From: an uncultured Lachnospiraceae bacterium
GTDB lineage: Bacteria; Bacillota; Clostridia; Christensenellales; UBA1242
Reading direction: 5' to 3'
Assembly (NCBI GenBank): GCA_964368755.1
Contig: CAYJCR010000001.1
Coordinates: 70,074 to 134,073, forward strand
Length of the DNA stretch: 64,000 bases
Shown: one piece after another, positions 1-64,000 of the stretch
Position numbering within the stretch: the stretch's first letter is position 1
How the letters are laid out: each line of letters begins with the position of its first letter
Made by a program: the position numbers and the translations under genes
The notes under the pieces: model-generated
Database searches by the model: none
Told to the model about the DNA's origin: nothing
The model's input: the letters and a program-made list of their open reading frames with translations, nothing else

Positions 1-181
1 TCCATACTTTGTCTCCTCAAAAAATTACTATAATAAATAATACATATTTTTTGTAATAATGTCAAATGTAAAAGCACTCATTTTTTGTTGGAACATAACT
101 TGTAATATGTTATACTACTAACTAGATAAATATTGTAGGCATAGTTGCACATTCTATATACAACAAATGAGGTGAAAAACA

Positions 182-1588
182 ATGGAACAAAAGTCTTTGA
201 AATTGAATTACAAAAGAACATTTATTGTAGGACTTGCATTTTTTACTATACTTATGATGTGGCAAGTTTATAACAATTATTGCCCATTATTCTTGAAGGA
301 TTTGTTACTATCTCATTATGGACCCAAAGGTGAAAATGGTGCAGGATATGATTATATTATAGGCATCATTATGGCTATTGATAATCTTCTTGCTTTGTTT
401 ATGTTGCCATTGTTTGGAACCTTGTCTGATAAGACAAAATCAAAACTCGGCAAGCGTATGCCATATATCATAGCAGGCACTATTGCCACTGTTGCGTTAT
501 TCCCATTCATTGCGTTCTTGTATATCAAAAATAACTTAATTGGCGTAGCAGTTATGATGGGACTTGTACTTGTTGCTATGAATATATATCGCAACCCAGC
601 TGTTGCTCTTATGCCTGATATGACTCCGAAGCCTTTGAGAAGTAAAGCAAATGCAATTATCAATCTTGTTGGTTATATTGGAGCGATATTCGCAGGTATT
701 ATTGCATTATTCTTCCCATATAATAAGAGCACTGTTATTGTTCCGTTCTTGCTTACTTCGGTATTTATGATTGTTGCCCTTATTATTCTTGTTTTGAAAG
801 TACGAGAAAATAAGATTGCAGAAGAAATGGCTCCTGAGATGAAACTTGGAGAAGAGTACAGTGAGAGTCTTGACAAGGTGTCTGAAGATAAGCCTTTGTC
901 AAAAAGAGATATGTCCAATCTATGGATAATAATAGCATCAGTATTCTTGTGGTTCTTTGCATTCAATGCTGTGGAGACATTCTGGACTACATATAGTCAG
1001 TATTATCTAGGCATATCCAAGTGGTCACTTGCGACTATAATCCTAACTATATCTTCTATAGTAGCTTTTGTACCTGCCGGTATATGGTCTCAGAAGATTG
1101 GTAGAAAGAAGATGATAATTATAGGACTCGTTATACTTATTGGCTCACTTATATTATGCGCTGTTGTAGGAGAACTTACTCCTAAGTTCGCCGCTTCTAT
1201 ACCTTGGCAGTTCTATTTAATGCTAGTTTTGTTCGCTTGTGCAGGTATTGGATGGGCATTCATTAATGTTAACTCGTATCCTATGATAGTTGAGATGGCG
1301 AACAAGGACAATGTAGGTAAATATACTGGCTATTATTATACAAGCTCAATGCTTGCACAGACTATTACTCCGGTTATAATAGGTAGTGTTATGGGGGCCT
1401 TGGGATATAAAATGTTCTTTGCTTATGCTGCGATATTTATGGCAATAGCATTGGTAGTATTTGTATTTGTGAAGAATCCAAAGTTTGCAAAAATCGATAA
1501 GGAAGGTAAAGTGGCTTTGGTTGAAGACAAGCCTATTATTCCAACAAAATCTAAAAAAGATACTAATGGGAAGAAAGACAAGGAATAA
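182..1588 (+). CDS. MFS-type transporter (GPH/SLC45-like cation symporter family)
   Basis: 468-aa ORF that is hydrophobic throughout (about 12 TM segments). Loop motif LSDKTKSKLGKRMPYI is typical of this MFS branch. GAGGTG RBS lies upstream of the ATG. Confidence 0.7.
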   Translation: MEQKSLKLNYKRTFIVGLAFFTILMMWQVYNNYCPLFLKDLLLSHYGPKGENGAGYDYIIGIIMAIDNLLALFMLPLFGTLSDKTKSKLGKRMPYIIAGTIATVALFPFIAFLYIKNNLIGVAVMMGLVLVAMNIYRNPAVALMPDMTPKPLRSKANAIINLVGYIGAIFAGIIALFFPYNKSTVIVPFLLTSVFMIVALIILVLKVRENKIAEEMAPEMKLGEEYSESLDKVSEDKPLSKRDMSNLWIIIASVFLWFFAFNAVETFWTTYSQYYLGISKWSLATIILTISSIVAFVPAGIWSQKIGRKKMIIIGLVILIGSLILCAVVGELTPKFAASIPWQFYLMLVLFACAGIGWAFINVNSYPMIVEMANKDNVGKYTGYYYTSSMLAQTITPVIIGSVMGALGYKMFFAYAAIFMAIALVVFVFVKNPKFAKIDKEGKVALVEDKPIIPTKSKKDTNGKKDKE

Positions 1589-1669
1589 TTTTGCTATTAT
1601 TGTTTGACATATGGGACAAAATATTTTATAGTGATAACATAGATATTCTTATGATAAGGGGGTCAAAAT

Positions 1670-2137
1670 ATGATTAAGAATAAAGAAAAATATCTTAGCA
1701 TTGTAGCAATAGTAGGTGGAGTACTTGCATACATTATGATGTGTGTTCCTGTACTTACAAAATTTGGTGGTTCTGCCAATGGCTGGAAAGTCCTAGAGAG
1801 TGGATTCCAAGTAACTGGGCAGATGATAGAGATTAGTGGAGCATTCCTTTCACTATTCTTGACAGCAGTACTTTTGGTGATAGCATTAGTTGCGGCAGCA
1901 ATGATGATTGCTTTTGGTATAGTTGGACTTGTAACAAACTATAACAAAGTAACCAAAGCTAATCTTATTCTAGCAATTATTGGTACAGTTGTTAGTGCTC
2001 TTGCAATAGTGTTCGTTGTAACAATGGGAGAGATCTTCGGCGTAGGAATTGGACTAATATTCATAGTTGTAGCATTCGTAGCATATTTCCTTGCTATGAT
2101 AGCAATAAGATTATCTAATCCAAAACAAAAGAAATAA
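1670..2137 (+). CDS. hypothetical multi-pass membrane protein
   Basis: 155-aa ORF with 4 long hydrophobic segments, a GGGGG RBS and a downstream terminator. No family recognised. Confidence 0.5.
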   Translation: MIKNKEKYLSIVAIVGGVLAYIMMCVPVLTKFGGSANGWKVLESGFQVTGQMIEISGAFLSLFLTAVLLVIALVAAAMMIAFGIVGLVTNYNKVTKANLILAIIGTVVSALAIVFVVTMGEIFGVGIGLIFIVVAFVAYFLAMIAIRLSNPKQKK

Positions 2138-2149
2138 CATATAACAAAG

Positions 2150-2174
2150 AGGCACGTTGTAGTGCCTTTTTTTA
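2150..2174 (+). terminator. rho-independent terminator
   Basis: AGGCAC-gttgta-GTGCCT stem followed by a T-run, directly after the stop at 2137. Confidence 0.7.
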
Positions 2175-2184
2175 TAATTAAAAT

Positions 2185-2221
2185 AAAAAAGTGTGCTTTG
2201 ATAATTTAGCACACTTTTTTT
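2185..2221. terminator. bidirectional rho-independent terminator
   Basis: GTGTGCT/AGCACAC stem flanked by an A-run and a T-run. It lies just downstream of the minus-strand small ORF stop at 2237. Confidence 0.7.
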
Positions 2222-2236
2222 GGTTGGATGATGCAA

Positions 2237-2380
2237 TTACATTTTTTTGAATGTAGTGTTGTTGCATCTTGGGCATGGTGGCATTTTGTCGTTCTTGCCA
2301 AGGTCAAGTCTTTGACCACAATTACAACAACAGTAGCAACCGCTGCCTGGCTTCTCGCCTGTAGTACAATCGCAAGCCAT
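2237..2380 (-). CDS. small Cys-rich (zinc-ribbon-like) protein, 47 aa
   Basis: My own translation is MACDCTTGEKPGSGCYCCCNCGQRLDLGKNDKMPPCPRCNNTTFKKM. GGAGGG sits 5 nt upstream of the ATG and a terminator follows downstream. The ORF is below the track length cutoff; the listed ORF 2206..2412 is in a different frame. Confidence 0.55.
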   Translation of the reverse strand: MACDCTTGEKPGSGCYCCCNCGQRLDLGKNDKMPPCPRCNNTTFKKM

Positions 2381-2646
2381 ATTATCCCTCCTTTATAGTC
2401 GACTAACATCATTATCTAAATCGGTAAAATGTAAGTTCATTGATAATCATTGTTTCTTGGAACTTGTTTGATACCAACTTATATACTGTGTTTGTCTATC
2501 TTTAGTTTGTTTTATAGACAAATGTTTATTCAAAAAAAGCATAGAAAACTATGTCAATTTTTGACAAAGGGAAGACTTTGTTGGAAATATAATTAGTTGA
2601 TAGACATAAGGTAAAGAACAAAGAAATTATTGACAAAGCATATTAT

Positions 2647-2712
2647 TGAAGTATTGACACAATTGATACTATTATCTGAAGTGTTATTTTGACAATAATA
2701 CTTTTTTGAAGT
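2647..2712 (+). promoter_or_regulatory. three phased TGAAGT(R)(Y)T direct repeats upstream of the hydrogenase operon
   Basis: TGAAGT starts at 2647, 2677 and 2707, an exact 30-bp spacing. Each copy is associated with a nearby TTGACA (2630, 2654, 2689). Confidence 0.35.
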
Positions 2713-2754
2713 GCTGTAACCGTGCCAATTTTGTTTTTATTTTTTTGTAAATAA

Positions 2755-2763
2755 TGTTATACT
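2755..2763 (+). promoter_or_regulatory. extended -10 promoter element (TGtTATACT) for hydCBA
   Basis: TGnTATACT lies 20 nt upstream of the hydC ATG (GAGG RBS at 2771). No good -35 was seen. Confidence 0.4.
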
Positions 2764-2782
2764 CAAACTATGAGGTAAAGTT

Positions 2783-3262
2783 ATGGAATTGTTATCTAGT
2801 CAGATGAAAGAACTTGATAGTTTGATAAAGAAGTACAAAAATGTCCCTGGTGGGATAATGGTAGTGTTGCAGGAAGTGCAGAAGATGTATGGATACTTAT
2901 CTAGCGAAGTGCAATCATACATTGCGCATGGCTTTGGAGTCGCTCCAGAGAAAGTCTATGGTATAGTATCTTTTTACACATTCTTTACAACTAAGCCAAA
3001 AGGCAAGTTCGATGTACAGTTGTGTATGGGTACGGCTTGTTTTGTGCTAGGTAACGGTACTTTCCAACAAATGATCGAAGACAAACTTGGTATCAAAGAA
3101 GGGGAGATAACCCCAGATGGCAAGTTCTCTTTGACTATTACTAGATGTTTGGGGTGTTGTGGAATATCTCCTGTCATCAAAGTAAATGATGAAGTATATG
3201 GTAAGTTAACTGAGAAAAAACTTGATGAAATAATCAAAAAATACAAAGATATGGAGATCTGA
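2783..3262 (+). CDS. hydC: [FeFe]-hydrogenase NuoE-like [2Fe-2S] subunit (HydC/HndA type)
   Basis: 159 aa with the thioredoxin-like 2Fe-2S pattern C-x4-C...C-x3-C (LCMGTAC...CLGCCG). It is the first gene of a three-gene operon with the NuoF-like subunit and HydA. Confidence 0.85.
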   Translation: MELLSSQMKELDSLIKKYKNVPGGIMVVLQEVQKMYGYLSSEVQSYIAHGFGVAPEKVYGIVSFYTFFTTKPKGKFDVQLCMGTACFVLGNGTFQQMIEDKLGIKEGEITPDGKFSLTITRCLGCCGISPVIKVNDEVYGKLTEKKLDEIIKKYKDMEI

Positions 3263-3264
3263 TA

Positions 3265-5133
3265 ATGACATATGAAAATTTGTGTACAATCAAGAATAAC
3301 TTCGCTAAGTTTATTGAACAAAGAAAACAAGCGATAAAATTGTCCAAAAGTACTTCCAAAAAACAGATACTTATATGTGGCGGCGGAGGTTGTGCTTCTG
3401 GCAAGAGCCTTCAGATGCTCAACAAGTTGTGGACTCTTGTCAAAGATAATCATGCAGAAGATAAGGTCAATGTTGTTGTAACGGGATGCTTTGGACTATG
3501 TGCTAGAGGCCCTTTGATGATAGTCTATCCAGAAGGAGTGTTCTATGGATTGCTCACTATGGATAAGGTAGAGAGGATATTTCAGGAGCATATATTAGGC
3601 AACAAAGTTGTAACAGAATACTTGTCAAGTGATGCAGTGGCGGATGGTAAGTATATAGACTTGTTTGATACAGATTTTTACAAAAAACAATTGAGAATAG
3701 CACTTCGCAACTGTTCCAAGATCAATCCTTGGAGCATTGAAGAATATATAGCACAAGATGGATATTTTGCTTTATACAAATGCTTGAAAGAATACAATCC
3801 AAAGCAAGTTATTGATATTGTTAAAGCTTCGGGACTCAAAGGTCGTGGTGGAGCAGGTTTTCCTACAGGTCTCAAATGGGAACTTACAGCCAAAGTTGAG
3901 TCAAAGCAGAAGTATGTTATATGCAATGCAGATGAAGGTGATCCAGGTGCATTCATGGATAGGTCTATTCTAGAAGGCGATCCACACTCTGTACTTGAAG
4001 CAATGGCAATTGCAGGCTATTGCATAGGTGCTAACAAAGGTTACATATATGTTAGAGCTGAGTACCCTATACAAGGTGTTATTCAGAATGCTATTGATAG
4101 AGCAGTAGAACTTGGTGTATTGGGGAAGAATATTTTTGGCACAAAGTTCTGTTTTGATATAGAGATAAGACTGGGTGCTGGTGCGTTTGTTTGTGGAGAA
4201 GAGACTGCTCTTATCGCATCTATTGAAGGTGGAAGAGGGACTCCTAGGACCAAGCCTCCTTATCCAGCAGAAAAAGGTTTGTTCGGCAAACCAACTGTCA
4301 TCAACAATGTTGAAACTTGGGCCAATATCAACCCTATTATTATGAAAGGTGCTGAGTGGTTCGCTAGTATTGGCAGTGAGAACGCTAAGGGGACAAAGGT
4401 CTTCGCTCTTAGTGGCAAGACGAATAATACAGGACTTATCGAAGTCCCATTTGGTACAACATTAAGAGAGATAATATATGACATAGGTGGTGGTATTCCT
4501 AATGGCAAGAAGTTCAAAGCAGCACAGATTGGTGGGCCATCAGGAGGTTGTATACCTTATACCCTTATTGATACTAAGATGGACTATGATTCGTTAGGCA
4601 AGATTGGTAGTATGGTAGGCTCCGGTGGGCTAATTGTCCTTGATGAAGACTCATGTATGGTAGATATTGCCAAGTATTACTTAGGATTTATATTGGATGA
4701 ATCATGTGGCAAATGTACTCCATGTAGGATAGGCAATCGCCGTATGTATGAGATATTGGAGAGTATCTCTAACGGTACGGCCAAACTTAGCGATCTTGAC
4801 AAGCTCAGACAACTTGCATCGTATGTCAAAGAGACATCACTTTGTGGTCTTGGTAAGTCTGCGCCTAATCCAATACTATCGACAATCAGGTACTTCGAAG
4901 ATGAGTACAAGGAGCATATTATAGACAAAAAATGTCGAGCAGGAGTATGCAAAGGCTTGATAAAGTACACTATTGATACAGATAAGTGCAAAAAGTGTGG
5001 TATATGTGCCGCTATTTGCCCACAAAAAGCCATTGTTGGCGATAGAACTAAAGGTTATGTAATAACAGACAAATGTATAAAATGTGGCTTGTGCTATGCA
5101 AAGTGTCCGTTTGGAGCGATAATAAAAAAATAA
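3265..5133 (+). CDS. hydB: [FeFe]-hydrogenase NuoF-like flavoprotein subunit (HydB/HndC type)
   Basis: 622 aa with GLKGRGGAGFPTG (FMN/NADH site) and an ESCGKCTPCR 4Fe-4S motif. The C-terminus has 2x CxxCxxCxxxCP ferredoxin motifs and the N-terminus a 2Fe-2S-like domain. Confidence 0.9.
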   Translation: MTYENLCTIKNNFAKFIEQRKQAIKLSKSTSKKQILICGGGGCASGKSLQMLNKLWTLVKDNHAEDKVNVVVTGCFGLCARGPLMIVYPEGVFYGLLTMDKVERIFQEHILGNKVVTEYLSSDAVADGKYIDLFDTDFYKKQLRIALRNCSKINPWSIEEYIAQDGYFALYKCLKEYNPKQVIDIVKASGLKGRGGAGFPTGLKWELTAKVESKQKYVICNADEGDPGAFMDRSILEGDPHSVLEAMAIAGYCIGANKGYIYVRAEYPIQGVIQNAIDRAVELGVLGKNIFGTKFCFDIEIRLGAGAFVCGEETALIASIEGGRGTPRTKPPYPAEKGLFGKPTVINNVETWANINPIIMKGAEWFASIGSENAKGTKVFALSGKTNNTGLIEVPFGTTLREIIYDIGGGIPNGKKFKAAQIGGPSGGCIPYTLIDTKMDYDSLGKIGSMVGSGGLIVLDEDSCMVDIAKYYLGFILDESCGKCTPCRIGNRRMYEILESISNGTAKLSDLDKLRQLASYVKETSLCGLGKSAPNPILSTIRYFEDEYKEHIIDKKCRAGVCKGLIKYTIDTDKCKKCGICAAICPQKAIVGDRTKGYVITDKCIKCGLCYAKCPFGAIIKK

Positions 5134-5146
5134 CAAGGGAAGTATT

Positions 5147-6862
5147 ATGAAAAATATCAAAGTACAAATCAACGGCAAAGAGTTTGTTTGCGAAGAAGGC
5201 AAGACAATATTGCAAGTGGCTATAGACAATGACATCTATATCCCAACTCTTTGTTATCTCAAAGGCATCAACAATAACTCAAGTTGCAGAATATGTGTTG
5301 TTGAGATTGAGGGCAAAAAAGACTTGGTTACAAGTTGTAGTACACTTGTGAGTGATGGAATGAAGATTTATACTGACAACAATAGAGTCCGTAATAATCG
5401 CAAGATGACCTTGGAGTTGATATTGTCCAAGCATAACAAAGATTGTATCAATTGCAATAAGAATATGAAGTGTGAACTTCAAAAACTTTGTATAGAATAC
5501 GACCTTGAGGGAGAGAAAAGACCGTCGGATATAGATGATTCTTCGCCAAGTATTATTAGGGATAATTCCAAATGCATATTGTGTGGACGATGTGTCGCAG
5601 TATGTGGAGATGTTCAGAATTGCAATGCGATAGGAGTCAACAATCGTGGCTATAAGGCTAAGGTAGGTTGTGCTTATGACCTCCCTATATATAGTGTCAA
5701 ATGTGTTGGGTGTGGACAATGTACAAGAGTATGTCCAACGGGAGCATTACAAGAGAAAGATGATGTATACAAAGTTGAGAAACTTTTGCAAAGTGGTAAG
5801 ACCGTAGTTGTGGCAACAGCTCCATCAGTAAGAGTTGCTCTTGGCGAAGAGTTCGGCAAAGACTTTGGAACCAATTGTGAAGGCAAGATGGTCTCTGCAC
5901 TTAGAAAATTAGGTTTTGACAAAGTATTTGATATTAACTTCACGGCAGACCTTACTATTATGGAAGAGGCATATGAGTTCATAGATAGATTGACTCATGG
6001 TGGAGCGTTACCAATGTTCACATCATGTTCTCCGGCTTGGATCAACTATGTCGAGCAGAAATATCCAGAGTTTATTCCTAATCTATCAACATGTAAGTCT
6101 CCTCAAGGAATGTTTGGAGCAGTACTCAAGACATATTTTGCCAAGAAGAATAATCTTCGCCCAGAAGATATAGTATTTGTATCTATCATGCCATGTACTG
6201 CAAAGAAAGATGAAATAACACGAGATATCAATGCAACGTCTAAGGATATAGATGTAGTATTGACAACCAAAGAACTTGCAAGACTTATCAAATCGCACGG
6301 CATAGATTTTAATAGCCTAAAAGATGCTAAGTTTGATTCTCCACTCGGATTCGGAAGTGGAGCAGGTGCAATATTTGGAGTTACAGGTGGAGTAATGGAA
6401 GCAGCTCTAAGGACTGCATATGAGACTATTACTCATAAAACTCTTGGTAATGTGGATTTTGTATCCGTAAGAGGTCAAGCTGGTATCAAAGAAGCAGATG
6501 TTGATATAGATGGTACTGTTGTCAAAGTTGCAGTAGTAAGTGGACTCGGCAATGCATCAAAATTACTTGAAGACATCAAGGCTGGCAAGAAGAAGTATCA
6601 TTTTGTAGAAATAATGAGTTGCCCTGGAGGTTGTATCAATGGTGGAGGACAACCATATGTATCTTCTCAAGTGCTTAATAAGACAGACATCAAGTCTTTG
6701 CGTAGCAAAGCGATATATGATATTGATAAGAATATGACAATCCGTAAGAGTCATGACAACCCATACATTCAACAGATATACAAAGAGTATTTGGGTAAAC
6801 CAAATAGTGAACTTGCACACAAGTTGCTTCATACCCATTACTCTAAACAGAACAAGATATAA
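5147..6862 (+). CDS. hydA: [FeFe]-hydrogenase catalytic subunit HydA
   Basis: 571 aa with an N-terminal 2Fe-2S and 4Fe-4S ferredoxin module. H-cluster signatures are present: FTSCSPAW, MPCTAKK and EIMSCPGGCINGGGQP. Confidence 0.92.
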   Translation: MKNIKVQINGKEFVCEEGKTILQVAIDNDIYIPTLCYLKGINNNSSCRICVVEIEGKKDLVTSCSTLVSDGMKIYTDNNRVRNNRKMTLELILSKHNKDCINCNKNMKCELQKLCIEYDLEGEKRPSDIDDSSPSIIRDNSKCILCGRCVAVCGDVQNCNAIGVNNRGYKAKVGCAYDLPIYSVKCVGCGQCTRVCPTGALQEKDDVYKVEKLLQSGKTVVVATAPSVRVALGEEFGKDFGTNCEGKMVSALRKLGFDKVFDINFTADLTIMEEAYEFIDRLTHGGALPMFTSCSPAWINYVEQKYPEFIPNLSTCKSPQGMFGAVLKTYFAKKNNLRPEDIVFVSIMPCTAKKDEITRDINATSKDIDVVLTTKELARLIKSHGIDFNSLKDAKFDSPLGFGSGAGAIFGVTGGVMEAALRTAYETITHKTLGNVDFVSVRGQAGIKEADVDIDGTVVKVAVVSGLGNASKLLEDIKAGKKKYHFVEIMSCPGGCINGGGQPYVSSQVLNKTDIKSLRSKAIYDIDKNMTIRKSHDNPYIQQIYKEYLGKPNSELAHKLLHTHYSKQNKI

Positions 6863-6877
6863 CCAAGGAGAAGTTAG

Positions 6878-7657
6878 TTGAAAACGATTGTAATAACCGG
6901 AGGAACAAGTGGAATAGGACTTGCAACTGTGGATAAGTTGCGTGCCCAAGGCGAGAGAGTAATTGTACTATCTAGACATGCTTCTGGACAAGATAGTTAT
7001 GCTTGCGATGTTGCAAACGAGGAACAAGTCAAGGCTGTGTTCCAGGATATCAAAGCAAAGTATGGCAATATTGATGTTTTGATCAATAATGCAGGATATG
7101 GTATAGCAGGAGCCGTAGAGTTACTCGACAATGCCGAAGTGAAGAAAATGATGGATGTCAATTTCTTTGGAGTGTTGTACTGCTCTCAACAAGCTATTCC
7201 TATGATGAATGAAGGTGGTAAGATACTCAATATTAGTTCGGCTTGCGGGCTCTTCCCACTACCATATAGAAGTCTATACTGTGCTAGCAAATCGGCTGTA
7301 AGTATGTTGTCATATAGCATGGCGATGGAACTAAAAGGTGCACATATTGGAGTTTGTGCAGTTTGTCCTGGAGAAGTCAAGACGAACTTCTCAAAAACAC
7401 GAGTCAAAATGTTGTCTACCAACGAAAGATATGGCGATAGAATACAGAATGCCGTAGGAAGTGTAGACAAAAAAGAATCCAAAAGAATGTCTCCAGACAT
7501 TGTTGCAAAAGTTCTAGTCAGATTGTGTAACAAAAAGCATGTCAAACCATTGGTCATAATAAGTGGCAAATATAAGCTTACACACTTTTTGATGAGATTT
7601 GTGCCTTTGAAATGGTTTTTGTATCTTAATGAAAAAGTAACTGGTGGACATAAATAA
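6878..7657 (+). CDS. short-chain dehydrogenase/reductase (SDR)
   Basis: TGGTSGIG cofactor motif, NNAG, and a YxxxK catalytic motif (YCASK). TTG start with an AGGAG RBS. Confidence 0.8.
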   Translation: MKTIVITGGTSGIGLATVDKLRAQGERVIVLSRHASGQDSYACDVANEEQVKAVFQDIKAKYGNIDVLINNAGYGIAGAVELLDNAEVKKMMDVNFFGVLYCSQQAIPMMNEGGKILNISSACGLFPLPYRSLYCASKSAVSMLSYSMAMELKGAHIGVCAVCPGEVKTNFSKTRVKMLSTNERYGDRIQNAVGSVDKKESKRMSPDIVAKVLVRLCNKKHVKPLVIISGKYKLTHFLMRFVPLKWFLYLNEKVTGGHK

Positions 7658-7669
7658 AGGAGAGAGGCT

Positions 7670-8206
7670 ATGCCATATTTTCCAAAACCTGAGCATACAA
7701 AGATAATGAATGAGTTCTTTGTACTCATCAAAAATGAAGTTAACTACATAGCAGATATTGGTACTGGTAGAACAAGTTTATATACGATAGCAAAGCACTT
7801 TGGTTATTCTAAAGTCGATGCGTATTATAATGACCAAGATCTCAAAGTGTTCGATGTGATTAAAGATGAAATCTCAAAGCTGCGATATAACTTCGTCAAG
7901 ATGGATATTACATCATCGCATTGTAACAAACATTATGACCTAGGATTGTCACATCTCGTCATTACTAGAGGAAAAAGTGCTAAGCAAGATGAGCAATCTT
8001 TAATCAAAGGAATATTTAGTTTTAAGTGTAAATATCTTGTAATAATTGAAGAAAAAAGTGGAATTAGTGATATTATATTTGACTTTGCACGCAAATACGG
8101 ATATAAATTATTAAAGTCATCCAAATCAGTTAATACTATGAGCGCCAATATTATGAGAACAATAGATTACGATATTGGCTACTTATTTGAATATGTGGGC
8201 AGATAA
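7670..8206 (+). CDS. hypothetical protein (possible class I SAM-methyltransferase fold)
   Basis: 178 aa. The only hint is a weak motif-I-like ADIGTGRTS. Confidence 0.3.
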   Translation: MPYFPKPEHTKIMNEFFVLIKNEVNYIADIGTGRTSLYTIAKHFGYSKVDAYYNDQDLKVFDVIKDEISKLRYNFVKMDITSSHCNKHYDLGLSHLVITRGKSAKQDEQSLIKGIFSFKCKYLVIIEEKSGISDIIFDFARKYGYKLLKSSKSVNTMSANIMRTIDYDIGYLFEYVGR

Positions 8207-8219
8207 TAAAGGAGAAACA

Positions 8220-9044
8220 ATGACAACAAAGATAGTAGTTGATTCAACAGCTTGTATTGATCAAAAATATGCTGAGGAGAATAATATAGAGATAGTATCC
8301 TTAAGCCTTAATTATGAAGATGTCAATATACTAGAGAAAGATGTAACGGATTATGACTCAATATGTGAGAAGATGGCTCAAGGTGTAGTTGTTAAGACAA
8401 GTCAGCCTAGTTATGAGACATACAAAGAAGTATTAGAAAAAGCAATCAAAGAATATGATGATGTTATTGTACTAACTATATCAGAGGCTTTGAGCGGGAC
8501 TTTCCAATGTGTAAGTTTAGTTAAGCGAGATATCGGTAGTGACAAGATACATATTGTTGACTCCGGACAGACTGGAAGCGGTATCTATCTTATTGTCAAA
8601 GAAATGGTACAGAGAATCAAAGCCGGAGACAGTGGAATGGAGTTGTTAGACAAACTCCCTGCAATTTTGTTGAGAACTAACACATATTTTGTTCCAGCAT
8701 CACTCAAGTTCCTTCAACGTGGTGGTAGGATCAATCTTATAAGTGCTGCTCTTGGTACTTTGCTACAAATGAAACCTATACTTAACTTCCGCGCTGGCGT
8801 ACTCAAATGTGCAAAGAAAGCTTTTGGTATGCAGAAGGCAATATGTGAGATGGTGTCTATGATACCTGATAAGATTAAGTCACTTATATATCTTAACATT
8901 AAGGGCAAAGAAGCTTTGACCAATTTGAAGAAAAGAGTAGAGGCAAGATTCGGCATAAGAGACTTCGAAACAAGCGAAGTCAGTCTTGTTGTGTCTTCAC
9001 ATATTGGTCCTGGGACAGTAGGTGTAGCATATATGGAAGAATAA
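8220..9044 (+). CDS. DegV family fatty-acid-binding protein
   Basis: MTTKIVVDSTACI N-terminus and overall DegV-like layout. Start moved to the ATG at 8220, which has an AAGGAG RBS; the track start 8175 overlaps the previous gene. Confidence 0.82.
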   Translation: MTTKIVVDSTACIDQKYAEENNIEIVSLSLNYEDVNILEKDVTDYDSICEKMAQGVVVKTSQPSYETYKEVLEKAIKEYDDVIVLTISEALSGTFQCVSLVKRDIGSDKIHIVDSGQTGSGIYLIVKEMVQRIKAGDSGMELLDKLPAILLRTNTYFVPASLKFLQRGGRINLISAALGTLLQMKPILNFRAGVLKCAKKAFGMQKAICEMVSMIPDKIKSLIYLNIKGKEALTNLKKRVEARFGIRDFETSEVSLVVSSHIGPGTVGVAYMEE

Positions 9045-9077
9045 TCTATTCTTCATCTACAAAGGAGGAATACTTGT

Positions 9078-10142
9078 ATGGAAAATGTATACTTTACAAG
9101 TGCAAATGCAAAGATAATAGAACTTATCAATGAAGAGTTCCCACTCTTACCGGATAAGTTTTTGACGAGGTTGTTTGCTATATTCCACAAACTTGGTAAT
9201 TATGAAGAAGAGAGCCAGAAGGTCAGACCAACAATACTTATTACAAATAATATCAATGCTATTATCAAGGCCATTCCATCAGCATACAAACTTGATATAT
9301 ATAATGACAAAGATGAACTAAGCTTCGAAAGGCATGTTAAGTCACTTATGAGTTTTTGCAATAATGAATGGCTTATATTTGTATCCATCAAAGATGGCAC
9401 ATATTCGTATGGAATATGTAAGACTTTTAATAGTATCAAAGAGCAGAATCTTATTCAGATTGCTTTCGGTACCAAAAAAGTTATTGATGTTGACAAAGTA
9501 TCACTAATATGCATAGATGCAGTAGCTACTGGGACTGTTGTAGTCAAAGGTATCAAAGGCAAGTCTGTTACCGTTAACTTTTCTATTAACGAAGATAAGA
9601 AGATTGACAATGAAGATGTTATCAATGCCTTTGTCAAAGATAGCTTGTCCAAGCTCAAGACAACTCCAAAAAAACTCGAAGAAATCGCAACCTTACAAGC
9701 AAATATATTCAAGCGTGCACTCAAAAATATTCACGGCACAATTTGCGTTGTTGTGGATAGAAATTATGTTGACAATGGATTGTTTGCTGATGGTACTTGG
9801 TTGCAGACTCCAATAGATTTGTCAAAATTGTTTATTCAGACAAAGAACTTCTCTGAGATAAGGTTGACCAACTTAGCTGGATTATTTATAGATATGCTCA
9901 ACTATGATGGTATAACTATCATGGACAATACAGGCAAGATAAGAGCATACAATGTATTTGTCCAACCTGATAAGAACCTATCAGATAAGATTGTAGGTGG
10001 TGCGAGAAAACGTGCTGCATATTCGATACTTAATTCTAAGAATAAGAAGATAGTTGGAGTATACTTCCAATCTCAAGACGGTGACTTATTCTACGAGAAT
10101 ATAAAAAACTATGCAAAGAAACAGAAATCAATAAATAAATAA
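9078..10142 (+). CDS. hypothetical protein with possible divergent DisA_N/diadenylate-cyclase-like C-terminal domain
   Basis: 354 aa. The C-terminal segment is YDGITIMDNTGKIRAYNVFV...VGGARKRAAYSIL...VYFQSQDGDLFY. It parallels the DAC pattern hDGAxxx...G-x-I...G(T)RHRAA...SEETG. AGGAGG RBS. Confidence 0.35.
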   Translation: MENVYFTSANAKIIELINEEFPLLPDKFLTRLFAIFHKLGNYEEESQKVRPTILITNNINAIIKAIPSAYKLDIYNDKDELSFERHVKSLMSFCNNEWLIFVSIKDGTYSYGICKTFNSIKEQNLIQIAFGTKKVIDVDKVSLICIDAVATGTVVVKGIKGKSVTVNFSINEDKKIDNEDVINAFVKDSLSKLKTTPKKLEEIATLQANIFKRALKNIHGTICVVVDRNYVDNGLFADGTWLQTPIDLSKLFIQTKNFSEIRLTNLAGLFIDMLNYDGITIMDNTGKIRAYNVFVQPDKNLSDKIVGGARKRAAYSILNSKNKKIVGVYFQSQDGDLFYENIKNYAKKQKSINK

Positions 10143-10146
10143 TTAA

Positions 10147-10174
10147 GAACGCATTGATATGCGCTCTTTTTTTG
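10147..10174 (+). terminator. rho-independent terminator
   Basis: GAACGCAT-tgat-ATGCGCTC stem followed by a T-run after the stop at 10142. Confidence 0.65.
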
Positions 10175-10208
10175 TTATTTACTAGATATAATATGCATAT
10201 TTATATTT

Positions 10209-10733
10209 ATGACAAAATACATTTTTGCACAAGTTTTATCCCTAATTGCGGCATTACTTGCGATGCTAAGTTATATGTGTTGTAGCAAAACAAAAACAAC
10301 TTTTTTGCAACTATTCTCAAATATTTTTTACTTATTCAACTTTGTATTATTAACAGCATATTCTGCAAGCATACAAGTCACTATTGCTTGCATACGGACT
10401 CTTGTATTTTGGATATATTCTTCTGTTAACAAAAAGTGCCCAGTAATATACCTAATTGCATTTGAGTTATTATCCGTTGTTTGTAGTATCATATTGTGGG
10501 AAGGGTATCTGGGGCTATTGCCCATGATAGGTGTAGGAGTATTTACTTTTGGGATGTGGCAGGAGAAGAAAAAAGTATTTAACATATGTGCAATCGTATT
10601 ATCTAGTTGTCTTATTGTATATGATATTGCAATTGGAGCATACGCAGGAATTATCTTAGAAACAATGCTCTTATCCATTGCAATAAAAGGTGTTTTGTCT
10701 AAAAAAACTTTTGGATACAATTATCAAGTCTAG
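10209..10733 (+). CDS. hypothetical integral membrane protein
   Basis: 174 aa with about 5 TM segments. No recognisable RBS and the family is uncertain. Confidence 0.45.
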   Translation: MTKYIFAQVLSLIAALLAMLSYMCCSKTKTTFLQLFSNIFYLFNFVLLTAYSASIQVTIACIRTLVFWIYSSVNKKCPVIYLIAFELLSVVCSIILWEGYLGLLPMIGVGVFTFGMWQEKKKVFNICAIVLSSCLIVYDIAIGAYAGIILETMLLSIAIKGVLSKKTFGYNYQV

Positions 10734-10822
10734 ATTATTCATTTGTTATATCAAAAAAAAGTGCTATACTATACATGAGTATATTATGATTGATATTGTT
10801 CAATCAATTGATAAGGTGAATA

Positions 10823-11422
10823 ATGGAAGTACAAACAATAGTATCTGGCAGGCTCGATAATAACACTTATATTGTGTCTTCTTCGGGCAAGGCAATAATA
10901 ATAGATGCTGCAGCCACTGTAGCAGAAATAAAAAAAGTACTCGGCAACAACGAAGTAGTTGGAGTATTCCTCACACATGGGCATTTTGATCATATAGCGA
11001 ACCTCGATGATATCATCAATACATTTAATGTTAAGTGTTATCTCAATAATAATGCGATTGACAAACTATACGATCCACATACCAACTGCTCTGAGATGTT
11101 TAACTTCGAACAGATATCCAAATTGCCAAAAGATTCCTTTATATTGGTGCACGATGCAGAAGTATTTGATGTACTACCAAAGACAATCTTTGTAGCATTA
11201 CACACACCGGGACATACCGATTGTGGTATGACTTATGTAATAGACAAATGTATGTTCACTGGCGACTTAATATTCAAACACGATATAGGAAGGAGTGATC
11301 TTCCTACAAGCAGTAGGTTGGACCTAAGGCAAAGCTTGACAAAAATGTATTCTCGCAAAAAGAATTACACAATTTATCCTGGTCACGGTCAGCCAACAAC
11401 TCTTGATGCAGAGAGAAGATAA
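10823..11422 (+). CDS. MBL-fold metallo-hydrolase
   Basis: LTHGHFDHI metal-binding motif, a later HTPGHT and a C-terminal PGHG. 199 aa. Confidence 0.85.
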   Translation: MEVQTIVSGRLDNNTYIVSSSGKAIIIDAAATVAEIKKVLGNNEVVGVFLTHGHFDHIANLDDIINTFNVKCYLNNNAIDKLYDPHTNCSEMFNFEQISKLPKDSFILVHDAEVFDVLPKTIFVALHTPGHTDCGMTYVIDKCMFTGDLIFKHDIGRSDLPTSSRLDLRQSLTKMYSRKKNYTIYPGHGQPTTLDAERR

Positions 11423-11543
11423 TTTATCAACAAATAACTGTATTTTTGAGCCAAAAAGTTGCTGATAAATAAGAATATTAATGAAATTGTTTGAAAAAAT
11501 CATATCTATCTGATAGAATGTTCTAAACAAAGGAGAGAAAGTT

Positions 11544-11984
11544 ATGGGATTGTTTAATTTCTTGTTCAAAGGAATGGGATTTGAGGATGACAAATCTACT
11601 GCAAAAAAGCCGAAGAAAAAATCAAATATCATACAAGCAGATGATTTGGTTGAGAAAACAAAACCTGTTATCACATCCAATATCAAGATAGCTGCACCAA
11701 GTACTTTTTCTAATAACTATAATAGTATGGAAATGGGGAATACGAATTTGTTAGTACATGTACCAAAGAATAATAAAGATATACAACTAATAGTTGATAC
11801 ATTGAGACGTAGAGAATCTGCGATTGTTAACCTTGGGGCTTTGACTCCAAATGAGGCAGAGAAGATCATTGATTTTTTAAGTGGTGCCGTATATGCTCTC
11901 AAAGGCAATCTTAGGAGACTTGAAGGGGATTTGTTCTTGCTCACACCAGAGGGCATTAATGTTGTGTCTCCAGACCCACAATAA
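11544..11984 (+). CDS. sepF: cell division protein SepF
   Basis: MGLFNFLFKGMGF amphipathic N-terminus. The C-terminal DUF552-like core reads VNLGALTPNEAEKIIDFLSGAVYALKGNLRRLEGDLFLLTP. Confidence 0.85.
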   Translation: MGLFNFLFKGMGFEDDKSTAKKPKKKSNIIQADDLVEKTKPVITSNIKIAAPSTFSNNYNSMEMGNTNLLVHVPKNNKDIQLIVDTLRRRESAIVNLGALTPNEAEKIIDFLSGAVYALKGNLRRLEGDLFLLTPEGINVVSPDPQ

Positions 11985-11992
11985 GGATTGAT

Positions 11993-12460
11993 ATGAAAAA
12001 ATACTGGATAATAAAAGCGTGTATATTGCCGATGGTTATCATTATTGATATGGTAACCAAATTTTTATTTGAAGGCAAAGACATTATGCTTATCCCGAAT
12101 TTTATATCAATATTGAGTCATCATAATACTGGCGCTGCTTGGGGTATACTAAGTGGCAGGTTGTGGATACTTATCTCTGTAACAGTACTCTTCGTTGGAG
12201 CAATAGTTACTTTTGATGCAACGCAGAAGATTAGGTCTAAGTTATATAGTGTAGCAATCTCATTCATTGTAGGTGGAGCTATTGGCAATATCATTGATAG
12301 GATTGCATTCGGCTATGTTAGAGATTTTATCAAACTAGAGTTTATGGAGTTCCCTATATTTAACTTTGCTGACAGCTTCCTTTGCGTAGGAGTAGTTTTG
12401 CTTATAGTTTATTTATTGTTTTTCTACAAAGATACAAAGAGAGGCAATAATAATGGATAA
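11993..12460 (+). CDS. lspA: lipoprotein signal peptidase (signal peptidase II)
   Basis: NTGAAWG and FNFADSFLCVG motifs with 4 TM segments. Confidence 0.9.
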   Translation: MKKYWIIKACILPMVIIIDMVTKFLFEGKDIMLIPNFISILSHHNTGAAWGILSGRLWILISVTVLFVGAIVTFDATQKIRSKLYSVAISFIVGGAIGNIIDRIAFGYVRDFIKLEFMEFPIFNFADSFLCVGVVLLIVYLLFFYKDTKRGNNNG

Positions 12461-13346
12461 GGTATTTTGTGTTGAGGACAAGGGCGTCCGTCTAGATAAC
12501 TATGTATTAGAAAGGGTGGACAAGACTCGTAGTGCTATCAAGAAGATGATTGAGTGTGGAGATATAAAGGTCAATGATAGCATTGTCAAAGCAGGATATT
12601 CATTGAGAATTGGAGACAAAGTACAAGTTGTGGACAAGCCTCCGATACCTACTGATATATTACCAGAGGATATCAAACTGGATATAGTCTATCAAGATGA
12701 TGACCTTGCTGTTATCAACAAGCCACAGGGAATGGTAGTTCACCCATCAAGTGGATGTTATACTAAGACTCTTGTTAATGCTTTGCTATACAATATCAAG
12801 AATCTCAGTGGTATCAATGGAGAGATAAGACCTGGCATAGTCCATAGGCTTGACAAAGATACATCTGGGCTTATAATGATAGCCAAGAATGACAAGGCTC
12901 ACGTAGAACTCAGTCGTCAGATACAGAACAAAACTTGCGCTAGGGTGTATAGAGCACTAGTCAAAGGTCAGTTCCCAAAAGATAGTGGAAGAATAACGAC
13001 TAATATTGCTCGTGGTACAGACAATAGAAAGAAGATGTTTGTTGTCCCAGATGGCGAAGGCAGAGTCGCAATCACTGACTACAAAGTGTTGCATAGATAC
13101 AACAAATGTACATATGTGGAGTTTAGCCTTCTTACAGGCAGAACTCATCAGATAAGAGTACATTGTGCGCATATGGGACATCCGATCATCGGGGATAAGT
13201 TGTATGGCGAACAAGAGAATGGTCTTGTTGGACAATTATTACATGCATATAAGATAAAGTTCGTTCACCCAACAACTGGGCAGGAGATGGAATTTTGTTG
13301 TCCACTTCCTGATTATTTTGAAAAATATCTTTTAGAGCAAAAATAA
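12453..13346 (+). CDS. rluD: RluA-family 23S rRNA pseudouridine synthase (RluD-like)
   Basis: N-terminal S4 domain, HRLDKDTSGL catalytic motif and GRTHQIRVH motif. Confidence 0.9.
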   Translation: MDKVFCVEDKGVRLDNYVLERVDKTRSAIKKMIECGDIKVNDSIVKAGYSLRIGDKVQVVDKPPIPTDILPEDIKLDIVYQDDDLAVINKPQGMVVHPSSGCYTKTLVNALLYNIKNLSGINGEIRPGIVHRLDKDTSGLIMIAKNDKAHVELSRQIQNKTCARVYRALVKGQFPKDSGRITTNIARGTDNRKKMFVVPDGEGRVAITDYKVLHRYNKCTYVEFSLLTGRTHQIRVHCAHMGHPIIGDKLYGEQENGLVGQLLHAYKIKFVHPTTGQEMEFCCPLPDYFEKYLLEQK

Positions 13347-13432
13347 GTTGTGCAAAATACCATTATTCAGTATACTAAAAATATAGTTTGTATGATTTGA
13401 TTATAATAACTATCATCTATTTGGAGGGGTTT

Positions 13433-13684
13433 ATGTCAAGTTTGGGATTTAAGAAGTTTGTTCAAATGCTTGGTTTTGTTGCAATGGTGCTATTTATGAT
13501 AGCTATTATCCTTGCCAAGTTCGTACCAAGTATATCTGCTATATGCAATCTTATCGCAACACTTATCGGCTTGTTTGTGATTGTGATTGTTGCTTTTATG
13601 TATGTTAAGGGTAAGAGAAATCCAATCTTCTTTGCAATCTTTGCTGTATGCTTGATTGTTATTATTGTAATGTACTGTATCTAA
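13433..13684 (+). CDS. small hydrophobic membrane protein
   Basis: 83 aa with 3 TM segments. Start moved to the ATG at 13433, which has a GGAGGGG RBS. Confidence 0.5.
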   Translation: MSSLGFKKFVQMLGFVAMVLFMIAIILAKFVPSISAICNLIATLIGLFVIVIVAFMYVKGKRNPIFFAIFAVCLIVIIVMYCI

Positions 13685-13699
13685 CTTTTAGGAGAAAGA

Positions 13700-14077
13700 A
13701 TGAAAGCTTTTTTTACAAACAAGTTTAATATCGCTATAATGTCTATATTTTTTGTAGGCGTTGTTTGTTTAGTCTTGCTAGTTGTTAGCGATATATTCTA
13801 TCCAATAGCACTTGCATTTTTTGATGTTGGCTTTGTATGTCTTACTATAAAGTTGTATTTGCGTCAAAAAGCAAAAAACAGTGTCGATATTGATGATTTT
13901 TATTTTGATGCGACAGAACTTAGTTACGACGAAGAGGTATACTTTGTTGGAGATGACGAAAAGAAGGTGCCTAAGAAGAAAAGTAAGCTTGCAAGATTCG
14001 ATGAGTGGTCATGGACAATACTATGTGGTGTATTCTCAGTATTCTTCTTGATATGGTTTATTACAGCACTGGTATAG
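13700..14077 (+). CDS. hypothetical membrane protein
   Basis: 125 aa with 2 N-terminal and 1 C-terminal TM segments and an AGGAGA RBS. Confidence 0.5.
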   Translation: MKAFFTNKFNIAIMSIFFVGVVCLVLLVVSDIFYPIALAFFDVGFVCLTIKLYLRQKAKNSVDIDDFYFDATELSYDEEVYFVGDDEKKVPKKKSKLARFDEWSWTILCGVFSVFFLIWFITALV

Positions 14078-14093
14078 ATTATTATTTTTGAAT

Positions 14094-14126
14094 AAAAAAA
14101 GACTTAGCATATACTAAGTCTTTTTT
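14094..14126. terminator. bidirectional rho-independent terminator
   Basis: GACTTAG-catata-CTAAGTC stem flanked by A7 and T6, between convergent genes. Confidence 0.75.
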
Positions 14127-14132
14127 GCTGGA

Positions 14133-14774
14133 CTACCGAGTTTGGACTGCTGTTGGATAAAGCGGCAGGTCAAGAAGCCCCGAGCATATGTCTTGTGTGA
14201 AGTCTTGGCATGGTGGGAATGTACAGTATCCATAACTTGGCACCAATATATCTGCTTGGACAATGACTTTGATAATAACAGTAACGCACGCAGATAGTGA
14301 GAATGTTGAGCCACTTATGTATGTGCCACTTGGACTAGCTGATGTGCCGAATGCTTGTATGCTAAATGGTATTATTGATGGTTGTGGGATGAACAGTATG
14401 ACATCGAATGGTATTGATATGGTTGAAGTTCCACTTCCTGCGACATTGTTGGCATCGATATAATTGACTTGTATTGGTATGTTGACATCGCCTGAAACTC
14501 GTGCGAAGTTCGGTCTGTCAGTCAATCTCTCAGTTACAAGATTGGATAATGTTGAATCTCCACTCTGGATTGCACTAACAAATGTGAGTGGAGTAGTTGG
14601 GCTGGCTGGTGTAAGGTTGGTGAGGGTGACTTGCATATTTGTTTGCATTTGTTTAAGGCAGGCATCTAACACTTTGTCTACTTGTATGCAGGCTTTTTCG
14701 CAGATGCCATTAAGAACATTTCCATTAATGTTCCCCGGGAAGTTTCCCGTTCGATTGGTTGTGTAGAATGACAT
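14133..14774 (-). CDS. hypothetical protein, possibly spore-coat/mother-cell expressed
   Basis: 213 aa, rich in S/T/N/P and beta-prone, with Cys pairs at both ends. AAGGAG RBS and a sigma-K-like promoter upstream. No family recognised with certainty. Confidence 0.5.
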   Translation of the reverse strand: MSFYTTNRTGNFPGNINGNVLNGICEKACIQVDKVLDACLKQMQTNMQVTLTNLTPASPTTPLTFVSAIQSGDSTLSNLVTERLTDRPNFARVSGDVNIPIQVNYIDANNVAGSGTSTISIPFDVILFIPQPSIIPFSIQAFGTSASPSGTYISGSTFSLSACVTVIIKVIVQADILVPSYGYCTFPPCQDFTQDICSGLLDLPLYPTAVQTR

Positions 14775-14801
14775 AATAATCTCCTTTGATATATTTGTTA
14801 G

Positions 14802-14829
14802 TAATATATGTTATCCTGCCGTTTTGTGT
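14802..14829 (-). promoter_or_regulatory. sigma-K-like promoter (AC-17 nt-CATAtatTA)
   Basis: The minus strand reads AC, then a 17-nt spacer, then CATATATTA, about 25 nt upstream of the RBS of the 14774 gene. It matches the Bacillus/Clostridium SigK consensus AC-N16-17-CATANNNTA. Confidence 0.3.
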
Positions 14830-14833
14830 GCAG

Positions 14834-14860
14834 AAAAAAAACACATTCATACGAATGTGC
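14834..14860 (-). terminator. rho-independent terminator after engB
   Basis: CACATTC-gtat-GAATGTG stem followed by T8 on the minus strand. Confidence 0.7.
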
Positions 14861-14871
14861 TTATGTAATGA

Positions 14872-15453
14872 TTATAGTTTTGCCTTGCTAAGTATACTCT
14901 CTATTAGGTCATCTTTGCCTTGTCTAGAATCCGATGAAGTAAATATCATATTGGCTTTGGTTATACCTAAGCTATTGGCAATGTCTTGAGAAGACTTGTT
15001 GTATTGAGCTCGGGATAACTTGTCGCATTTGGTTAATACGAATATGATAGGTATGTTATAGAAGTATAGGAACTTCACCATTTGTTTGTCTTGCTCGGTA
15101 GGTAAGTGCCTAACATCTAAGAGTAGATACACGGCTTTTAGGTTCTTGCTGGACTTTAGATAATTCTCTAATAATTCTCCCCAACTCTCTTGCGTATCTT
15201 TGCTTGCTTGAGCATATCCGTATCCTGGAAGGTCTACAAGTAGAAGTTCTTTGTTGATAAGGAAATAATTGACAAGCCTTGTTCTGCCTGGGGTGGAGGA
15301 GGTCTTAGCAAGTTTTTTTTGATTGGTAATAAGATTGATAAGACTACTTTTGCCGACATTACTACGACCCACAAATGCTATCTCTGGGTAATCGGACACA
15401 TATAAGTTCTTGTAACTCGCAACACTTGTTACGAACTCTGCAGTCTTAATCAT
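14872..15453 (-). CDS. engB: ribosome biogenesis GTPase EngB/YsxC
   Basis: [13 protein letters not shown]-loop, DLPGYGY and TKCDK motifs. Conserved position downstream of clpX. Start ambiguous: ATG 15453 or GTG 15465. Confidence 0.9.
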
Positions 15454-15457
15454 TATC

Positions 15458-16729
15458 TTATGCACTCACTTCTGTATTTTTGTTTGGATCACGTATTATC
15501 TTTGGGTCAAGACTTGGGTTGTTGATGAAGTCTTCGTCAATAGTAATATCTGTGATTGTCTTATCAGTTGGACATGTGTACATAAGTTTGAGCATACTTT
15601 CTTCTAGTATTGTACGCAATCCACGGGCTCCAGTCTTGAGTTTCATTGCTTTCTTCGCTACTGCGTCGATTGCTTTGTCATCAAAGGTCAAGGATATGTT
15701 CTCCATAGCGAACATCTTCTTGTATTGCTTGGTTATAGCATTCTTTGGCTTGGTTAGTATCACTTTGAGAGCCTCTTCTGTGAGATCGTGTAGTCCCACT
15801 ACAATAGGAAGACGTCCGACAAACTCAGGTATAAGTCCGAACTTGATGAGATCTTGAGGCTGAATCTGTTTGATGAACTCATATATCTCACTCTCTTTGG
15901 TTGACTTAACGCCTGCTCCAAAGCCAAGTGTTGAAGCATCCATACGCTTTTGAATCACTTTGTCTAGTCCGACAAAAGCGCCTCCACATATGAATAATAT
16001 ATTAGTTGTATCGATTGTTATCATCTCTTGTTGAGGATGCTTTCTGCCACCTTGTGGAGGTACACTCGCAACAGTACTCTCGAGTATCTTAAGAAGTGCT
16101 TGTTGTACACCTTCTCCTGATACATCTCTTGTTATTGAACGATTCTCACTCTTACGAGATATCTTATCTATCTCATCTATATAGATAATGCCACGCTGAG
16201 CTTTCTCTATATCATAGTCAGCGGCTTGGATAAGTTTGAGAAGAATATTCTCAACATCTTCACCGACATATCCTGCCTCTGTAAGGGTAGTTGCATCACA
16301 ACTTGCGAATGGTACTTCGAGAATCTTGGCTAATGTCTTAGCAAGCAAGGTCTTACCACTACCTGTAGGCCCTATCATAAGAAGGTTGCTCTTATCAAGC
16401 TCGATTGGCTCAGCATCACGTTTTTCTCCAAGTTCTGCATTGTAGTTGATACGTTTGTAATGATTGTATACGGCTACTGCAAGTACTTTCTTTGCTTCAT
16501 CTTGTCCAACTACGAAGTCATCAAGTCTATCTTTGATCTCATGAGGAAGGGGAAGCTTAATCTTAGCCTGCTTCTTTGCAGTCAATTTGTTCTCTTTCAT
16601 AATCTCTTTGCATATGTCTATGCATTCATCACAAATAAAACATTGACCGTTGGGATTGGCAATAAGTCTTTTGACTTCTGCTTGGCTTTTTCCACAAAAT
16701 GAGCAAGTTAGTTTTGGTTCATTTGGCAT
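15458..16729 (-). CDS. clpX: ATP-dependent Clp protease ATP-binding subunit ClpX
   Basis: N-terminal zinc finger CSFCGK...CDEC, Walker A GPTGSGKT and the IYIDEIDKI box. Confidence 0.97.
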
Positions 16730-16731
16730 AA

Positions 16732-17313
16732 TTATTTCCTTTTATAGAATATCTGATCGATCAAGCCATATTCTTTGGCTTCATCTGCACTCATATAGAA
16801 ATCTCTATCTGTGTCTTTGGATACTTTGTCAAGAGGTTTGCCAGTTTGTTCAGAAAGAATCTTGTTGAGCTTATCTTTAATCTTCTGAATCTGATTGGCT
16901 TGGATCTGAATATCACTTGCTTGACCACGAGCGCCGCCCAAAGGTTGATGTATCATTATCTCTGCATTTGGAAGGGCATAACGCTTGCCTTTGGTACCAC
17001 TACTCAATAGGAATGCTCCCATTGATGCTGCAAGTCCTATACAAATAGTAGAAACATCACATTTGATATAATTGATAGTATCGAATATAGCAAGGCCAGC
17101 AGATACACTACCACCAGGGCTATTGATATACAAAGATATGTCCTTGTCTGGGTCTTTGCCTTCTAGATAGATAAGTTGTGCTACAACCGTATTGGCTGTA
17201 TCATCAGTTATCTCACCAGTAATAAATATAATTCTGTCTTCGAGAAGTCTAGAATATATGTCATATGACCTCTCGCCACCACTTGTTTGGTCAACAACCA
17301 TAGGTATTAACAT
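16732..17313 (-). CDS. clpP: ATP-dependent Clp protease proteolytic subunit ClpP
   Basis: [12 protein letters not shown]-terminus, GLAASMGA active-site Ser and the MIHQP motif. Confidence 0.97.
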
Positions 17314-17335
17314 AAATCATTCCTCCTAATTTTTC

Positions 17336-18610
17336 TTACAAATTGTTATTCTCTTTCAAGAACTTAAGTATCTTATTGAGAAGTATTCCGTTCTCCATGT
17401 ATGCAAGTTGTTCATCATTAAGTTGCTTTTTGAGTTCTTGCATTGTTACTTTCTTATCCTTATTCTCATTGTATTTGTCAAGGATATCTTTCTCTTCAAC
17501 GGTAATTTTCTCTACTTCGATGAGCTTCTCAAGAGTAAGACGTGTTCTGACTGTCATCTTGGCATCTTCTTCACGTGATTTCTTGAGATCATCAAGAGTC
17601 ATTCCCATATATTTGACATAATCATCAAGTTTCAAACCTTGATAGCTAAGTCTGTATTCAAAGTCTTGAATATAGTCTTCAACTTGTCTTTTGATAAGAA
17701 CTTCTGGAATCTCAACCTTTGTGTTGTTGGCAATAGTATCGATTAGTTCTTGTTCTTGCTCGTGTTGAGCCTTCTTCTCAGCAGTATCGGTAAGTTTCTT
17801 CTTAATGTCTGCTTTGAGTTCTGCAAGAGTGTTGAATTCGCTAGAGTCTTCTGCAAACTTATCATCTAGTTCTGGCAATACTTTGACCTTAATGTCTTTG
17901 ACTGTAACTGCGAATACTGCTGGCTTACCTTTCAAGCTCTCTACGTGATAGTTAGCAGGGAAGGATACCTTAACATCTTTGGATTCGCCCTTCTTCATAC
18001 CAACGATTTGGTCTTCAAAAGTATCGATGAAACTGTGTGAACCTAGTTCTAACTCATAATCTTTGGCTGTACCACCATCGAACTTAACACCATCTATACT
18101 TCCTTCGAAGTCTATAACAGCATAATCTCCAAGCTTTGCAGCGTCTTCTGTCTCAACAAATCTTGCACGAGAAGCAACCATCTTGTCAAGTTCGGCTTGG
18201 ACTTCCTTTGCAGATACTTTGACTTCTTTCTTGGCAATAGTAAGACCTTTGTATTGACCAAGTTCGACTGGTGGCTTACTGTCTACTACTGCTATCATAG
18301 TGATACCCTTATCGCTAAGATCTTTGATATCAATCTGAGGAACATCAAGAGGTTCAATCTCTTTGTGTTCGTCAAGTACTTTGAAATAATGTTTGTAAAA
18401 ACATCCATCAATGGCATCTTCGAAGAAAACTCCGACACCATAATTCTTCTCTATTATTGCACGAGGAGCTTTGCCTTTGCGGAAACCTTGGATATTGTAT
18501 TTGCCTTTTGTCTTCTGGTAAGCCGCTTCAATAGCATCTTCCCATTCTTTGGCATCCAAAGTCATATTGATTGTGTATTGATTGTTTTTGTTGTCTATAG
18601 TATATTTCAT
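17336..18610 (-). CDS. tig: trigger factor
   Basis: GFRKGKAP ribosome-binding signature, a central FKBP-type PPIase region, and the tig-clpP-clpX order. Confidence 0.95.
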   Translation of the reverse strand: MKYTIDNKNNQYTINMTLDAKEWEDAIEAAYQKTKGKYNIQGFRKGKAPRAIIEKNYGVGVFFEDAIDGCFYKHYFKVLDEHKEIEPLDVPQIDIKDLSDKGITMIAVVDSKPPVELGQYKGLTIAKKEVKVSAKEVQAELDKMVASRARFVETEDAAKLGDYAVIDFEGSIDGVKFDGGTAKDYELELGSHSFIDTFEDQIVGMKKGESKDVKVSFPANYHVESLKGKPAVFAVTVKDIKVKVLPELDDKFAEDSSEFNTLAELKADIKKKLTDTAEKKAQHEQEQELIDTIANNTKVEIPEVLIKRQVEDYIQDFEYRLSYQGLKLDDYVKYMGMTLDDLKKSREEDAKMTVRTRLTLEKLIEVEKITVEEKDILDKYNENKDKKVTMQELKKQLNDEQLAYMENGILLNKILKFLKENNNL

Positions 18611-18812
18611 TATTATCTCCTTTTTAATTAAAGCGTGTTAAGTATATCACGAAAAAATTTTTTTTTCAAGTTATTTATGACTTACACTAAGTATTTAGTA
18701 TAAAAAAATATATTTATATGGCAGTTTTTGATGACATAGTTACTATTCGATTATTTATCGCACAACTTTTTGACAAAGCGCATCTATTAATCACTTGATT
18801 TTGGAGAGTAAA

Positions 18813-19529
18813 ATGTGTAATAATGTTGATATGAGACAAAGACTTTATGCTATAAGTGACTTGCACTTATCTATCAACAATCCTAAGCCTATGGATATCT
18901 TCGGTGGCAATTGGGAGAACTATGTAGATAGAATAGTTGCAGATTGGAATAAAAAGGTCAAAGATAATGACATAGTCATCATCGCAGGAGACATCAGTTG
19001 GGCTATGAAACTCCCTGATGCAGTTCCTGACCTTGAGTTTATTGGTAAGCTCAAAGGTTACAAGATTATTATCAAGGGCAATCACGAGTATTGGTGGGGG
19101 ACAATAAGTAACGTAAGGAAAGTCTTGCCAGACAAAATGTATGCTTTGCAGAACGATAGTATGAAACTTGGCAAATACATATTCTGTGGTAGTCGTGGTT
19201 GGACGCTTCCTGAGAAGCGAGCGCTCAAAGAAGAAGACCAAAAGATATTGGATAGAGAAGTAATAAGGCTAGATATGTCGCTCAAACAAGCAACAATGCT
19301 TCGTACGAAGAAAGAAAAGGTTGTTTGCATTATGCACTATCCTCCATTCAACAGCACAAAAGCCTCATCACCTTTTACAGAAGTGATAGAGAAGTATGGA
19401 GTTAAGCGTGTAGTATATGGCCACTTGCACGGCAAGAGCATATGTACACTTATTCATAAGCATAATGGTGTGACGTATTACCTCACTAGTTGCGATAAAG
19501 TGGACAACAAACTCGTTAGAATCAAATAG
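18813..19529 (+). CDS. metallophosphoesterase (calcineurin-like)
   Basis: SDLH, GDISW, GNHEYW and GHLHG motifs. Start moved to the ATG at 18813, which has a GGAGAG RBS. Confidence 0.8.
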   Translation: MCNNVDMRQRLYAISDLHLSINNPKPMDIFGGNWENYVDRIVADWNKKVKDNDIVIIAGDISWAMKLPDAVPDLEFIGKLKGYKIIIKGNHEYWWGTISNVRKVLPDKMYALQNDSMKLGKYIFCGSRGWTLPEKRALKEEDQKILDREVIRLDMSLKQATMLRTKKEKVVCIMHYPPFNSTKASSPFTEVIEKYGVKRVVYGHLHGKSICTLIHKHNGVTYYLTSCDKVDNKLVRIK

Positions 19530-19544
19530 TTGAATGATGAATGG

Positions 19545-19573
19545 ACAGAGCTAGGGAATGGCTCTGTTTTTTA
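19545..19573 (+). terminator. rho-independent terminator
   Basis: ACAGAGC-9 nt-GCTCTGT stem followed by a T-run. Confidence 0.7.
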
Positions 19574-19595
19574 TTTTTTTCTATTTTTTTTGAAA

Positions 19596-19640
19596 AAGTG
19601 GTCAAAAGTGGTTGGAAGTGGTCAAAAAAAGTTGTATACT
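19596..19640 (+). promoter_or_regulatory. dcw promoter (TTGGAA-17-TATACT) overlapped by three MraZ-type AAGTGGT repeats
   Basis: AAGTGGT occurs at 19596, 19606 and 19616, an exact 10-bp phasing. The -35 is at 19612-19617 and the -10 at 19635-19640, 22 nt upstream of the mraZ ATG. Confidence 0.7.
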
Positions 19641-19661
19641 ATGTGCAACAAGGAGGGGTCT

Positions 19662-20087
19662 ATGTTCGTTGGAGAGTACTTTCATCAAATAGATGAAAAG
19701 AATCGTCTTCGTATTCCAAGCAAGCTTCGCAAAGACTTGGGCGAATGTACTATTGTCAAAGGTGGCAATGGCTGTCTTTATCTATTACCTTCTTGTGAAG
19801 TTTCCAAAGTGATGGACAAGATTGACAATATCCCTATGTATAGCCCAGCCCAACAATCTCTTAGAGCATTATTCTCTTCGGCTTGTATTATAGAAGAAGA
19901 TGGACAAGGAAGGTTTTTGCTTCCAGCAAGCCTCAAAGCTTTTGCTGGAATAGTCAAAGATGTCGTATTCGTTGGAGTTGGAGCAAGGTGTGAGTTGTGG
20001 GCACAAGAGAGGTGGACAAAATACATCGATGCTTGCAACAAAGATTTTGATAGTATAACAAAAGAGTTGAATGATTATGGAGTATAA
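19662..20087 (+). CDS. mraZ: transcriptional regulator MraZ
   Basis: MFVGEYFHQIDEKNRLRIPSKLR with two DxxxR SpoVT-AbrB halves. AGGAGGGG RBS. Start moved to 19662 from track start 19530. Confidence 0.93.
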   Translation: MFVGEYFHQIDEKNRLRIPSKLRKDLGECTIVKGGNGCLYLLPSCEVSKVMDKIDNIPMYSPAQQSLRALFSSACIIEEDGQGRFLLPASLKAFAGIVKDVVFVGVGARCELWAQERWTKYIDACNKDFDSITKELNDYGV

Positions 20088-21009
20088 GCATATTCCGATA
20101 ATGTTGTCCGAATGTATCGAGGGCTTGAACATATCGCCTAATGGCATATATGTTGATGCGACGCTTGGTGGTGGTGGACATAGCAAAGAGATAGTCAAGA
20201 GGTTGTCATGTCAAGGCACATTCATTGGTATTGACAAAGACAAAGAGGCTATAGAAGTATCTAAGACAAGGCTAGTTGGAGATTGCAACAAGATATTTGT
20301 ATGTGATGCTTATGAGAACTTTGCCAATATATTGCAAGAGAATGGTATAGACAAAGTTGATGGTATATTGGTGGACTTGGGAGTATCATCATATCAACTA
20401 GACAATGCAGATAGGGGATTCTCTTATATGCATGATGGCAAGTTAGATATGAGAATGGATACAACTCAAGCCTTATCAGCATATGAAGTAGTTAATGAAT
20501 ATGAAGAAAAGGAACTTGTAGATATTTTCTTCAAGTTCGGCGAAGAGCAATTCGCTAGAAGTATTGCAAGGAATATAGTTAAGACAAGGGCAGACAAACC
20601 TATCGAGACCACACAAGGACTTGTCAAGATAATAGAGAGAAGTATTCCAAGCAAAATGCTACATACTGGTAGCAACCCAAGCAAAAAAGTTTTTCAGGCG
20701 ATCAGAATAGAAGTCAATGGAGAACTTGTTGGGTTAGAGAAGACCCTTACAGATATGATTGACCATTTGAAATTCGGTGGAAGATTGTGCGTGATATCCT
20801 TTCATTCCTTGGAAGACAGGATAGTCAAGACAATATTTAAGACAGAAGCAACCGATTGTATTTGCCCAAAAGACTTGCCAATATGTGTGTGTCACCACAA
20901 AGCAAGGATTAAGTTGATTACCAAGAAATACCTTTCGCCAACTCCAGAAGAACTCAGCGTGAATAAGCGAAGTGCTTCAAGCAAACTTAGGATTGCAGAG
21001 AGGGTATAA
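20071..21009 (+). CDS. rsmH: 16S rRNA (cytosine1402-N4)-methyltransferase RsmH
   Basis: HIPIML, DATLGGGGHS and DLGVSSYQLD motifs. Confidence 0.95.
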   Translation: MIMEYKHIPIMLSECIEGLNISPNGIYVDATLGGGGHSKEIVKRLSCQGTFIGIDKDKEAIEVSKTRLVGDCNKIFVCDAYENFANILQENGIDKVDGILVDLGVSSYQLDNADRGFSYMHDGKLDMRMDTTQALSAYEVVNEYEEKELVDIFFKFGEEQFARSIARNIVKTRADKPIETTQGLVKIIERSIPSKMLHTGSNPSKKVFQAIRIEVNGELVGLEKTLTDMIDHLKFGGRLCVISFHSLEDRIVKTIFKTEATDCICPKDLPICVCHHKARIKLITKKYLSPTPEELSVNKRSASSKLRIAERV

Positions 21010-21044
21010 CAGTTCTAATCTTATAAGGAGGAGAGTATAATATT

Positions 21045-21644
21045 ATGTCAGTAGATAATGAAATATTGATAAAGAAAGACGAGCCAGCAGTTACTAGCAA
21101 GTCAATTAGCGATATTACACAAGTTGCGAATGAACAGCTTGCGAAGTTTGATTCGACATATCGTGCTCCCGACTTGTCTAAATTGTTGGTTACTGAGAAA
21201 AAACTTGAAGAAGAGATAGGTCAACCATTATTTGAGTTGGACTTAGATAATTCTCAAGATGAAGAAAAAGATAAGACTCAAGTTTCTCATCAATCAGCAG
21301 CATTGACTTTGACTTTGAAAGCAAAGCTTATCATTGGAGTTACCGCTGTGATTATGGTTCTACTAAGTGCATTATTGATATACAATGCCACTCTCATATC
21401 TAAGTATAAAGGTGATATTGCTTATAATACCGAAGTATTACAAGTAGAGCAAGAGAGATTGAATGGGCTTATGGAACAATTAGAGGGCTTGAATACTCAA
21501 TCGGCCACAGACTTAGGATTAAGTGAGACAACCAATAGAATAAGTCTTCCAAAACTTGAGAAGTTGTCAAGAACAGAGTATACAGAAGATAGCAATTGGT
21601 TCGATGCCATATGTGAATTCTTTTCATCAATACTCGGAGGTTAG
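21045..21644 (+). CDS. ftsL: FtsL-like cell division protein (single TM plus coiled coil)
   Basis: Called from its position between rsmH and the PBP, with one TM helix followed by a heptad-like region. The 199-aa length with an acidic N-terminal extension is unusual. Confidence 0.5.
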   Translation: MSVDNEILIKKDEPAVTSKSISDITQVANEQLAKFDSTYRAPDLSKLLVTEKKLEEEIGQPLFELDLDNSQDEEKDKTQVSHQSAALTLTLKAKLIIGVTAVIMVLLSALLIYNATLISKYKGDIAYNTEVLQVEQERLNGLMEQLEGLNTQSATDLGLSETTNRISLPKLEKLSRTEYTEDSNWFDAICEFFSSILGG

Positions 21645-21672
21645 TTCTTTTGATATATAATGAGGTTGCTCA

Positions 21673-23583
21673 TTGCATCTAGAATATTCGATATTTTCGT
21701 TACAAAAGAGGTTACTTGCATTTATTTGCATAGTGACCTTTATTTTTTGTTCACTAGTTGTTAGATTGTTCTACTTGCAAGGTTTGAGTAGAGGAAGTCT
21801 TATGGAAAAGGCCAGTGGACAATGGACAAGGTCTCTGCCAATAGTGGCTTCACGTGGCAAGATTGTTGACAGGAATGGGGCTACACTAGCAGTCAGTTAT
21901 ACGACTTATAATGTCTATGTGAGACCTCGCAATGTTGTAGACAAAGAAGATGTTGCTAGGCATTTGTCTGCAATCTTAGGATTGGACTACAACAAGGTGT
22001 ATGAGAAGATACTCTTTGCTAGTTCATCAGAAGTGTTGGTGAAGATGCAAGTGCAGGAAGAGCAGATTCGAGAGATAATAACTGCTAACAAAAAAGGCAT
22101 ATATATAGGCATCACTACTGATAGGTATTATCCATATGCGAACGCATTGAGTCAAGTGCTTGGTTATACGACAATAGACAATGTAGGACAATCAGGGCTA
22201 GAACTGTATTATAACAAATACTTGACAGGTATCAATGGTTCAAGTTCGGTGCAGAGTGATGTCAAAGGCATAGAACTTGGCAATACAACTGATGAGTATA
22301 TAGATGCTATAGACGGACTCGATCTCACACTTACAATAGATATCAATCTTCAACAGATTGTAGAAAAAGCTCTGAATGATCTTACTCAACTCCATAAACC
22401 AAAATCCTCATATGCTGTTGTTATGTCTCCCAAGACAGGACAGATACTTGCAATGGCGATGAATCCCTCTCTAGACAACAACAACTTACCAAGGGATAAT
22501 GTATCCGAACTATTTGCATTGTCAAAGAACTCGATGATCGTTGATGTATATGAACCAGGGTCTACATTCAAGATACTCACAACGGCGGCGGCACTTGACC
22601 AGAAGGTAACAAGCACCAAGGATATGTTCTATGATCCAGGATATAAGATAGTAGATGGGCAGAAGATTAAGTGTTGGAGAACTATTGGCCATGGTAGTGA
22701 GAATCTTGTTGAAGGCTTCTGCAACTCGTGTAATACGGTGTTTATGGAGTTAGCTCTTAGACTTGGCAAAGACAGATTGTATCAATACTTGCGCAATTTT
22801 GGGCTAGGAGCACCTACTGGAGTCGATTTCTTAGGAGAAAGTGGAGGAATCCTCATGGACATAGATAGTGTGCAGAATGTTGACCTTGCAAGAATAGGAT
22901 TTGGGCAGGCAGTAGCGGTGACACCTCTTCAACTTGTAACAGGCATAAGTTGTGCACTCAATGGCGGTACTAGATATGTGCCATATTTTGTGCAAAACAT
23001 CTCATCAAGCGATGGTGTAGTCAACAAAAGTGTAACGCCTACTGTTGTTAAGAATAACGTTGTATCACAAGCAGTATCTGATACTCTCAATATGATGATG
23101 GAAGAAGTCGTAAGTGTTAGGGGTGGCAAGAACTCATTTGTCGAAGGTTATGCAATCGGAGGCAAGACAGGTACAGCCCAAAAGTACGAGAACGGTGTTG
23201 TTGCAAGTGGCAAGTATATATCGAGTTTTGTTGGGACATATCCCGCCTCTAATCCAGAATATGTGCTTTTGCTTTGTGTTAATGAACCAAGTGTCGGAGG
23301 GTATTATGGTAGTGTTGTTGCAAGCCCTTTTGGCAAACAAATATTCAAAGGCTTGTTCGAATATATGAACATCATGCCTAGCGATGTTGCTTCTGTAAGC
23401 AAAACTATTGTGCCTAACCTTGTAGGGCTGACTATCACACAGGCATATATCGAACTCAATAGACTTGGATTGCATTTTGAAGTTGATGGCGAAGAAGGTG
23501 TGGTGGTAGAGCAGTTCCCTTCACCAGATACCGAGGTATTAGATGGCAGTACAATATTGATCACAATGGGAGGTAAGAGTTGA
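21673..23583 (+). CDS. class B penicillin-binding protein (FtsI/SpoVD-like) with C-terminal PASTA domain
   Basis: STFK, SCN and KTGT transpeptidase motifs with an N-terminal TM anchor. The C-terminal PASTA-like segment reads VPNLVGLTITQA...LITM. TTG start. Confidence 0.92.
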   Translation: MHLEYSIFSLQKRLLAFICIVTFIFCSLVVRLFYLQGLSRGSLMEKASGQWTRSLPIVASRGKIVDRNGATLAVSYTTYNVYVRPRNVVDKEDVARHLSAILGLDYNKVYEKILFASSSEVLVKMQVQEEQIREIITANKKGIYIGITTDRYYPYANALSQVLGYTTIDNVGQSGLELYYNKYLTGINGSSSVQSDVKGIELGNTTDEYIDAIDGLDLTLTIDINLQQIVEKALNDLTQLHKPKSSYAVVMSPKTGQILAMAMNPSLDNNNLPRDNVSELFALSKNSMIVDVYEPGSTFKILTTAAALDQKVTSTKDMFYDPGYKIVDGQKIKCWRTIGHGSENLVEGFCNSCNTVFMELALRLGKDRLYQYLRNFGLGAPTGVDFLGESGGILMDIDSVQNVDLARIGFGQAVAVTPLQLVTGISCALNGGTRYVPYFVQNISSSDGVVNKSVTPTVVKNNVVSQAVSDTLNMMMEEVVSVRGGKNSFVEGYAIGGKTGTAQKYENGVVASGKYISSFVGTYPASNPEYVLLLCVNEPSVGGYYGSVVASPFGKQIFKGLFEYMNIMPSDVASVSKTIVPNLVGLTITQAYIELNRLGLHFEVDGEEGVVVEQFPSPDTEVLDGSTILITMGGKS

Positions 23584-24989
23584 AGTTATCAGAGTTGTTG
23601 AAAGGGGTAGATGTCATTGAGACAAAAGGAGATATGTCATGTGAGATATTATCTCTTAGTCACAATGATTGTGCAGATGAACATATGCTACACTTTTGTT
23701 ACAAAGGAGTAAATGTTGATGGACATAACTATTATGTTGAAGCAATCAAGAAGGGTGCTGTTGCTTTTGTTGTAGAGAAGTTGCTCGATACTGATCTACC
23801 TCAGGTACTTGTCGCAAGTAGTAGACAGGCAATGTCGGTGATATGTAGTAATTACTTTGGTAATCCATCAAAAAATCTCAAGCTTATAGGTATAACAGGC
23901 ACAAACGGAAAGACAACTTGTAGTTATATTATCAGTAGTATCTTGCGTTGCAATGGTTATAGAGTTGGAGTAATAGGAACAAACGGTTATACAATATTTG
24001 GACTCAAATATCCATTGAACCTCACAACCCCTGATCCATATCAATTGCAAGAGATATTGTCCAAGATGAGTATCTCAGGTATAGAATATGTTGTAATGGA
24101 AGTCTCTGCACATGCTATCGCTCTTGCCAAAACATATGGTATGGAGTTTGTGATAGGTGCATTCACCAATCTAACACAAGACCACTTGGATTTTTTTGGT
24201 ACAATGGACAACTATGCTGAGACAAAAAAACAATTTTTGATGCAATGCAAAAATGCAATTATAAATATTGATGATGAATATGCCAAGTATTGGACAAGGG
24301 AAGTTCCACATTGTCTTACGTATGGACATAATGTGTCGGATTATAGAATAAAAAGCACAAAAGTATCACTAAAAGGCTGTTCTTTTGTTCTTGGTGAAAA
24401 GAAACGATATTGGTCTAACCTAATAGGTGAGTTCAATATATACAATCTTGCTTGCTCCATTGCTGTTGCTAAGTTATGCCATTGTTCAGAGTCTAGCATT
24501 CGCACGGCGATCAAAAACATCTATGTTGATGGCCGATTTAACATATTACCTGTCAAAAAAAATGTTGTCATAGACTACGCACATACACCAGATGGCTTGG
24601 AGAAGATACTACTTACCGCTCGTACCTTGTGCAAGGGGAAGATAATCACAGTGTTCGGCTGTGGTGGAGATAGAGATAAAGGCAAAAGATCCAAGATGGG
24701 CAAGATTGCTTCAATGCTCTCTGATACTATTGTTGTGACAAGTGATAATCCTAGATACGAAGGTCCTATGGATATTATAAATAATATTCTATCGGGCATA
24801 ATCAAAGGCAGGGAAGTGTCCGTTATCGAAGATAGAAGTCAAGCGATACATTATGCGTTGAGTATTGCCTCTACCAAAGATCTCGTGCTGATATGTGGGA
24901 AAGGTGCTGAAGACTATCAAGATGTTATGGGACAGAAAAAGCATTTTGTAGATAGAGAAGAAGTATTAAAATATTTTCAAATAAGGTAA
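23580..24989 (+). CDS. murE: UDP-N-acetylmuramoyl-L-alanyl-D-glutamate--2,6-diaminopimelate ligase MurE
   Basis: GITGTNGKTT P-loop and the DNPR motif (SDNPRYE), which suggests meso-DAP specificity. TTG start with a GGAGG RBS. Confidence 0.92.
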   Translation: MKLSELLKGVDVIETKGDMSCEILSLSHNDCADEHMLHFCYKGVNVDGHNYYVEAIKKGAVAFVVEKLLDTDLPQVLVASSRQAMSVICSNYFGNPSKNLKLIGITGTNGKTTCSYIISSILRCNGYRVGVIGTNGYTIFGLKYPLNLTTPDPYQLQEILSKMSISGIEYVVMEVSAHAIALAKTYGMEFVIGAFTNLTQDHLDFFGTMDNYAETKKQFLMQCKNAIINIDDEYAKYWTREVPHCLTYGHNVSDYRIKSTKVSLKGCSFVLGEKKRYWSNLIGEFNIYNLACSIAVAKLCHCSESSIRTAIKNIYVDGRFNILPVKKNVVIDYAHTPDGLEKILLTARTLCKGKIITVFGCGGDRDKGKRSKMGKIASMLSDTIVVTSDNPRYEGPMDIINNILSGIIKGREVSVIEDRSQAIHYALSIASTKDLVLICGKGAEDYQDVMGQKKHFVDREEVLKYFQIR

Positions 24990-24992
24990 TCT

Positions 24993-25982
24993 ATGAATAA
25001 TTTTTTGTTAGCATTATTGATGTCTTTTGTGATAGCAGTGGCATTATCTCCACTAGTGATCAGGTTAACAAAAAGACTCAAATTCGGTCAGAATATCTTG
25101 CATTATGTGGAGTCTCATTCGGGCAAACAAGGCACTCCTACTATGGGTGGGATAATATTTATACTGTCTACCGTAATAGTATCTCTATGCTTCTACAATA
25201 ACAATTTTAATCTTGCAGGGTTAGTCATCATTGTCTTTGTGGGGTATGCAATACTTGGATTCCTTGATGATTATCTCAAGATTAAGTTCAAGACAAACCT
25301 TGGGCTTAGGGCTTATCAAAAAGTCATTGGACAAGTTGGTCTTGCCCTTATTGTCGGGGTATATATGTATCTCAATCCTCTTGTTAGTTCCGTCAGTTTG
25401 CCTTTCAGTACAATAATGTTTCGTCTTGGAGTTTTTATCATCCCATATGCGATATTTATTATGGTGGCAGCTTCCAATAGTGTCAATTTGACCGATGGGC
25501 TAGATGGACTTGCTGGCGGGGTCAGTTGTGTGTTCTTTGCAAGTATGGGTGTCATCATCTATTTGTTCTCAGGTAGAAGAGATATTGACTCTCAATGGGT
25601 TGAACAACTCAGGAGTCTGATTGTTGTTTGTGGTGCAGTATGTGGTGGCTTGTTGGGATTTTTATGTTTTAATAGTTATAAGGCAAAGATATTCATGGGA
25701 GACACAGGCTCTCTCAGTCTTGGAAGTCTTGTTGGAACAGTTGGGTTATTGAGTGGACAAAGCCTATATATTCCTATCATTGGATTGATGTTCGTATTGT
25801 CAAGTGTATCGGTTATTATGCAAGTTTTGTATTACAAAAAAACACATAAAAGAATATTTTTAATGGCACCTCTTCATCATCATTTTGAACAAAAAGGTTG
25901 TAATGAAAGCAAGATAGTTACCATATATATTGTTATAACTATATTGCTAGGAGTAGGGTGTATCCTTCTCAATTGCTTGTAG
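24993..25982 (+). CDS. mraY: phospho-N-acetylmuramoyl-pentapeptide transferase MraY
   Basis: KQGTPTMGG, NLTDGLDGLA and MGDTGSL motifs with about 10 TM segments. Confidence 0.95.
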   Translation: MNNFLLALLMSFVIAVALSPLVIRLTKRLKFGQNILHYVESHSGKQGTPTMGGIIFILSTVIVSLCFYNNNFNLAGLVIIVFVGYAILGFLDDYLKIKFKTNLGLRAYQKVIGQVGLALIVGVYMYLNPLVSSVSLPFSTIMFRLGVFIIPYAIFIMVAASNSVNLTDGLDGLAGGVSCVFFASMGVIIYLFSGRRDIDSQWVEQLRSLIVVCGAVCGGLLGFLCFNSYKAKIFMGDTGSLSLGSLVGTVGLLSGQSLYIPIIGLMFVLSSVSVIMQVLYYKKTHKRIFLMAPLHHHFEQKGCNESKIVTIYIVITILLGVGCILLNCL

Positions 25983-25992
25983 GAGGTAAAGT

Positions 25993-27318
25993 GTGAAATA
26001 TAACAAAATATTGGTCTATGGACTTGGCAGAAGTGGAATAAGTGTAGTCAACATGTTGAGTGAACAAAAACATCTGCTATTTTTGTACGATGACAACCCA
26101 AGCGTTATGAATGAATGGAAAGACAAGTGGGCAAGTCGCCCAAACATATTCTTTGTAAAGAAACTTACCAAAGTCATCATAGACAATATGAGTATGATTG
26201 TATTGAGTCCTGGCGTAAAGATATCTAGTATCATTAAGTACGCAATACTCCAAGGCAAAGATGTCTTATCTGAACTTGAACTTGGATACAGAAGTTGTAA
26301 TAATACATTTGTAGCAATAACTGGAACAAATGGTAAGACAACTACGACCAAATTACTTGGAGACATATATTCGTATGCAAGGCGAAAAGTATCTGTTGTG
26401 GGCAATATTGGGGTGCCTGTTTGTAGTCTTATCAACAAGGCAACAAAACATGATACTTTTGTGTGTGAAGTGAGCAGTTTTCAGTTAGAAAGCACACACA
26501 GTTTCAAGCCACATATTTGTGCTATTACCAATATTACTGCCGATCATCTTGATAGGCATGGGAGTATATACAACTACACCAATGTCAAGTATAAGATAAC
26601 TGCAAGGCAGGGAAAGAAAGATTACATAGTACTCAATAACAATCTTAGACATAACCGACTAGTAACAATGGCAAAAAAATATTATTTTGGTTTCGAAAAA
26701 TGCCGTGGTGCATATGTTGATGACGGCAAAATCTACTTTTGTCACAAGAAGAGCAAGTACATTATGGACCTATCGGACATCAAATTGCTTGGAAGACACA
26801 ATATAGAGAATGTATTATGTGCTGTTGCTTGTGCGTGTCTCGATGGCATCAAACCGAAGTTTATCAGACAGGCAGTTGTCAACTTTGTTGCTCCACATCA
26901 TAGACTTGAAGTAGTGGACACTATCAATGGCATAGACTTCATCAATGATAGCAAGGCAACCAATATTGACTCTTGTATCAGAGCTGTCAGAAGCATATCT
27001 GATCCGATAATTCTTCTGCTTGGTGGTAGTGATAAGGGCGAAGACTTTGCCCAACTATTCGACAATTTGCCTGAGAATATTAGGGCTATAATTGTTACAG
27101 GGGAGACTGCTGACAAAATCGTGCAAGCCTCACATACGCATACTCTTATCAAAGCAGAAAATCTTCGAAGTGCTGTAAAAAAAGCTTATGATATAGCGCA
27201 TATCGGAGATAAAGTATTGTTATCTCCCGCTTGTGCTAGTTTTGATGAGTTCGTAAGCTATGCAGATAGGGGACAGAAGTTTGTACAATATGTGGGAGAA
27301 TTGAGTCTTGAAAAATAA
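25993..27318 (+). CDS. murD: UDP-N-acetylmuramoylalanine--D-glutamate ligase MurD
   Basis: GLGRSG N-terminus, AITGTNGKTTT P-loop and NDSKATN motif. GTG start with an AGGAGG RBS. Confidence 0.93.
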   Translation: MKYNKILVYGLGRSGISVVNMLSEQKHLLFLYDDNPSVMNEWKDKWASRPNIFFVKKLTKVIIDNMSMIVLSPGVKISSIIKYAILQGKDVLSELELGYRSCNNTFVAITGTNGKTTTTKLLGDIYSYARRKVSVVGNIGVPVCSLINKATKHDTFVCEVSSFQLESTHSFKPHICAITNITADHLDRHGSIYNYTNVKYKITARQGKKDYIVLNNNLRHNRLVTMAKKYYFGFEKCRGAYVDDGKIYFCHKKSKYIMDLSDIKLLGRHNIENVLCAVACACLDGIKPKFIRQAVVNFVAPHHRLEVVDTINGIDFINDSKATNIDSCIRAVRSISDPIILLLGGSDKGEDFAQLFDNLPENIRAIIVTGETADKIVQASHTHTLIKAENLRSAVKKAYDIAHIGDKVLLSPACASFDEFVSYADRGQKFVQYVGELSLEK

Positions 27319-28414
27319 AACAAGCATCTTCTTGATTATAAGTGTGCTGTTGTTGGTAATAATAGGCATAGTCTTTGTATACAGTGCAAGTTATTATTCA
27401 GCAGAGTTTTATTATGGCAATGACAAGTTCTTTTTGACCAAACAAATCATCGGTGCAGTCATTGGTTGTGTTGGACTTGTGGGTACATATTTTATTGATT
27501 ATAGGAGACTAAAAAAACTCAAATGGACAAGTATTGCCATAGCATTTGTGTTATTGGGGCTTGTATTTGTGCCTGGGATTGGTGTGAGCAACTACGGTGC
27601 AAGGCGTTGGATAGGGTTGCCGGGTTTTACTATCCAATCTAGTGAGATAGCCAAGTTTTGCTTTGTGCTATATTGTGCTATATATCTTGCCAACAACCCA
27701 GAGAGAATAAAGAAGTTTGTTGGACTGCTTCCAATCCTAGTCGTTGGGGGCTTGATGTGTCTACTTATATTACTTGAACCAAATATGAGTATTACTATGT
27801 GCCTTGGATGTGTGATGCTTGTAATGCTCTTTGTGGGAGGTATCAAAGCCAAGCACTTTGCTATCATTGCATTGCCGGCACTCTTGCTTGTACCAGTCCT
27901 TATCATAATAGAGCCATATAGATTAAGCAGACTCATGGCTTTTGTTAGTCCGTGGGCAGACCCGCAAGGAGAAGGATATCAACTTGTACAATCATTGTAC
28001 TCGCTTGGCAACGGAGGCTTGCTTGGAGTAGGACTCTTTAAGTCTAGACAGAAGTATATGTTCTTGCCATTTGCTGAGTCAGACTTCATATTCTCTATCA
28101 TTGCTGAAGAGATAGGCTTATTGGGTGTCATTGGAATAATGCTCATATATATAGTAGTTGTCATATGTGGAATCAAGATTGCAATAAGTGCAAGAGATAG
28201 ATTTGGTTGTTATTTGGCGACAGGCATTACTGCTATTATAGCCGTACAGACACTTATCAATATTGCAGTTGTTACAGGCTCTATACCACCGACTGGATTG
28301 CCATTGCCTTTCATAAGTAGTGGGAGTAGCTCGTTGGTTGTCTTTATGTCAAGTATAGGAGTGTTACTCAATATAAATCGTCAAGCACACGCCACAAAAG
28401 TCCCTTTGCGATAG
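27308..28414 (+). CDS. ftsW: SEDS-family lipid II polymerase FtsW/SpoVE
   Basis: 10-TM SEDS layout with QSSEIAKF, ESDFIFS and PFISSGSSS motifs. Confidence 0.92.
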   Translation: MKNKTSIFLIISVLLLVIIGIVFVYSASYYSAEFYYGNDKFFLTKQIIGAVIGCVGLVGTYFIDYRRLKKLKWTSIAIAFVLLGLVFVPGIGVSNYGARRWIGLPGFTIQSSEIAKFCFVLYCAIYLANNPERIKKFVGLLPILVVGGLMCLLILLEPNMSITMCLGCVMLVMLFVGGIKAKHFAIIALPALLLVPVLIIIEPYRLSRLMAFVSPWADPQGEGYQLVQSLYSLGNGGLLGVGLFKSRQKYMFLPFAESDFIFSIIAEEIGLLGVIGIMLIYIVVVICGIKIAISARDRFGCYLATGITAIIAVQTLINIAVVTGSIPPTGLPLPFISSGSSSLVVFMSSIGVLLNINRQAHATKVPLR

Positions 28415-28601
28415 CTCCAGTAACACAAAACAGTTTTGTTCCATAGTATGTAATAAATGCAACTATTATTTGTCTATCGTGTTGATTGATAATACTATTG
28501 TTGCAAGTGAGTATACTCAGAAGTTATGGGTATATGGCTATACATATTGAAATGATCAAAAGCAATTATTTGTGTTATAAGTTTTCTTATAGGAGAAAAG
28601 T

Positions 28602-29855
28602 ATGGATAAGTTTGTAATAAACGGTGGCAAAAAGCTGATCGGTTCTGTCAAAGTTCCTTCAGCAAAAAACTCCTGCCTTGCATTACTTGCTGGGTGTATG
28701 TTGTGTAGTGGGGTAGTTGTATTCCACAAGTTCCCTAACTTTAGCGATATCAATAAAATGCTAGATATACTGACGAGGCTAGGGTGCAAAGTATCAAGAG
28801 ATGGCGAAGATGTAACAATAGATTGCAGGTATGCCGAGGGCTATGAAGTGCCTCACGATCTTGCGAGCAAGATAAGATCCTCAATATTCTTATTGGGTGC
28901 AATATTGAGTAAGTTAAAAAGAGCAAAAGTCTCCTATCCAGGTGGCTGTGATATTGGTAATAGGCCTATAGATCTTCATCTCAAAGGTCTAAGGGATCTC
29001 AATGCAAAGATTATCGAGAAGCATGGCTTCATAGTTTGTGATGGAAGAGAGATGCAAGGCAAAGCTGTCCACTTGGATTATCCGAGTGTTGGTGCTACTG
29101 AGAATATTATGATGGCTGCTGTACTTACCAAAGGTACAACGCAGGTTTTTAATGCAGCCAAAGAGCCAGAGATAGTAGATTTGCAGAACTTCATCAACAA
29201 GATGGGTGGCAAGATATATGGGGCTGGGACAAGTACAATAACAATAGTTGGTGTAGACAAATTGTCAGATGCTGAGTATACACCTATTGGCGATAGAATA
29301 ATTGCAGGTACATACATTCTAGCAGGGGTAGCAACTGGTTGCGACATGGAGATAAGTAATGTCAATTATGAACATATTTACTCGCTTATTACCAAACTTA
29401 ACGATTCTAGTTGCAAAATATCAGTAACTAATGATAAAATAAAACTATCAAGTGATAGACGTATCAAGACTTTTGGGAGTATTGAGACTCTTCCATATCC
29501 TGGATTTCCTACCGACTTGCAAGCGCAGACACTTGTGCTTCAGACTATCAGCAAAGGGACTTGTGTTATTGTTGAGAACTTGTTCGAGACGAGATTTAAG
29601 CACGTGCCAGAGCTTATCAAGATGGGTGCTGATATCTCTATCAAGAACCGTATGGCAATAGTAAGAGGTGTTGACCAATTGTATGGGGCAGAAGTTGTTA
29701 GCCATGACTTACGTGGGGGAGCAGCACTTACTATCGCAGGACTATGTGCCAAGGGTTATACCACGGTTGATTGTGTTGAGCATATCGATAGGGGATATGA
29801 GAGACTTGATGAAGTGTTTGCTCAACTAGGAGCAGATATTCGAAGAACAAAATAG
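28602..29855 (+). CDS. murA: UDP-N-acetylglucosamine 1-carboxyvinyltransferase MurA
   Basis: MDKFVINGGKKL..., KNS and active-site GGCDIGNRPIDLH (Cys retained). Confidence 0.95.
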   Translation: MDKFVINGGKKLIGSVKVPSAKNSCLALLAGCMLCSGVVVFHKFPNFSDINKMLDILTRLGCKVSRDGEDVTIDCRYAEGYEVPHDLASKIRSSIFLLGAILSKLKRAKVSYPGGCDIGNRPIDLHLKGLRDLNAKIIEKHGFIVCDGREMQGKAVHLDYPSVGATENIMMAAVLTKGTTQVFNAAKEPEIVDLQNFINKMGGKIYGAGTSTITIVGVDKLSDAEYTPIGDRIIAGTYILAGVATGCDMEISNVNYEHIYSLITKLNDSSCKISVTNDKIKLSSDRRIKTFGSIETLPYPGFPTDLQAQTLVLQTISKGTCVIVENLFETRFKHVPELIKMGADISIKNRMAIVRGVDQLYGAEVVSHDLRGGAALTIAGLCAKGYTTVDCVEHIDRGYERLDEVFAQLGADIRRTK

Positions 29856-29874
29856 TTTATCCAAAAGGTGACTT

Positions 29875-30714
29875 ATGAAAAGTAAAAGAATGATTATTCT
29901 CATATCAATTGCTGTGTTACTAGTGACAATCATTGTCCTATCTAGCACGGTGTTTTGTTTGCGAAAAATTGACCTTACTTTCTATGACAAAGATGATGTG
30001 CAAATAACTGATATGACGAAACTTGAACATTATTCTACAGATGATTTTGATGATATCATCGCAAATGGCGAGTTCAAGAAAGGAAGCAGTATATTCTTGA
30101 TCAACAAATCTAAGTATATGGACAAGCTCGAAAGCAACAACCCATATCTTAAAGTAATTTCTCTGCAGATTAAGTTCCCTAATAGGATAGTTATCAAGGC
30201 AGTAGAAAGACAAGAGATGTATTATGTTGTCTCGGGCGAAGAATATGTCGTACTAGATACTGAACTCAAAGTATTGAGGAAGACAGAACTAGAACCTGAC
30301 TTGATAAAGATTGTTGGTTTGCCTGAGAACAGTGCATATGCTTTGGGTTCGTTCATATCTGGGCAAGAAAGTCTTGCAGATTTGTATAATGATTTGGTTG
30401 TGTCATATGTCAATCTTAACAAAGCAATCAATATGTTCTCTTATGTCAAAATTGTTGATGAACAAATGAGTGAAGCAAGTGTTAAGTCTATTGAGTTGAT
30501 GACAGCTTATGGCGAAGAGGACAATAAGAGCGATGGTGTTGTTATCAAGATACAGAATATATCTAATAACCTCGAAGATAAGGTGTTCAAAGCAATATCA
30601 ATATACAACTATCTTCTCAACAATCCATCAAGTGGCAATGTTACAAGTGGTGTAATCAAAGTCCTTGATAATATAACTGGATACTATAACGATGCAATAG
30701 TGACAATAGGTTAG
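29875..30714 (+). CDS. divIB: DivIB/FtsQ-like cell division protein
   Basis: N-terminal TM anchor and a POTRA-like region, positioned immediately upstream of ftsA. Sequence similarity is weak. Confidence 0.6.
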   Translation: MKSKRMIILISIAVLLVTIIVLSSTVFCLRKIDLTFYDKDDVQITDMTKLEHYSTDDFDDIIANGEFKKGSSIFLINKSKYMDKLESNNPYLKVISLQIKFPNRIVIKAVERQEMYYVVSGEEYVVLDTELKVLRKTELEPDLIKIVGLPENSAYALGSFISGQESLADLYNDLVVSYVNLNKAINMFSYVKIVDEQMSEASVKSIELMTAYGEEDNKSDGVVIKIQNISNNLEDKVFKAISIYNYLLNNPSSGNVTSGVIKVLDNITGYYNDAIVTIG

Positions 30715-30859
30715 AATGGATATACAAAAACATATGTTTTTTGAGACATATGTTTTTTCTTTGCGATGCATAATTATTAGTTTATCTGCCCAAATGATGA
30801 ATATTTATAAATAAAAAATACAATAAATGCATAAAAAACCAAATAATAGCGTGATTTAG

Positions 30860-30888
30860 TTGACATTATTATGCACAAAAAATATAAT
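30860..30888 (+). promoter_or_regulatory. sigma-A promoter TTGACA-17-TATAAT upstream of ftsAZ
   Basis: Perfect -35 (30860-30865) and -10 (30883-30888) hexamers with a 17-nt spacer. Confidence 0.65.
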
Positions 30889-30931
30889 TAGGGTATAATA
30901 ATTGAATAATCTAACAAAAGGATGCGTTGCA

Positions 30932-32107
30932 ATGGCAGACAAGACTGTAGCTGTACTTGATTTTGGTTCAGAAAAAATACGAGTTTTGATAGGTAGTCGT
31001 GGTCTTAATGGGACTTTTGATATCAAAGGTTCAGGTGTCGCCGATTATGCAGGCTTTATGAATGGTGAATTCTTAGAACCTGATGAGCTCAAGCTTGCAG
31101 TTGGTGTTGCTATAAATAATGCAGAGAGCAACTCTGCTGTTAAGATCAACAATCTATATATTGGAGTTCCTGCTGAGTTTTCTTTTGTTAATTGTGTTAG
31201 TGGCAGTATCAATTTTGGTAAACGTAGGAAGATAAAGAAGTCTGACATATTGGACTTGGTTGCAAGAGTAAAGAGTGAGAATAACTTTGAATCTCATACA
31301 GTGATTGATTATTCGCCAATATACTATGTGCTTGATAGCAATGCGAAGAGTATATCTCCTATCGGCCTTACAACAAGCGTGTTAGGTGCGAATATATGCG
31401 TTGTGCAAGCAGAGAATACTTTTATAGAAACAGTTGTTGGACTTGCCAATCAACTTGACTTAGACAGGATAGAGTTCTTGTCATCACCACTTGCTACGGC
31501 AAAGTACTTGTGTGATGATGATACGAAGAGCAGTTATGCTATTATCATCGACTGTGGACATATAACAACTAGTGTATCTCTTCTAAGAGGCGAGGGGCTT
31601 CTCAATATGTTTAGTTTCTCAATGGGTAGTGGTAATATATCTGCTGACCTTGCACAATGTCTCAAGTTGCCTTACACCAGTGCAGATGAACTTAAGAAGA
31701 AAGTTGTCCTTAGTATCGACCCACAAGACAAAGACGTATATGATATTGTAGTTGAGGGAAGTAAGGTTTATCTCTCTGCCAAGACGACGAATGAGATAGT
31801 TTGTTGCAGATTAGAGAGTATAGTCAAGGGCATTCGCAAATGTATAGATAGTTTTACTTTTGAGTGTCCAGATTACACCCCAATATATTTGACAGGTGGT
31901 GGGATAAGTTATATCAAAGGAGCCAAGGATTATGTATCCAAACTTCTTGGTAAGAATGTAGAGTTACTTGTTCCGTCTGAGCCACAACTCAACAAACCAC
32001 ACTTTTCTTCAATACTTGGCTTGCTTAGTTCTGCTATAACAAAGGAAGAAGTGCCGGTTGGAATAGCGAAGTTTTTTGATAAGATAAAAACACTTTTTGG
32101 TAAATAG
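30932..32107 (+). CDS. ftsA: cell division protein FtsA
   Basis: Actin-like ATPase motifs VLDFGSEKIRVL and LTGGG. Start moved to the ATG at 30932, which has an AAGGA RBS. Confidence 0.9.
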   Translation: MADKTVAVLDFGSEKIRVLIGSRGLNGTFDIKGSGVADYAGFMNGEFLEPDELKLAVGVAINNAESNSAVKINNLYIGVPAEFSFVNCVSGSINFGKRRKIKKSDILDLVARVKSENNFESHTVIDYSPIYYVLDSNAKSISPIGLTTSVLGANICVVQAENTFIETVVGLANQLDLDRIEFLSSPLATAKYLCDDDTKSSYAIIIDCGHITTSVSLLRGEGLLNMFSFSMGSGNISADLAQCLKLPYTSADELKKKVVLSIDPQDKDVYDIVVEGSKVYLSAKTTNEIVCCRLESIVKGIRKCIDSFTFECPDYTPIYLTGGGISYIKGAKDYVSKLLGKNVELLVPSEPQLNKPHFSSILGLLSSAITKEEVPVGIAKFFDKIKTLFGK

Positions 32108-32131
32108 AAGTGCAAAAGGAGAATATATAAA

Positions 32132-33337
32132 ATGTTCAATAACAGTAATATCAGTCAAGTAGCAACAATCAAGGTCATCGGTGTTGGTGGTGGTGGTAAT
32201 AACGCTGTCAACAGAATGGTAGCTGCAGGTATCACAAGTGCACAGTTCGTTGCTATCAACACGGACAAGCAGGCTTTGCTTATGAGTAAGGCTAACCATC
32301 GCATCCAGATAGGAGAGAAACTTACTCGTGGTCTCGGTGCTGGTGCTGATCCAGAGATAGGACAGAAAGCAGCCGAAGAGAGCAAAGCTGTCATAACAGA
32401 TGTACTCAAAGATTGTGATCTTGTATTCATTACTGCTGGTATGGGTGGTGGCACAGGTACAGGAGCTGCTCCAATAGTAGCGCAGATAGCCAAAGAGATG
32501 GGTATATTGACTATAGCTGTTGTAACCAAACCATTTAACTTCGAAGGGCGTAAGCGTATGGAGAATGCCGAAGGAGGCATCGAGAACCTTAAGAAATGTG
32601 TTGATACTCTTGTAGTTATACCTAATGACAAACTCCTCAAGATAGTACCAAAGGGTACTCCTATCGTAGAAGCTTTTAGATGTGCAGATGATGTATTGCG
32701 TCAAGGTATCCAAGGTATATCTGACCTTATTGTTACACCAAGTTTGATCAACCTAGACTTCGCCGATGTTCGTTCGGTAATGAAGAACAAAGGCCTTGCT
32801 CATATGGGTATTGGTAGAGCCAAAGGCGACAATAAGACAGTTGATGCAGTAAGACAAGCAGTAGCAAGTCCATTGCTTGAGACAACTATCGAAGGCGCAA
32901 CTGGAGTTATCCTCAATGTCAAGGGTGGTATTGATCTTCCTATTGATGAAGTCAACGAGGCTGCCGAACTTGTACGTGGAGTAGTTGATCCATCATGTAA
33001 TATTATATTTGGTGCTGGTATTGATGAGGCTCTTAACGAAGAAGTTGAGATTACAGTTATTGCAACTGGATTTGGTGATACAAACACAGAGAGTATAGAT
33101 TCGTTATTTGCAAAAGAACAGACTCAATCCAAACCTGTAGACTTCAATGCATATGACAAAGATAAATATGAGAATTATCTATTCAATCAACTCAAAGGCA
33201 ATGAGAATAGCCAGAAGTTGTACGAAGGTACTCCTCAACAAGAGACTCACGAGGCTGTAACTCCAACTTCGAGAATCAACATCGAAGATAGTAGCATCCC
33301 TCCATTCTTGCAGAGAATACGTAGAGATAAGAAGTAG
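32132..33337 (+). CDS. ftsZ: cell division protein FtsZ
   Basis: [13 protein letters not shown], the tubulin signature [17 protein letters not shown], and a C-terminal IPPFLQR peptide. Confidence 0.98.
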
Positions 33338-33340
33338 ATC

Positions 33341-33377
33341 AAAAAAATAACAATAGGTTATACCTATTGTTTTTTTA
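33341..33377. terminator. bidirectional terminator between convergent ftsZ and sigE
   Basis: AACAATAGG-ttata-CCTATTGTT stem flanked by A7 and T7. Confidence 0.8.
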
Positions 33378-34091
33378 TGCATTGTGCTTGTTGAGCTCTT
33401 TTTTGAGTCTCTGTAAGATTTTTTTCTCAATACGAGAAATGTAACTTTGTGATATGCCCAAGATATCTGCCACTTCTTTTTGAGTAGCCTCTTCTTGATT
33501 GCACAATCCGAACCTTAGTATCATTATTTGTTGTTCCTTTGGGTTAAGTCCAAGTATTGCTTTGTGTAATAGTTGCTTTTCGAGATTGTTCTCCATACCC
33601 TTAGTTACGGTATCTTCATCAGTTACCAATATGTCTGCAAGAAGGAGTTCGTTGCCATCTTTGTCAAGATTAAGTGGTTCATCTAAGCTTATCTCTATCT
33701 TTTGTTTGGTTACTTTGCGAAGATGCATAAGTATCTCGTTCTCAATACATCGAGAGGCATATGTTGCAAGTTTGATATTCTTATCGTTGTTAAAAGACTG
33801 CACTGCCTTGATAAGCCCAATCGCACCAACAGAGATAAGGTCCTCTATATCTTGTCCACTGTTCTCGAACTTACGTGCAATATACACAACAAGTCTAAGG
33901 TTGTGTTCTATTAGCTGATTCTTTGCTTCTTCATCATCAATATTGGCTAGTAGTTCGAGTTCTTCTTCTTGTGTTAGAGGTTTTGGTAGAGCAGTACCGT
34001 TGCAGATGTATGCAATAAGGTGTTGTTCAACAATTGTTAAGTCAAAACCCAGTATTTTTTTTACAAAACCAATTAACGCTTTTATTATCAT
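33375..34091 (-). CDS. sigE: sporulation sigma factor SigE (pro-sigma-E)
   Basis: A pro-sequence-like N-terminus precedes ...[17 protein letters not shown]. Sigma-70 regions 2-4 are present ([14 protein letters not shown]...). The gene is translationally coupled to spoIIGA. Confidence 0.9.
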
Positions 34092-34906
34092 AATCCCTCC
34101 ACTATTCTATTGCCAATAAGAGCCTCATATTGCCCCGATATGCCACCATAACTCACACCTATAAGACAATCAGACGCAACGGTTTGCTTACCAATTAGCT
34201 TGAACTCGTCCGCAGAGAAGACGAACAACTTGCTATTGCCTGATATTGTGCTGTATCGCACGAAGTGTCCTTCGGAGAAATCTTTGTGTTTGCGATACAT
34301 TATTACTTCGTTTAAGGGTATAGGACTGAGTTTGTTGAATAACTTCGGACTTATGATAACAACGGACTTGCCATTGTCTGTCAAAGTGTTGCCACTATCT
34401 AAATACGCCCTAGACTTGACAGTACGTCCCTGATACGAGATAGATATGTCATATATGTTGTTGTGCAATCGGCGTTTGTAATAAAAAGCCTTGATACCTT
34501 TGATCAAAAAGAACACATAGACAAACATTCCGAAGATAAATACACTAGTAGGTACTGGCAACTTGCTTGCATCTCCTCCGAATAGGTAAATAATGAAGAA
34601 GCAAAAGCCTCCCATAACAAAAGTAAAGGTAATAAATATCACATACATAAGTATAAGTTCTCTTAGTTGCATCTTTGGGCTAGCTACCAATATCATAGCA
34701 AGACCTACCATAAGTTTGAGACACATAAGGATAGGAGTCGATAGATAAAACAATGGGACAACTATTGCAAAAGCCGTCCCAAGTGCAGTTGATAATAGTA
34801 CCTTGTACCATTTGATAGGTATACGCAATGCAAAAAGCGTTAGCATTATAATAATTCCATTGATGATGAAATTGTCTATAATAGCAAGTTCTATATATAC
34901 TTCCAT
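34088..34906 (-). CDS. spoIIGA: sigma-E processing peptidase SpoIIGA
   Basis: 5 N-terminal TM segments, a C-terminal aspartic protease motif LDSGNTLTD, and a 4-nt overlap with sigE. Confidence 0.88.
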
Positions 34907-34963
34907 GTCATAAGTATATTATCTGAGTAGCAAAATATATTATTTTTTAACCCAAAAATGCAA

Positions 34964-34993
34964 TAAAAAAACGACTAACATAGTCGTTTTTTG
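34964..34993. terminator. rho-independent terminator after the T4CP gene
   Basis: ACGACTA-aca-TAGTCGT stem flanked by A and T runs. Confidence 0.7.
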
Positions 34994-35004
34994 TCAAATC
35001 AATT

Positions 35005-36987
35005 CTAGAAGTCATCGTCAAGAGAGAATGGCTTTGGTCTAAATATTTTTTTGTTCCTATCTGCTATGCTGTAAGCAACCTCATCTTCTCTAAGAGATTT
35101 GGAGATTGTATATGGCATATCATATTTTTTGTAATTGAACATTGGAGTAGCCCAAGCATATGTTATCTTAACTTTGATTGGGAACTCATTCAAGATCTTA
35201 GCTATAACATAGTCTGTCTTGTTAAGGTTACTGCTAAGGTGCCCAAGCTCATCAGGATAGATAAGTGGACGAGAAGCAGAACTAACACTTGTACTCTTGT
35301 TGGTCTCTTCTTTCTGTTTGCTCTCAGATGTTGAAGTTGTCTGAAGAGTTATATTACCGCAGGCTTCGGAGAACTCTTTACAAGTCTTGGCATCATCTGT
35401 TCCTATGAACATCTTGATAGGGCAGTTACCTTTGAGGGTCTCTGCGACATCATCACCATATTTTGCATTGAGCTGACTGTATGATTGTAGTACAAGTACG
35501 AAGAAAATATTTCTTGAACGGGATACGGTTATCATATTATCAATCTTCTCGATCTTTGGTAGGTTAGCGAACTCATCGAGTAGGAAGTATACACGTCTTG
35601 GAAGTGTAAGATCTTTGTATCTGTTGGCAATCTCAACTAGCTTCTGATATAACTGAGATATACACATAGTAGCGATACAGTGACGAGACTCTTTCTCATC
35701 AGGTATGATGATGAACATTGCTGTTGGCTTGTCTGCAAAAGAATCAAAGTTCATCTCGTTCAAGCTAGTTGCGTAGCACATACCTGTATCATTGAAGATA
35801 CCAAGTTTGGCAGAAACAATACCCATATAGCTTCGAGTAGTAGTAGGAGCATTGTTAACAGCAGTTGTAACAAGTGACATAACTTTGGAGAACTTGCTTC
35901 TCCCCATGAAGTATTGTCTAAGAGTCTTGTAAGGATTGTCCGGATCTGGATCACGGAAGTTGGCGATACGGTACAAGTTGTAGAAGTTGAATTTCTCTCT
36001 TGTCATATCTAATTGAGGATCCATACTATCTTCTAGCATGGCAAGCATAGTACCATAAATGAATTCTTGTGCACCACGCTCCCAAGAAGTCTCAGTCTTA
36101 GATTCGATAGGGCAGAGGTTACGTGATATCTCTCGAAGTTCGTTCTCTGCAAGGTCGATAAGCTCAGTTTTCTTTGCTTCAAGGTCGGTGTTAAGTATGT
36201 GTTCGTTAGGATAAGCAACTCCACCGAACTCATACCATATGTTATTGTACTCATTGGATATAACTCTGAATCCTAAGTCCACAGGGTTAACATTCTTATA
36301 AGTCTTGACTCTCTTCTTGAGTTCGAAGGCTTCGTGATATTTCATATAAGCATTGTCCATAGGATTCCATCTAACGCTGGCGAATGGTTCACGTAAGTTA
36401 AAAGCCTTGACATCATAACCTTCTTCGATAAGTTTGTTCCTATTGAGGGAGAAAAGCTCACCCTTAGGGTCACTTATAACGAAGCTTGGCTTAGTCTTTG
36501 TAGATGACATTATCTGGATAGTTGGGCTGATAAAACGCTCAGTTTTACCAACACCGGTAGTACCAATAACAAGTGTATGTATTGGTTTGTACATATTGAT
36601 ATTAAGTGTGTTACCAACAAGCTCCGAACGTAGCAAGATACCGTCCTTACTCGACCTAATTGTTGCCCATGTATTATAGAAGAACTTGCTTTCTGTCTTA
36701 AGTTCTTTTTCTGTAACCCATCTGCTATCGAAGTATTGGTCTATCTCTTTGCCACCCTTGGTCTTTGCACCAACAGAACTTGTAGATTTTGCACTCTTTT
36801 CCAAAAATAGCAATAATCCACATAGCATTGCGATACCAACTACTGTCCAAGTAGCAGCATTTGTTAATAAGGACACATCAAAGGTTAATTTGCCGTATGA
36901 CAAAAAGCTTGCAACGACAATACCTAGAACAAACGCAAGCACTATCATTATAAGATAGACTATAATTTTTTTTCCCATTTTTGACAT
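35005..36987 (-). CDS. VirD4/TraG-family type IV secretion coupling ATPase (T4CP), orphan
   Basis: 2 N-terminal TM segments, Walker A GTTGVGKT, SDPKGE and a Walker B YFLLDEFANL typical of TraG/VirD4. Start moved to the ATG at 36987, which has a GGAGG RBS. Confidence 0.85.
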   Translation of the reverse strand: MSKMGKKIIVYLIMIVLAFVLGIVVASFLSYGKLTFDVSLLTNAATWTVVGIAMLCGLLLFLEKSAKSTSSVGAKTKGGKEIDQYFDSRWVTEKELKTESKFFYNTWATIRSSKDGILLRSELVGNTLNINMYKPIHTLVIGTTGVGKTERFISPTIQIMSSTKTKPSFVISDPKGELFSLNRNKLIEEGYDVKAFNLREPFASVRWNPMDNAYMKYHEAFELKKRVKTYKNVNPVDLGFRVISNEYNNIWYEFGGVAYPNEHILNTDLEAKKTELIDLAENELREISRNLCPIESKTETSWERGAQEFIYGTMLAMLEDSMDPQLDMTREKFNFYNLYRIANFRDPDPDNPYKTLRQYFMGRSKFSKVMSLVTTAVNNAPTTTRSYMGIVSAKLGIFNDTGMCYATSLNEMNFDSFADKPTAMFIIIPDEKESRHCIATMCISQLYQKLVEIANRYKDLTLPRRVYFLLDEFANLPKIEKIDNMITVSRSRNIFFVLVLQSYSQLNAKYGDDVAETLKGNCPIKMFIGTDDAKTCKEFSEACGNITLQTTSTSESKQKEETNKSTSVSSASRPLIYPDELGHLSSNLNKTDYVIAKILNEFPIKVKITYAWATPMFNYKKYDMPYTISKSLREDEVAYSIADRNKKIFRPKPFSLDDDF

Positions 36988-37021
36988 AGCAACCTCCACG
37001 AACAATCGTATATATTTTATT

Positions 37022-37036
37022 ATATAATTATTATCA
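37022..37036. promoter_or_regulatory. candidate Fur box upstream of feoAB
   Basis: ATATAATTATTATCA matches 13 of 15 positions of the Bacillus 7-1-7 Fur consensus TGATAATNATTATCA. The AT-rich background lowers its significance. Confidence 0.3.
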
Positions 37037-37106
37037 TATTTTAGGCAAGTGATTTTTGATTATATTTTGCACATAATCGAATAGTAGATTCATTCTCAAC
37101 ATAATA

Positions 37107-37334
37107 TTGAATATGTTATTGTCAGAGGCAAAAGTTGGTTGCGAATATATTGTACATACGGTTGTGGGACACGAACCTATTTGTCGTAGGCTCATAGAAT
37201 ATGGCTTTGTTCGTGATGCCAAAGTCAAAGTTGTCAACAAGTCCATAGGTGGAAGTTCGCTACTAGTACAACTGCATAGATATACTCTTGCAATCAAGAA
37301 GACTCAAGCGAGTCTTATAGAGGTTGGTTTATGA
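37107..37334 (+). CDS. feoA: ferrous iron transport protein FeoA
   Basis: 75-aa SH3-like FeoA pattern (...GFVRDAKVKVV...), translationally coupled to feoB. Start ambiguous: TTG 37107 or ATG 37113. Confidence 0.8.
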   Translation: MNMLLSEAKVGCEYIVHTVVGHEPICRRLIEYGFVRDAKVKVVNKSIGGSSLLVQLHRYTLAIKKTQASLIEVGL

Positions 37335-39391
37335 GAGAAATTGTACTTGTAGGCAATCCCAATACAGGCAAGACAACGCTATTCAATTCTTTGACAAAAA
37401 GTAGTGAGCATGTTGGTAACTGGCAGGGTGTCACAGTAGATTCCAAATCAAAAGTTATCCTAGTTGGTGGAGTAAAAATCAGCCTTGTTGATTTGCCAGG
37501 GACATACTCATTGATACCATATAGCCCAGAAGAAAAAGTTACAAGTGACTACATATCAAGAGTTGAGGATATTATCAACATTGTAGATATGTCCAACTTA
37601 GCACGTAACTTATATCTCACACTCCAGTTGTGGGAGAGGGGAGATAGTATACGATTAGCTATCAATCGTACTAGCAAGAAGGCGAGTCTAGATATAGATA
37701 AGTTCTCTACTATGACAGGATTAGATTGTGCAGTTGTCAATGCCAAGGACTCCAAAGATTGCAAGAAACTCCTAAAGGAAATTTCTGCGCCTAAGTTTTT
37801 GCCACCATATATACAGGATAGAGTTATTCAATCGGTAGCAAAAGTTATATCTACAAATGCCGATATAGTACACAAAAACAAATATTATTGTGCCATTGCG
37901 ATCATTGAACAAAACCAAGAAGTTATCCAATCTCTTTGTTTGTCAGATAGCCAAAACTCTATTATCGGAGAATTAACCAAGGATATATCTAATAGGCAAG
38001 ATTATATTTCGTGCCTTAGGTATAAATACATTTCAGAGCTATTAGACAAGTGCAGTTATTCGACTTCTACTTTTGGGACAAGTCGAATAGACAAGCTATT
38101 GCTTAATAAGTTCGTCGCCATACCGTTGTTTTTTGGGTTGTTACTCTTGGTATCTTTTGTGACATATGCTAGTGTCGGCAAGTATCTCTGCGATTGCACA
38201 AGGATTGGGACATATAGGCTTCTCTCTGTCATTCCAAGATTGCTTGCAAGTAGTCCTGATGGGGTATTATCTCTTATAGAAAGTGTCAACAATGGGATAT
38301 GCAATGTGGTTAGCTTTTTGCCACAAATAGCATTGTTATATTTATTCTTGTCAATACTCGAAGATAGTGGATATATGTCAAGAGTCGCGTTTTTGTTCGA
38401 AGATATTTTGGGCAAAGTTGGACTAAGTGGCAAGAGTATATTCTGCCTACTCATCAGTTCGGGTTGTTCTACTACAGCAGTTATGACCAGTCGCAATCTC
38501 GAAGGTAACAATCGCATAAGGACTGCTATGCTCACACCAATCATTTCGTGCAGTGCCAAGATGCCGTTTTTTGCGATTATTTGTGGAGCCTTCTTTGGTG
38601 GGAGTTTTCTTATCATATATGCTCTGTATCTGCTATCTATATTGATAGTTATAGGTGTCAGTTATATCCTCAACAAAGTGTATCCTATGAAGAGTAATTT
38701 TGTTATGGAGTTTGCGTCTCTCAAAGTCCCAACGCTCAAGAATACTATCAAGAATATTGTATCAAATGTTAAGTCATTCCTTTTGCGTGCTGGTGTTGTT
38801 GTAATGAGTTTTTCGGTTATACTGTGGTTTTTGCAAAGCTTTTCGTTCAGACTTATTTATCAAGACGAGACATCAATCTTACAATCAATAAGCGGGGTTT
38901 TAGCACCAATATTTGCACCCCTTGGACTCAATAATTGGGGTATAGTTGCAAGTATACTTGTGGGAGTACTTGCAAAGGAACTTATTGTCTCTACAATTGC
39001 TGTAATCAATTGCGTTGGCATACAAGGAGTGGGAGCAAGTCTTCTTGCTAAGTCTTCGGTTATAGCATTATCGCAGACACAAGCAGTTGTTCTATTACTT
39101 TTTTGTCTGACATATATGCCTTGTGTTGCAACAATAAGTGTTATGTCCAAAGAGATTGGAACCAAACGCACTTTTGTCTGTGTTCTTGTGCAACTGTGTG
39201 GGACATATCTATTGTGCGAGATAGTACATATGTGTCTGACTATATACAGATTGTATGGCTCAATATGGTTGTGGGGAATAGTTGTTGGAATAGTCATAAT
39301 AATATCGCTTATGACACTATTATCAAAGTTGAACTCAAAAAAATGCAATAGAAAGTGCTGTAATTGTATTGGTTGCAAAAAAAGAAATTGA
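37331..39391 (+). CDS. feoB: ferrous iron transporter FeoB
   Basis: G-domain motifs GNPNTGKTTLFN and DLPGTYS, a polytopic membrane domain and a Cys-rich tail KKCNRKCCNCIGC. Confidence 0.95.
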   Translation: MREIVLVGNPNTGKTTLFNSLTKSSEHVGNWQGVTVDSKSKVILVGGVKISLVDLPGTYSLIPYSPEEKVTSDYISRVEDIINIVDMSNLARNLYLTLQLWERGDSIRLAINRTSKKASLDIDKFSTMTGLDCAVVNAKDSKDCKKLLKEISAPKFLPPYIQDRVIQSVAKVISTNADIVHKNKYYCAIAIIEQNQEVIQSLCLSDSQNSIIGELTKDISNRQDYISCLRYKYISELLDKCSYSTSTFGTSRIDKLLLNKFVAIPLFFGLLLLVSFVTYASVGKYLCDCTRIGTYRLLSVIPRLLASSPDGVLSLIESVNNGICNVVSFLPQIALLYLFLSILEDSGYMSRVAFLFEDILGKVGLSGKSIFCLLISSGCSTTAVMTSRNLEGNNRIRTAMLTPIISCSAKMPFFAIICGAFFGGSFLIIYALYLLSILIVIGVSYILNKVYPMKSNFVMEFASLKVPTLKNTIKNIVSNVKSFLLRAGVVVMSFSVILWFLQSFSFRLIYQDETSILQSISGVLAPIFAPLGLNNWGIVASILVGVLAKELIVSTIAVINCVGIQGVGASLLAKSSVIALSQTQAVVLLLFCLTYMPCVATISVMSKEIGTKRTFVCVLVQLCGTYLLCEIVHMCLTIYRLYGSIWLWGIVVGIVIIISLMTLLSKLNSKKCNRKCCNCIGCKKRN

Positions 39392-39476
39392 CAATCAAAA
39401 GTGTCCAAAAAGGTTGCGACTATAATAATAGTATGATAAACTATTAACCGTAACACAATAAGTTACAAGGAGACTT

Positions 39477-40805
39477 ATGAAGAAACCTTTGGTTGCCATA
39501 GTTGGACGTCCCAATGTTGGCAAAAGTACTTTTTTTAATAAAATTTGTGGCAGGAGAGTCAGTATTGTAGAAGACACTCCTGGTGTAACACGTGACAGAA
39601 TATATGCAGACGGCGAATGGTGTGGATATAATTTTAGTATGGTAGATACTGGTGGACTTGACTTCAAGGTAGAAGAAGATGAGATGCAGAAGAATATCAT
39701 TACTCAAGCCAAGATCGCTATTGAACTTGCCGATGTTATACTTTTCTTTGTTGATGGCAAAGAGGGCGTGACCAATAACGACAAAGAAGTTGCCGACTTA
39801 CTTCGACGTAGTCACAAGCCTATCGTACTTGTTGTCAATAAGTTGGATAACTTTGAAGTAGAGAAGTCATATGAGTTCTACGAACTTAATATCGGAGAAC
39901 CAATGCCAATGTCAGTAGAGCAAGGCAAAGGAATGGGTGAAGTTCTAGACGAAGTTGTCAAGAACCTTCCAAAGTATGACAAACAACAAGAAAAAAAATC
40001 TATTAACATTGCGATTGTTGGTAGACCAAATGCCGGCAAGAGTTCTATAACCAATAGACTACTTGGCGAAGACAGAGTTGTTGTTAGCAATGTAGCAGGG
40101 ACAACAAGAGATGCTGTTGATACTCCATTCAGATATAATGGCAAGGAATATACAATCATAGATACAGCAGGTCTTCGCAAGAAGAAGAACATCGAGCCTG
40201 AGAGCATCGAGAGATATGGTGTGCTTCGTACAATGGACGCCATCAAACGTGCAGACATTGTACTGGTTGTGTTAGACAGTCAGGATAACGTGACTGACCA
40301 AGACGTCAAGATAGCAGGCCTTGTCCATGAGGAAGGTAAGCCAAGTATTATTATTATGAATAAGTGGGACTTGGTACCGAAGAATGATAAGACTATCAAC
40401 AAGTATATGGACAAACTCAAAGAAGATCTTTCTTTTATGGACTACTTCAAGCCACTATTTATATCAACTCTTACAGGTCAACGTTTTGCGAATATTATGC
40501 CAGTTGTTGAAGAAGTGCTAGGTAATGCATCTCGTCGTGTGACAACAGGACTCCTCAACGAGATAGTCTCAGATGCAGTATCTGTCAATCAACCTCCTAT
40601 GCAGAGAGGGAGAAAACTCAAACTATATTTTGCAACTCAGGTAGCGACCAATCCTCCAACATTTGTAATATTTGTCAATGACCCTGAAGCAATGCATTTT
40701 TCGTATCAGCGATACTTAGAGAATAGTTTGCGTAAAGCAATCAACCTCGAAGGTACACCAATCAATGTTATTATTAGGAAAAAATCGGAGAAGGAAGAAG
40801 ACTAA
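39477..40805 (+). CDS. der: ribosome-associated GTPase Der/EngA
   Basis: Two tandem G domains (GRPNVGKST and GRPNAGKSS, each with NKxD) plus a KH-like C-terminus. Confidence 0.96.
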   Translation: MKKPLVAIVGRPNVGKSTFFNKICGRRVSIVEDTPGVTRDRIYADGEWCGYNFSMVDTGGLDFKVEEDEMQKNIITQAKIAIELADVILFFVDGKEGVTNNDKEVADLLRRSHKPIVLVVNKLDNFEVEKSYEFYELNIGEPMPMSVEQGKGMGEVLDEVVKNLPKYDKQQEKKSINIAIVGRPNAGKSSITNRLLGEDRVVVSNVAGTTRDAVDTPFRYNGKEYTIIDTAGLRKKKNIEPESIERYGVLRTMDAIKRADIVLVVLDSQDNVTDQDVKIAGLVHEEGKPSIIIMNKWDLVPKNDKTINKYMDKLKEDLSFMDYFKPLFISTLTGQRFANIMPVVEEVLGNASRRVTTGLLNEIVSDAVSVNQPPMQRGRKLKLYFATQVATNPPTFVIFVNDPEAMHFSYQRYLENSLRKAINLEGTPINVIIRKKSEKEED

Positions 40806-41498
40806 ATGATTGCTCTCAAATACACATTATTTTGTATAGGTTGTTACTTACTTGGTAATGTGTTTTTTGCACGCATTATATCTAAAATTAGACATCAAGA
40901 TATTACTAATGAAGGTAGTGGCAATCCTGGTACTATGAATATGCTACGTAAGCAAGGGTTCTGGGTAGGGTTACTTACACTCCTTCTTGATATGAGCAAA
41001 GGTGTGGCGGCGGCACTTGTTGGTTATTACCTATTCGGTGGACCAAATAATGAACCTGCCAGCATAATAGCTCAATACGTGGGTGGACTTTGCGTACTTG
41101 TTGGCAATCTATTCCCAGTATTTTATAAGTTCAAAGGTGGCAAAGGCGCTGCTGTTATATATGGTATGTTCTGTGCAGTTAATCCTTTCTTGGGACTTAT
41201 ATTGTTCGGAGTTGGATTTATATACCTATTTGCATTTGATTACGCATCAATGACATCGTTTATTGTAATAACGGTGTTCGTGATTGTTCAATCGCAGAGA
41301 CCTGCATATCAAGGTAATCTCATCATAAGTTTCTTGCTACTTGCGATATATCTTCTTATGTGGTTCGCTCATAGGAGCAATATATTGAGACTTCTCACAG
41401 GTAAGGAGAACAAAGTCAACTTCCGAGACAAACTCAGAAGAGCTCGTATCAAACTCGCTAAGAAGAAGGAAGAGAAGACCAAACGTGAGATTGGCTAA
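40806..41498 (+). CDS. plsY: glycerol-3-phosphate acyltransferase PlsY
   Basis: SGNPGTMN and FKGGKG motifs with about 5-6 TM segments, in the der-plsY order. Confidence 0.92.
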   Translation: MIALKYTLFCIGCYLLGNVFFARIISKIRHQDITNEGSGNPGTMNMLRKQGFWVGLLTLLLDMSKGVAAALVGYYLFGGPNNEPASIIAQYVGGLCVLVGNLFPVFYKFKGGKGAAVIYGMFCAVNPFLGLILFGVGFIYLFAFDYASMTSFIVITVFVIVQSQRPAYQGNLIISFLLLAIYLLMWFAHRSNILRLLTGKENKVNFRDKLRRARIKLAKKKEEKTKREIG

Positions 41499-41606
41499 TG
41501 TTATATATTGAAAGATAGGCGAACTAGCCTATTTTTTTTATTGAAGTTCTATCCAAGACAAGAGATACATATGTATTAGTATACCTTATTACTTGGAGGA
41601 CAGATT

Positions 41607-43082
41607 ATGTCGTATAACGTATATGAAGATATTGCAAAACGCACGAATGGAGATATTTATATTGGAGTAGTTGGACCTGTCAGGTGTGGCAAATCCACTT
41701 TTATATCCAAGTTCGTCAATACATTGGTTTTGCCTAACATAGAGAATAAATACAACAAAGAACGTGCGATTGATGAGTTGCCACAGAGTGCCAATGGTAA
41801 GACAATTATGACTACTCAACCGAAGTTTATCCCTAACGAAGCTATTGCTATCAAAGTCAAAGATACGGTGGCACTCAACGTGAGATTAGTTGATTGTGTT
41901 GGATATATGGTACCAGGTGCTGTAGGACATGAAGAATCATCTAAACCAAGACTTGTCAAAACTCCGTGGAGTGATAGCCCAATGCCATTCGAGCAAGCAG
42001 CTGAGCTTGGTACAAAAAAAGTCATCTCAGACCATTCTACATTTGCGATAGCTATGACAACAGATGGAAGTTTTACAGACATTCCAAGAGCCAATTATAT
42101 TGATGCAGAAGAAAGAGTTGTATCAGAACTACAAGCAAGTGGCAAACCATTTGTTCTTGTACTTAATACTACGAAGCCAAATGATGAGACAACTCAAAGC
42201 CTTGTTGAAAGTTTGTCAGTCAAGTATGATTGCAAAGTGCTTGCACTTGATATAACAGCTATGGATATAGATGTCATTGACAATATCTTCACAGGAGTGT
42301 TAGAAGAGTTTTCATTTGTATCCCTCAAAGTCAATATGCCAGAGTGGATGCAAGCTTTGGAATACAATGATGAAATCATACAAGAAGTGGTAACAGAATG
42401 CAAATCTGCCGTTGACAAAGTCAACAAAGTCGGCGAAGTAGATAGTACTCGTACTATGTTCGAAGATAGTGATAACTTCTTGCCAATAACAATCTCAGAG
42501 ATCAAGATGGGTGAGGGTGTTGCCGTAGTCAACATCAGTCCAAAACAAGGGCTATTCTATCGCATACTAAGTAAGCAAAGTGGTTGTGATATTCAGAATG
42601 ACTATCAACTTGTCAACTACTTGCGTCAGCTAGGAACAGCAAAGCAAGAATATGACAAGATAAAGACAGCACTTATGCAAGTGGAAGAGACTGGATATGG
42701 TGTAGTAAGCCCAAGCCTTGACCAGATGAAACTCGAAGAACCAGAGATAGTTAAACAAGGTTCTCGATATGGTGTCAAACTCAAAGCGTCAGCACCAAGC
42801 CTCCACATAATGAGAGTAGATATAGAGACTGAGATAAGTCCAGTTGTAGGAACAGAACAACAAAGCGAAGACATAGTCAAATACCTTCTCAAAGAGTTTG
42901 AAAATGATCCAAAAGGTATCTGGGAGACAAATATGTTCGGCAAAAGTCTTCACTTACTTGTCAACGAAGGTCTTAATAACAAACTTGTGCAAATGCCTTC
43001 CGAAGCTCAGAAAAAGATGCGTAGAACACTTAGCCGTATAGTTAATGAAGGAAAAGGTGGCATAATCTGCATATTATTGTAA
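41607..43082 (+). CDS. spoIVA: stage IV sporulation protein A (spore coat morphogenetic ATPase)
   Basis: N-terminus YEDIAKRTNGDIYIGVVGPVRCGKSTFI (Walker A), a length of about 490 aa and a conserved C-terminus ...GKGGIICILL. Confidence 0.95.
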   Translation: MSYNVYEDIAKRTNGDIYIGVVGPVRCGKSTFISKFVNTLVLPNIENKYNKERAIDELPQSANGKTIMTTQPKFIPNEAIAIKVKDTVALNVRLVDCVGYMVPGAVGHEESSKPRLVKTPWSDSPMPFEQAAELGTKKVISDHSTFAIAMTTDGSFTDIPRANYIDAEERVVSELQASGKPFVLVLNTTKPNDETTQSLVESLSVKYDCKVLALDITAMDIDVIDNIFTGVLEEFSFVSLKVNMPEWMQALEYNDEIIQEVVTECKSAVDKVNKVGEVDSTRTMFEDSDNFLPITISEIKMGEGVAVVNISPKQGLFYRILSKQSGCDIQNDYQLVNYLRQLGTAKQEYDKIKTALMQVEETGYGVVSPSLDQMKLEEPEIVKQGSRYGVKLKASAPSLHIMRVDIETEISPVVGTEQQSEDIVKYLLKEFENDPKGIWETNMFGKSLHLLVNEGLNNKLVQMPSEAQKKMRRTLSRIVNEGKGGIICILL

Positions 43083-43084
43083 AT

Positions 43085-43123
43085 AAAAAAACATCAACTT
43101 GTTACAGTTGATGTTTTTTGATT
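43085..43123. terminator. bidirectional terminator, copy 1 of a duplicated ~38-bp sequence
   Basis: A7-CATCAACT-tgttac-AGTTGATG-T6-GATT. The same sequence recurs at 43471..43512. Confidence 0.8.
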
Positions 43124-43125
43124 AT

Positions 43126-43326
43126 TCAATCTTCAAGTCCAAGCAGATAATCTGTTGACACTCCAAAATACTGTGCCAATTCTACTATGTACGACGCTTT
43201 GGGTTCGTTAATCTCTTGTTCCCAGAATATTATCGCACGTTTGTCACAATGCACAGCATCAGAAAGAGTCTTCTGACTAATGCCTCTATCTATTCGAAGT
43301 TCTTTAATTCTTTTTCCTATAATCAT
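43126..43326 (-). CDS. XRE-family helix-turn-helix transcriptional regulator (66 aa)
   Basis: HTH_3 pattern IKELRIDRGISQKTLSDAV...IIFWEQEINEPK...LAQYFGVSTDYLLG. No SD sequence; a TATAAT lies 6 nt upstream of the ATG, so the mRNA is possibly leaderless. Confidence 0.85.
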   Translation of the reverse strand: MIIGKRIKELRIDRGISQKTLSDAVHCDKRAIIFWEQEINEPKASYIVELAQYFGVSTDYLLGLED

Positions 43327-43338
43327 AATTATATTATA

Positions 43339-43387
43339 TGAGATTTCTCACCAAAATACTTGACAAGTGAGAAATCTCACCTATAAT
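43339..43387 (+). promoter_or_regulatory. plus-strand promoter TTGACA-16-TATAAT embedded in a perfect 13-bp inverted repeat (candidate XRE operator)
   Basis: TGAGATTTCTCAC (43339-43351) pairs with GTGAGAAATCTCA (43367-43379). The -35 is at 43360-43365 and the -10 at 43382-43387, pointing away from the XRE gene. Confidence 0.55.
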
Positions 43388-43470
43388 GTTATTGAGGCAT
43401 TTGTCTTAGTTGGGTGAGGAAAGCTTGACTGTGCAGAGTGTACATATGTATAAGAAGTTGTAAACCCAAC

Positions 43471-43512
43471 AAAAAAAACATCAACTTGTTACAGTTGATG
43501 TTTTTTTTGATT
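43471..43512. terminator. bidirectional terminator, copy 2 of the duplicated sequence
   Basis: A8-CATCAACT-tgttac-AGTTGATG-T8-GATT. Identical to copy 1 except for homopolymer lengths. Confidence 0.8.
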
Positions 43513-43516
43513 GTAA

Positions 43517-43972
43517 TTAGTCAAGTTGAACGACTTCAACTCTTGCTTCTTTGAATAATGTCATCGAGAATTCATCAGGATATGGGTGTTTGTATACCAC
43601 TCTCTTGATGCCTGCATTGATGATCATACGAGTGCATATGGAGCAAGGTTGATGTGTGCAATATAGTGTAGCTCCATCGATATTGACTCCAAGTTTGGCT
43701 GCTTGTATAATAGCATTCTGCTCAGCATGTATAGCATAGCACATCTCTTGTCTTGTGCCACTTGGTATGCCAAGTTTGACTCTCAAACATTCGCCTCTTT
43801 CTACACAACTCTTGATTCCAGCAGGTGCACCATTGTAACCTGTGGTCATAATACGTTTGTTCTTAACAATAACGGCTCCTACGTGGCGATTCTCTTTGTA
43901 ACAACTACTCCAAGTGCCAACTAAGTCTGCCATATCCAAAAATCTCTTATCCCATTTGTCTAATTGTGTCAT
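43517..43972 (-). CDS. dCMP deaminase (ComEB/deoxycytidylate deaminase family)
   Basis: HAEQNAI and PCSICTRMI zinc-binding motifs. Start moved to the ATG at 43972, which has a GGAGGGG RBS. Confidence 0.9.
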   Translation of the reverse strand: MTQLDKWDKRFLDMADLVGTWSSCYKENRHVGAVIVKNKRIMTTGYNGAPAGIKSCVERGECLRVKLGIPSGTRQEMCYAIHAEQNAIIQAAKLGVNIDGATLYCTHQPCSICTRMIINAGIKRVVYKHPYPDEFSMTLFKEARVEVVQLD

Positions 43973-44035
43973 AATATCCCCTCCGACCATTTTTAAGTAT
44001 AACCAACTATTGTATTGTTGACAAGCAAAACAAGG

Positions 44036-44626
44036 CTATTGTTTACCAAAAAGGTCCAATATAGCTCTTGTTCTATGTGATACGCTATTCTTTTGGGCCT
44101 TAGTACAATGTCCGAATGCTTTGCCAAGCTCATCGGATCTAAAGACACAATCGTATCCAAAACTTTTGTTGCCGACTTGCCTATGGAGTATATTACCATA
44201 GACCTTGCCTTCGCCATATCTATATGAATAGTCAGGATTCATCTCTACCATAACACAATTGAAGTAGGCTGTTCTATCGCTAATGTTTTTAAGTTTGGTC
44301 AATAACTTTTTTCTATTGGCGACAGCATTGTTTCCATCAGTTGCATACCTTGCACTTCTTACCCCGGGTTCGCCACCTAGAGCATTGACGCATTAGCCAC
44401 TATCATCAGCAAGTACTGTGAAGGGAGTGTTCTTCTTGTTGAGGTATGTCACAAGAGTTTTGGCTTTGATAAGCGCATTCTCTAGAGCAGTTGAGCCTGT
44501 TTCTTCAATCTCATCATAAAATCCTATATCTGACATGGTAAGTATATTTATGTCCTCGATTATCATCTTAATTTCTTCAATCTTATGCTGGTTGTTAGAT
44601 GCCAATACGTAAGTTTTCATCATCAT
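44036..44626 (-). pseudogene. rdgB: RdgB/HAM1-type non-canonical purine NTP pyrophosphatase interrupted by one in-frame TAA
   Basis: The N-terminal ORF (44393..44626) ends ...FTVLADDSG-TAA. The same frame continues CVNALGGEPGVRSARYA...GYDCVF...SHRTRA. Family consensus has Leu at the stop position (DDSGL). AGGAGA RBS is intact. Confidence 0.75.
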
Positions 44627-44737
44627 TTCTCCTATGCATTATAGTATCATATGAGACAGTATCAAATCAACAAAAAAGCCACTATTGACTTAGACTTACG
44701 AGTCTGATATACTGTAAAATAGTTGAAGGAGAGCATT

Positions 44738-45208
44738 ATGGAAAATAATGGAGAATACGATTCTTTTGAAGATGAGATAGAGTCTATCAATCATGGAGAT
44801 TATTGGGAGACAATTGTGCCACGTGTGACCGAATGCAATGTCGATATAACACGTGTATATTACACAGATAGTGAGCCAGTTGACGAGACTGATGCAAGAT
44901 ACAACAGTATGGTAATATTGGACAAATACGAGGATAGAGGAGTGGACCCAATGCGTAATTTCCTCAACTATACAATAATGAGGGCATCTAATGTCGTTAC
45001 TTTGAAACATATCTTGCCAGCTATTGATGATATTAAGACTATTGATGATATTAAGACTATTGATGATATTAAGACTATTGGTGAAGTTACTTTGACATTT
45101 GTTGGAGATAGAGAATTTGACTCAGACACAACCAACCTTGCTGATCTATACAAGTCAAAGGGGTGTATAGTATCCTTTGACCCAACTATATGCGAAGGCG
45201 ATATTTAA
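44738..45208 (+). CDS. hypothetical acidic protein with IDDIKT x3 repeat
   Basis: 156 aa with an AAGGAGAG RBS at the ATG at 44738 and a terminator at about 45226-45258. No family recognised. Confidence 0.5.
   Translation: MENNGEYDSFEDEIESINHGDYWETIVPRVTECNVDITRVYYTDSEPVDETDARYNSMVILDKYEDRGVDPMRNFLNYTIMRASNVVTLKHILPAIDDIKTIDDIKTIDDIKTIGEVTLTFVGDREFDSDTTNLADLYKSKGCIVSFDPTICEGDI
45023..45081 (+). repeat. 18-bp perfect tandem repeat x3.2 (ATTGATGATATTAAGACT)
   Basis: Copies at 45023, 45041 and 45059 plus a partial fourth. In-frame, encoding IDDIKT. Confidence 0.95.
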
Positions 45209-45378
45209 TTGTAATAGAGAATGATAAAAACTTAGGGAATGCACCTAAGTTTTTTTGTTATATTATGCACTATGTTTATATGAAGTAGGTTATATTTGCA
45301 GAGAAAGTTAGATGTTTGTTCTAAGCACAACTCTGTTATTTGTAAAAAAAAGAAGTCTTCAATAGACTTCATTGTATT

Positions 45379-45453
45379 TGGCTGGGGTGGCAGGATTCGA
45401 ACCTACGCATGCAGGAGTCAGAGGCCTGAGCCTTACCACTTGGCGACACCCCA
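45379..45453 (-). tRNA. tRNA-Gln (anticodon CTG)
   Basis: 75-nt cloverleaf folded by hand, with acceptor TGGGGTG/CACCCCA, anticodon loop CTCTGAC, T-loop TTCGAAT and encoded CCA. Paralogous to the Gln(TTG) gene at 46675. Confidence 0.9.
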
Positions 45454-45585
45454 ATGAATAATACTCACATATAATAGCAAAACAAATACTCGTTGTCAAG
45501 TCTAGTAAAGATTTTTTGATAACGAACTCAAAAAAATATTGAAGTTTACATAGCAAAAAATATTTTTGCAATTTATATTTTTTTA

Positions 45586-45614
45586 TTGACAAAATACTAT
45601 TCATAAACTATAAT
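45586..45614 (+). promoter_or_regulatory. sigma-A promoter TTGACA-17-TATAAT for tRNA-Lys/Leu
   Basis: Perfect hexamers with a 17-nt spacer, about 40 nt upstream of tRNA-Lys. Confidence 0.7.
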
Positions 45615-45653
45615 TAGTCTCGTGATTACCCGTTGAGGGTAATTTCCCCCTTC

Positions 45654-45729
45654 GATCCATTAGCTCAGTTGGTAGAGCACTTGACTTTTAATCAAGGGGT
45701 CTCGCGTTCGAGCCGCGAATGGATCACCA
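45654..45729 (+). tRNA. tRNA-Lys (anticodon TTT)
   Basis: 76 nt with acceptor GATCCAT/ATGGATC, anticodon loop CTTTTAA and encoded CCA. Confidence 0.92.
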
Positions 45730-45733
45730 ATAT

Positions 45734-45818
45734 GCGGATGTGGCGGAATTTGGCAGACGCGCCAGACTTAGGATCTGGTACCTTCGGTGTGGGAGTTCAA
45801 GTCTCTTCATCCGCACCA
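45734..45818 (+). tRNA. tRNA-Leu (anticodon TAG)
   Basis: 85 nt with a long variable arm, acceptor GCGGATG/CATCCGC, anticodon loop CTTAGGA and encoded CCA. Confidence 0.9.
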
Positions 45819-45924
45819 AATATAAAGATAGGCTGTAGGGCCTTTTTTTATTTTGTATTACAAAACGCTTGATAATTTTTTTATACTTATATAGAATGTA
45901 TTTAATAATAAAAGGAGAAATATT

Positions 45925-46230
45925 ATGGCACAGAAAAAAACAACTACCACAACCAAAAGAACAAGCACAGTATGGGGTCTTAACAAGATTTCTATGTGGA
46001 TATTGTGTGCTGTTGCAGTACTTTACCTAGTATCTATGATATTGTCACTTGTTGGCGTCAATCTCAAGATAGTAAGTGCACTTCAGGGTGTTGCAACTGC
46101 AATAATGATATCTATTGTAGCAATACTTGCATGGCGTTATGTTCGCAACAAACAAACAGTATGGAAAGTCCTATATTTTGTAGTACTTCTTGTTGTACTT
46201 GTTGGTATCATCATTCCACTTGTTGTGTAA
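45925..46230 (+). CDS. small membrane protein (3 TM)
   Basis: 101 aa with an AAGGAGA RBS, a Lys/Thr-rich N-terminus and a terminator at about 46249-46282. Shares the A-[WF]-x-Y-V-[RK]-x-K loop with the ORF at 13433. Confidence 0.5.
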   Translation: MAQKKTTTTTKRTSTVWGLNKISMWILCAVAVLYLVSMILSLVGVNLKIVSALQGVATAIMISIVAILAWRYVRNKQTVWKVLYFVVLLVVLVGIIIPLVV

Positions 46231-46284
46231 TTGATTAAATGACATAATAAAAAACAGACACTGTATGTCTGCTTTTTTTATATT

Positions 46285-46358
46285 TGGAGCGAATGAAGGG
46301 AATCGAACCCTCGACCGGAGCTTGGGAAGCTCCTATTTTGCCATTAAACTACATTCGC
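46285..46358 (-). tRNA. tRNA-Gly (anticodon CCC)
   Basis: 74 nt with acceptor GCGAATG/CATTCGC, anticodon loop TTCCCAA, T-loop TTCGATT and encoded CCA. Confidence 0.9.
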
Positions 46359-46453
46359 AGAACTGATAGTATTATATTAAAGTGTTTAACTAAATTAGTC
46401 AAGAAAAAAGAAGTTTTTTTGGTTAAGAACAGCAAAAAAAATATGTTAACTTG

Positions 46454-46482
46454 TTGACATACGAATATCTTTGTGATATTAT
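46454..46482 (+). promoter_or_regulatory. sigma-A promoter TTGACA-17-TATTAT for the tRNA Gly-Arg-Gln cluster
   Basis: -35 at 46454-46459 and -10 at 46477-46482, about 20 nt upstream of the first tRNA. Confidence 0.65.
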
Positions 46483-46501
46483 TCTACTGTCGCAAAAATA
46501 T

Positions 46502-46575
<74 letters not shown>

Positions 46576-46586
46576 TTATAATATAT

Positions 46587-46663
46587 GTGCCAGTAGCTCA
46601 GCTGGATAGAGCATCGCCCTTCTAAGGCGAGGGTCAGGGGTTCGAATCCCTTCTGGCACACCA
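46587..46663 (+). tRNA. tRNA-Arg (anticodon TCT)
   Basis: 77 nt with acceptor GTGCCAG/CTGGCAC, anticodon loop CTTCTAA and encoded CCA. Confidence 0.9.
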
Positions 46664-46674
46664 TTTTATTATAT

Positions 46675-46749
46675 TGGGGTGTAGCCAAGTGGTAAGGCAC
46701 GAGACTTTGACTCTCGCATGCGTAGGTTCAAATCCTGCCACCCCAGCCA
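46675..46749 (+). tRNA. tRNA-Gln (anticodon TTG)
   Basis: 75 nt with acceptor TGGGGTG/CACCCCA, anticodon loop CTTTGAC and encoded CCA. Confidence 0.92.
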
Positions 46750-47000
46750 TAATTATATTGAGAAGCCATGGCAATTGTTCTGACTTCTTTTTTTATTTAA
46801 GTATTTGTAGCTTTGCGTCATCTGATAAACAGTATATGTGTGCGTCTCCACAATGCAAAATTCACTTTGCGCAGGCAACTGTTAAGATAATCAGAAGCTA
46901 GTTGTGTTTGCTATCTAATGTAAGTGTACACAATGTCAATATTGACAAAAGATGTTGTGAGGTGTATACTTATTTCAATTAAAGGTATAAGGTAAAAGGT

Positions 47001-47468
47001 ATGGCAGAGAAATATATTAGTGTCTATGATGGAGAAGGGAATATTACAGACGAAGCGGGAGAGGCTTTGCATAATATTTTTGACAAAAATACTCCAGATC
47101 AACAGAAAAGTCCTGTTTTTACAATAACTCAATGGAACAGATTGTGTTATTTGTCTACGCCATCATATACAGCGAGTAGTTTCATACGCGATATCAGAAT
47201 AAACCCAGACATTACTATGGAAGAATTGCTCAAATATGTGACAAAGGATGAAAGTGATGCAATTTACATTATAGAAGTAATTGGAATGAGCAATGGTCTT
47301 AGAGACTCTGATTGTGGTATACTAAAGAAATCTGAAAAAACAGGTGCTTACGAGATTATGGAGATTGATATGTGTGAGAGACAAAAAAGATCAGATGACA
47401 TGCTCAAAAAACTTTGTAGTCATTCACCAGAAACTTTAACGTGCTTTAGCGATGAAGAATGTTTTTAA
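47001..47468 (+). CDS. hypothetical protein
   Basis: 155-aa ORF between tRNA clusters with a weak RBS. No family recognised. Confidence 0.45.
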   Translation: MAEKYISVYDGEGNITDEAGEALHNIFDKNTPDQQKSPVFTITQWNRLCYLSTPSYTASSFIRDIRINPDITMEELLKYVTKDESDAIYIIEVIGMSNGLRDSDCGILKKSEKTGAYEIMEIDMCERQKRSDDMLKKLCSHSPETLTCFSDEECF

Positions 47469-47549
47469 TACAAGCAGAGAATTAGAATTATTAGTTGACA
47501 AGAGACAAAAATATGTATATACTTTGGGAGTATCAAAACTTTTTGATAT

Positions 47550-47665
<116 letters not shown>

Positions 47666-47673
47666 ATTAATAA

Positions 47674-47778
47674 GCGGATCTCGAACGGTGCGTAAAGAAA
47701 AGCTACCCCAATGGGTAGGTTTTTAGCACCCGGCGTGATAGCGAGCCACAACTTCTGGCACCAGCCCCGAAGCGGAGC
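47674..47778. repeat. ~100-nt tRNA-associated element, copy A
   Basis: Shares the blocks GCGTAAAGAAAA-hairpin-TTTTTAGC...GCGTGATA...hairpin...TCTGGCACC with copies at 55974 (same orientation) and 56330 (inverted). Confidence 0.8.
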
Positions 47779-47836
47779 GAGTCCCATCTTTCACCCCAAG
47801 AACGAAGACTTATGTTATATAAGTCTTTTTTTGTTT
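47778..47836 (+). repeat. direct repeat copy 2 (orphan 3' end of tRNA-His plus terminator)
   Basis: 58 of 59 positions identical to 47607..47665. It lacks the 5' three-quarters of the tRNA. Confidence 0.95.
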
Positions 47837-48005
47837 GAGCAAAATAATGTATATATATACTTATATTTATCAAAATAATAACATATATGTTGGTTTTTGT
47901 TTGTCAATTCTTTTTTGAATTGATATAATACATCTAGATTAATTTTGTAGCTAGCATTGGACATATGATTATATACAATTGAAGATTGATATTAGGAGCA
48001 ATACT

Positions 48006-51000
48006 ATGGGAAAAAGATGGAAAATAATTTTATCAGTACTTTCTTGCATTATTATACTAGCAGGAGCCGGAGTAGGACTATACTTTGGTTTGAGTGACAA
48101 AGGTAATGGTGGAGGAAGTAGTAGCCCACAAAGTAGCAGTGGTACTTCTCAAGATCCGGTAGCAACCTACTATACAGTTACTTATGCTAATACAGCTATA
48201 CCAAATGCAAGGGTAGAGGCTGGATCTTTGTTATTGGAGCCAACTTCTGGAACAGCAAAGGATAAGTATGTATTCTTGGGCTGGTATAAAGATGCCGACT
48301 TCTCAACTCAATGGGATTTCGTCAATGACAAGGTCAATGCCAATACTACTTTGTATGCAAAGTATGAGAGAGCAATATACGGTATGAGAATCAATACTGA
48401 TAATGTTGAGACTGAGTTCGACAAAGGTGAGATGACAGATTATAATGGACTTGTTGTCGAGATAATGAAGAGTGATCTCAAATATTACACTTTGCCAGTT
48501 GGTGACTATACAATTACAAGCAATCGTACAGATGTCAATGTTGCAGGTTGGTACACTATTACAGTACAATACAGAACTTTCCATAGCGATTATGAAATTG
48601 AAGTTTTGCCAACAACCGAGAAAGGTTTGTTCTGCTATGTCAATGACTCATTGGTATACAGAAGTTATGTTGATAATGGTGCTGGGCTACCAGAAGAACT
48701 AGAAGAGCCAACATATCCACAAGCTGGATATGAATTTGCCGGTTGGTACACAGATAAAGGTTGTACCACAGCTTTTAGTGCAAGTACTATTACAGCCGAT
48801 ACAGTTTTGTATTCAAAATGGACAAAGAAGTTCCTTATTACTTTCAACAATGTTGATGTTCCTGGACAATATGCCCTTGCTGGAGAAAAATATTCATTGC
48901 CAAATAGTGCATTGATAGCAAAGACAGGTTATGATCTTGTTGGATTCTTTACAAATGAAGACTACACTTTCTATAGTGTTGACGGCGACGGTGTTGTAAC
49001 TGGAGAAGTTCAAGAAGATAGTATTAGTGTTGAAGGATTGGCAAAGGAAATACATAACACAAATAATGAATATTATGTACTATACTCTAGAGTTGGCACA
49101 AATGGATCAAATTTGGTAAAAACTCCTGTATATAAGAAGGTTTATACTGGGAGCTATATCAAAAATGAGCAATCTATTACAGCAACAGAAGCTCACGATT
49201 TGTATGCAATATTTGAGCCAAAGACTTTCCGTGTTACTTATGCATGGAACAACAATTCTCTTGATGATTACAAATATGTAACATATAACCAAGCTTATGG
49301 TGAATTACCACCTCTTGAAGATGGAACATATATATCAGAAGGTTGGATGTTGAACGATACAAGAATAACAAAAGATAGTATTGTTAAAATAACTAGTGAT
49401 GTACAACTTATTGCTCAAGTAGTTGAGAAAGAAGAAGTTGATAGAAATCTATACGTAAGATTACCATATCTAAAAGTTAATTTGGCTGATGTTAATTATC
49501 ACGTATATCGCAAATCTTACTACAGAGCTCCAGAAGGCGAGGGTGATGCAACATATGTAGAAGAAGCCTTTGTATTCAATAATAATAGTTTTGCAAAATA
49601 CTTATTGCTTAATAGCACAACAGTATTAGACGGTAATACCTTTGTGTTTGATAGCAAAACATTTACTTACGATTCAACTGCAAGAACACTTACTCAAGAA
49701 GAAGCTTTGGTAGGAACTGGATATGGAATGTTCTCTTACCAATCAGGCGATAACAAATATGCAATAGACGTATCCGGTACGAATGTTAAGATATTTGCTA
49801 GTTTTGATGCTTCTGCAAACGTTGTTGCTGATAGGTATATGTATGAAGTTTCTAGTAAGACAATATACACGAATTATAAGTATGAAGTATACAACGGATA
49901 TACATATGATTATTTCTTAGATGAGTTCCTAGATGATTTGTTTGCAAGATATAGTGATGCAGCTTGCACTAGAATATATGCAGGTAGCAAACTGTTCGCA
50001 AAAAATATGAGCGAAGATTACTATGAAGAATGGCTAGAATTGGTACGTAATAAAACTATAGTTGGATATATATTTGAAGTACCTGAGGGCTCAGATGTCA
50101 GAGGATTCTATGACGAAAAAGATGCTCAGATCAAATATGGTGCTATTATCAATCGTCCAGACAATTTTGGTATAGGCGAAGATATAACCTTATCAATTAA
50201 GACATGTATTCCTGTCAAAATCAATTTGTCTGTCAATGGTGGAACATTAACTCCAGCAATAACATACGTTGACGGAATAGTTGGAGATTTATTCCCAACT
50301 CTTCCTACTCCTTCCAAAGTTGGTTATGCATTCGGTGGTTGGTATTATGACACAAGCTACAGAGTACCTATCCAAGAAGGGACGTTGGTTCAAGGTAATA
50401 ACACTCGAGTATATGCTAGATGGGACAAACTCGCTGAGATAACAGTAAGAGTATATCCTGATACTGCAGCTACAACGTCAATCGCAACTTATAAGTTCCA
50501 AGCAGGTTCTACATATGGCGCTAACTTCCCAAGTGCTTTGGTACGTGAAGGATATGTATTTAAGGGTTGGTATTCTGATGTTAATCTTACAACTGAGGTC
50601 ACTGCAGACGATGTTGTTAAGACAAATGTCTTATATCCAAAATTCGAATCCATATATGTAGAGGTTACACTTAACTATGTTGATACTCCTATTGGTAACG
50701 GGCATATTACAGTTAAGTATGGAGATATGTATGGAGCACTTCCAACCATGATTAGCAAAGAATTTGCAGATGGTGGTTGGTATGCCGATGTGGGTTATGA
50801 GACCAAAGTTACATCAGCTACAAGAGTACAAAATACTGAGGCACACATCTTGTATTTCAGAAAACTTCCTTATCATCAAGTAGTCTTTACAACTTCAGCA
50901 ACTGATGTGGTTGGCGAGGGATATAAATATAAGAAAGCCCTTCTCGATACAATTCTTATACCAAAGAGTCCATATACTAGAGATGGTTATGTGTTCGCAG

Positions 51001-54000
51001 GTTGGTTCATTGATGCAAATGATAATGGAATAATGGACGGAAGTGAAGAGATAATTGAACCTAGAGTAAAGTTTACTTTGGTAGAGGATGCTGATATTAG
51101 TTTCCATGCTTATTGGGTCAAAGAAGCTACTTTGGTATTTAGGAAAGGTGCAGAGTCGGCAACTGGTGCTAATCCATTGAATCTTATCATAAAACAAGGT
51201 GAATCAATAACTCTTCCACAAATACCTTATGATATGACAAGCTCTTCGGCAAACAATTGGATAACTGTATGCCCAGACGGAACAGTAATGGCATTTACTT
51301 CAAGTGGAGCAGCTTCATCAAGTGGTTTGTCAATTAACGATATTATGTTTAAGATTTGGTGTTATGACGATCAAGATGATTGGACACTTGTTTCTATGAA
51401 CATGTTGGGCGAATTTGAGTATAACGGAAAGAAATTTACATACACTGATGGAACGATAACCTGTGGTGGTGTATGGGAACTTGAAGATGGTAAGATTGAT
51501 ATCGAATCAGACGATATGCTTGATGCTATATATGAATACTTCACTGGTGGTGTATGGGAACTTGAAGATGGTAAGATTGATATCGAATCAGACGATATGC
51601 TTGATGCTATATATGAATACTTCACTGGTGGTGTTGGAGAACAGATCCCAATTGATTTTGAATTGTTGATAAACAATGCTCACAATCAGTATCTTCCATA
51701 TCTTGTACTCTATGAAGGAAATATTGTTGAAAGTAGAACAACTATATGTGAAAATGAGTTCTTAATATCTGCAACAGGCATAACTAATGAAACTCTAGAT
51801 ACTAACGCAACATTAGTCTCTGGATACAGCAATATTTATAGTATTGAGATGTTTGAGACCACAGTGTTCTTGCGTCACGATACTGAAGAAAACAAATTAT
51901 ATCTTGGAGTATCGGTATTATCAACTTTTACAGATGATATTATTGGTGGCAAAGGAGAACAGATCCCAACAATCAAATACACATTTGAGGAAGGATTTGT
52001 TATTGACAACTTGACTCAGCTTGGTATTGATACTAGAGATGAAGGAGTTGACGGTGCATATTATTATTCTAACGAATCAGAATGGGTAGATTTTGTTGTG
52101 TTAGATAAATTAACTTTGACTCCAAATTGGGAATATACAATAAATATCAATAATTATGCTCCAGACGGTACTTTGGCTAGCGTAACAGCACAGCAGTCAG
52201 GAACAAAGGGTAGCGTTGTTGATTTGAACAACTACAAGGGTAGCTACAACTATTGGGAAATCAAAGAAGTTTTCTTCAAAGACGAGTTTAATAACATAAC
52301 ACCAATTACTGTTAATGAAGATGGAATTATTAGCTCTTATTCAATTACGACTGCGGGAACGATCAATATTGTATATGAAAAGGTAGTTGTTTTGTCTTTC
52401 AACGAAGGGACCTTTGGTACAATAGAGAATATGGTGATCAGCGAGAGCAAAGTTTCTGAAGCTAGCAATGATCATCAAGGACTATTCAATAATGCGGGTG
52501 CTTACTTTGATTTTGACAACAATACATATGACTTCACAAACAATGGTCAGACAGTTAATTTTACCAGTTATGATGAAGCTTACAGCACTTTAGTAAACTT
52601 ATTTAATTATGTTCCTGATAACTCTAGCGAGTCATATGGCAATGGAGATTTATTATCGTACTCTTCTAATATATTTACTGTCACAAGAGCTTTGAACCAA
52701 TATACATATAGTGTCTATACCGTCTTTGACAGTGGTGAGCAACAGATATTCGGAGATTCAAACAGACAAGCATATGAGACTGAATATATCAATCTCCAAT
52801 TGCTTATAGATAATATATTAGAAAGCAACAATCAATATAAATACAACAATGCAAAATGCAGTGTTGATGGTAATGAAAGCGACATAGATGATATCAGTAA
52901 TTTTGTTGTAACAACATCTGACACGCAGGTGGTTTTGTATTTTGTAACAAAAAGTCAATATTCTTATTCAATATATGGATTTAATTGTGACACACAAGAC
53001 CGTGATGCAACTACAATTGCTACAGGAAGTGTCTATGAGAATCAATATGTTGACATGTTTGATACTTTGAAGCAATGGTTGGATCTTACTGAAAACCTAG
53101 ACAAAGCATATGACTATACAAGATCTATTAGCGAACTAGAAGTTCAAATTACAAGCGATGGTCAAGTAATAGAGTTGCCTTACAAAGCAGCACAAAGTTG
53201 TTCAATCACAGTTTATTATTACATTGATAATGGAGGGTCCCAAACATATACAAACTTCGATCAGTTGTATGATGGAAGGATAATAGATTTACAAACTACG
53301 TTTATTTCTCCTATTATTAGTAGCAGTTCTGATATTGAATTTGATGCTAATACAACTATGTTAGAAACATCACATATTGTACAAGCAAACGAAACTATTA
53401 ACTTATACTTCAAATCAATCGTAGTGCCTACTGTATCTTATGCTATAAACTACAGTTATTCTGATGGAACTAAGACTGGCACAATTGATAGTGGCAGTAT
53501 TAATTCTGGATCGGCTATAAATATTAGAGAGATTATAGGCTCTTTCTTGGATAATCATAACAGTTTGGATTATAGCTATAACAGCATGTATATCGACGAA
53601 GGTGATATGGAGACATATTCTCTATATGAGAGCAATGGTGATTTTGAGTTAACGGTGTACTTTGTTCCAGCAACGATGTACGGTTATACGGTTTATTATG
53701 TTATTGACGAAAGTGGTTCACAGTATTATACTTCAGATACCATTGCAACATCTCGCTATCTTGACTTGCAATCAATGGTAGATAGTATTTGTTCTAATTA
53801 CAGTTGCACTTTTGATAGTACAGCTACAGGAATATCAAATTTGTCAGAATATAGCGTACAAAATGATGGAGAGAGTATAACGTTGCATTTTAGTACTCAA
53901 CAGGGAACAAGTAGTTATGCTTACACAATCTTTGTTAAACACTATAATGCTGGCCCTAGCGAAACTGGTGATCAGTTAGCAAGTGGTACAGATAGTAGTA

Positions 54001-54935
54001 TTAATCTCACAAGTTATATTAATATTTGTCAATCGGATGTACTAGAAGTAGTTGGTATTAAAGTTGATGGTAATCCTGTTAATAGTAATACAGTATCTAT
54101 TACAAGAGAGAATACTATTATTACCATAGAATGCTGTTATAAGGTTATTCTTCAATTTGACTCTACAGTATATGGAGAAATAATTAACAAGACTTTTGTT
54201 GAAAATGATATGCCAAGTGAAGACGACTTTGTTAAAGATTATAATATAACACTCAATATCAACAACTGGAGTTCATATGATGCTTCATATGGAGCGTATG
54301 GAGAGATAGATTACTCATACAATGGAGCATATTATTCTGTTGCTTCTAATATTGAAAATTATGCTATGTTGAGACAATGCATTATGAGTATATTTAACAA
54401 CTGGCAAGAAGACTTTATGAATAGTAACACCTTCACTCTTACAAGAATTTTTTCAAAGTTGACAATAAAATCTATTGCTCCCGACGGAACGGAATTTGAA
54501 TCAATAACAGACATCGCAGATGGTGATGATATTAGCAACCAAGGTCTTGATATCTACTATACAATTACTCCAAGCAAATACACAGCAGTAGCAGATAATC
54601 GTATGTATTGGGCTGTTAAAACTGTTTCGTATCAATATGGTGATAATCCATCAACGACATTGCCATGGGGGAATATTGATTCATGCTATAATACATACAA
54701 AGGTGGTATTGTTACTATTACATACGAAAGAGCTCTTAATGTTGCTTTTGATGGATTTGACGAGATAGGACTTACCCCATCCCAGACGACTATTTCTGAA
54801 TCAACATTGACAACTTTGAGTACACAAGTAAGTGATTCTTCATATGTTGCCGGTACTATATGGAATGAATTGGAGATCTGGAGCAGTATTGATTTTGACA
54901 AGTACTGTTTATCCATAAAATATTGTAACCCATAA
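48006..54935 (+). CDS. giant N-terminally anchored surface protein with Listeria-Bacteroides (Flg_new/InlB B-repeat type) repeats
   Basis: 2,309 codons from the ATG at 48006 (TAGGAG RBS). A signal-anchor (KIILSVLSCIIILAGAGVGLYFGL) and Ser-rich linker come first. At least 8 repeats follow with the pattern [YF]xFxGW[YF]xD...LYAKW. The C-terminal half is N/S/T/Y-rich and modular, with no LPXTG motif seen. Confidence 0.85.
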   Translation: MGKRWKIILSVLSCIIILAGAGVGLYFGLSDKGNGGGSSSPQSSSGTSQDPVATYYTVTYANTAIPNARVEAGSLLLEPTSGTAKDKYVFLGWYKDADFSTQWDFVNDKVNANTTLYAKYERAIYGMRINTDNVETEFDKGEMTDYNGLVVEIMKSDLKYYTLPVGDYTITSNRTDVNVAGWYTITVQYRTFHSDYEIEVLPTTEKGLFCYVNDSLVYRSYVDNGAGLPEELEEPTYPQAGYEFAGWYTDKGCTTAFSASTITADTVLYSKWTKKFLITFNNVDVPGQYALAGEKYSLPNSALIAKTGYDLVGFFTNEDYTFYSVDGDGVVTGEVQEDSISVEGLAKEIHNTNNEYYVLYSRVGTNGSNLVKTPVYKKVYTGSYIKNEQSITATEAHDLYAIFEPKTFRVTYAWNNNSLDDYKYVTYNQAYGELPPLEDGTYISEGWMLNDTRITKDSIVKITSDVQLIAQVVEKEEVDRNLYVRLPYLKVNLADVNYHVYRKSYYRAPEGEGDATYVEEAFVFNNNSFAKYLLLNSTTVLDGNTFVFDSKTFTYDSTARTLTQEEALVGTGYGMFSYQSGDNKYAIDVSGTNVKIFASFDASANVVADRYMYEVSSKTIYTNYKYEVYNGYTYDYFLDEFLDDLFARYSDAACTRIYAGSKLFAKNMSEDYYEEWLELVRNKTIVGYIFEVPEGSDVRGFYDEKDAQIKYGAIINRPDNFGIGEDITLSIKTCIPVKINLSVNGGTLTPAITYVDGIVGDLFPTLPTPSKVGYAFGGWYYDTSYRVPIQEGTLVQGNNTRVYARWDKLAEITVRVYPDTAATTSIATYKFQAGSTYGANFPSALVREGYVFKGWYSDVNLTTEVTADDVVKTNVLYPKFESIYVEVTLNYVDTPIGNGHITVKYGDMYGALPTMISKEFADGGWYADVGYETKVTSATRVQNTEAHILYFRKLPYHQVVFTTSATDVVGEGYKYKKALLDTILIPKSPYTRDGYVFAGWFIDANDNGIMDGSEEIIEPRVKFTLVEDADISFHAYWVKEATLVFRKGAESATGANPLNLIIKQGESITLPQIPYDMTSSSANNWITVCPDGTVMAFTSSGAASSSGLSINDIMFKIWCYDDQDDWTLVSMNMLGEFEYNGKKFTYTDGTITCGGVWELEDGKIDIESDDMLDAIYEYFTGGVWELEDGKIDIESDDMLDAIYEYFTGGVGEQIPIDFELLINNAHNQYLPYLVLYEGNIVESRTTICENEFLISATGITNETLDTNATLVSGYSNIYSIEMFETTVFLRHDTEENKLYLGVSVLSTFTDDIIGGKGEQIPTIKYTFEEGFVIDNLTQLGIDTRDEGVDGAYYYSNESEWVDFVVLDKLTLTPNWEYTININNYAPDGTLASVTAQQSGTKGSVVDLNNYKGSYNYWEIKEVFFKDEFNNITPITVNEDGIISSYSITTAGTINIVYEKVVVLSFNEGTFGTIENMVISESKVSEASNDHQGLFNNAGAYFDFDNNTYDFTNNGQTVNFTSYDEAYSTLVNLFNYVPDNSSESYGNGDLLSYSSNIFTVTRALNQYTYSVYTVFDSGEQQIFGDSNRQAYETEYINLQLLIDNILESNNQYKYNNAKCSVDGNESDIDDISNFVVTTSDTQVVLYFVTKSQYSYSIYGFNCDTQDRDATTIATGSVYENQYVDMFDTLKQWLDLTENLDKAYDYTRSISELEVQITSDGQVIELPYKAAQSCSITVYYYIDNGGSQTYTNFDQLYDGRIIDLQTTFISPIISSSSDIEFDANTTMLETSHIVQANETINLYFKSIVVPTVSYAINYSYSDGTKTGTIDSGSINSGSAINIREIIGSFLDNHNSLDYSYNSMYIDEGDMETYSLYESNGDFELTVYFVPATMYGYTVYYVIDESGSQYYTSDTIATSRYLDLQSMVDSICSNYSCTFDSTATGISNLSEYSVQNDGESITLHFSTQQGTSSYAYTIFVKHYNAGPSETGDQLASGTDSSINLTSYINICQSDVLEVVGIKVDGNPVNSNTVSITRENTIITIECCYKVILQFDSTVYGEIINKTFVENDMPSEDDFVKDYNITLNINNWSSYDASYGAYGEIDYSYNGAYYSVASNIENYAMLRQCIMSIFNNWQEDFMNSNTFTLTRIFSKLTIKSIAPDGTEFESITDIADGDDISNQGLDIYYTITPSKYTAVADNRMYWAVKTVSYQYGDNPSTTLPWGNIDSCYNTYKGGIVTITYERALNVAFDGFDEIGLTPSQTTISESTLTTLSTQVSDSSYVAGTIWNELEIWSSIDFDKYCLSIKYCNP
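51465..51626 (+). repeat. perfect 81-bp tandem duplication inside the giant gene
   Basis: 51465-51545 is identical to 51546-51626, encoding GGVWELEDGKIDIESDDMLDAIYEYFT twice in-frame. Confidence 0.97.
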
Positions 54936-55127
54936 ATGCAGATGATAGATTACGGTTCAAACATTTATAGTGAGACAGACTTAATAAACTCATTGAGAGA
55001 AGCGGATGGAAAGAATGGTGCTATCTATGATATGGTTCTTAGTTCTTATAATTTGACCTATGGATTAGGAGATTATGAGCAATATAGTAACAACACAATT
55101 TATATTTATTTGCAAAACAATAAGTAG
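54936..55127 (+). CDS. 63-codon ORF in frame with, and abutting, the giant gene stop (possible severed or read-through C-terminus)
   Basis: The ATG at 54936 directly follows the TAA at 54933-35 in the same frame, with no separate RBS. Composition (N/Y/S/L-rich) resembles the giant protein. The terminator follows only after this ORF. Confidence 0.4.
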   Translation: MQMIDYGSNIYSETDLINSLREADGKNGAIYDMVLSSYNLTYGLGDYEQYSNNTIYIYLQNNK

Positions 55128-55131
55128 TAAT

Positions 55132-55166
55132 AAAAAAACTACCTTATACCAAGGTAGTTTTTTTTG
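55132..55166. terminator. bidirectional rho-independent terminator
   Basis: CTACCTT-atacc-AAGGTAG stem flanked by A7 and T8, between convergent genes. Confidence 0.8.
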
Positions 55167-55170
55167 TTAA

Positions 55171-55731
55171 TTAACTATGATTGTGAGCATAGATACGGAT
55201 ATCAATCTCTCCGTATTTTCGCTTATCAATCTCTGAGAACGGGTTAGATGAAGAATACTTTTCTGGCTTATTCAGCTCAGACAAACTTTCCCATATTATG
55301 ATACCATCAGGGGCCAGAAGATTGTATTCGTATATCTTCGATATAGCTGATTCTGCAAATATGCTGTTATATGGTGGGTCAAGGTATATGATATCGAATT
55401 GTTTGCCTTTTTTGTAGTATTGAAGCAAGGCTGTATTATAATCTTGCATAGATACATAAGCTTTAATGTTGAGTGAACGCAAGTTGTCGCTAATAAGTTT
55501 GCAACTATCTTTGTTGCTATCAACAAAGCAGACTTCTTTGGCTCCTCGACTCAAACATTCTATGCCGATAGCACCTGTACCTGCGAACAAGTCTAAGACA
55601 ATGCTATCTGGGATATAACCACTTATTACATTGAATATATTCTCTTTGACTCTGTCCGTTGTTGGCCTAACACCTTCATGTTTTGGCGATAATATCTTGC
55701 GACCTTTGTACAATCCAGTTATAACTCTCAT
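55171..55731 (-). CDS. rsmD: 16S rRNA (guanine966-N2)-methyltransferase RsmD
   Basis: MRVITGLYKGRKI, RPTTDRVKE, LDLFAGTGA and DPPY motifs. Confidence 0.9.
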   Translation of the reverse strand: MRVITGLYKGRKILSPKHEGVRPTTDRVKENIFNVISGYIPDSIVLDLFAGTGAIGIECLSRGAKEVCFVDSNKDSCKLISDNLRSLNIKAYVSMQDYNTALLQYYKKGKQFDIIYLDPPYNSIFAESAISKIYEYNLLAPDGIIIWESLSELNKPEKYSSSNPFSEIDKRKYGEIDIRIYAHNHS

Positions 55732-55878
55732 ATTGACTCCTATGCTATTATTATAGCACTAATACAACAGTAGATACAAATATTATTTTGGATAATACTT
55801 AACGGAAAATGGTTGATGATAGATATGATTCAACCCCTAAACACTATTTGTAATGTGTACTTGGGTAGAAAAGCAGTT

Positions 55879-55969
55879 ATTACTCGGGGTGAGAGCCCAT
55901 GATTAAATAAGATAATAAAAAAAGAGCAAGACTGTCTGTCTTGTTCTTTTTGATTGTTTGGTGGGTCAT
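55879..55969. repeat. 91-bp direct repeat copy 1 (terminator plus 3' acceptor end of tRNA-Lys, minus-strand sense)
   Basis: ATTACTCGGGGTGAGAGCCCATG...TTGTTTGGTGGGTCAT is roughly 85 percent identical by eye to 56141..56231. Confidence 0.9.
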
Positions 55970-55973
55970 TGGG

Positions 55974-56071
55974 CGCGACGCGTAAAGAAAACAACCCGGT
56001 GTGGTTGTTTTTAGCCAAAGCGTGGGAGCGACTTGTCGCGGTCTGGCACCGACAGGTGTCGAACCCCGGCC
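55974..56071. repeat. ~100-nt tRNA-associated element, copy B
   Basis: CGCGACGCGTAAAGAAAA-hairpin-TTTTTAGCCAAAGCGTGGGA-GCGACTTGTCGC-GGTCTGGCACC... It is flanked by antisense tRNA-Lys pieces: acceptor 3' end on the left, T-stem/T-loop on the right. Confidence 0.8.
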
Positions 56072-56140
56072 ACAGTATAAAAATATGCTAATGCAAACTT
56101 AAATCCTAGTTGTTGTGTGTGCTTGTGTGGAATGGTAATC

Positions 56141-56231
56141 ATTACTCGGGGTGAGAGCCCATGTTTAAATAAGATAATAAGAAAAGAACAAGACAGACAG
56201 TCTTGTTCTTTTTGATTGTTTGGTGGGTCAT
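56141..56231. repeat. 91-bp direct repeat copy 2
   Basis: See 55879..55969. This copy belongs to the intact tRNA-Lys(CTT). Confidence 0.9.
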
Positions 56232-56296
56232 CGGGGGCTCGAACCCCGGACACCCTGATTAAGAGTCAGGTGCTCTACCAACTGAGCTAATAACCC
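56221..56296 (-). tRNA. tRNA-Lys (anticodon CTT)
   Basis: 76 nt with acceptor GGGTTAT/ATGACCC, anticodon loop CTCTTAA, T-loop TTCGAGC and encoded CCA. A terminator follows downstream on the minus strand. Confidence 0.92.
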
Positions 56297-56329
56297 AAGT
56301 ACTAAATATTAAACGAACTAATCCGTTAC

Positions 56330-56424
56330 GGGTGTCCGGGGTAAACCCCTCCGCTCGCAATGAATTGCTATATCACGCTTTGGCTAAAAACTTGCCACTG
56401 GCAACTTTTTCTTAACGCATCGCG
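56330..56424. repeat. ~100-nt tRNA-associated element, copy C (inverted relative to A and B)
   Basis: The minus strand reads CGCGATGCGTTAAGAAAAA-hairpin-TTTTTAGCCAAAGCGTGATA-GCAATTCATTGC-... The inner end is an antisense copy of tRNA-Lys positions about 44-53. Confidence 0.8.
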
Positions 56425-56471
56425 CCCTGATTAAGAGTCAGGTGCTCTGTCACACCTAGAGCTAATAACCC
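56425..56471 (-). pseudogene. truncated tRNA-Lys(CTT) 5' half (positions 1 to ~45) with altered D-loop
   Basis: GGGTTATTAGCTCTAGGTGTGACAGAGCACCTGACTCTTAATCAGGG, preceded by the same upstream AAGTAC flank as the intact gene. It abuts element C instead of a T-arm. Confidence 0.8.
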
Positions 56472-56597
56472 AAGTACCATATAGCGATGTTACGAGTTGT
56501 ATTATATATTTTATTACAACATTTGTCAAGGTAATTGCAGAATTTTTTGTTAAAAGTTTTTATCACATATTTATATTATTTTTCATAACTTTTGTAT

Positions 56598-57647
56598 ATG
56601 AATAAGTTTGTTATAGATAGAGGTATATTGCTCAGTAATATTGAGCGCATTCACGGTCTTATTGGGAAGAAAAAACTATGTGTTATGGTCAAAGCCGATG
56701 CTTATGGTCATGGGCTTGTGCGAATATCCAAGATAGTTCAGGGTTCAGTAGACTATCTAGGCGTTGCTTGTATTAGTGAGGGAATACGCCTTAGGAATAA
56801 TAATATTTATGCACCTATTCTTGTGGTTGGAAGTTATGATAGAAGGCTCGCAAAATTGGGTATAGTTAATGATTTGACTTTGTCTATAGGTAGTGAAGAT
56901 AGTATGTTGCATTTGAGTAAACTTGTGTCTACTCTTCGTATCAAGACGAAAGTCCATATACAAGTCAACTCTGGAATGAATAGATATGGGCTTGATTGTC
57001 GCAAAGATTTAAACAAAATATTGCAAATTGCATCTTGCAATCCATATGTGATTGTAGAAGGAATATTCTCTCATATAAGTAATGCTTGCGATAAGTTATC
57101 GACATTCAAACAGTATAATAAATTCAAAAACATATGTAAGCATATTCCTAAAAACACAATTCGACATATTGCATCAAGCGAAGTGGTATCTAGGTATAAA
57201 AATATGCATATGGATATGGTGCGAGTAGGGATTGCAATGTATGGCTATGGATTAGGATGTAGGCCAATACTTACTATCACCAGTAATATTGTCGATATAA
57301 GGTATGTCAAAAAGGGTGCAACAATAGGGTATAACAACAAGTATTGTTTGCAACGAGATAGCTTTGTGGGAACAGTTGCTATTGGATATGCCGATGGCAT
57401 CAATCGTAAGCTCTCTCAAGGTGGCAAGGTGGCAGTTGATGGCAAGTGTTATAAGATAGCTGGCAATGTGTGTATGGACTGTTTTATGGTGGATTTTGGC
57501 TCTTACAGGCCACATATTGGACAAGAAGTGATAATTCTTGACTCAGATATTAATGCAGAAGTGATTGCAAGCCAATGTGATACAATCTGCTATGAGATAC
57601 TTACCTCTTACAAGACCAATAGAATGAAAGTACTAGTAAAGGCATAA
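56598..57647 (+). CDS. alr: alanine racemase
   Basis: VKADAYGHG PLP-lysine motif, a C-terminal beta-domain with CMDCFMVD, and about 350 aa. No obvious RBS, so the start is uncertain (ATG 56598 or TTG 56592). Confidence 0.9.
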   Translation: MNKFVIDRGILLSNIERIHGLIGKKKLCVMVKADAYGHGLVRISKIVQGSVDYLGVACISEGIRLRNNNIYAPILVVGSYDRRLAKLGIVNDLTLSIGSEDSMLHLSKLVSTLRIKTKVHIQVNSGMNRYGLDCRKDLNKILQIASCNPYVIVEGIFSHISNACDKLSTFKQYNKFKNICKHIPKNTIRHIASSEVVSRYKNMHMDMVRVGIAMYGYGLGCRPILTITSNIVDIRYVKKGATIGYNNKYCLQRDSFVGTVAIGYADGINRKLSQGGKVAVDGKCYKIAGNVCMDCFMVDFGSYRPHIGQEVIILDSDINAEVIASQCDTICYEILTSYKTNRMKVLVKA

Positions 57648-57701
57648 TTGATTGACTTGGTCTGGTAGATTGGGTTATAGTATAGATAGGAGAAAAATCT
57701 T

Positions 57702-58262
57702 ATGGATATGGAAAGAGAAGTTCGGTATTGTCTAAGTGCTGACCTTATGCAACGCATAAAAGACGATTCAAAACTTATTGAAGAACCCAAGAATAACATT
57801 GATATAGTATGTGGGTATAATGGCTTTGATTCATTACGAGACTATGGCTTTATATGCCGCGTAAGGCAGAAGTCTAACAAAGTTGTCTTGGAGATCAAAA
57901 AGCGCATATCAGATAGCGTATGGGAAGAGTATTCTGCACAAAGTGCTAGTCTCAAAGATGGTGTTGCTTTTTTTAGCGCACTAGGAATGAAACCATACCT
58001 ATATATCAACAGGACAAGAAGTGTGTATTCGCAAGGGAAATTCAAGATATTCTTTGATAATATTGATATGTTGGGAGATTTTGTTGAACTTGAGTATGTC
58101 GGCAAAGACAATATGTGGAAGACAGCTCTTAACAGGTTTTTGTCAAAGTATGGCATTGATGATAACAGGCAGAAGTTGTATGGAGATATATTCAAAGACA
58201 AAATTCAAGAAGATGAGGATTTCAAACAGAAGTTTACAGTACGACTTGATGACGTCTTATAA
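57702..58262 (+). CDS. CYTH-domain protein (class IV adenylate cyclase / triphosphatase family)
   Basis: N-terminal ExExR (EREVRY), followed by CRVRQ, LEIKK and FVELEY acidic/basic ladder motifs typical of the CYTH tunnel. AGGAG RBS. Confidence 0.6.
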   Translation: MDMEREVRYCLSADLMQRIKDDSKLIEEPKNNIDIVCGYNGFDSLRDYGFICRVRQKSNKVVLEIKKRISDSVWEEYSAQSASLKDGVAFFSALGMKPYLYINRTRSVYSQGKFKIFFDNIDMLGDFVELEYVGKDNMWKTALNRFLSKYGIDDNRQKLYGDIFKDKIQEDEDFKQKFTVRLDDVL

Positions 58263-58280
58263 CATTGTAGCAAAAATGTG

Positions 58281-58485
58281 TTGACAAATCTCATTCAAAG
58301 TGACATAATGCAGACATAAAAGCATTGAGGAAGTGTGGCGACTTCTTAGCTGGTAACCAAAATGTTATCCGTATCTCTTGCGTTAAAAGAGGAATGAAGG
58401 TATATGACTCGTGTCATATACGAATTAGGGTGGAACCGCGAGATAATCGTCCCTATGGCTAATTTTTAGCTTGGGGATTTTTTAT
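58281..58485 (+). promoter_or_regulatory. sigma-A promoter (TTGACA-17-CATAAT) plus glycine T-box leader with terminator
   Basis: -35 at 58281-86 and -10 at 58304-09. The T-box sequence AATTAGGGTGGAACCGCG is at 58423-58440. The terminator stem TCCCTATGGCTA/TAGCTTGGGGA plus T-run lies at 58449-58485. A candidate specifier GGT-A is at 58399-58402. Confidence 0.8.
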
Positions 58486-58523
58486 TGCAAAGAGTCCTCA
58501 TAATGAATAATAAGAGGTGTTAT

Positions 58524-59897
58524 ATGGAAAAGAATGTTGTAACTATGGACAAGATTGTCAATCTTTGTAAGGGTAGAGGTTTTGTGTTCCCAGGTAGTGA
58601 GATATATGGGGGGTTTGCTAATACTTGGGATTTTGGCCCAATAGGTGTTGAACTCAAGAATAATATCAAACGTGCTTGGTGGAAGAAGTTTGTTCAAGAA
58701 GACCCAAATACTTATGGAGTAGATGCTGCAATCCTTATGAATCCTAAGGTGTGGGAAGCAAGTGGTCACGTTGCAAGTTTTGGAGATCCAAAGATGGATT
58801 GTAAGAAATGTAAGCAGAGATTTAGAGCAGATACAATGATAGAAGCACATAGCAAGGGTAGTGTTGCCGCTGAGGCTATGACCAATGAGCAATTGGAGGC
58901 TTACATTGCTGAGCATCATCTAACTTGCCCTCATTGTGGAGGTTTTGATTGGACTCCAATACGTAAGTTTAATCCTATGTTTATCACTTCTCGTGGTACA
59001 CTTGAAGAGGGAGCAGATACTGTATACCTTAGACCTGAGACTTGCCAAGGCGAGTATGTCAATTTCCTCAATGTACAACGTACAGCGAGAGCCAAAGTGC
59101 CTTTTGCGATCGCACAGATTGGTAAGTCATTTAGGAATGAGATTACTCCGGGTAACTTCCTATTCAGAACAATAGAGTTCGAACAAATGGAACTTCAAAT
59201 GTTTTGTAAAGAAAGTGAATCTATGGATATATATTCGGATTATAAGGCAAGAGCTTTGAAATTTGTCGAAGAACTTGGACTTGCTCAAGAGAACCTTCGT
59301 TATCATGACCACGATAAACTTGCTCACTATGCGAAGGCAGCTTGTGATATACAATACAACTTCCCAATAGGTTGGCAAGAACTCAATGGTATACATCACA
59401 GAGGTGTATGGGACTTGTCTCGTCATCAGGAGTTTTCTGGCAAATCAATGCTTTATCTTGATCCATTTACGAATGAGAAGTATATTCCTAATGTTATAGA
59501 ATACTCTATAGGTGCAGATAGGCTAACCCTTGCTCTTATGTGTGCTGCGTATGATGAAGAACAGCTAGATAATGATACTCGTATCGTTATGCACTTTAAG
59601 CCATCTATCGCTCCATATAAGGTAGCAATATTGCCTTTGCAGAAGAATATGTCTGATAAGGCAAAGGAGATCTATTCTAGCCTAGCCAAGCACTTCATGT
59701 GTACATATGATGAGGCTGGTAGTATTGGCAAAAGATACAGAAGACAGGATGAGATTGGTACTCCTATGTGCGTGACAATAGACTTTGATACTTTGGAGAA
59801 GAATACTGTTACTGTTCGAGATAGAGATACTATGCAACAAGTTACTATTCAGGCAGGCGAACTAATAGATTATGTCCGCAAGATAGTAGAAGGTTAA
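58524..59897 (+). CDS. glyQS: glycine--tRNA ligase (homodimeric GlyQS type)
   Basis: RGFVFPGSEIYGG, the class II motifs (FRNEITP...) and an anticodon-binding C-terminus. Start moved to the ATG at 58524, which has an AAGAGG RBS. Confidence 0.95.
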   Translation: MEKNVVTMDKIVNLCKGRGFVFPGSEIYGGFANTWDFGPIGVELKNNIKRAWWKKFVQEDPNTYGVDAAILMNPKVWEASGHVASFGDPKMDCKKCKQRFRADTMIEAHSKGSVAAEAMTNEQLEAYIAEHHLTCPHCGGFDWTPIRKFNPMFITSRGTLEEGADTVYLRPETCQGEYVNFLNVQRTARAKVPFAIAQIGKSFRNEITPGNFLFRTIEFEQMELQMFCKESESMDIYSDYKARALKFVEELGLAQENLRYHDHDKLAHYAKAACDIQYNFPIGWQELNGIHHRGVWDLSRHQEFSGKSMLYLDPFTNEKYIPNVIEYSIGADRLTLALMCAAYDEEQLDNDTRIVMHFKPSIAPYKVAILPLQKNMSDKAKEIYSSLAKHFMCTYDEAGSIGKRYRRQDEIGTPMCVTIDFDTLEKNTVTVRDRDTMQQVTIQAGELIDYVRKIVEG

Positions 59898-60037
59898 TAT
59901 CTATAATATCAATAATAAAAGGGTAGCATATTTGCTATCCTTTATTTATTATAAACATTGAGTTGTACGAAAAAACATTTATCAAAAAATATTCTAATAA
60001 AAAACAGCCACAAAAACATTTGTGACTGTTGATTGTA

Positions 60038-61318
60038 TTATTGACCTTGACCTTGATCTTGACTCTCGTTAGATTCGTCAGCACCTTTATCTTCTGAATA
60101 ATAAACATTAGGATCTTCGTCACTAGGAAGTGGATTGCCCTCAGCATCAATAGTTGCAACATACTCTTGAGAAGGAACATTAGGAGTTTCTTCGATAATA
60201 GGCTTGTCTCCACCAGATATTTTGCTATTGGCTGCATCGATTAAGTTATCATATTGCTCGCCGAATATGCTATGTCCATCCTTATTGATAGCACCTATTG
60301 AGAGCACCAAAAGTCCTGCAACAGATACAGTTGCGATCACTATTCCGGTAACAGCAAGGGCTTTCTTCCAAGCAGGAACTGGGCGATACTCAATATTGTT
60401 ATCGATATGCCATTGAATAATGTCTTCTTTTTCAGCACTTCGCTTGCCAGCTCTCATCATCCATTTGCCGAATCTCGTTTGCCTATCATATTTGTCGTAT
60501 TCTGTTCTTTTTTGTTTATGGGGTTGTTTAAGTTTGTTAATTAATCTGCTTTTGTGAGATTTTTTGCTAGAATCTGAGTTTAATATGTTAATTCCATTAA
60601 GAATAGATTCACCTTCTTCCTCATCGTCTTCTTCGGTGGTGAGATTGTCATCTTCTGTATCAGTGACGGGAGATACAACATGGCTTTCAGAATCATCTTT
60701 TTTTGGTTTTGAAGCTGATGATCTAGGCATTATACCCAAGCCACTTACTTTTGTTCTTTCGATTGTTTCTTTGAGGGTGCCGTCTGGGTTGATCATAACA
60801 ACATTTGTCTTATAAGAAGTTATTTTGCTACTTTCGTCATAACATTTGTTCTCTGCACTTCTATCAATACAAATAAGCTCAATGGAACCATTTGGTGTGT
60901 CTTTTGTGTCTTTTGTATATATGTTCTTGTCAACTGAATATACAAGCTCGTCATTTACATACTTCTCATATCTAATTGTTCCATAATCTTCATGATCTTT
61001 TAGACGCCCAATCTTAACAGTAACCGTCTTGTCATCTTTTTTGACAACAATAGTCTCTACATCTGGATCGCTCCAAAGAACACTATCTTTAGGTGTGTTA
61101 TTCTCTGTTGCAGGATTACCATCTTCTGCAGTGTGTGTAATGCTATCGTGGCTTCTATTGGTTGAACCAGAAAGAAGCTTGTTAGCTAGATAACGAAGTC
61201 TCTCATCTCTTGCCTCAAATTTATCTTGGAGTATATTACCTTCATCATCTCTGATATCAGGAAGCTTATTATCTTCGCTAATACTCGCAATAAGTTTTTT
61301 ATAAAATGTCTCTGCCAT
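60038..61318 (-). CDS. hypothetical single-pass membrane protein, acidic and low-complexity
   Basis: 426 aa with a GGGAGAG RBS. One TM helix (ALAVTGIVIATVSVAGLLVLSIG) sits near residue 330, with D/E/K-rich flanks. No family recognised. Confidence 0.55.
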   Translation of the reverse strand: MAETFYKKLIASISEDNKLPDIRDDEGNILQDKFEARDERLRYLANKLLSGSTNRSHDSITHTAEDGNPATENNTPKDSVLWSDPDVETIVVKKDDKTVTVKIGRLKDHEDYGTIRYEKYVNDELVYSVDKNIYTKDTKDTPNGSIELICIDRSAENKCYDESSKITSYKTNVVMINPDGTLKETIERTKVSGLGIMPRSSASKPKKDDSESHVVSPVTDTEDDNLTTEEDDEEEGESILNGINILNSDSSKKSHKSRLINKLKQPHKQKRTEYDKYDRQTRFGKWMMRAGKRSAEKEDIIQWHIDNNIEYRPVPAWKKALAVTGIVIATVSVAGLLVLSIGAINKDGHSIFGEQYDNLIDAANSKISGGDKPIIEETPNVPSQEYVATIDAEGNPLPSDEDPNVYYSEDKGADESNESQDQGQGQ

Positions 61319-61474
61319 ATTATTGTTCTCTCCCTATAATTTGTATGCTTAGATTGTAGCACGGGATAGGGTGGTTGTCAATACCCATTTTTATAATTAT
61401 TTATATATTTAAAGGGGATCTTGTTAGACATAAAAAAACTCTCAGAATGCTGAGAGCTCTCTAATGTCTAGATA

Positions 61475-61846
61475 TTAAAACAACAACCAAAACACAAGGG
61501 ATATGATATTGAGGACAAACTGCACCGTGAAAGTAAACTTATTCTCGCGTCTAAATTGTGTAAATACAAAGAACATAGATAGTCCAGTCAAAGCACATCC
61601 TATACAGAAGAATACGATATACAATGCTGGAGCAGCGATACCTATCATTCTAAATAATCTGCATAGAACAATAAGTCCAAGAGATATAAGTACGGATCCG
61701 ATACAAATATCGTCTTTGTTAAATTTAAACTTCTTGGCAGTCTTAGCTGGGGTGGTATCTTTGTGCTCTTCAGTCTTGACTTCAGGAGTCTCGATATTCT
61801 CGACTTCTAGTGCTGGGGTTGTTTCTGTTACTTTCTTGGTTGCCAT
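61475..61846 (-). CDS. small membrane protein (3 TM)
   Basis: About 123 aa from the second ATG (GGAGG RBS), with a Lys/Thr/Glu-rich N-terminus followed by hydrophobic segments. Confidence 0.5.
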   Translation of the reverse strand: MATKKVTETTPALEVENIETPEVKTEEHKDTTPAKTAKKFKFNKDDICIGSVLISLGLIVLCRLFRMIGIAAPALYIVFFCIGCALTGLSMFFVFTQFRRENKFTFTVQFVLNIISLVFWLLF

Positions 61847-62000
61847 ATGCATATCCTCCGATAATTTACGCTTTCATTATATTATAATTATTCGATAAAC
61901 TCAACTAATTATGACTAATTTGTTACGAAAGTTTGTAATTTGATAAATTTTTTTGATAACTAAGTGTATACCGAAATGATTGTATTGTCAATATAACAAA

Positions 62001-62537
62001 TTATTTGACACCACTACTTCCAAATCCACTAACCGAACCTCTATCACTTGCATATATGTTGATATCTTCACATCTGCATAGATTGATAGTTGTTATCTTG
62101 TTGAGTATCATTTGAGCAATTCTATCTCCCTTGTGGATATGATATATGCCCATCTTGTGTCTATCTTCTATCGTACAATCTTCGTTGCTACCTATTGGTG
62201 AATCGTTGTGGGTAATAACTCCCATTTCACTCCTATAACCTGTATCAATTGTACCAAGAGCAACTTGTATAGGAGTCTTGGCACTCAATCCACTACGAGG
62301 CCTTACCTGAACTTCATATCCGTTAGGAATAGCGATCTTCAAACCTGTTGGTATAATGACTGTTTGACCTGGATATATGGTACAATCAGCATTCGCCCTT
62401 ATGTCCATACCTGCGTCTGTAGGATGCGCATAAAAGGGTAGTGTAGCTCCGTCTAGGACCTCAATAGGCATGTCTACTGGGGCATTAATTCTGTCCATAA
62501 CTTGGTTAACAATTATATCAATTTCTTCTTGTGTCAT
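62001..62537 (-). CDS. dut: dUTP diphosphatase
   Basis: AGMDIRA, GLSAK, IDTGYRSE and C-terminal RGSVSGFGSSG motifs. Start moved to the ATG at 62537, which has an AGGAG RBS. Confidence 0.88.
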   Translation of the reverse strand: MTQEEIDIIVNQVMDRINAPVDMPIEVLDGATLPFYAHPTDAGMDIRANADCTIYPGQTVIIPTGLKIAIPNGYEVQVRPRSGLSAKTPIQVALGTIDTGYRSEMGVITHNDSPIGSNEDCTIEDRHKMGIYHIHKGDRIAQMILNKITTINLCRCEDINIYASDRGSVSGFGSSGVK

Positions 62538-62730
62538 ACAGTATATTCTCCTATATTTATTCTGCAACAATTATATCAAAATTGTGGAAAATCTCCTAAT
62601 GTATTAGGCTGCTTATGATGATTTTTTTTGCTAAATTGTTTACGTATAAATCAAAAGATAATTCTTTGCTGACTTTGTTTTTTTACATAAAAAATCACTT
62701 GTAGCAATATGCTCAAGTGACTTATTTGTC

Positions 62731-62805
62731 TGGTGACACCAGAGGGACTCGAACCCTCGTTACCGGCGTGAGAGGCCAGCGTACTAACCACTATACGATG
62801 GTGCC
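62731..62805 (-). tRNA. tRNA-Glu (anticodon CTC)
   Basis: 75 nt with acceptor GGCACCA/TGGTGTC, anticodon loop CTCTCAC, T-loop TTCGAGT and encoded CCA. Confidence 0.88.
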
Positions 62806-62966
62806 AAGATCTGATTGACTTCCTTATAATAGCAGAAAAGTTGAACAAAAGCAATAGTTTTTTTACTGTTTTTTGGATGCGACCAAAAGTTTTTGTGGCA
62901 ACTTCTTTTATTTGGTTAGTTTTGATGCAAAGTTATGTTATACTGCAGATAGAGTTATAGGTGCTA

Positions 62967-64000
62967 ATGAGAAGAATATTTAATTATCGACCAGTTGTAA
63001 TATTCTGTTTGTTCGTTATATCAAGTATCTTGATAGCTTTTGCTATGCAAAGGAGTGCTTGGTATGCTTTTCTTCTGCTACTTCCGATCAGTGGAGTTAT
63101 AGCTCTTTTATATCATCGCAAATCACTCAAAGTACTTTATTATCTTATTGCTATATGTGTTGGTTTTTCTAGTTGTAGTTTGACTTTTGCATTTTATAAC
63201 AAAGACGTTGATGGCAAGTATTATATAAGTGGTAGGGTAAGTGAAGTATCTATTCAAGAAGAGTACACCCTCGTATATATCAATGGGACAAAAGCTGAAG
63301 ATATTAATACTGGCGACACTGTCAAGTTGCCTGGCAAGACTGCAATATATCTATACGATGGAGATTCTTTTAATGTAGGTGATAACCTAACTTTGTTAGC
63401 AAAAGTTAAGCCTAGCGTTTTGTATAAAGATAATGGCGTTAACACTTTTGTATATCGCAATAATGTTAAGTATTATGCTAGTGCGTATAACATTGTAGAA
63501 TCAACTCAGGGCAAACTTTCGTTGTCGGAGATGATTAAGAAGAAGAGTCGAAGTCTTATGCAAGACAATCTATCTAGTGAAGTAGCAGGGGTTACATATG
63601 CAGTATTATTCGGCGACAGGACTATGATAGATGATAATGTCAACAATGCTTTCAAAGATAGTGGAACGGTACACTTGCTTGCTGTATCTGGTTTGCACGT
63701 AGGATTCCTTATCGCATTATTATATCTGTTCTTTTCACTTATAAGATTGAAGAAATGGTACAAGTTCGGAGCAATGGCAATTGTTCTTGCTTGTTACTCT
63801 TATATTTGTGGGTTCTCCCCATCGGTCCTCAGAGCAAGTATTATGGGACTTGTTATTCTGCTTGCAGATAACCTTGGTAGAGAGAAGGACAGGCTCTCAT
63901 CGGTTGCATTGTCGGCGGTGCTTATACTTACATTTAGACCACTCTATCTATTTGATTATGGATTCTTGCTAAGTTATGGTGCTGTGCTTGGGATTTTACT
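62967..64000 (+). CDS. comEC: ComEC/Rec2-family DNA internalisation channel protein (5' part, runs off the window)
   Basis: My own translation from the ATG at 62967 stays open to the window end, so it is not in the ORF track. An N-terminal TM region and OB-like region are followed by the competence-domain motif FKDSGTVHLLAVSGLHVGF. Confidence 0.85.
   Translation, partial: MRRIFNYRPVVIFCLFVISSILIAFAMQRSAWYAFLLLLPISGVIALLYHRKSLKVLYYLIAICVGFSSCSLTFAFYNKDVDGKYYISGRVSEVSIQEEYTLVYINGTKAEDINTGDTVKLPGKTAIYLYDGDSFNVGDNLTLLAKVKPSVLYKDNGVNTFVYRNNVKYYASAYNIVESTQGKLSLSEMIKKKSRSLMQDNLSSEVAGVTYAVLFGDRTMIDDNVNNAFKDSGTVHLLAVSGLHVGFLIALLYLFFSLIRLKKWYKFGAMAIVLACYSYICGFSPSVLRASIMGLVILLADNLGREKDRLSSVALSAVLILTFRPLYLFDYGFLLSYGAVLGIL

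Follow-up and report, generated by a model that had tools for sequence, protein, structure and literature searches.

Large integrative elements classically land at tRNA and tmRNA genes. Among the closest described systems, the tRNA/tmRNA-integrating genomic islands and their integrase-less derivatives (the cis-mobilisable elements, CIMEs, of streptococcal ICEs) resemble the elements reported here in the choice of site, the restoration of the gene, the direct repeat that starts in the T-loop, tandem accretion at one site and a (here presumed) dependence on functions acting in trans. As in such islands, the insert is bordered by direct repeats that correspond to the 3' part of a tRNA or tmRNA gene, which itself is left intact. 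However, the present elements are only 80-200 nt long, carry no genes and have a conserved structured core; in addition, they include an inverted copy of the target that extends over the breakpoint, and a mirror form upstream of the gene duplicates the 5' part. Neither a parent element with an integrase nor a conserved recombinase near the chromosomal copies listed was found.

Three copies of the element (A, B and C) are present in the window, that is, the whole stretch of 64,000 nucleotides that was analysed. They would most plausibly belong to a family of non-autonomous mobile DNA elements that is widespread in Clostridia and whose members are small (about 80-200 nt) and encode no protein, a reading that is put forward tentatively, at slightly under an even chance. 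The family has apparently not been described so far.

The three copies in the window and their layout

The window holds exactly three copies, A at 47674-47777 (+), B at 55974-56058 (+) and C at 56330-56424 (-). The pattern GCGTWAAGAAAA-N8-30-TTTTTAGC has three matches in it (47690-47727 and 55980-56015 on the + strand, 56383-56418 on the - strand) and none in 100 shuffles. A covariance model (R1) made from 90 family members scored the copies at 56-60 bits (A 56, B 60.1, C 60.2), and the next-best match in the window was a generic terminator with 16.7 bits. The general plan consists of a core GCGTTAAGAAAA, a variable hairpin, TTTTTAGC, GCGTG and a second variable hairpin, and an outer stem closes the unit.

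Several claims of the first-pass annotation could be checked at this level. The ordered blocks that it had proposed, GCGTWAAGAAAA, a hairpin, TTTTTAGC and GCGTG, are present in each of A, B and C, and ARAGORN, a repeat search and inspection of the sequence agree that all three copies abut fragments of tRNA-His or tRNA-Lys, as it had stated. The copies themselves stand, but their limits had to be redrawn: the units are longer than proposed, copy A having an extra 13-nt inverted arm (47674-47686), and the last 23 nt of copy C (56330-56352) are an inverted tRNA arm and not part of the core. The features are compiled in the table.

Table. Features of the two element regions of the window, with positions, strand and basis of the assignment
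Feature	Position	Strand	Basis
tRNA-His(GTG), intact, host gene of copy A	47551..47627	+	ARAGORN; Rfam tRNA 61 bits
Direct repeat 1, tRNA-His T-loop (CGAGTCCC...) to CCA plus trailer terminator	47607..47665	+	repeat search
Copy A, 5' arm GCGGATCTCGAAC, imperfect reverse complement of tRNA-His T-loop and T-stem 3' strand	47674..47686	+	sequence; flank-to-tRNA alignment
Copy A, conserved core: GCGTAAAGAAAA, hairpin 1 (47703-47718), TTTTTAGC, ACCCG, GCGTG	47690..47737	+	pattern, model 56 bits
Copy A, 3' domain ATAGCGAG...CGAAGCGGAG	47738..47777	+	alignment of 21 type I members
Direct repeat 2, second tRNA-His 3' part plus terminator	47778..47836	+	repeat search
Second tRNA-Lys 3' end plus 120-nt trailer, including terminator	55838..55976	-	repeat search, sequence
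Copy B, type II: starts CGCGAC, core 55980-56024, hairpin 2 (GCGA-CTTG-TCGC) 56028-56039	55974..56058	+	pattern, model, sequence
tRNA-Lys(CTT), intact, copies B and C on either side	56221..56296	-	ARAGORN; Rfam
Copy C, 3' arm, tRNA-Lys positions about 43-65 in reverse complement, T-loop degenerate	56330..56352	-	comparison with intact tRNA-Lys
Copy C, type II: CGCGAT, core 56374-56418, hairpin 1 56392-56404, hairpin 2 (GCAA-TTCA-TTGC), then GCGAGCGGA	56353..56424	-	pattern, model, terminator scan
Degenerate duplicate of leader and tRNA-Lys positions 1-46 (5' half 56425-56474)	56425..56529	-	sequence

Copy A lies between the two tRNA-His direct repeats, which are 59 nt long and 98% identical, and its 3' domain ends in GCGGAG, as it does family-wide, where it joins tRNA position 56. 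The tRNA-Lys region is more complex. The 3'-end repeats of this gene (55838-55976 and 56100-56238) comprise 139 nt with 85% identity, and a degenerate inverted T-arm is found at 55883-55899, inside the duplicated trailer. Copy B is a nested insertion that interrupts the T-loop of the already duplicated tRNA-Lys 3' fragment in the orientation opposite to the tRNA, with antisense Lys positions 62-76 on one flank (55959-55973) and antisense positions 47-58 on the other (56059-56071). Copy C is an example of the mirror form, which lies upstream of the tRNA and breaks it after position 46; its 3' arm spans the breakpoint after G46, and two further loci (L090 and L083) are arranged likewise. A perfect TTGACA-17-TATAAT promoter at 56501-56529 (-) reads into copy C (promoter scan, 12/12).

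A sequence common to copies A and B, TCTGGCACC, matches the 3' end of the tRNA-Arg(TCT) of the window. The idea that elements carry fossil 3' ends of earlier host tRNAs was rejected, the family-wide count being 4 hits compared with a shuffle mean of about 4.7.

A tRNA-linked family in Clostridia

The description of the elements as a three-copy family is correct for the window, but not overall: the family scan retrieved at least 135 copies in at least 118 loci. The matches listed all come from Clostridia-type MAGs, often with several copies per genome; Christensenella, Anaerofustis stercorihominis and Desulfitobacterium are examples of carriers. Two blocks, of 12 nt and 8 nt, hardly vary between classes of Firmicutes. 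The hosts comprise at least 25 tRNA species (about 27 anticodons), and tmRNA is the host at two loci (L016 and L117), which establishes a distribution over many different target genes. The intact host tRNA is found 24-130 nt upstream on the same strand, and where tRNAs are clustered, the element usually comes after the final one. Tandem arrays are common; their periods are 170-380 nt, and they often close with a partial unit.

The architecture of the occupied loci is likewise established. The usual order is an intact tRNA, a terminator, a short reverse-complement copy of the T-loop and T-stem, the core, and a direct repeat that runs from C56 to just past CCA; the intact gene is always retained. 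The arm, 9-23 nt long, reproduces the local tRNA in reverse complement from G53/51 outward and spans the breakpoint. It was found in the same form in the 64 tRNA-linked loci compared, and because it matches the local tRNA, its sequence changes with the host gene. The flanking repeats have no fixed length (22-34 nt or longer), but always start at tRNA position 56. At most loci they extend only 1-13 nt beyond CCA, and therefore the terminator and the spacer lie within the inserted segment. Terminators common to elements at different tRNAs were found in two genomes (Leu at L023 and Arg at L082, 25/25 nt; L001 and L029).

Both orientations of the core relative to the tRNA occur, types I and III being set against type II. 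Type II copies are preceded by GGG and type I copies by GAAC plus 2-4 nt. In type III and at L079 the arm ends with YTYGAAC and the repeat begins with GTTCRA, and the type I junction reads GCGGAG/CGA. The same core is also present between phage genes, where it may face either way with respect to its neighbours, and these phage-borne copies have no inverted termini in common.

The element is non-coding and multicopy. The first-pass annotation had found no associated open reading frame, transposase or integrase in the window, and across the at least 118 loci no conserved protein neighbour was detected; clustering of the 1071 ORFs from all loci yielded only housekeeping families and no conserved neighbour or recombinase, which establishes the absence of a linked protein at these loci. 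Similarly, no autonomous relative encoding a transposase was seen among the at least 118 loci listed or among 51 viral loci. The earlier statement that no Rfam family fits is in accordance with Rfam 15, in which only tRNAs pass the gathering threshold in the window; E-value scans of both element regions gave nothing below E=0.03 that overlaps the elements, and 24 related loci plus the window yielded only tRNA, tmRNA, 6S, 5S, T-box and Gut-1, none of them on the element. Literature searches with the motif string and with keywords turned up no relevant paper.

A number of further candidates were dropped. An antisense tRNA, a tRNA-derived gene, a group I-like intron with a terminal G, a K-turn and an IS91 insertion beside GTTC each lacked defining features or did not fit the layout. 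The sequences GCGUUAAGAAAA and UUUUUAGC resemble a Cas9 repeat:anti-repeat duplex, a likeness that was set aside, since the connectivity runs the other way round and there is no linked cas gene.

The family also has practical consequences. It breaks metagenome assemblies at tRNA loci, with two contigs (L119 and L121) stopping at copies A and B, and the tRNA pseudo-fragments that it leaves confuse annotation and the calling of prophage boundaries.

Covarying helices and the rival explanations

The compensatory changes that had been noted for hairpin 1 are found throughout the family. Among 90 distinct cores, 93.2% of the cells pair, compared with 76.2% in shuffles; double-change cells number 158 versus 38.5 in shuffled alignments, a value reached in 0 of 500 shuffles, and slid controls show 49-57% pairing, which establishes the covariation of this helix. 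For hairpin 2 the earlier claim applies to the B/C subfamily, in which at least nine different complementary stems occur, but the GCCA..TGGC of copy A is not clearly homologous. In all, three helices stay paired by way of many compensatory changes, and the strands at the junctions hardly vary. Minimal family members contain GCGAAGC, a sequence that forms an unusually stable DNA mini-hairpin. The terminator-like character of hairpin 1 was also reproduced, the scan predicting terminators on both strands of copies A and C, and its G+C-rich stem followed by a T-run is that of a predicted intrinsic (Rho-independent) terminator.

The first-pass annotation had offered two readings, a miniature mobile element or a structured RNA. 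The family has indeed turned out to be real, widespread, covarying and linked to tRNAs, and the evidence leans to mobile DNA over a strand-specific RNA, because the core occurs in either orientation, hairpin 1 has no G-U bias, a terminator is present upstream and a fixed -10 box is lacking. A structured non-coding RNA is the main rival, although an unlikely one. It could be a small RNA, with the 5' arm acting as an antisense seed or guide on the T-arm of the adjacent tRNA and with hairpin 1 as the terminator at which the transcript ends, or a cis-acting element of the tRNA transcripts; the junction sequences would then either be bound by a host protein or make up a catalytic or ligand-binding core, and the repeats of the tRNA would stem from the making or copying of the RNA. 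The covarying helices with their nearly invariant junctions would fit such an RNA, the invariance of the 12-nt and 8-nt blocks could equally mean that a conserved host factor binds RNA, and the complementarity of the arm to the intact target across the breakpoint is guide-like. In addition, GNRA tetraloops are enriched on the + strand (11 versus 2 in the 3' domain; the small type III hairpins have GAGA, GTGA and GCGA loops), the + strand folds about 7% more stably, hairpin 2 has two G-U pairs where the opposite strand would have A-C, and the invariant G16-U47 of hairpin 1 would turn into an A-C mismatch if read on the opposite strand. However, mismatches in hairpin 1 are more often A-C (21) than G-U (10), without strand bias, and hairpin 1 with its U-run would halt transcription midway, a further terminator being usually located just upstream of the element. 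Also at odds with an RNA are the lack of a fixed promoter (no -10 box is conserved at a fixed distance upstream of the arm across the family), the fact that the core faces either way with respect to tRNAs and phage operons, and the missing Rfam match.

Two other explanations were considered. A passive scar is quite improbable; on this reading, conserved att-flanking sequence would remain after prophages or conjugative elements have repeatedly integrated at tRNA and tmRNA genes, been excised and undergone internal deletion. A direct repeat of the tRNA 3' part from the T-loop onwards is the classical signature of integrase insertion, tmRNA is also a classical integration site, and some copies are located at prophage ends (L125, and L163 and L170, which adjoin lysins). 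Nevertheless, 0 of the at least 118 chromosomal loci listed had a conserved recombinase or, between the repeats, a large insert, the strict pattern had no match in 2.9 million viral contigs, BLAST searches against plasmid and phage records gave no match, and scars would not retain covarying hairpins and invariant blocks across classes. The L125 element is next to a partial tRNA and has a tyrosine integrase gene at a distance of 200 nt, but the repeat of that prophage begins near tRNA position 44 and not 56, and the element looks like a resident of the host locus and not a part of the phage. The earlier proviso that the sequence might be the conserved att-flank of a known integrative element family applies by half: the layout is att-like and some copies are at prophage ends, but no known family or integrase is linked. 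Very improbable is a specialised bidirectional terminator or insulator module, spread mainly by duplication and gene conversion and selected for ending tRNA operons and phage units. The prediction of a terminator on both strands for hairpin 1 and its A- and T-runs, the usual position behind the final tRNA of a cluster and the phage intergenic sites in either orientation would be in accordance with this function, but it would be redundant with the terminator that is usually found just upstream, and it leaves the invariant GCGTTAAG, AGC and GCGTG blocks, hairpin 2, the inverted arm and the tRNA repeat unexplained.

Possible mechanism and comparison with known systems

Non-autonomous mobile DNA thus being the preferred reading, the following mechanism can be proposed. 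The main lineages would insert at tRNA and tmRNA genes, breaking the T-loop (55/56) or, in the mirror form, the gene after position 46; beyond the element, on its far side, the displaced 3' or 5' gene part would persist as a direct repeat, and the near side would carry the 9-23-nt reverse-complement copy of the target across the breakpoint. The arm pairs with the start of the repeat, and therefore the unit can fold as a single long hairpin whose centre is the core. We infer that the element might move as such a folded single strand, in which arm and repeat would rebuild a double-stranded T-arm half-site, and that the enzyme would be a recombinase encoded elsewhere, acting in trans on the rebuilt site, as with phage CTX attP and integron attC. 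Any recombination model must explain why the arm and the repeat match each new tRNA. No empty site or presence/absence pair was recovered at an orthologous locus (exact-protein look-ups led only to contigs broken at the repeats, and a scan of metagenomes with the alanine racemase only relatives at 30-34% identity), and mobility is therefore deduced from the architecture. If the element is indeed mobile, it would show how far tRNA-targeting elements can shrink, to 80-200 nt with the gene restored and nothing encoded, and would point to a trans-acting enzyme in gut and rumen Clostridia.

It is also conceivable, although rather doubtful, that the inverted arm is a working guide, so that the element, its RNA or its single strand would find the target by pairing across the T-loop, and that the arm would be rewritten from each new target. 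A segment that is complementary to the intact target across the insertion point and varies by copy with that target is shared with the EBS/IBS pairing of group II introns and with the IS110 bridge RNA. In contrast to these systems, the element has neither an intron nor a bridge-RNA fold, no reverse transcriptase or DEDD recombinase is found nearby, and the guide role is suggested by complementarity. If true, it would be a very compact, protein-less, programmable, pairing-directed bacterial insertion module, and would form a new class beside group II introns, IS110 bridge RNAs and the guide RNAs of TnpB and IscB, nucleases encoded by transposons.

Like the element, MITEs, REP/BIME sequences and PATEs are short non-coding intergenic repeats that form hairpins, are found in many copies and in either orientation, and may act as terminators. 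As at IS200/IS605 ends, a hairpin is found near each end of the element, one at about 15 nt and the other at about 8 nt from its tip. However, the two hairpins differ in sequence and length, which does not agree with an IS200/IS605-derived PATE, whose similar subterminal hairpins are recognised by a Y1 (HUH-type) transposase. Such a PATE would also insert 3' of a fixed tetra- or pentanucleotide, whereas the bases before the element differ between type II (GGG) and type I (GAAC plus 2-4 nt). A MITE is also difficult to reconcile with the data: constant terminal inverted repeats are absent, the outer repeat being that of the local tRNA, and there is no short fixed target duplication. Unlike in MITEs, the outer stem is made of target sequence, and specificity for the tRNA T-loop is strong.

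Integron attC and CTX attP(+) sites offer a further parallel. They differ from the element in that attC centres are not conserved, whereas its core sequence strongly is, that the T-loop GTTCRA misfits GTTRRRY at position 4, and that a partner of the IntI or Xer type was not found; moreover, its cargo consists only of a tRNA 3' end and a terminator. Nevertheless, in both cases two inverted half-sites enclose about 60-150 nt that fold out as hairpins, the stems conserve structure over sequence, and arrays of units build up beside a fixed chromosomal site, and the inner ends of the element (...GAAC / GTTC...) come close to the R''/R' boxes RYYYAAC / GTTRRRY of attC, without a full fit to this consensus.

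The three window copies and their tRNA loci

The first-pass annotation had described a hairpin element with three copies in the window, and this can be affirmed: the element is real and present exactly three times in 64 kb, because the pattern GCGTWAAGAAAA-N8-30-TTTTTAGC matched three times in the window and never in shuffled sequence, and because a covariance model built from 90 relatives scored copies A, B and C at 56-60 bits, with all other window sites at 17 bits or less. The DNA belongs to a spore-forming member of the Clostridia with low G+C, with genes for SpoIVA, alanine racemase and RsmD, and also encodes a 2318-aa Listeria-Bacteroides-repeat protein (ORF 47979-54935). Inside this ORF lies a perfect, in-frame 81-nt tandem duplication of 27 codons (51464-51625), which looks recent.

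Features of the two tRNA loci carrying copies A, B and C; the Lys locus reads on the minus strand and is listed in that order
Feature	Position	Strand	Remarks
Intact tRNA-His	47551-47627	+	its own terminator next, then copy A
Copy A arm	47674-47686	+	13 nt; imperfect reverse complement of tRNA-His T-loop and T-stem
Copy A core	47690-47737	+	
Copy A 3' domain	between core and repeat		40 nt; GCGGAG at its end
Repeat of tRNA-His	47778-47836		C56 through terminator; 59 nt, 98% identical
Perfect sigma-70-type promoter	first in Lys locus	-	promoter scan
Degenerate copy of leader and tRNA-Lys positions 1-46	after promoter, before copy C	-	
Copy C	after the degenerate 5' copy	-	
Reverse complement of tRNA-Lys positions about 43-65	after copy C		23 nt
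Spacer, then intact tRNA-Lys(CTT)		-	120-nt trailer
Second, partial tRNA-Lys copy, positions 47-76	after trailer		copy B in its T-loop, opposite orientation
Second trailer copy	last in Lys locus		139 nt, 85% identical

Several further repeats were met in the window. The motif TCTGGCACC, common to copies A (47755-47763) and B (56041-56049), matches the acceptor 3' strand of the window's tRNA-Arg(TCT) (46638-46663), the match lengthening to CTTCTGGCAC in copy A; in a family-wide test, such fossil tRNA ends were not above chance. Both Lys trailer copies hold a degenerate inverted T-arm (56145-56161 and 55883-55899; minus strand TGGGCTCTCACCCCGAG, compared with the reverse complement of the Lys T-arm) at the type I arm position with no core after it; an older element may have left it behind. 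The sequence TTATTATNTNATTTAANCA directly follows the terminators in the tRNA-Gly(CCC) trailer (46232-46254) and in the tRNA-Lys(CTT) trailer copies (55900-55922, 56162-56184), and therefore the tRNA trailers of this genome seem to be assembled from one shared module. The genes for tRNA-Gln(CTG) and tRNA-Gln(TTG) (45379-45455 and 46673-46749) form an inverted pair, 88% complementary and 1.2 kb apart, that brackets a small tRNA cluster on both strands, and an 18-nt tandem repeat, CTATTGATGATATTAAGA, occurs in three and a half copies within an ORF (45021-45089).

Family size, layout and viral copies

A single scan of one genome per species with a 24-base pattern yielded at least 118 loci with at least 135 copies, and thus the proposed three-copy family, correct for the window, is far larger. 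Among the matches listed, all came from Clostridia-type MAGs, with many copies in several genomes; labelled taxa include Christensenellales, Acutalibacteraceae, Candidatus Fimenecus, Eubacteriaceae, Desulfitobacteriia and Syntrophomonadaceae. An intact same-strand tRNA lies within 130 nt upstream of 64 copies among the matches listed, with about 27 different anticodons, and the host gene is that of tmRNA at two loci (L016 and L117).

The usual order is intact gene, terminator and A+T-rich spacer, arm, core (conserved blocks, hairpin 1 and GCGTG), variable 3' domain and direct repeat of the gene. The arm reads as the local tRNA in reverse complement; because it begins at G53 in type I, or near position 51 in type III, and extends outward for 9-23 nt, it spans the breakpoint. 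In most loci the direct repeat runs from C56 to just 1-13 nt past CCA, so that the terminator and spacer are part of the inserted segment, and in two genomes elements at different tRNAs have the inserted terminator in common. Units are frequently arrayed in tandem, with periods of 170-380 nt, the last unit often being partial. Type II cores, among them copies B and C, start with CGCGAC and point the opposite way to the tRNA or tmRNA. A mirror arrangement upstream of the intact gene, with the leader and 5' part duplicated and the arm beside the intact gene, is found at copy C and at loci L090 and L083. One intact gene survives in every arrangement; the element caps the broken end of the truncated gene copy, and the arm pairs with that end across the core.

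The MAG RGIG1997 and one relative carry at least 14 type II cores, all identical, inside arrays of a ~49-nt unit, CCTCCCTTGTGAAAGGGAGG-TGGCC-TGAAA-GGCC-GGAGGGATTG, which is a second repeat family and whose second hairpin covaries too (loci L015, L018, L032, L040, L062, L072, L080, L089, L091 and L097). Locus L003 carries, directly downstream of a tRNA, two mutually inverted Gut-1 RNA motifs (995-1179; 60 and 40 bits) with three hairpins and UGAAA separators. Independent assemblies of the window's organism (Logan contigs L119 and L121, ERR5322706) break at copies A and B and at the repeat of the tRNA-His trailer; the family is a cause of fragmented metagenome assemblies at tRNA loci.

A relaxed pattern also matched the core in viral contigs, 29 of these reaching E<=0.001 with the covariance model. 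One group consists of host tRNA-locus copies at prophage ends, such as L125, where a tyrosine integrase gene, a partial tRNA (positions about 44-76), a terminator and the element follow each other, which looks like a phage integrated beside a resident element. The other group has no tRNA nearby: core, outer helix and hairpin 2 are again present, here in phage intergenic regions, and point either way with respect to the neighbouring genes; one example lies beside the portal gene of L167. A core variant with the outer helix CCCAAAG/CTTTGGG and no GCGTG block, with additional hairpins and a terminator on its flanks, lies between two large unannotated phage ORFs and recurs in eight gut viral contigs (L135, L138, L151, L152, L154, L157, L158 and L160).

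Covariation and the acting nucleic acid

Hairpin 1 occupies a constant position, with a stem of varying sequence. Over 90 distinct cores, 93% of cells were paired, compared with 76% after shuffling, and 158 cells carried double changes, compared with 38.5, a value reached in 0 of 500 shuffles; sliding the partner column lowered pairing to ~50%. At least nine different complementary stems were found for hairpin 2 (the variable hairpin after GCGTG) in the type II subfamily. Sequence listings reveal such changes also in an outer helix around an invariant GC...GC (TTTTTGC/GCAAAAA, GCCGC/GCGGC, CCCAAAG/CTTTGGG and versions with tandem G-A pairs), and from class to class there is hardly any change in the junction strands GCGTTAAGAAAA, TTTTTAGC, GCGTG and GCGGAG. 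GCGAAGC, a sequence that folds into a DNA mini-hairpin of unusual stability, is present in the minimal members.

The less favoured explanation is a structured, strand-specific RNA, in keeping with the enrichment of GNRA loops on the plus strand, the two G-U pairs of hairpin 2 and the slightly more stable folding of that strand. However, hairpin 1 mismatches are more often A-C (21) than G-U (10), hairpin 1 reads as a terminator on both strands in a terminator scan, a terminator precedes the element, no -10 box lies at a fixed distance upstream of it, and the core is found in either orientation relative to tRNAs. The balance of evidence favours an element that acts as DNA, probably folded as a single strand.

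Proposed mobility and relation to known systems

The best-supported reading is that of a mobile, non-autonomous element with specificity for the T-loops of tRNA and tmRNA genes, mobility being suggested by the architecture, the copy number, the ~27 tRNA species, the arrays and one nested insertion; exact-protein look-ups, which led to contigs broken at repeats, and one metagenome scan yielded no empty site. The element would insert into the T-loop and restore the gene, island-style. Arm and repeat would together restore a double-stranded version of the target half-site within the folded single strand, which would enable a recombinase supplied in trans to act on it. Every recombination model is weakest on the question of how arm and repeat come to match each new tRNA; because of this gap, a pairing-directed, guide-like mechanism may, though with lower probability, be at work instead.

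The annotation knew of no described element or Rfam family with this layout, and none came to light: Rfam searches with the window and related loci, BLAST against plasmid and phage records and literature searches by motif and topic gave no match. Its statement that no ORF, transposase or integrase is associated with the element concerns the window; around the family loci no conserved protein neighbour was found. MITEs have constant termini and a short target duplication, whereas the element has neither; genomic islands have an integrase, which the element lacks, although the gene is restored at insertion as in integrative islands. The inner arm ends (...GAAC / GTTC...) fit integron attC boxes only approximately. 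The family to which the element belongs is large and apparently undescribed; that the element is something categorically new seems unlikely, and it is filed with the small non-autonomous integrative or repeat elements, as a new variant.

What the first reader, a model, noticed from the sequence alone, without database searches (positions are those of the whole stretch)
55856..56471. tRNA-Lys(CTT) locus: intact tRNA bracketed by inverted element copies B and C, a split second tRNA-Lys, and a 91-bp duplicated trailer
Read on the minus strand, the order is as follows. First comes a tRNA-Lys 5' half (positions 1 to ~45, with a different D-loop TAGGTGTGACA, 56471-56425) fused to element C. After a ~33-nt spacer comes a complete tRNA-Lys(CTT) (56296-56221) with its terminator and trailer (repeat copy 2). 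A ~70-nt AT-rich segment follows, ending in a possible promoter (TTAAGT-17-TATACT). Next is a T-stem/T-loop fragment CCGGGGTTCGA fused to element B. B runs into CCCAATGACCCACCA, the 3' acceptor end plus CCA, followed by terminator and trailer copy 1. So the 5' half and the 3' end of a second tRNA-Lys are separated by ~450 bp. That interval is bounded by ~100-bp imperfect inverted repeats (C and B) and carries a whole replacement tRNA-Lys. A further inverted scrap (GTACTTGGGT, the upstream flank plus first bases of the tRNA) lies on the opposite strand at 55856-55865. This looks like a composite or MITE-like insertion that disrupted one tRNA gene while delivering another. I have not seen this arrangement described.
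Basis: seen in the sequence. Interest (0 to 1): 0.75.

Follow-up and report, generated by a model that had tools for sequence, protein, structure and literature searches.

The report
Conserved hairpin element embedded in tRNA fragments
The intact tRNA-Lys gene really is flanked by two partial copies of itself, each fused to a ~100-base hairpin element. This is not a one-off accident, because the same undescribed element sits next to partial tRNA copies beside tRNA-His in this window and beside several tRNA genes in other uncultured Clostridia.

Summary
The one-off "composite or MITE-like insertion" reading is only partly right.

B and C belong to a family I call X, about 80-110 nt with three hairpins and no Rfam match. 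A third copy, A, lies downstream of tRNA-His at 47.68 kb. A covariance model finds exactly three copies in the window.

Homologous copies occur in nine other contigs from uncultured Clostridia. Each is fused to a partial tRNA or tmRNA copy, and in eight contigs the intact gene is alongside (Lys-CTT, Leu-TAA, Glu-CTC, tmRNA).

The layout promoter, tRNA-Lys 5' part (1-45), X, 10-13 nt antisense to the tRNA's own variable loop and T stem, spacer, intact tRNA-Lys(CTT) recurs in five loci. The X hairpin is 93% conserved there, against 85% for the tRNA and 55% for the spacer.

Breakpoints cluster in the T loop or at position 43-45. Direct repeats run from the breakpoint past the gene end. That is the footprint of site-specific insertion into tRNA genes, but no recombinase is nearby and copy number is low.

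Best reading (0.42): a small tRNA-targeting insertion or recombination module, whose upstream copy is kept as a transcribed leader. Main rival (0.3): a cis-acting RNA. The function is untested.

The parts
56501..56529 (-). Consensus sigma-70 promoter (TTGACA-17-TATAAT). It would drive the leader plus tRNA-Lys.
   Evidence: The promoter scan scored it 12 of 12.
56425..56471 (-). Partial tRNA-Lys copy, positions 1-45, with a variant D loop (TAGGTGTGACA). The acceptor strand, D stem and anticodon arm are identical to the intact gene.
   Evidence: Sequence; direct repeats D2 and D3; alignment A1.
56330..56429 (-). X copy C. From 5' to 3': tail GGGCGCGATGCGTTAAGAAAAA, terminator-like hairpin h3 (56404-56392), core GTTTTTAGCCAAAGCGTG, hairpin h2, hairpin h1.
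   Evidence: Covariance model R1, 83.6 bits at 56350-56429; consensus fold; pair counts; terminator-like site on both strands.
56330..56342 (-). ACCCCGGACACCC, a perfect antisense copy of tRNA-Lys positions 42-54 (variable loop plus T-stem 5' strand). It forms the 3' strand of hairpin h1.
   Evidence: Inverted repeat I4. No shuffle out of 500 reached this length, and the feature is present in all five such loci.
56221..56296 (-). Intact tRNA-Lys(CTT).
   Evidence: ARAGORN; Rfam RF00005, 69.1 bits.
56100..56220 (-). Trailer copy 2. It holds a bidirectional terminator hairpin (56212-56182) and an antisense remnant of the variant D arm.
56074..56102 (-).
   Evidence: Visible in the sequence. The scan did not call it.
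56059..56073 (-). tRNA-Lys fragment, positions 44-58 (variable loop, T-stem 5' strand, TTCGA), in sense orientation.
   Evidence: Direct repeat D5; sequence.
55974..56058 (-). X copy B, inverted relative to C. It has hairpin CACC-TGTC-GGTG, the CCAGACC box, hairpin h2 (GCGAC/GTCGC), the core, hairpin h3 (its 3' strand GGGTTGT resembles the local acceptor strand GGGTTAT) and the tail.
   Evidence: Model R1, 83.0 bits at 55969-56046 (+); consensus fold of B-type copies.
55959..55973 (-). tRNA-Lys 3' fragment CCCAATGACCCACCA (degenerate T-stem 3' strand, acceptor 3' strand, CCA).
   Evidence: repeat D1.
55838..55958 (-). Trailer copy 1. It holds a terminator hairpin (55950-55919) and an antisense degenerate copy of the upstream flank plus the 5' part. 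The plus-strand scrap GTACTTGGGT at 55856-55865 belongs to that copy.
47687..47777 (+). X copy A, downstream of tRNA-His(GTG) at 47551-47627. An inverted T-loop piece GCGGATCTCGAAC (47674-47686) precedes it. A 59-nt direct repeat brackets it (47607-47665 against 47778-47836, 58 of 59 identical). The repeat runs from the T loop through the terminator.
   Evidence: Model R1, 52.4 bits at 47679-47759; sequence; repeat check.

Best explanation
B, C and A are three old paralogous copies of a small non-coding module, X. X has a long bulged hairpin with a terminator-like tip, followed by two short hairpins. It lives inside partial duplicates of tRNA genes next to the functional gene.

The anatomy is the footprint of site-specific insertion or recombination into tRNA stem-loops that keeps one working gene:
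- One intact tRNA.
- X fused to a fragment that starts or ends in the T loop or at position 43-45.
- A direct repeat running from that breakpoint out past the end of the gene.

I infer that X is the conserved end of a family of very small, non-autonomous tRNA-targeting recombination modules, or the stub of larger ones. The recombinase would act from elsewhere in the genome. Local inversions at the palindromic tRNA arms would then give the mixed orientations.

In this locus one such event on the 3' side produced B plus trailer copy 1. An event on the 5' side produced the 5' copy plus C.

The upstream module has since been kept under selection as the transcribed leader of tRNA-Lys(CTT).

**Shown:** the family, its structure, its association with several tRNA genes, the clustering of breakpoints, the repeats and the conservation.

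**Inferred:** the recombination mechanism, action of a recombinase in trans, and the retained leader role.
For: **Family and copy number**
- The covariance model finds exactly three full copies in the window and twelve in nine other chromosomal contigs.

**Association with different genes**
- Lys-CTT: window, L009, L016, L020, L032.
- His-GTG: window copy A.
- Leu-TAA: L044, two tandem units.
- Glu-CTC: L045.
- tmRNA: L011.
- An unidentified 3' end: L046 and L047.
- Sources.

**Breakpoints**
- The X tail is fused to the T-stem 3' strand or the T loop in window B, window A, L016-B, L032-downstream, L045, L046 and L011.
- It is fused at position 43-45 in all five upstream Lys copies and in L044.

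**Direct repeats from the breakpoint past the gene end**
- Copy A: 58 of 59.
- Copy B: 118 of 139.
- L045: about 60 nt including the terminator.
- L011, L032 and L016: 17-22 nt.

**Other support**
- Partial tRNA duplicates beside an intact gene are the recognised product of integration into tRNA genes (PMC9897764).
- A related two-hairpin motif occurs in viral contigs at 41-45 bits.
- Retention of the upstream module: across five loci the X hairpin is 93% identical, against 85% for the tRNA and 55% for the spacer.
Against: - No integrase or transposase lies next to any of the loci. The neighbours are housekeeping genes.
- The modules are only about 110-260 bp, too small for a conventional attP.
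- Copies within one genome are 59-64% identical, while copies at the same position in different genomes are over 90% identical. That is the reverse of what recent mobility predicts.
- A duplication of the 5' side (leader plus positions 1-45) is not the usual polarity. Known tRNA-integrating elements duplicate the 3' part (my own knowledge; Williams 2002).
- The hairpins covary. This points to a folded single strand rather than double-stranded arm sites.
- The 18-mer core and the 20-mer h3 sequence of the chromosomal type are absent from IMG/VR. No similar sequence was found in INPHARED or PLSDB.
Confidence: 0.42

Rival explanations
1. X is a cis-acting structured RNA of tRNA transcription units. 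The upstream module would be an autoinhibitory or attenuating leader for tRNA-Lys(CUU). It has three parts: a tRNA 5'-half mimic, a bulged hairpin with a terminator-like tip, and an anti-T-arm segment. The hairpin pauses or terminates transcription. The mimic and the antisense segment compete with the tRNA's own 5' half and T arm, so maturation needs resolution by a helicase or an RNase. The downstream copies would be related small RNAs or trailer elements.
For: - A perfect promoter lies upstream of the 5' copy, and X hairpin h3 scores as terminator-like on both strands.
- In L020 the module sits inside a tRNA operon, so it must be transcribed.
- The X hairpin is more conserved than the tRNA itself, 93% against 85%.
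- Covariation: the covariation score, the count of cells changed on both sides and the percentage of cells paired were each reached by 0 of 500 shuffles, and 3-4 pairs carry changes on both sides.
- The invariant G-U pairs lie on the transcribed strand in the five upstream copies, in copy A, in L011, in the L032 downstream copy and in the viral copies.
- B-type copies have their own helix, CCAGACC with GGCUUUGG, carrying a G-U pair in their transcribed orientation.
- The antisense segment tracks three different local variable-loop and T-stem sequences. At 10-13 nt it is probably too short for RecA-dependent gene conversion (my inference).
- The 251-nt precursor folds at -96.6 kcal/mol (z = -5.97). 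In that fold the mimic's acceptor strand pairs with the real 3' end and the T arm is opened.
Against: - X occurs in both orientations relative to the adjacent tRNA.
- Copies A and B lie behind strong terminators.
- The anticodon stem of the mimic has picked up mismatches in three of five loci.
- There is no expression data, and no known factor recognises such a hairpin.
- The low folding energy partly follows automatically from the repeats.
- This reading does not explain why X is fused to fragments of many different tRNAs, with direct repeats.
Confidence: 0.3
2. No dedicated mobility is involved. X would be an ordinary, locally conserved terminator or insulator hairpin next to tRNA genes. The partial tRNA copies in both orientations would be by-products of replication template switching and slippage between two strong hairpin-forming sequences, X and the tRNA arms. 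This is a kind of quasi-palindrome mutagenesis plus tandem duplication.
For: - Breakpoints sit at the bases or loops of tRNA hairpins.
- Short flanks are often inverted copies of the adjacent arm: antisense T loop in copy A, the L032 downstream copy and L045; antisense anticodon arm in L044; antisense variable loop and T stem in the upstream Lys copies.
- The window's trailer contains scrambled antisense pieces of the 5' copy.
- L016 shows tandem partial units.
- No recombinase gene lies nearby.
Against: - Random rearrangement would not rebuild the same junction in five genomes (tail fused at position 45, CAGGGCGCG).
- It would not explain why the same about 80-nt sequence accompanies fragments of at least five different genes.
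- It does not explain the purifying selection on X.
Confidence: 0.15
3. A composite or MITE-like transposon bounded by the inverted copies C and B inserted into a second tRNA-Lys gene. It split that gene into a 5' half and a 3' end and brought a replacement tRNA-Lys. This would be analogous to tRNA-dependent lysogeny.
For: - C and B are inverted and bracket an intact tRNA-Lys.
- L016 has the same inverted pair.
- A known precedent exists for disrupting a tRNA while carrying a replacement (PMC10865867).
Against: - L032 has the downstream copy in direct orientation. L009 has only a stub and L020 has none.
- Each 5' copy carries the local acceptor sequence in every genome.
- The 3' piece starts at position 44 and has X inside its T loop, so the two pieces are not halves of one gene split at one point.
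- There is no target-site duplication. Copy number is low and the copies are diverged.
Confidence: 0.08
4. The pattern is a mis-assembly of tRNA paralogues, or simple decaying tandem tRNA-Lys duplicates with no shared element.
For: Short-read contigs from four other samples that carry the identical rsmD or alr genes stop at the edges of this region. The locus is therefore hard to assemble.
Against: - The same architecture appears in independent assemblies of other organisms (L009, L016, L020, L032).
- The shared element is statistically unambiguous (E about 1e-25).
- The shared element is under selection.
Confidence: 0.03

Closest known systems
Partial tRNA/tmRNA gene duplicates (attL/attR) left by integrative elements that target tRNA genes
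   Same: An intact gene lies next to a partial copy. The breakpoint is in the T loop or a stem-loop, and the direct repeat runs from there to the 3' end. tRNA and tmRNA genes are both used. Tandem accretion is seen in L044.
   Different: The 'element' between the repeats is only about 110-260 bp, with no integrase nearby. One module duplicates the 5' side. The repeats often include the host-specific trailer. The conserved part is a folded hairpin module that covaries.
tRNA-dependent lysogeny (mycobacteriophages; PMC10865867)
   Different: There, a full phage with an integrase and a roughly 10-bp common core is involved. Here there is no phage or integrase, the arrangement is conserved across species, and the fragments match the local tRNA.
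MITEs and other small bacterial interspersed repeats (Correia, RUP, BOX, REP/BIME, and IS200/IS605-derived palindrome-associated elements)
   Same: The size is similar (about 100 nt). They are non-coding, form hairpins, lie between genes and can carry terminator-like structures.
   Different: X has no terminal inverted repeats, no target-site duplication and no matching transposase. Copy number is low and copies within a genome are diverged. X is strictly associated with tRNA fragments.
Split and permuted tRNA genes (Nanoarchaeum; Cyanidioschyzon)
   Same: Separate 5' and 3' tRNA pieces carry complementary flanking sequences. In this window and in L016, C and B could pair.
   Different: This is a bacterium with a complete functional gene in between. 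The 3' piece carries X inside its T loop rather than at its 5' end. The pairing partner is absent or in direct orientation in other genomes. No splicing endonuclease is expected.
Bidirectional intrinsic terminators
   Same: Hairpin h3 has an A tract, a variable G+C stem-loop and a T tract. The covariance model cross-hits real terminators on model positions 16-44. The scan calls it terminator-like on both strands.
   Different: The stem has only 5-7 pairs. It is flanked by about 20 nt of highly conserved sequence on each side, and these flanks pair with each other through conserved bulges and G-U pairs. Two further conserved hairpins follow.

Membership tests
MITE / composite transposon | Terminal inverted repeats at the ends of the mobile unit | tested here: not met
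   A single X copy has no terminal inverted repeats (alignment A4). B and C are whole-element inverted copies in the window and L016 only. In L032 they are direct.
MITE / composite transposon | Short target-site duplication flanking the insertion | tested here: not met
   No short duplication flanks X or the C-to-B interval. Instead there are 17-139-nt repeats of tRNA plus flank.
MITE / composite transposon | Many near-identical copies per genome | tested here: not met
   Three copies occur in 64 kb, 59-64% identical. The exact 18-mer core occurs once per representative genome. The rest of this genome was not available.
tRNA-integrating genetic element (att sites) | An intact tRNA gene plus a direct repeat of its 3' part, starting at a stem-loop crossover | tested here: met
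   Met by window A and B, L045, L044, L032-downstream, L011 and L016-B.
tRNA-integrating genetic element (att sites) | An integrase (tyrosine or serine recombinase) encoded within or next to the element | tested here: not met
   The genes flanking the chromosomal loci tested (window, L009, L011, L016, L020, L032) are housekeeping genes, and the genes called in L044 and L045 have no recombinase domain. Not every ORF of the window was scanned.
tRNA-integrating genetic element (att sites) | Presence/absence polymorphism or excision products | not testable with these tools
   The relatives retrieved (L048-L050) are not syntenic at this site. No read-level data were available.
tRNA-dependent lysogeny | The host tRNA is disrupted without reconstruction, and the element carries its own tRNA of the same isotype plus an integrase | tested here: not met
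   There are no phage genes or integrase. The intact tRNA and the fragments share the local, species-specific sequence in each of five genomes.
Split / permuted tRNA gene | The two pieces together make one complete tRNA after pairing of their flanks | tested here: not met
   The pieces are 1-45 and 44-58, then X, then 61-76. X interrupts the T loop of the 3' piece. The complementary partner is lacking in L032, L009 and L020.
Any Rfam family | A match to a curated covariance model | tested here: not met
   Only the tRNA model matches at the gathering threshold. Nothing covers X even at E up to 10, and nothing covers the viral version.
Intrinsic terminator | A G+C-rich stem-loop followed by a U tract | tested here: inconclusive
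   Hairpin h3 passes the pattern scan on both strands and cross-hits real terminators. The stem has only 5 pairs in C, and in L020 X lies inside a tRNA operon that must be read through.

The most novel reading that the evidence does not exclude
The upstream module is a conserved riboregulatory 'pro-sequence' of a tRNA. It consists of a tRNA-Lys 5'-half mimic, a protein-recognised bulged hairpin that is more conserved than the tRNA itself, and a segment antisense to the tRNA's own variable loop and T stem. Together these would hold the tRNA-Lys(CUU) precursor in an inactive fold, or attenuate its transcription, until a trans-acting factor resolves it. The B-type and A-type copies would be related small RNAs carrying other tRNA-derived pieces. 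This would be a leader-encoded regulator of a tRNA gene. I found no description of such a thing in bacteria.
Probability: 0.2. Interest if true: 0.8.

Novelty: new variant of a known kind. Interest (0 to 1): 0.6.

Why it matters
- **Annotation.** Partial tRNA copies next to tRNA genes are normally dismissed as scars of phage or island integration. Here the scars always carry the same roughly 100-nt folded element, which is conserved more strongly than the neighbouring tRNA, with no recombinase in sight.
- **If X is a recombination module.** It would define an unusually small, non-autonomous class of tRNA-targeting element. It would also imply an unidentified recombinase acting in trans in gut or rumen Clostridia.
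- **If X is an RNA.** It would be a new structured RNA family and possibly the first leader-type regulator of a bacterial tRNA.
- **Practical consequences.** The element explains why short-read assemblies break at these loci. It also flags tRNA 'halves' that annotation pipelines could mis-call.

Tried and rejected
- **Rfam.** Searches of the locus (E up to 10) and of the viral versions (E up to 1) found nothing for X.
- **Exact 18-mer core, genome collection.** 17 hits, about the chance number, of which only 4 were real.
- **Exact 18-mer core, metagenome collection.** 21 hits, of which 1 was real.
- **IMG/VR.** The 18-mer core and a tRNA-junction pattern gave nothing. The h3 20-mer gave one ordinary terminator. 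The pattern TGTCGGNNCCAGACCG gave 85 chance hits, none confirmed by the model.
- **INPHARED and PLSDB.** blastn found no match.
- **tRNA-Glu(CTC) in the window.** Checked for a copy because L045 has one there. None is present.
- **Empty-site test.** The retrieved relatives have alr-rsmD-glyS with no tRNA, so the locus is not comparable.
- **Exact lookup of a spurious 80-aa ORF across B**, meant to find independent contigs. It is not on record.
- **Single-sequence folding of B or C alone.** Not better than shuffles (z = -0.6 and -0.8). The structure is supported by comparison between copies, not by energy.
- **Ideas considered and dropped:**
  - Inversion between B and C would restore a second tRNA. 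By construction it does not.
  - Integron attC. The R-box consensus is absent.
  - K-turn or boxA motifs. No fit.
  - Retroposition of transcript-bounded segments. The repeats run 14-80 nt past the terminators in L045 and in copy B.
  - Pseudo-cos site. The viral copies lie at different positions in late operons.
- **What worked.** Six-frame peptides of X were used as a protein query to find spurious ORFs, and through them new contigs.
Full report
**1. The observation**

Read on the minus strand, the region runs as follows.
- A consensus promoter, TTGACA-17-TATAAT, at 56529-56501.
- A copy of tRNA-Lys positions 1-45 with a changed D loop, at 56471-56425.
- Element C, at 56429-56330.
- A 33-nt spacer.
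- The intact tRNA-Lys(CTT), at 56296-56221 (ARAGORN; Rfam 69.1 bits).
- Trailer copy 2 with a bidirectional terminator hairpin.
- An AT-rich stretch.
- A sense fragment of tRNA positions 44-58, at 56073-56059.
- Element B, at 56058-55974.
- CCCAATGACCCACCA, at 55973-55959.
- Trailer copy 1.

The supporting numbers are these.
- B and C share an exact 18-mer and a 21-nt motif. Each motif occurs twice in 64 kb, against 0.01 and 0.00 expected by chance. Overall the two are 64% identical.
- The trailers match at 85 of 91 bases, extending to 118 of 139.
- The inverted scrap at 55856-55865 is real. It is the start of a degenerate antisense copy of the variant 5' part, embedded in the trailer.

Two things were missed: the strong upstream promoter, and a perfect 13-nt antisense copy of the tRNA's variable loop and T-stem 5' strand at the far end of C (56342-56330; repeat I4).

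**2. B and C belong to a family**

No Rfam family matches them.

A scan of one genome per species with the 18-mer core gave 17 hits, about the chance number. Four of them have extended homology: L009, L011, L016 and L020, all uncultured Clostridia or Christensenellales. The metagenome scan added L032.

I translated X in six frames and searched for spurious predicted proteins. This led to four more contigs, L044-L047.

A covariance model built from 14 copies (A4 and R1) finds exactly three full copies in the window:
- C, at 83.6 bits.
- B, at 83.0 bits.
- A third copy, A, at 47679-47759 (+), at 52.4 bits.

It also finds twelve copies in the nine other contigs. Its weaker hits are ordinary terminators that match only model positions 16-44.

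**3. Anatomy of X**

In the orientation of C, X has these parts.
- A tail (GGGCGCGAyGCGTwAAGAAAA) that pairs with a core (TTTTTAGCCAAAGCGTG), through conserved bulges, across a distal stem-loop h3.
- A second hairpin, h2.
- A third hairpin: h1 in the upstream Lys copies, or NNCC-GACA-GGNN in the B-type copies.

Evidence for the fold:
- On 14 sequences, 86% of cells pair, against 27-56% when the 3' partners are slid by 1-3 columns.
- Four pairs show changes on both sides.
- Three measures were each reached by 0 of 500 shuffles: the covariation score, the count of cells changed on both sides, and the percentage of cells paired.
- h2 and the third hairpin also change in a compensatory way: GCAAT/ATTGC, GCGAC/GTCGC, GAAGCA/TGCTTC, and CACC/GGTG, CTCC/GGAG, TTCC/GGAA.
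- Two G-U pairs are invariant or nearly so on the C-orientation strand.
- B-type copies have an extra helix, CCAGACC with GGCUUUGG, with an invariant G-U on the opposite strand. That opposite strand is their tRNA-sense strand.
- h3, with its A and T tracts, looks like a short bidirectional terminator.

**4. Context of every copy**

Each chromosomal copy is fused to tRNA-derived sequence, and in all but L046 and L047 the intact gene is next to it.

*Upstream type.* This is seen in the window (C), L032, L020, L009 and L016. The order is promoter or preceding tRNA, a few bases of leader plus tRNA-Lys 1-45, X, spacer, intact tRNA-Lys(CTT).
- The acceptor stems differ between genomes: GGGTTAT, GGACCAG, GGATCGC, GGACTTT. 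Each 5' copy carries its local version.
- Each leader carries 10-13 nt of perfect antisense to local tRNA positions 41/44-53/54. This follows three different local sequences, with 0-1 of 500 shuffles doing as well.

*Downstream type.* The order is intact gene, terminator, variable spacer, X, a fragment from the T loop or T-stem 3' strand to CCA, terminator.
- Present in window B and A, L016, L032, L045 (tRNA-Glu) and L011 (tmRNA). L046 and L047 show the same X-plus-3'-fragment unit without an intact gene on the contig.
- In L044 (tRNA-Leu) there are two tandem units, and X is inserted at position 43/44.
- Orientation of X relative to the tRNA varies. It is inverted in window B, L016, L044, L045 and L046. 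It is direct in window A, L032 and L011.
- Short inverted copies of the neighbouring tRNA arm often flank X. Examples are an antisense T loop in A, L032 and L045, and an antisense anticodon arm in L044.

Copy A is bracketed by a 59-nt repeat that runs from the T loop through the terminator and is 58 of 59 identical.

The genes flanking the chromosomal loci tested include no recombinase, and the genes called in L044 and L045 have no recombinase domain. The organism is a spore-forming Clostridium-like bacterium with SpoIVA, SpoIIGA and sigma-E.

**5. Conservation**

Mean pairwise identity across the five upstream loci:

| Segment | Identity |
|---|---|
| X long hairpin | 93% |
| tRNA-Lys | 85% |
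| h2 + h1 | 71% |
| Spacer | 55% |

The three paralogues in this one genome are only 59-64% identical to each other. X is therefore under purifying selection at a conserved position. It is not a recently amplified repeat.

The window and L016 share both the variant D loop (TAGGTGTGACA and TAGACGGCAA) and the inverted downstream copy. This points to common ancestry of that arrangement.

**6. Relatives and assembly**

Contigs from other samples that carry the identical rsmD or alr genes end at the borders of this region. That is expected for repeats longer than the assembly k-mer.

Relatives with RsmD 57-61% identical have alr, rsmD and glyS adjacent, with no tRNA between them. L009 has alr and rsmD adjacent as well. 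The rsmD-alr interval here therefore results from a rearrangement, and it cannot serve as an empty-site control.

The recurrence of the same architecture in independent assemblies argues against mis-assembly.

**7. Viral contigs**

A gapped pattern found seven IMG/VR contigs. The model confirmed six of them: L054 (full length, 45.1 bits) and L051, L052, L055 and L057 at 41-45 bits, and L053 more weakly at 25.9 bits. The motif is GCGTTAAGAAAAC-stem-GGT-stem-GTTTTTAGCC followed by a second hairpin.

These copies lie in intergenic spacers of late or packaging operons and point the same way as the genes. One example sits upstream of a 211-aa ORF, the large terminase subunit and portal. They are not next to tRNAs or integrases.

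Nothing similar was found in INPHARED or PLSDB, and no Rfam family matches.

**8. Interpretation**

Two lines of evidence pull in different directions.

*For site-specific insertion into tRNA genes.* Three features match what integration into tRNA genes leaves behind (PMC9897764): the clustering of breakpoints, the direct repeats running from the breakpoint past the gene end, and the spread over at least five different genes. They argue for site-specific insertion or recombination at tRNA stem-loops that preserves one working gene.

*For a role as folded RNA.* Several features argue this at least for the upstream copy:
- The hairpin covariation.
- The strand-specific G-U pairs.
- Conservation exceeding that of the tRNA.
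- The promoter.
- The antisense segment that tracks the local tRNA.

The whole 251-nt precursor is predicted to fold at -96.6 kcal/mol (z = -5.97). In that fold the mimic's acceptor strand pairs with the real 3' end, and the T arm is opened by the leader. Part of this low energy follows automatically from the repeats.

I rank the readings as follows.
- 0.42: a miniature tRNA-targeting recombination module, whose upstream copy has been retained as a leader.
- 0.30: a purely cis-acting RNA.
- 0.15: hairpin-driven local rearrangement without dedicated mobility.
- 0.03: mis-assembly or simple decay of tandem duplicates.

**9. Comparison with known systems and novelty**

The closest known things are att-site tRNA fragments, tRNA-dependent lysogeny (PMC10865867), MITE or REP-like repeats, split tRNA genes and bidirectional terminators.

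X fails defining tests for each of these except the footprint of an intact gene plus a direct repeat of its 3' part. The detail is in the membership table.

I found no description of the element itself, or of the conserved leader layout (5'-half mimic, hairpin, anti-T-arm segment), in Rfam or in the literature searched. I rate it a new variant of a known kind, with a real chance that it is a new structured RNA. Interest is 0.6.

Noticed in passing
window 47551-47840 (+): A third X copy (A) lies downstream of tRNA-His(GTG). The order is tRNA, terminator, an inverted T-loop piece, X, then a 59-nt repeat of T loop through terminator that is 58 of 59 identical. The repeats are close together and almost identical, so they should be prone to deletion, yet the arrangement persists.
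   Followed up: yes
L020 1516-1735 (+): A partial tRNA-Arg(TCT) copy (5' end to the D loop) followed by a roughly 130-nt insert lies upstream of the intact tRNA-Arg, with a repeat of the leader. The insert contains GCGTAAAATC-CTGC-AA-GCAG-TTTTTAC, which resembles the X tail/h3/core, plus degenerate anticodon-arm and T-arm pieces. Model R1 does not detect it.
   Followed up: partly
L051, L052, L054, L055, L057 (IMG/VR contigs); e.g. L057 4526-4561 (-): An X-like two-hairpin motif sits in intergenic spacers of phage late or packaging operons, pointing the same way as the genes. Its function is unknown, and it is absent from Rfam, INPHARED and PLSDB.
   Followed up: partly
L054 1624-1801 (+): A sub-threshold match to FuFi-1 RNA (RF02986; 46 bits against a gathering score of 59.6; E = 3e-7) lies about 550 nt from the X-like motif in a viral contig.
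   Followed up: no
window 55171-59897: The gene order here is rsmD(-), the tRNA-Lys module(-), alr(+), a CYTH gene(+), glyS(+). Relatives (L048-L050, and partly L009) have alr, rsmD and glyS adjacent on one strand. So rsmD has been relocated and inverted at this locus.
   Followed up: partly
window 55838-55960 and 56100-56160: Both trailer copies contain an antisense, degenerate copy of the variant 5' part of tRNA-Lys (plus strand: GTACTTGGGT..TTATTACTCGGGGTGAGAGC). The locus is thus a mosaic of tRNA-Lys pieces in both orientations.
   Followed up: partly
window 55990-56008 (-); L016 4753-4771 (+): In the B-type copies downstream of tRNA-Lys, the 3' strand of hairpin h3 resembles the local acceptor 5' strand. 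In the window it is GGGTTGT against GGGTTAT, and in L016 it is GGACTGT against GGACTTT. Other copies do not show this, and it is unexplained.
   Followed up: no
window 35005-37005 (-): A lone type IV secretion coupling protein gene (TraG/VirD4-like; T4SS-DNA_transf, E = 6.5e-46) lies next to spoIIGA and sigE. No other conjugation genes were seen among the ORFs scanned.
   Followed up: no
window 47979-54935 (+): A 2318-aa ORF lies directly downstream of copy A. Its counterpart in the Logan contig L001 carries Flg_new (Listeria-Bacteroides repeat) domains.
   Followed up: no
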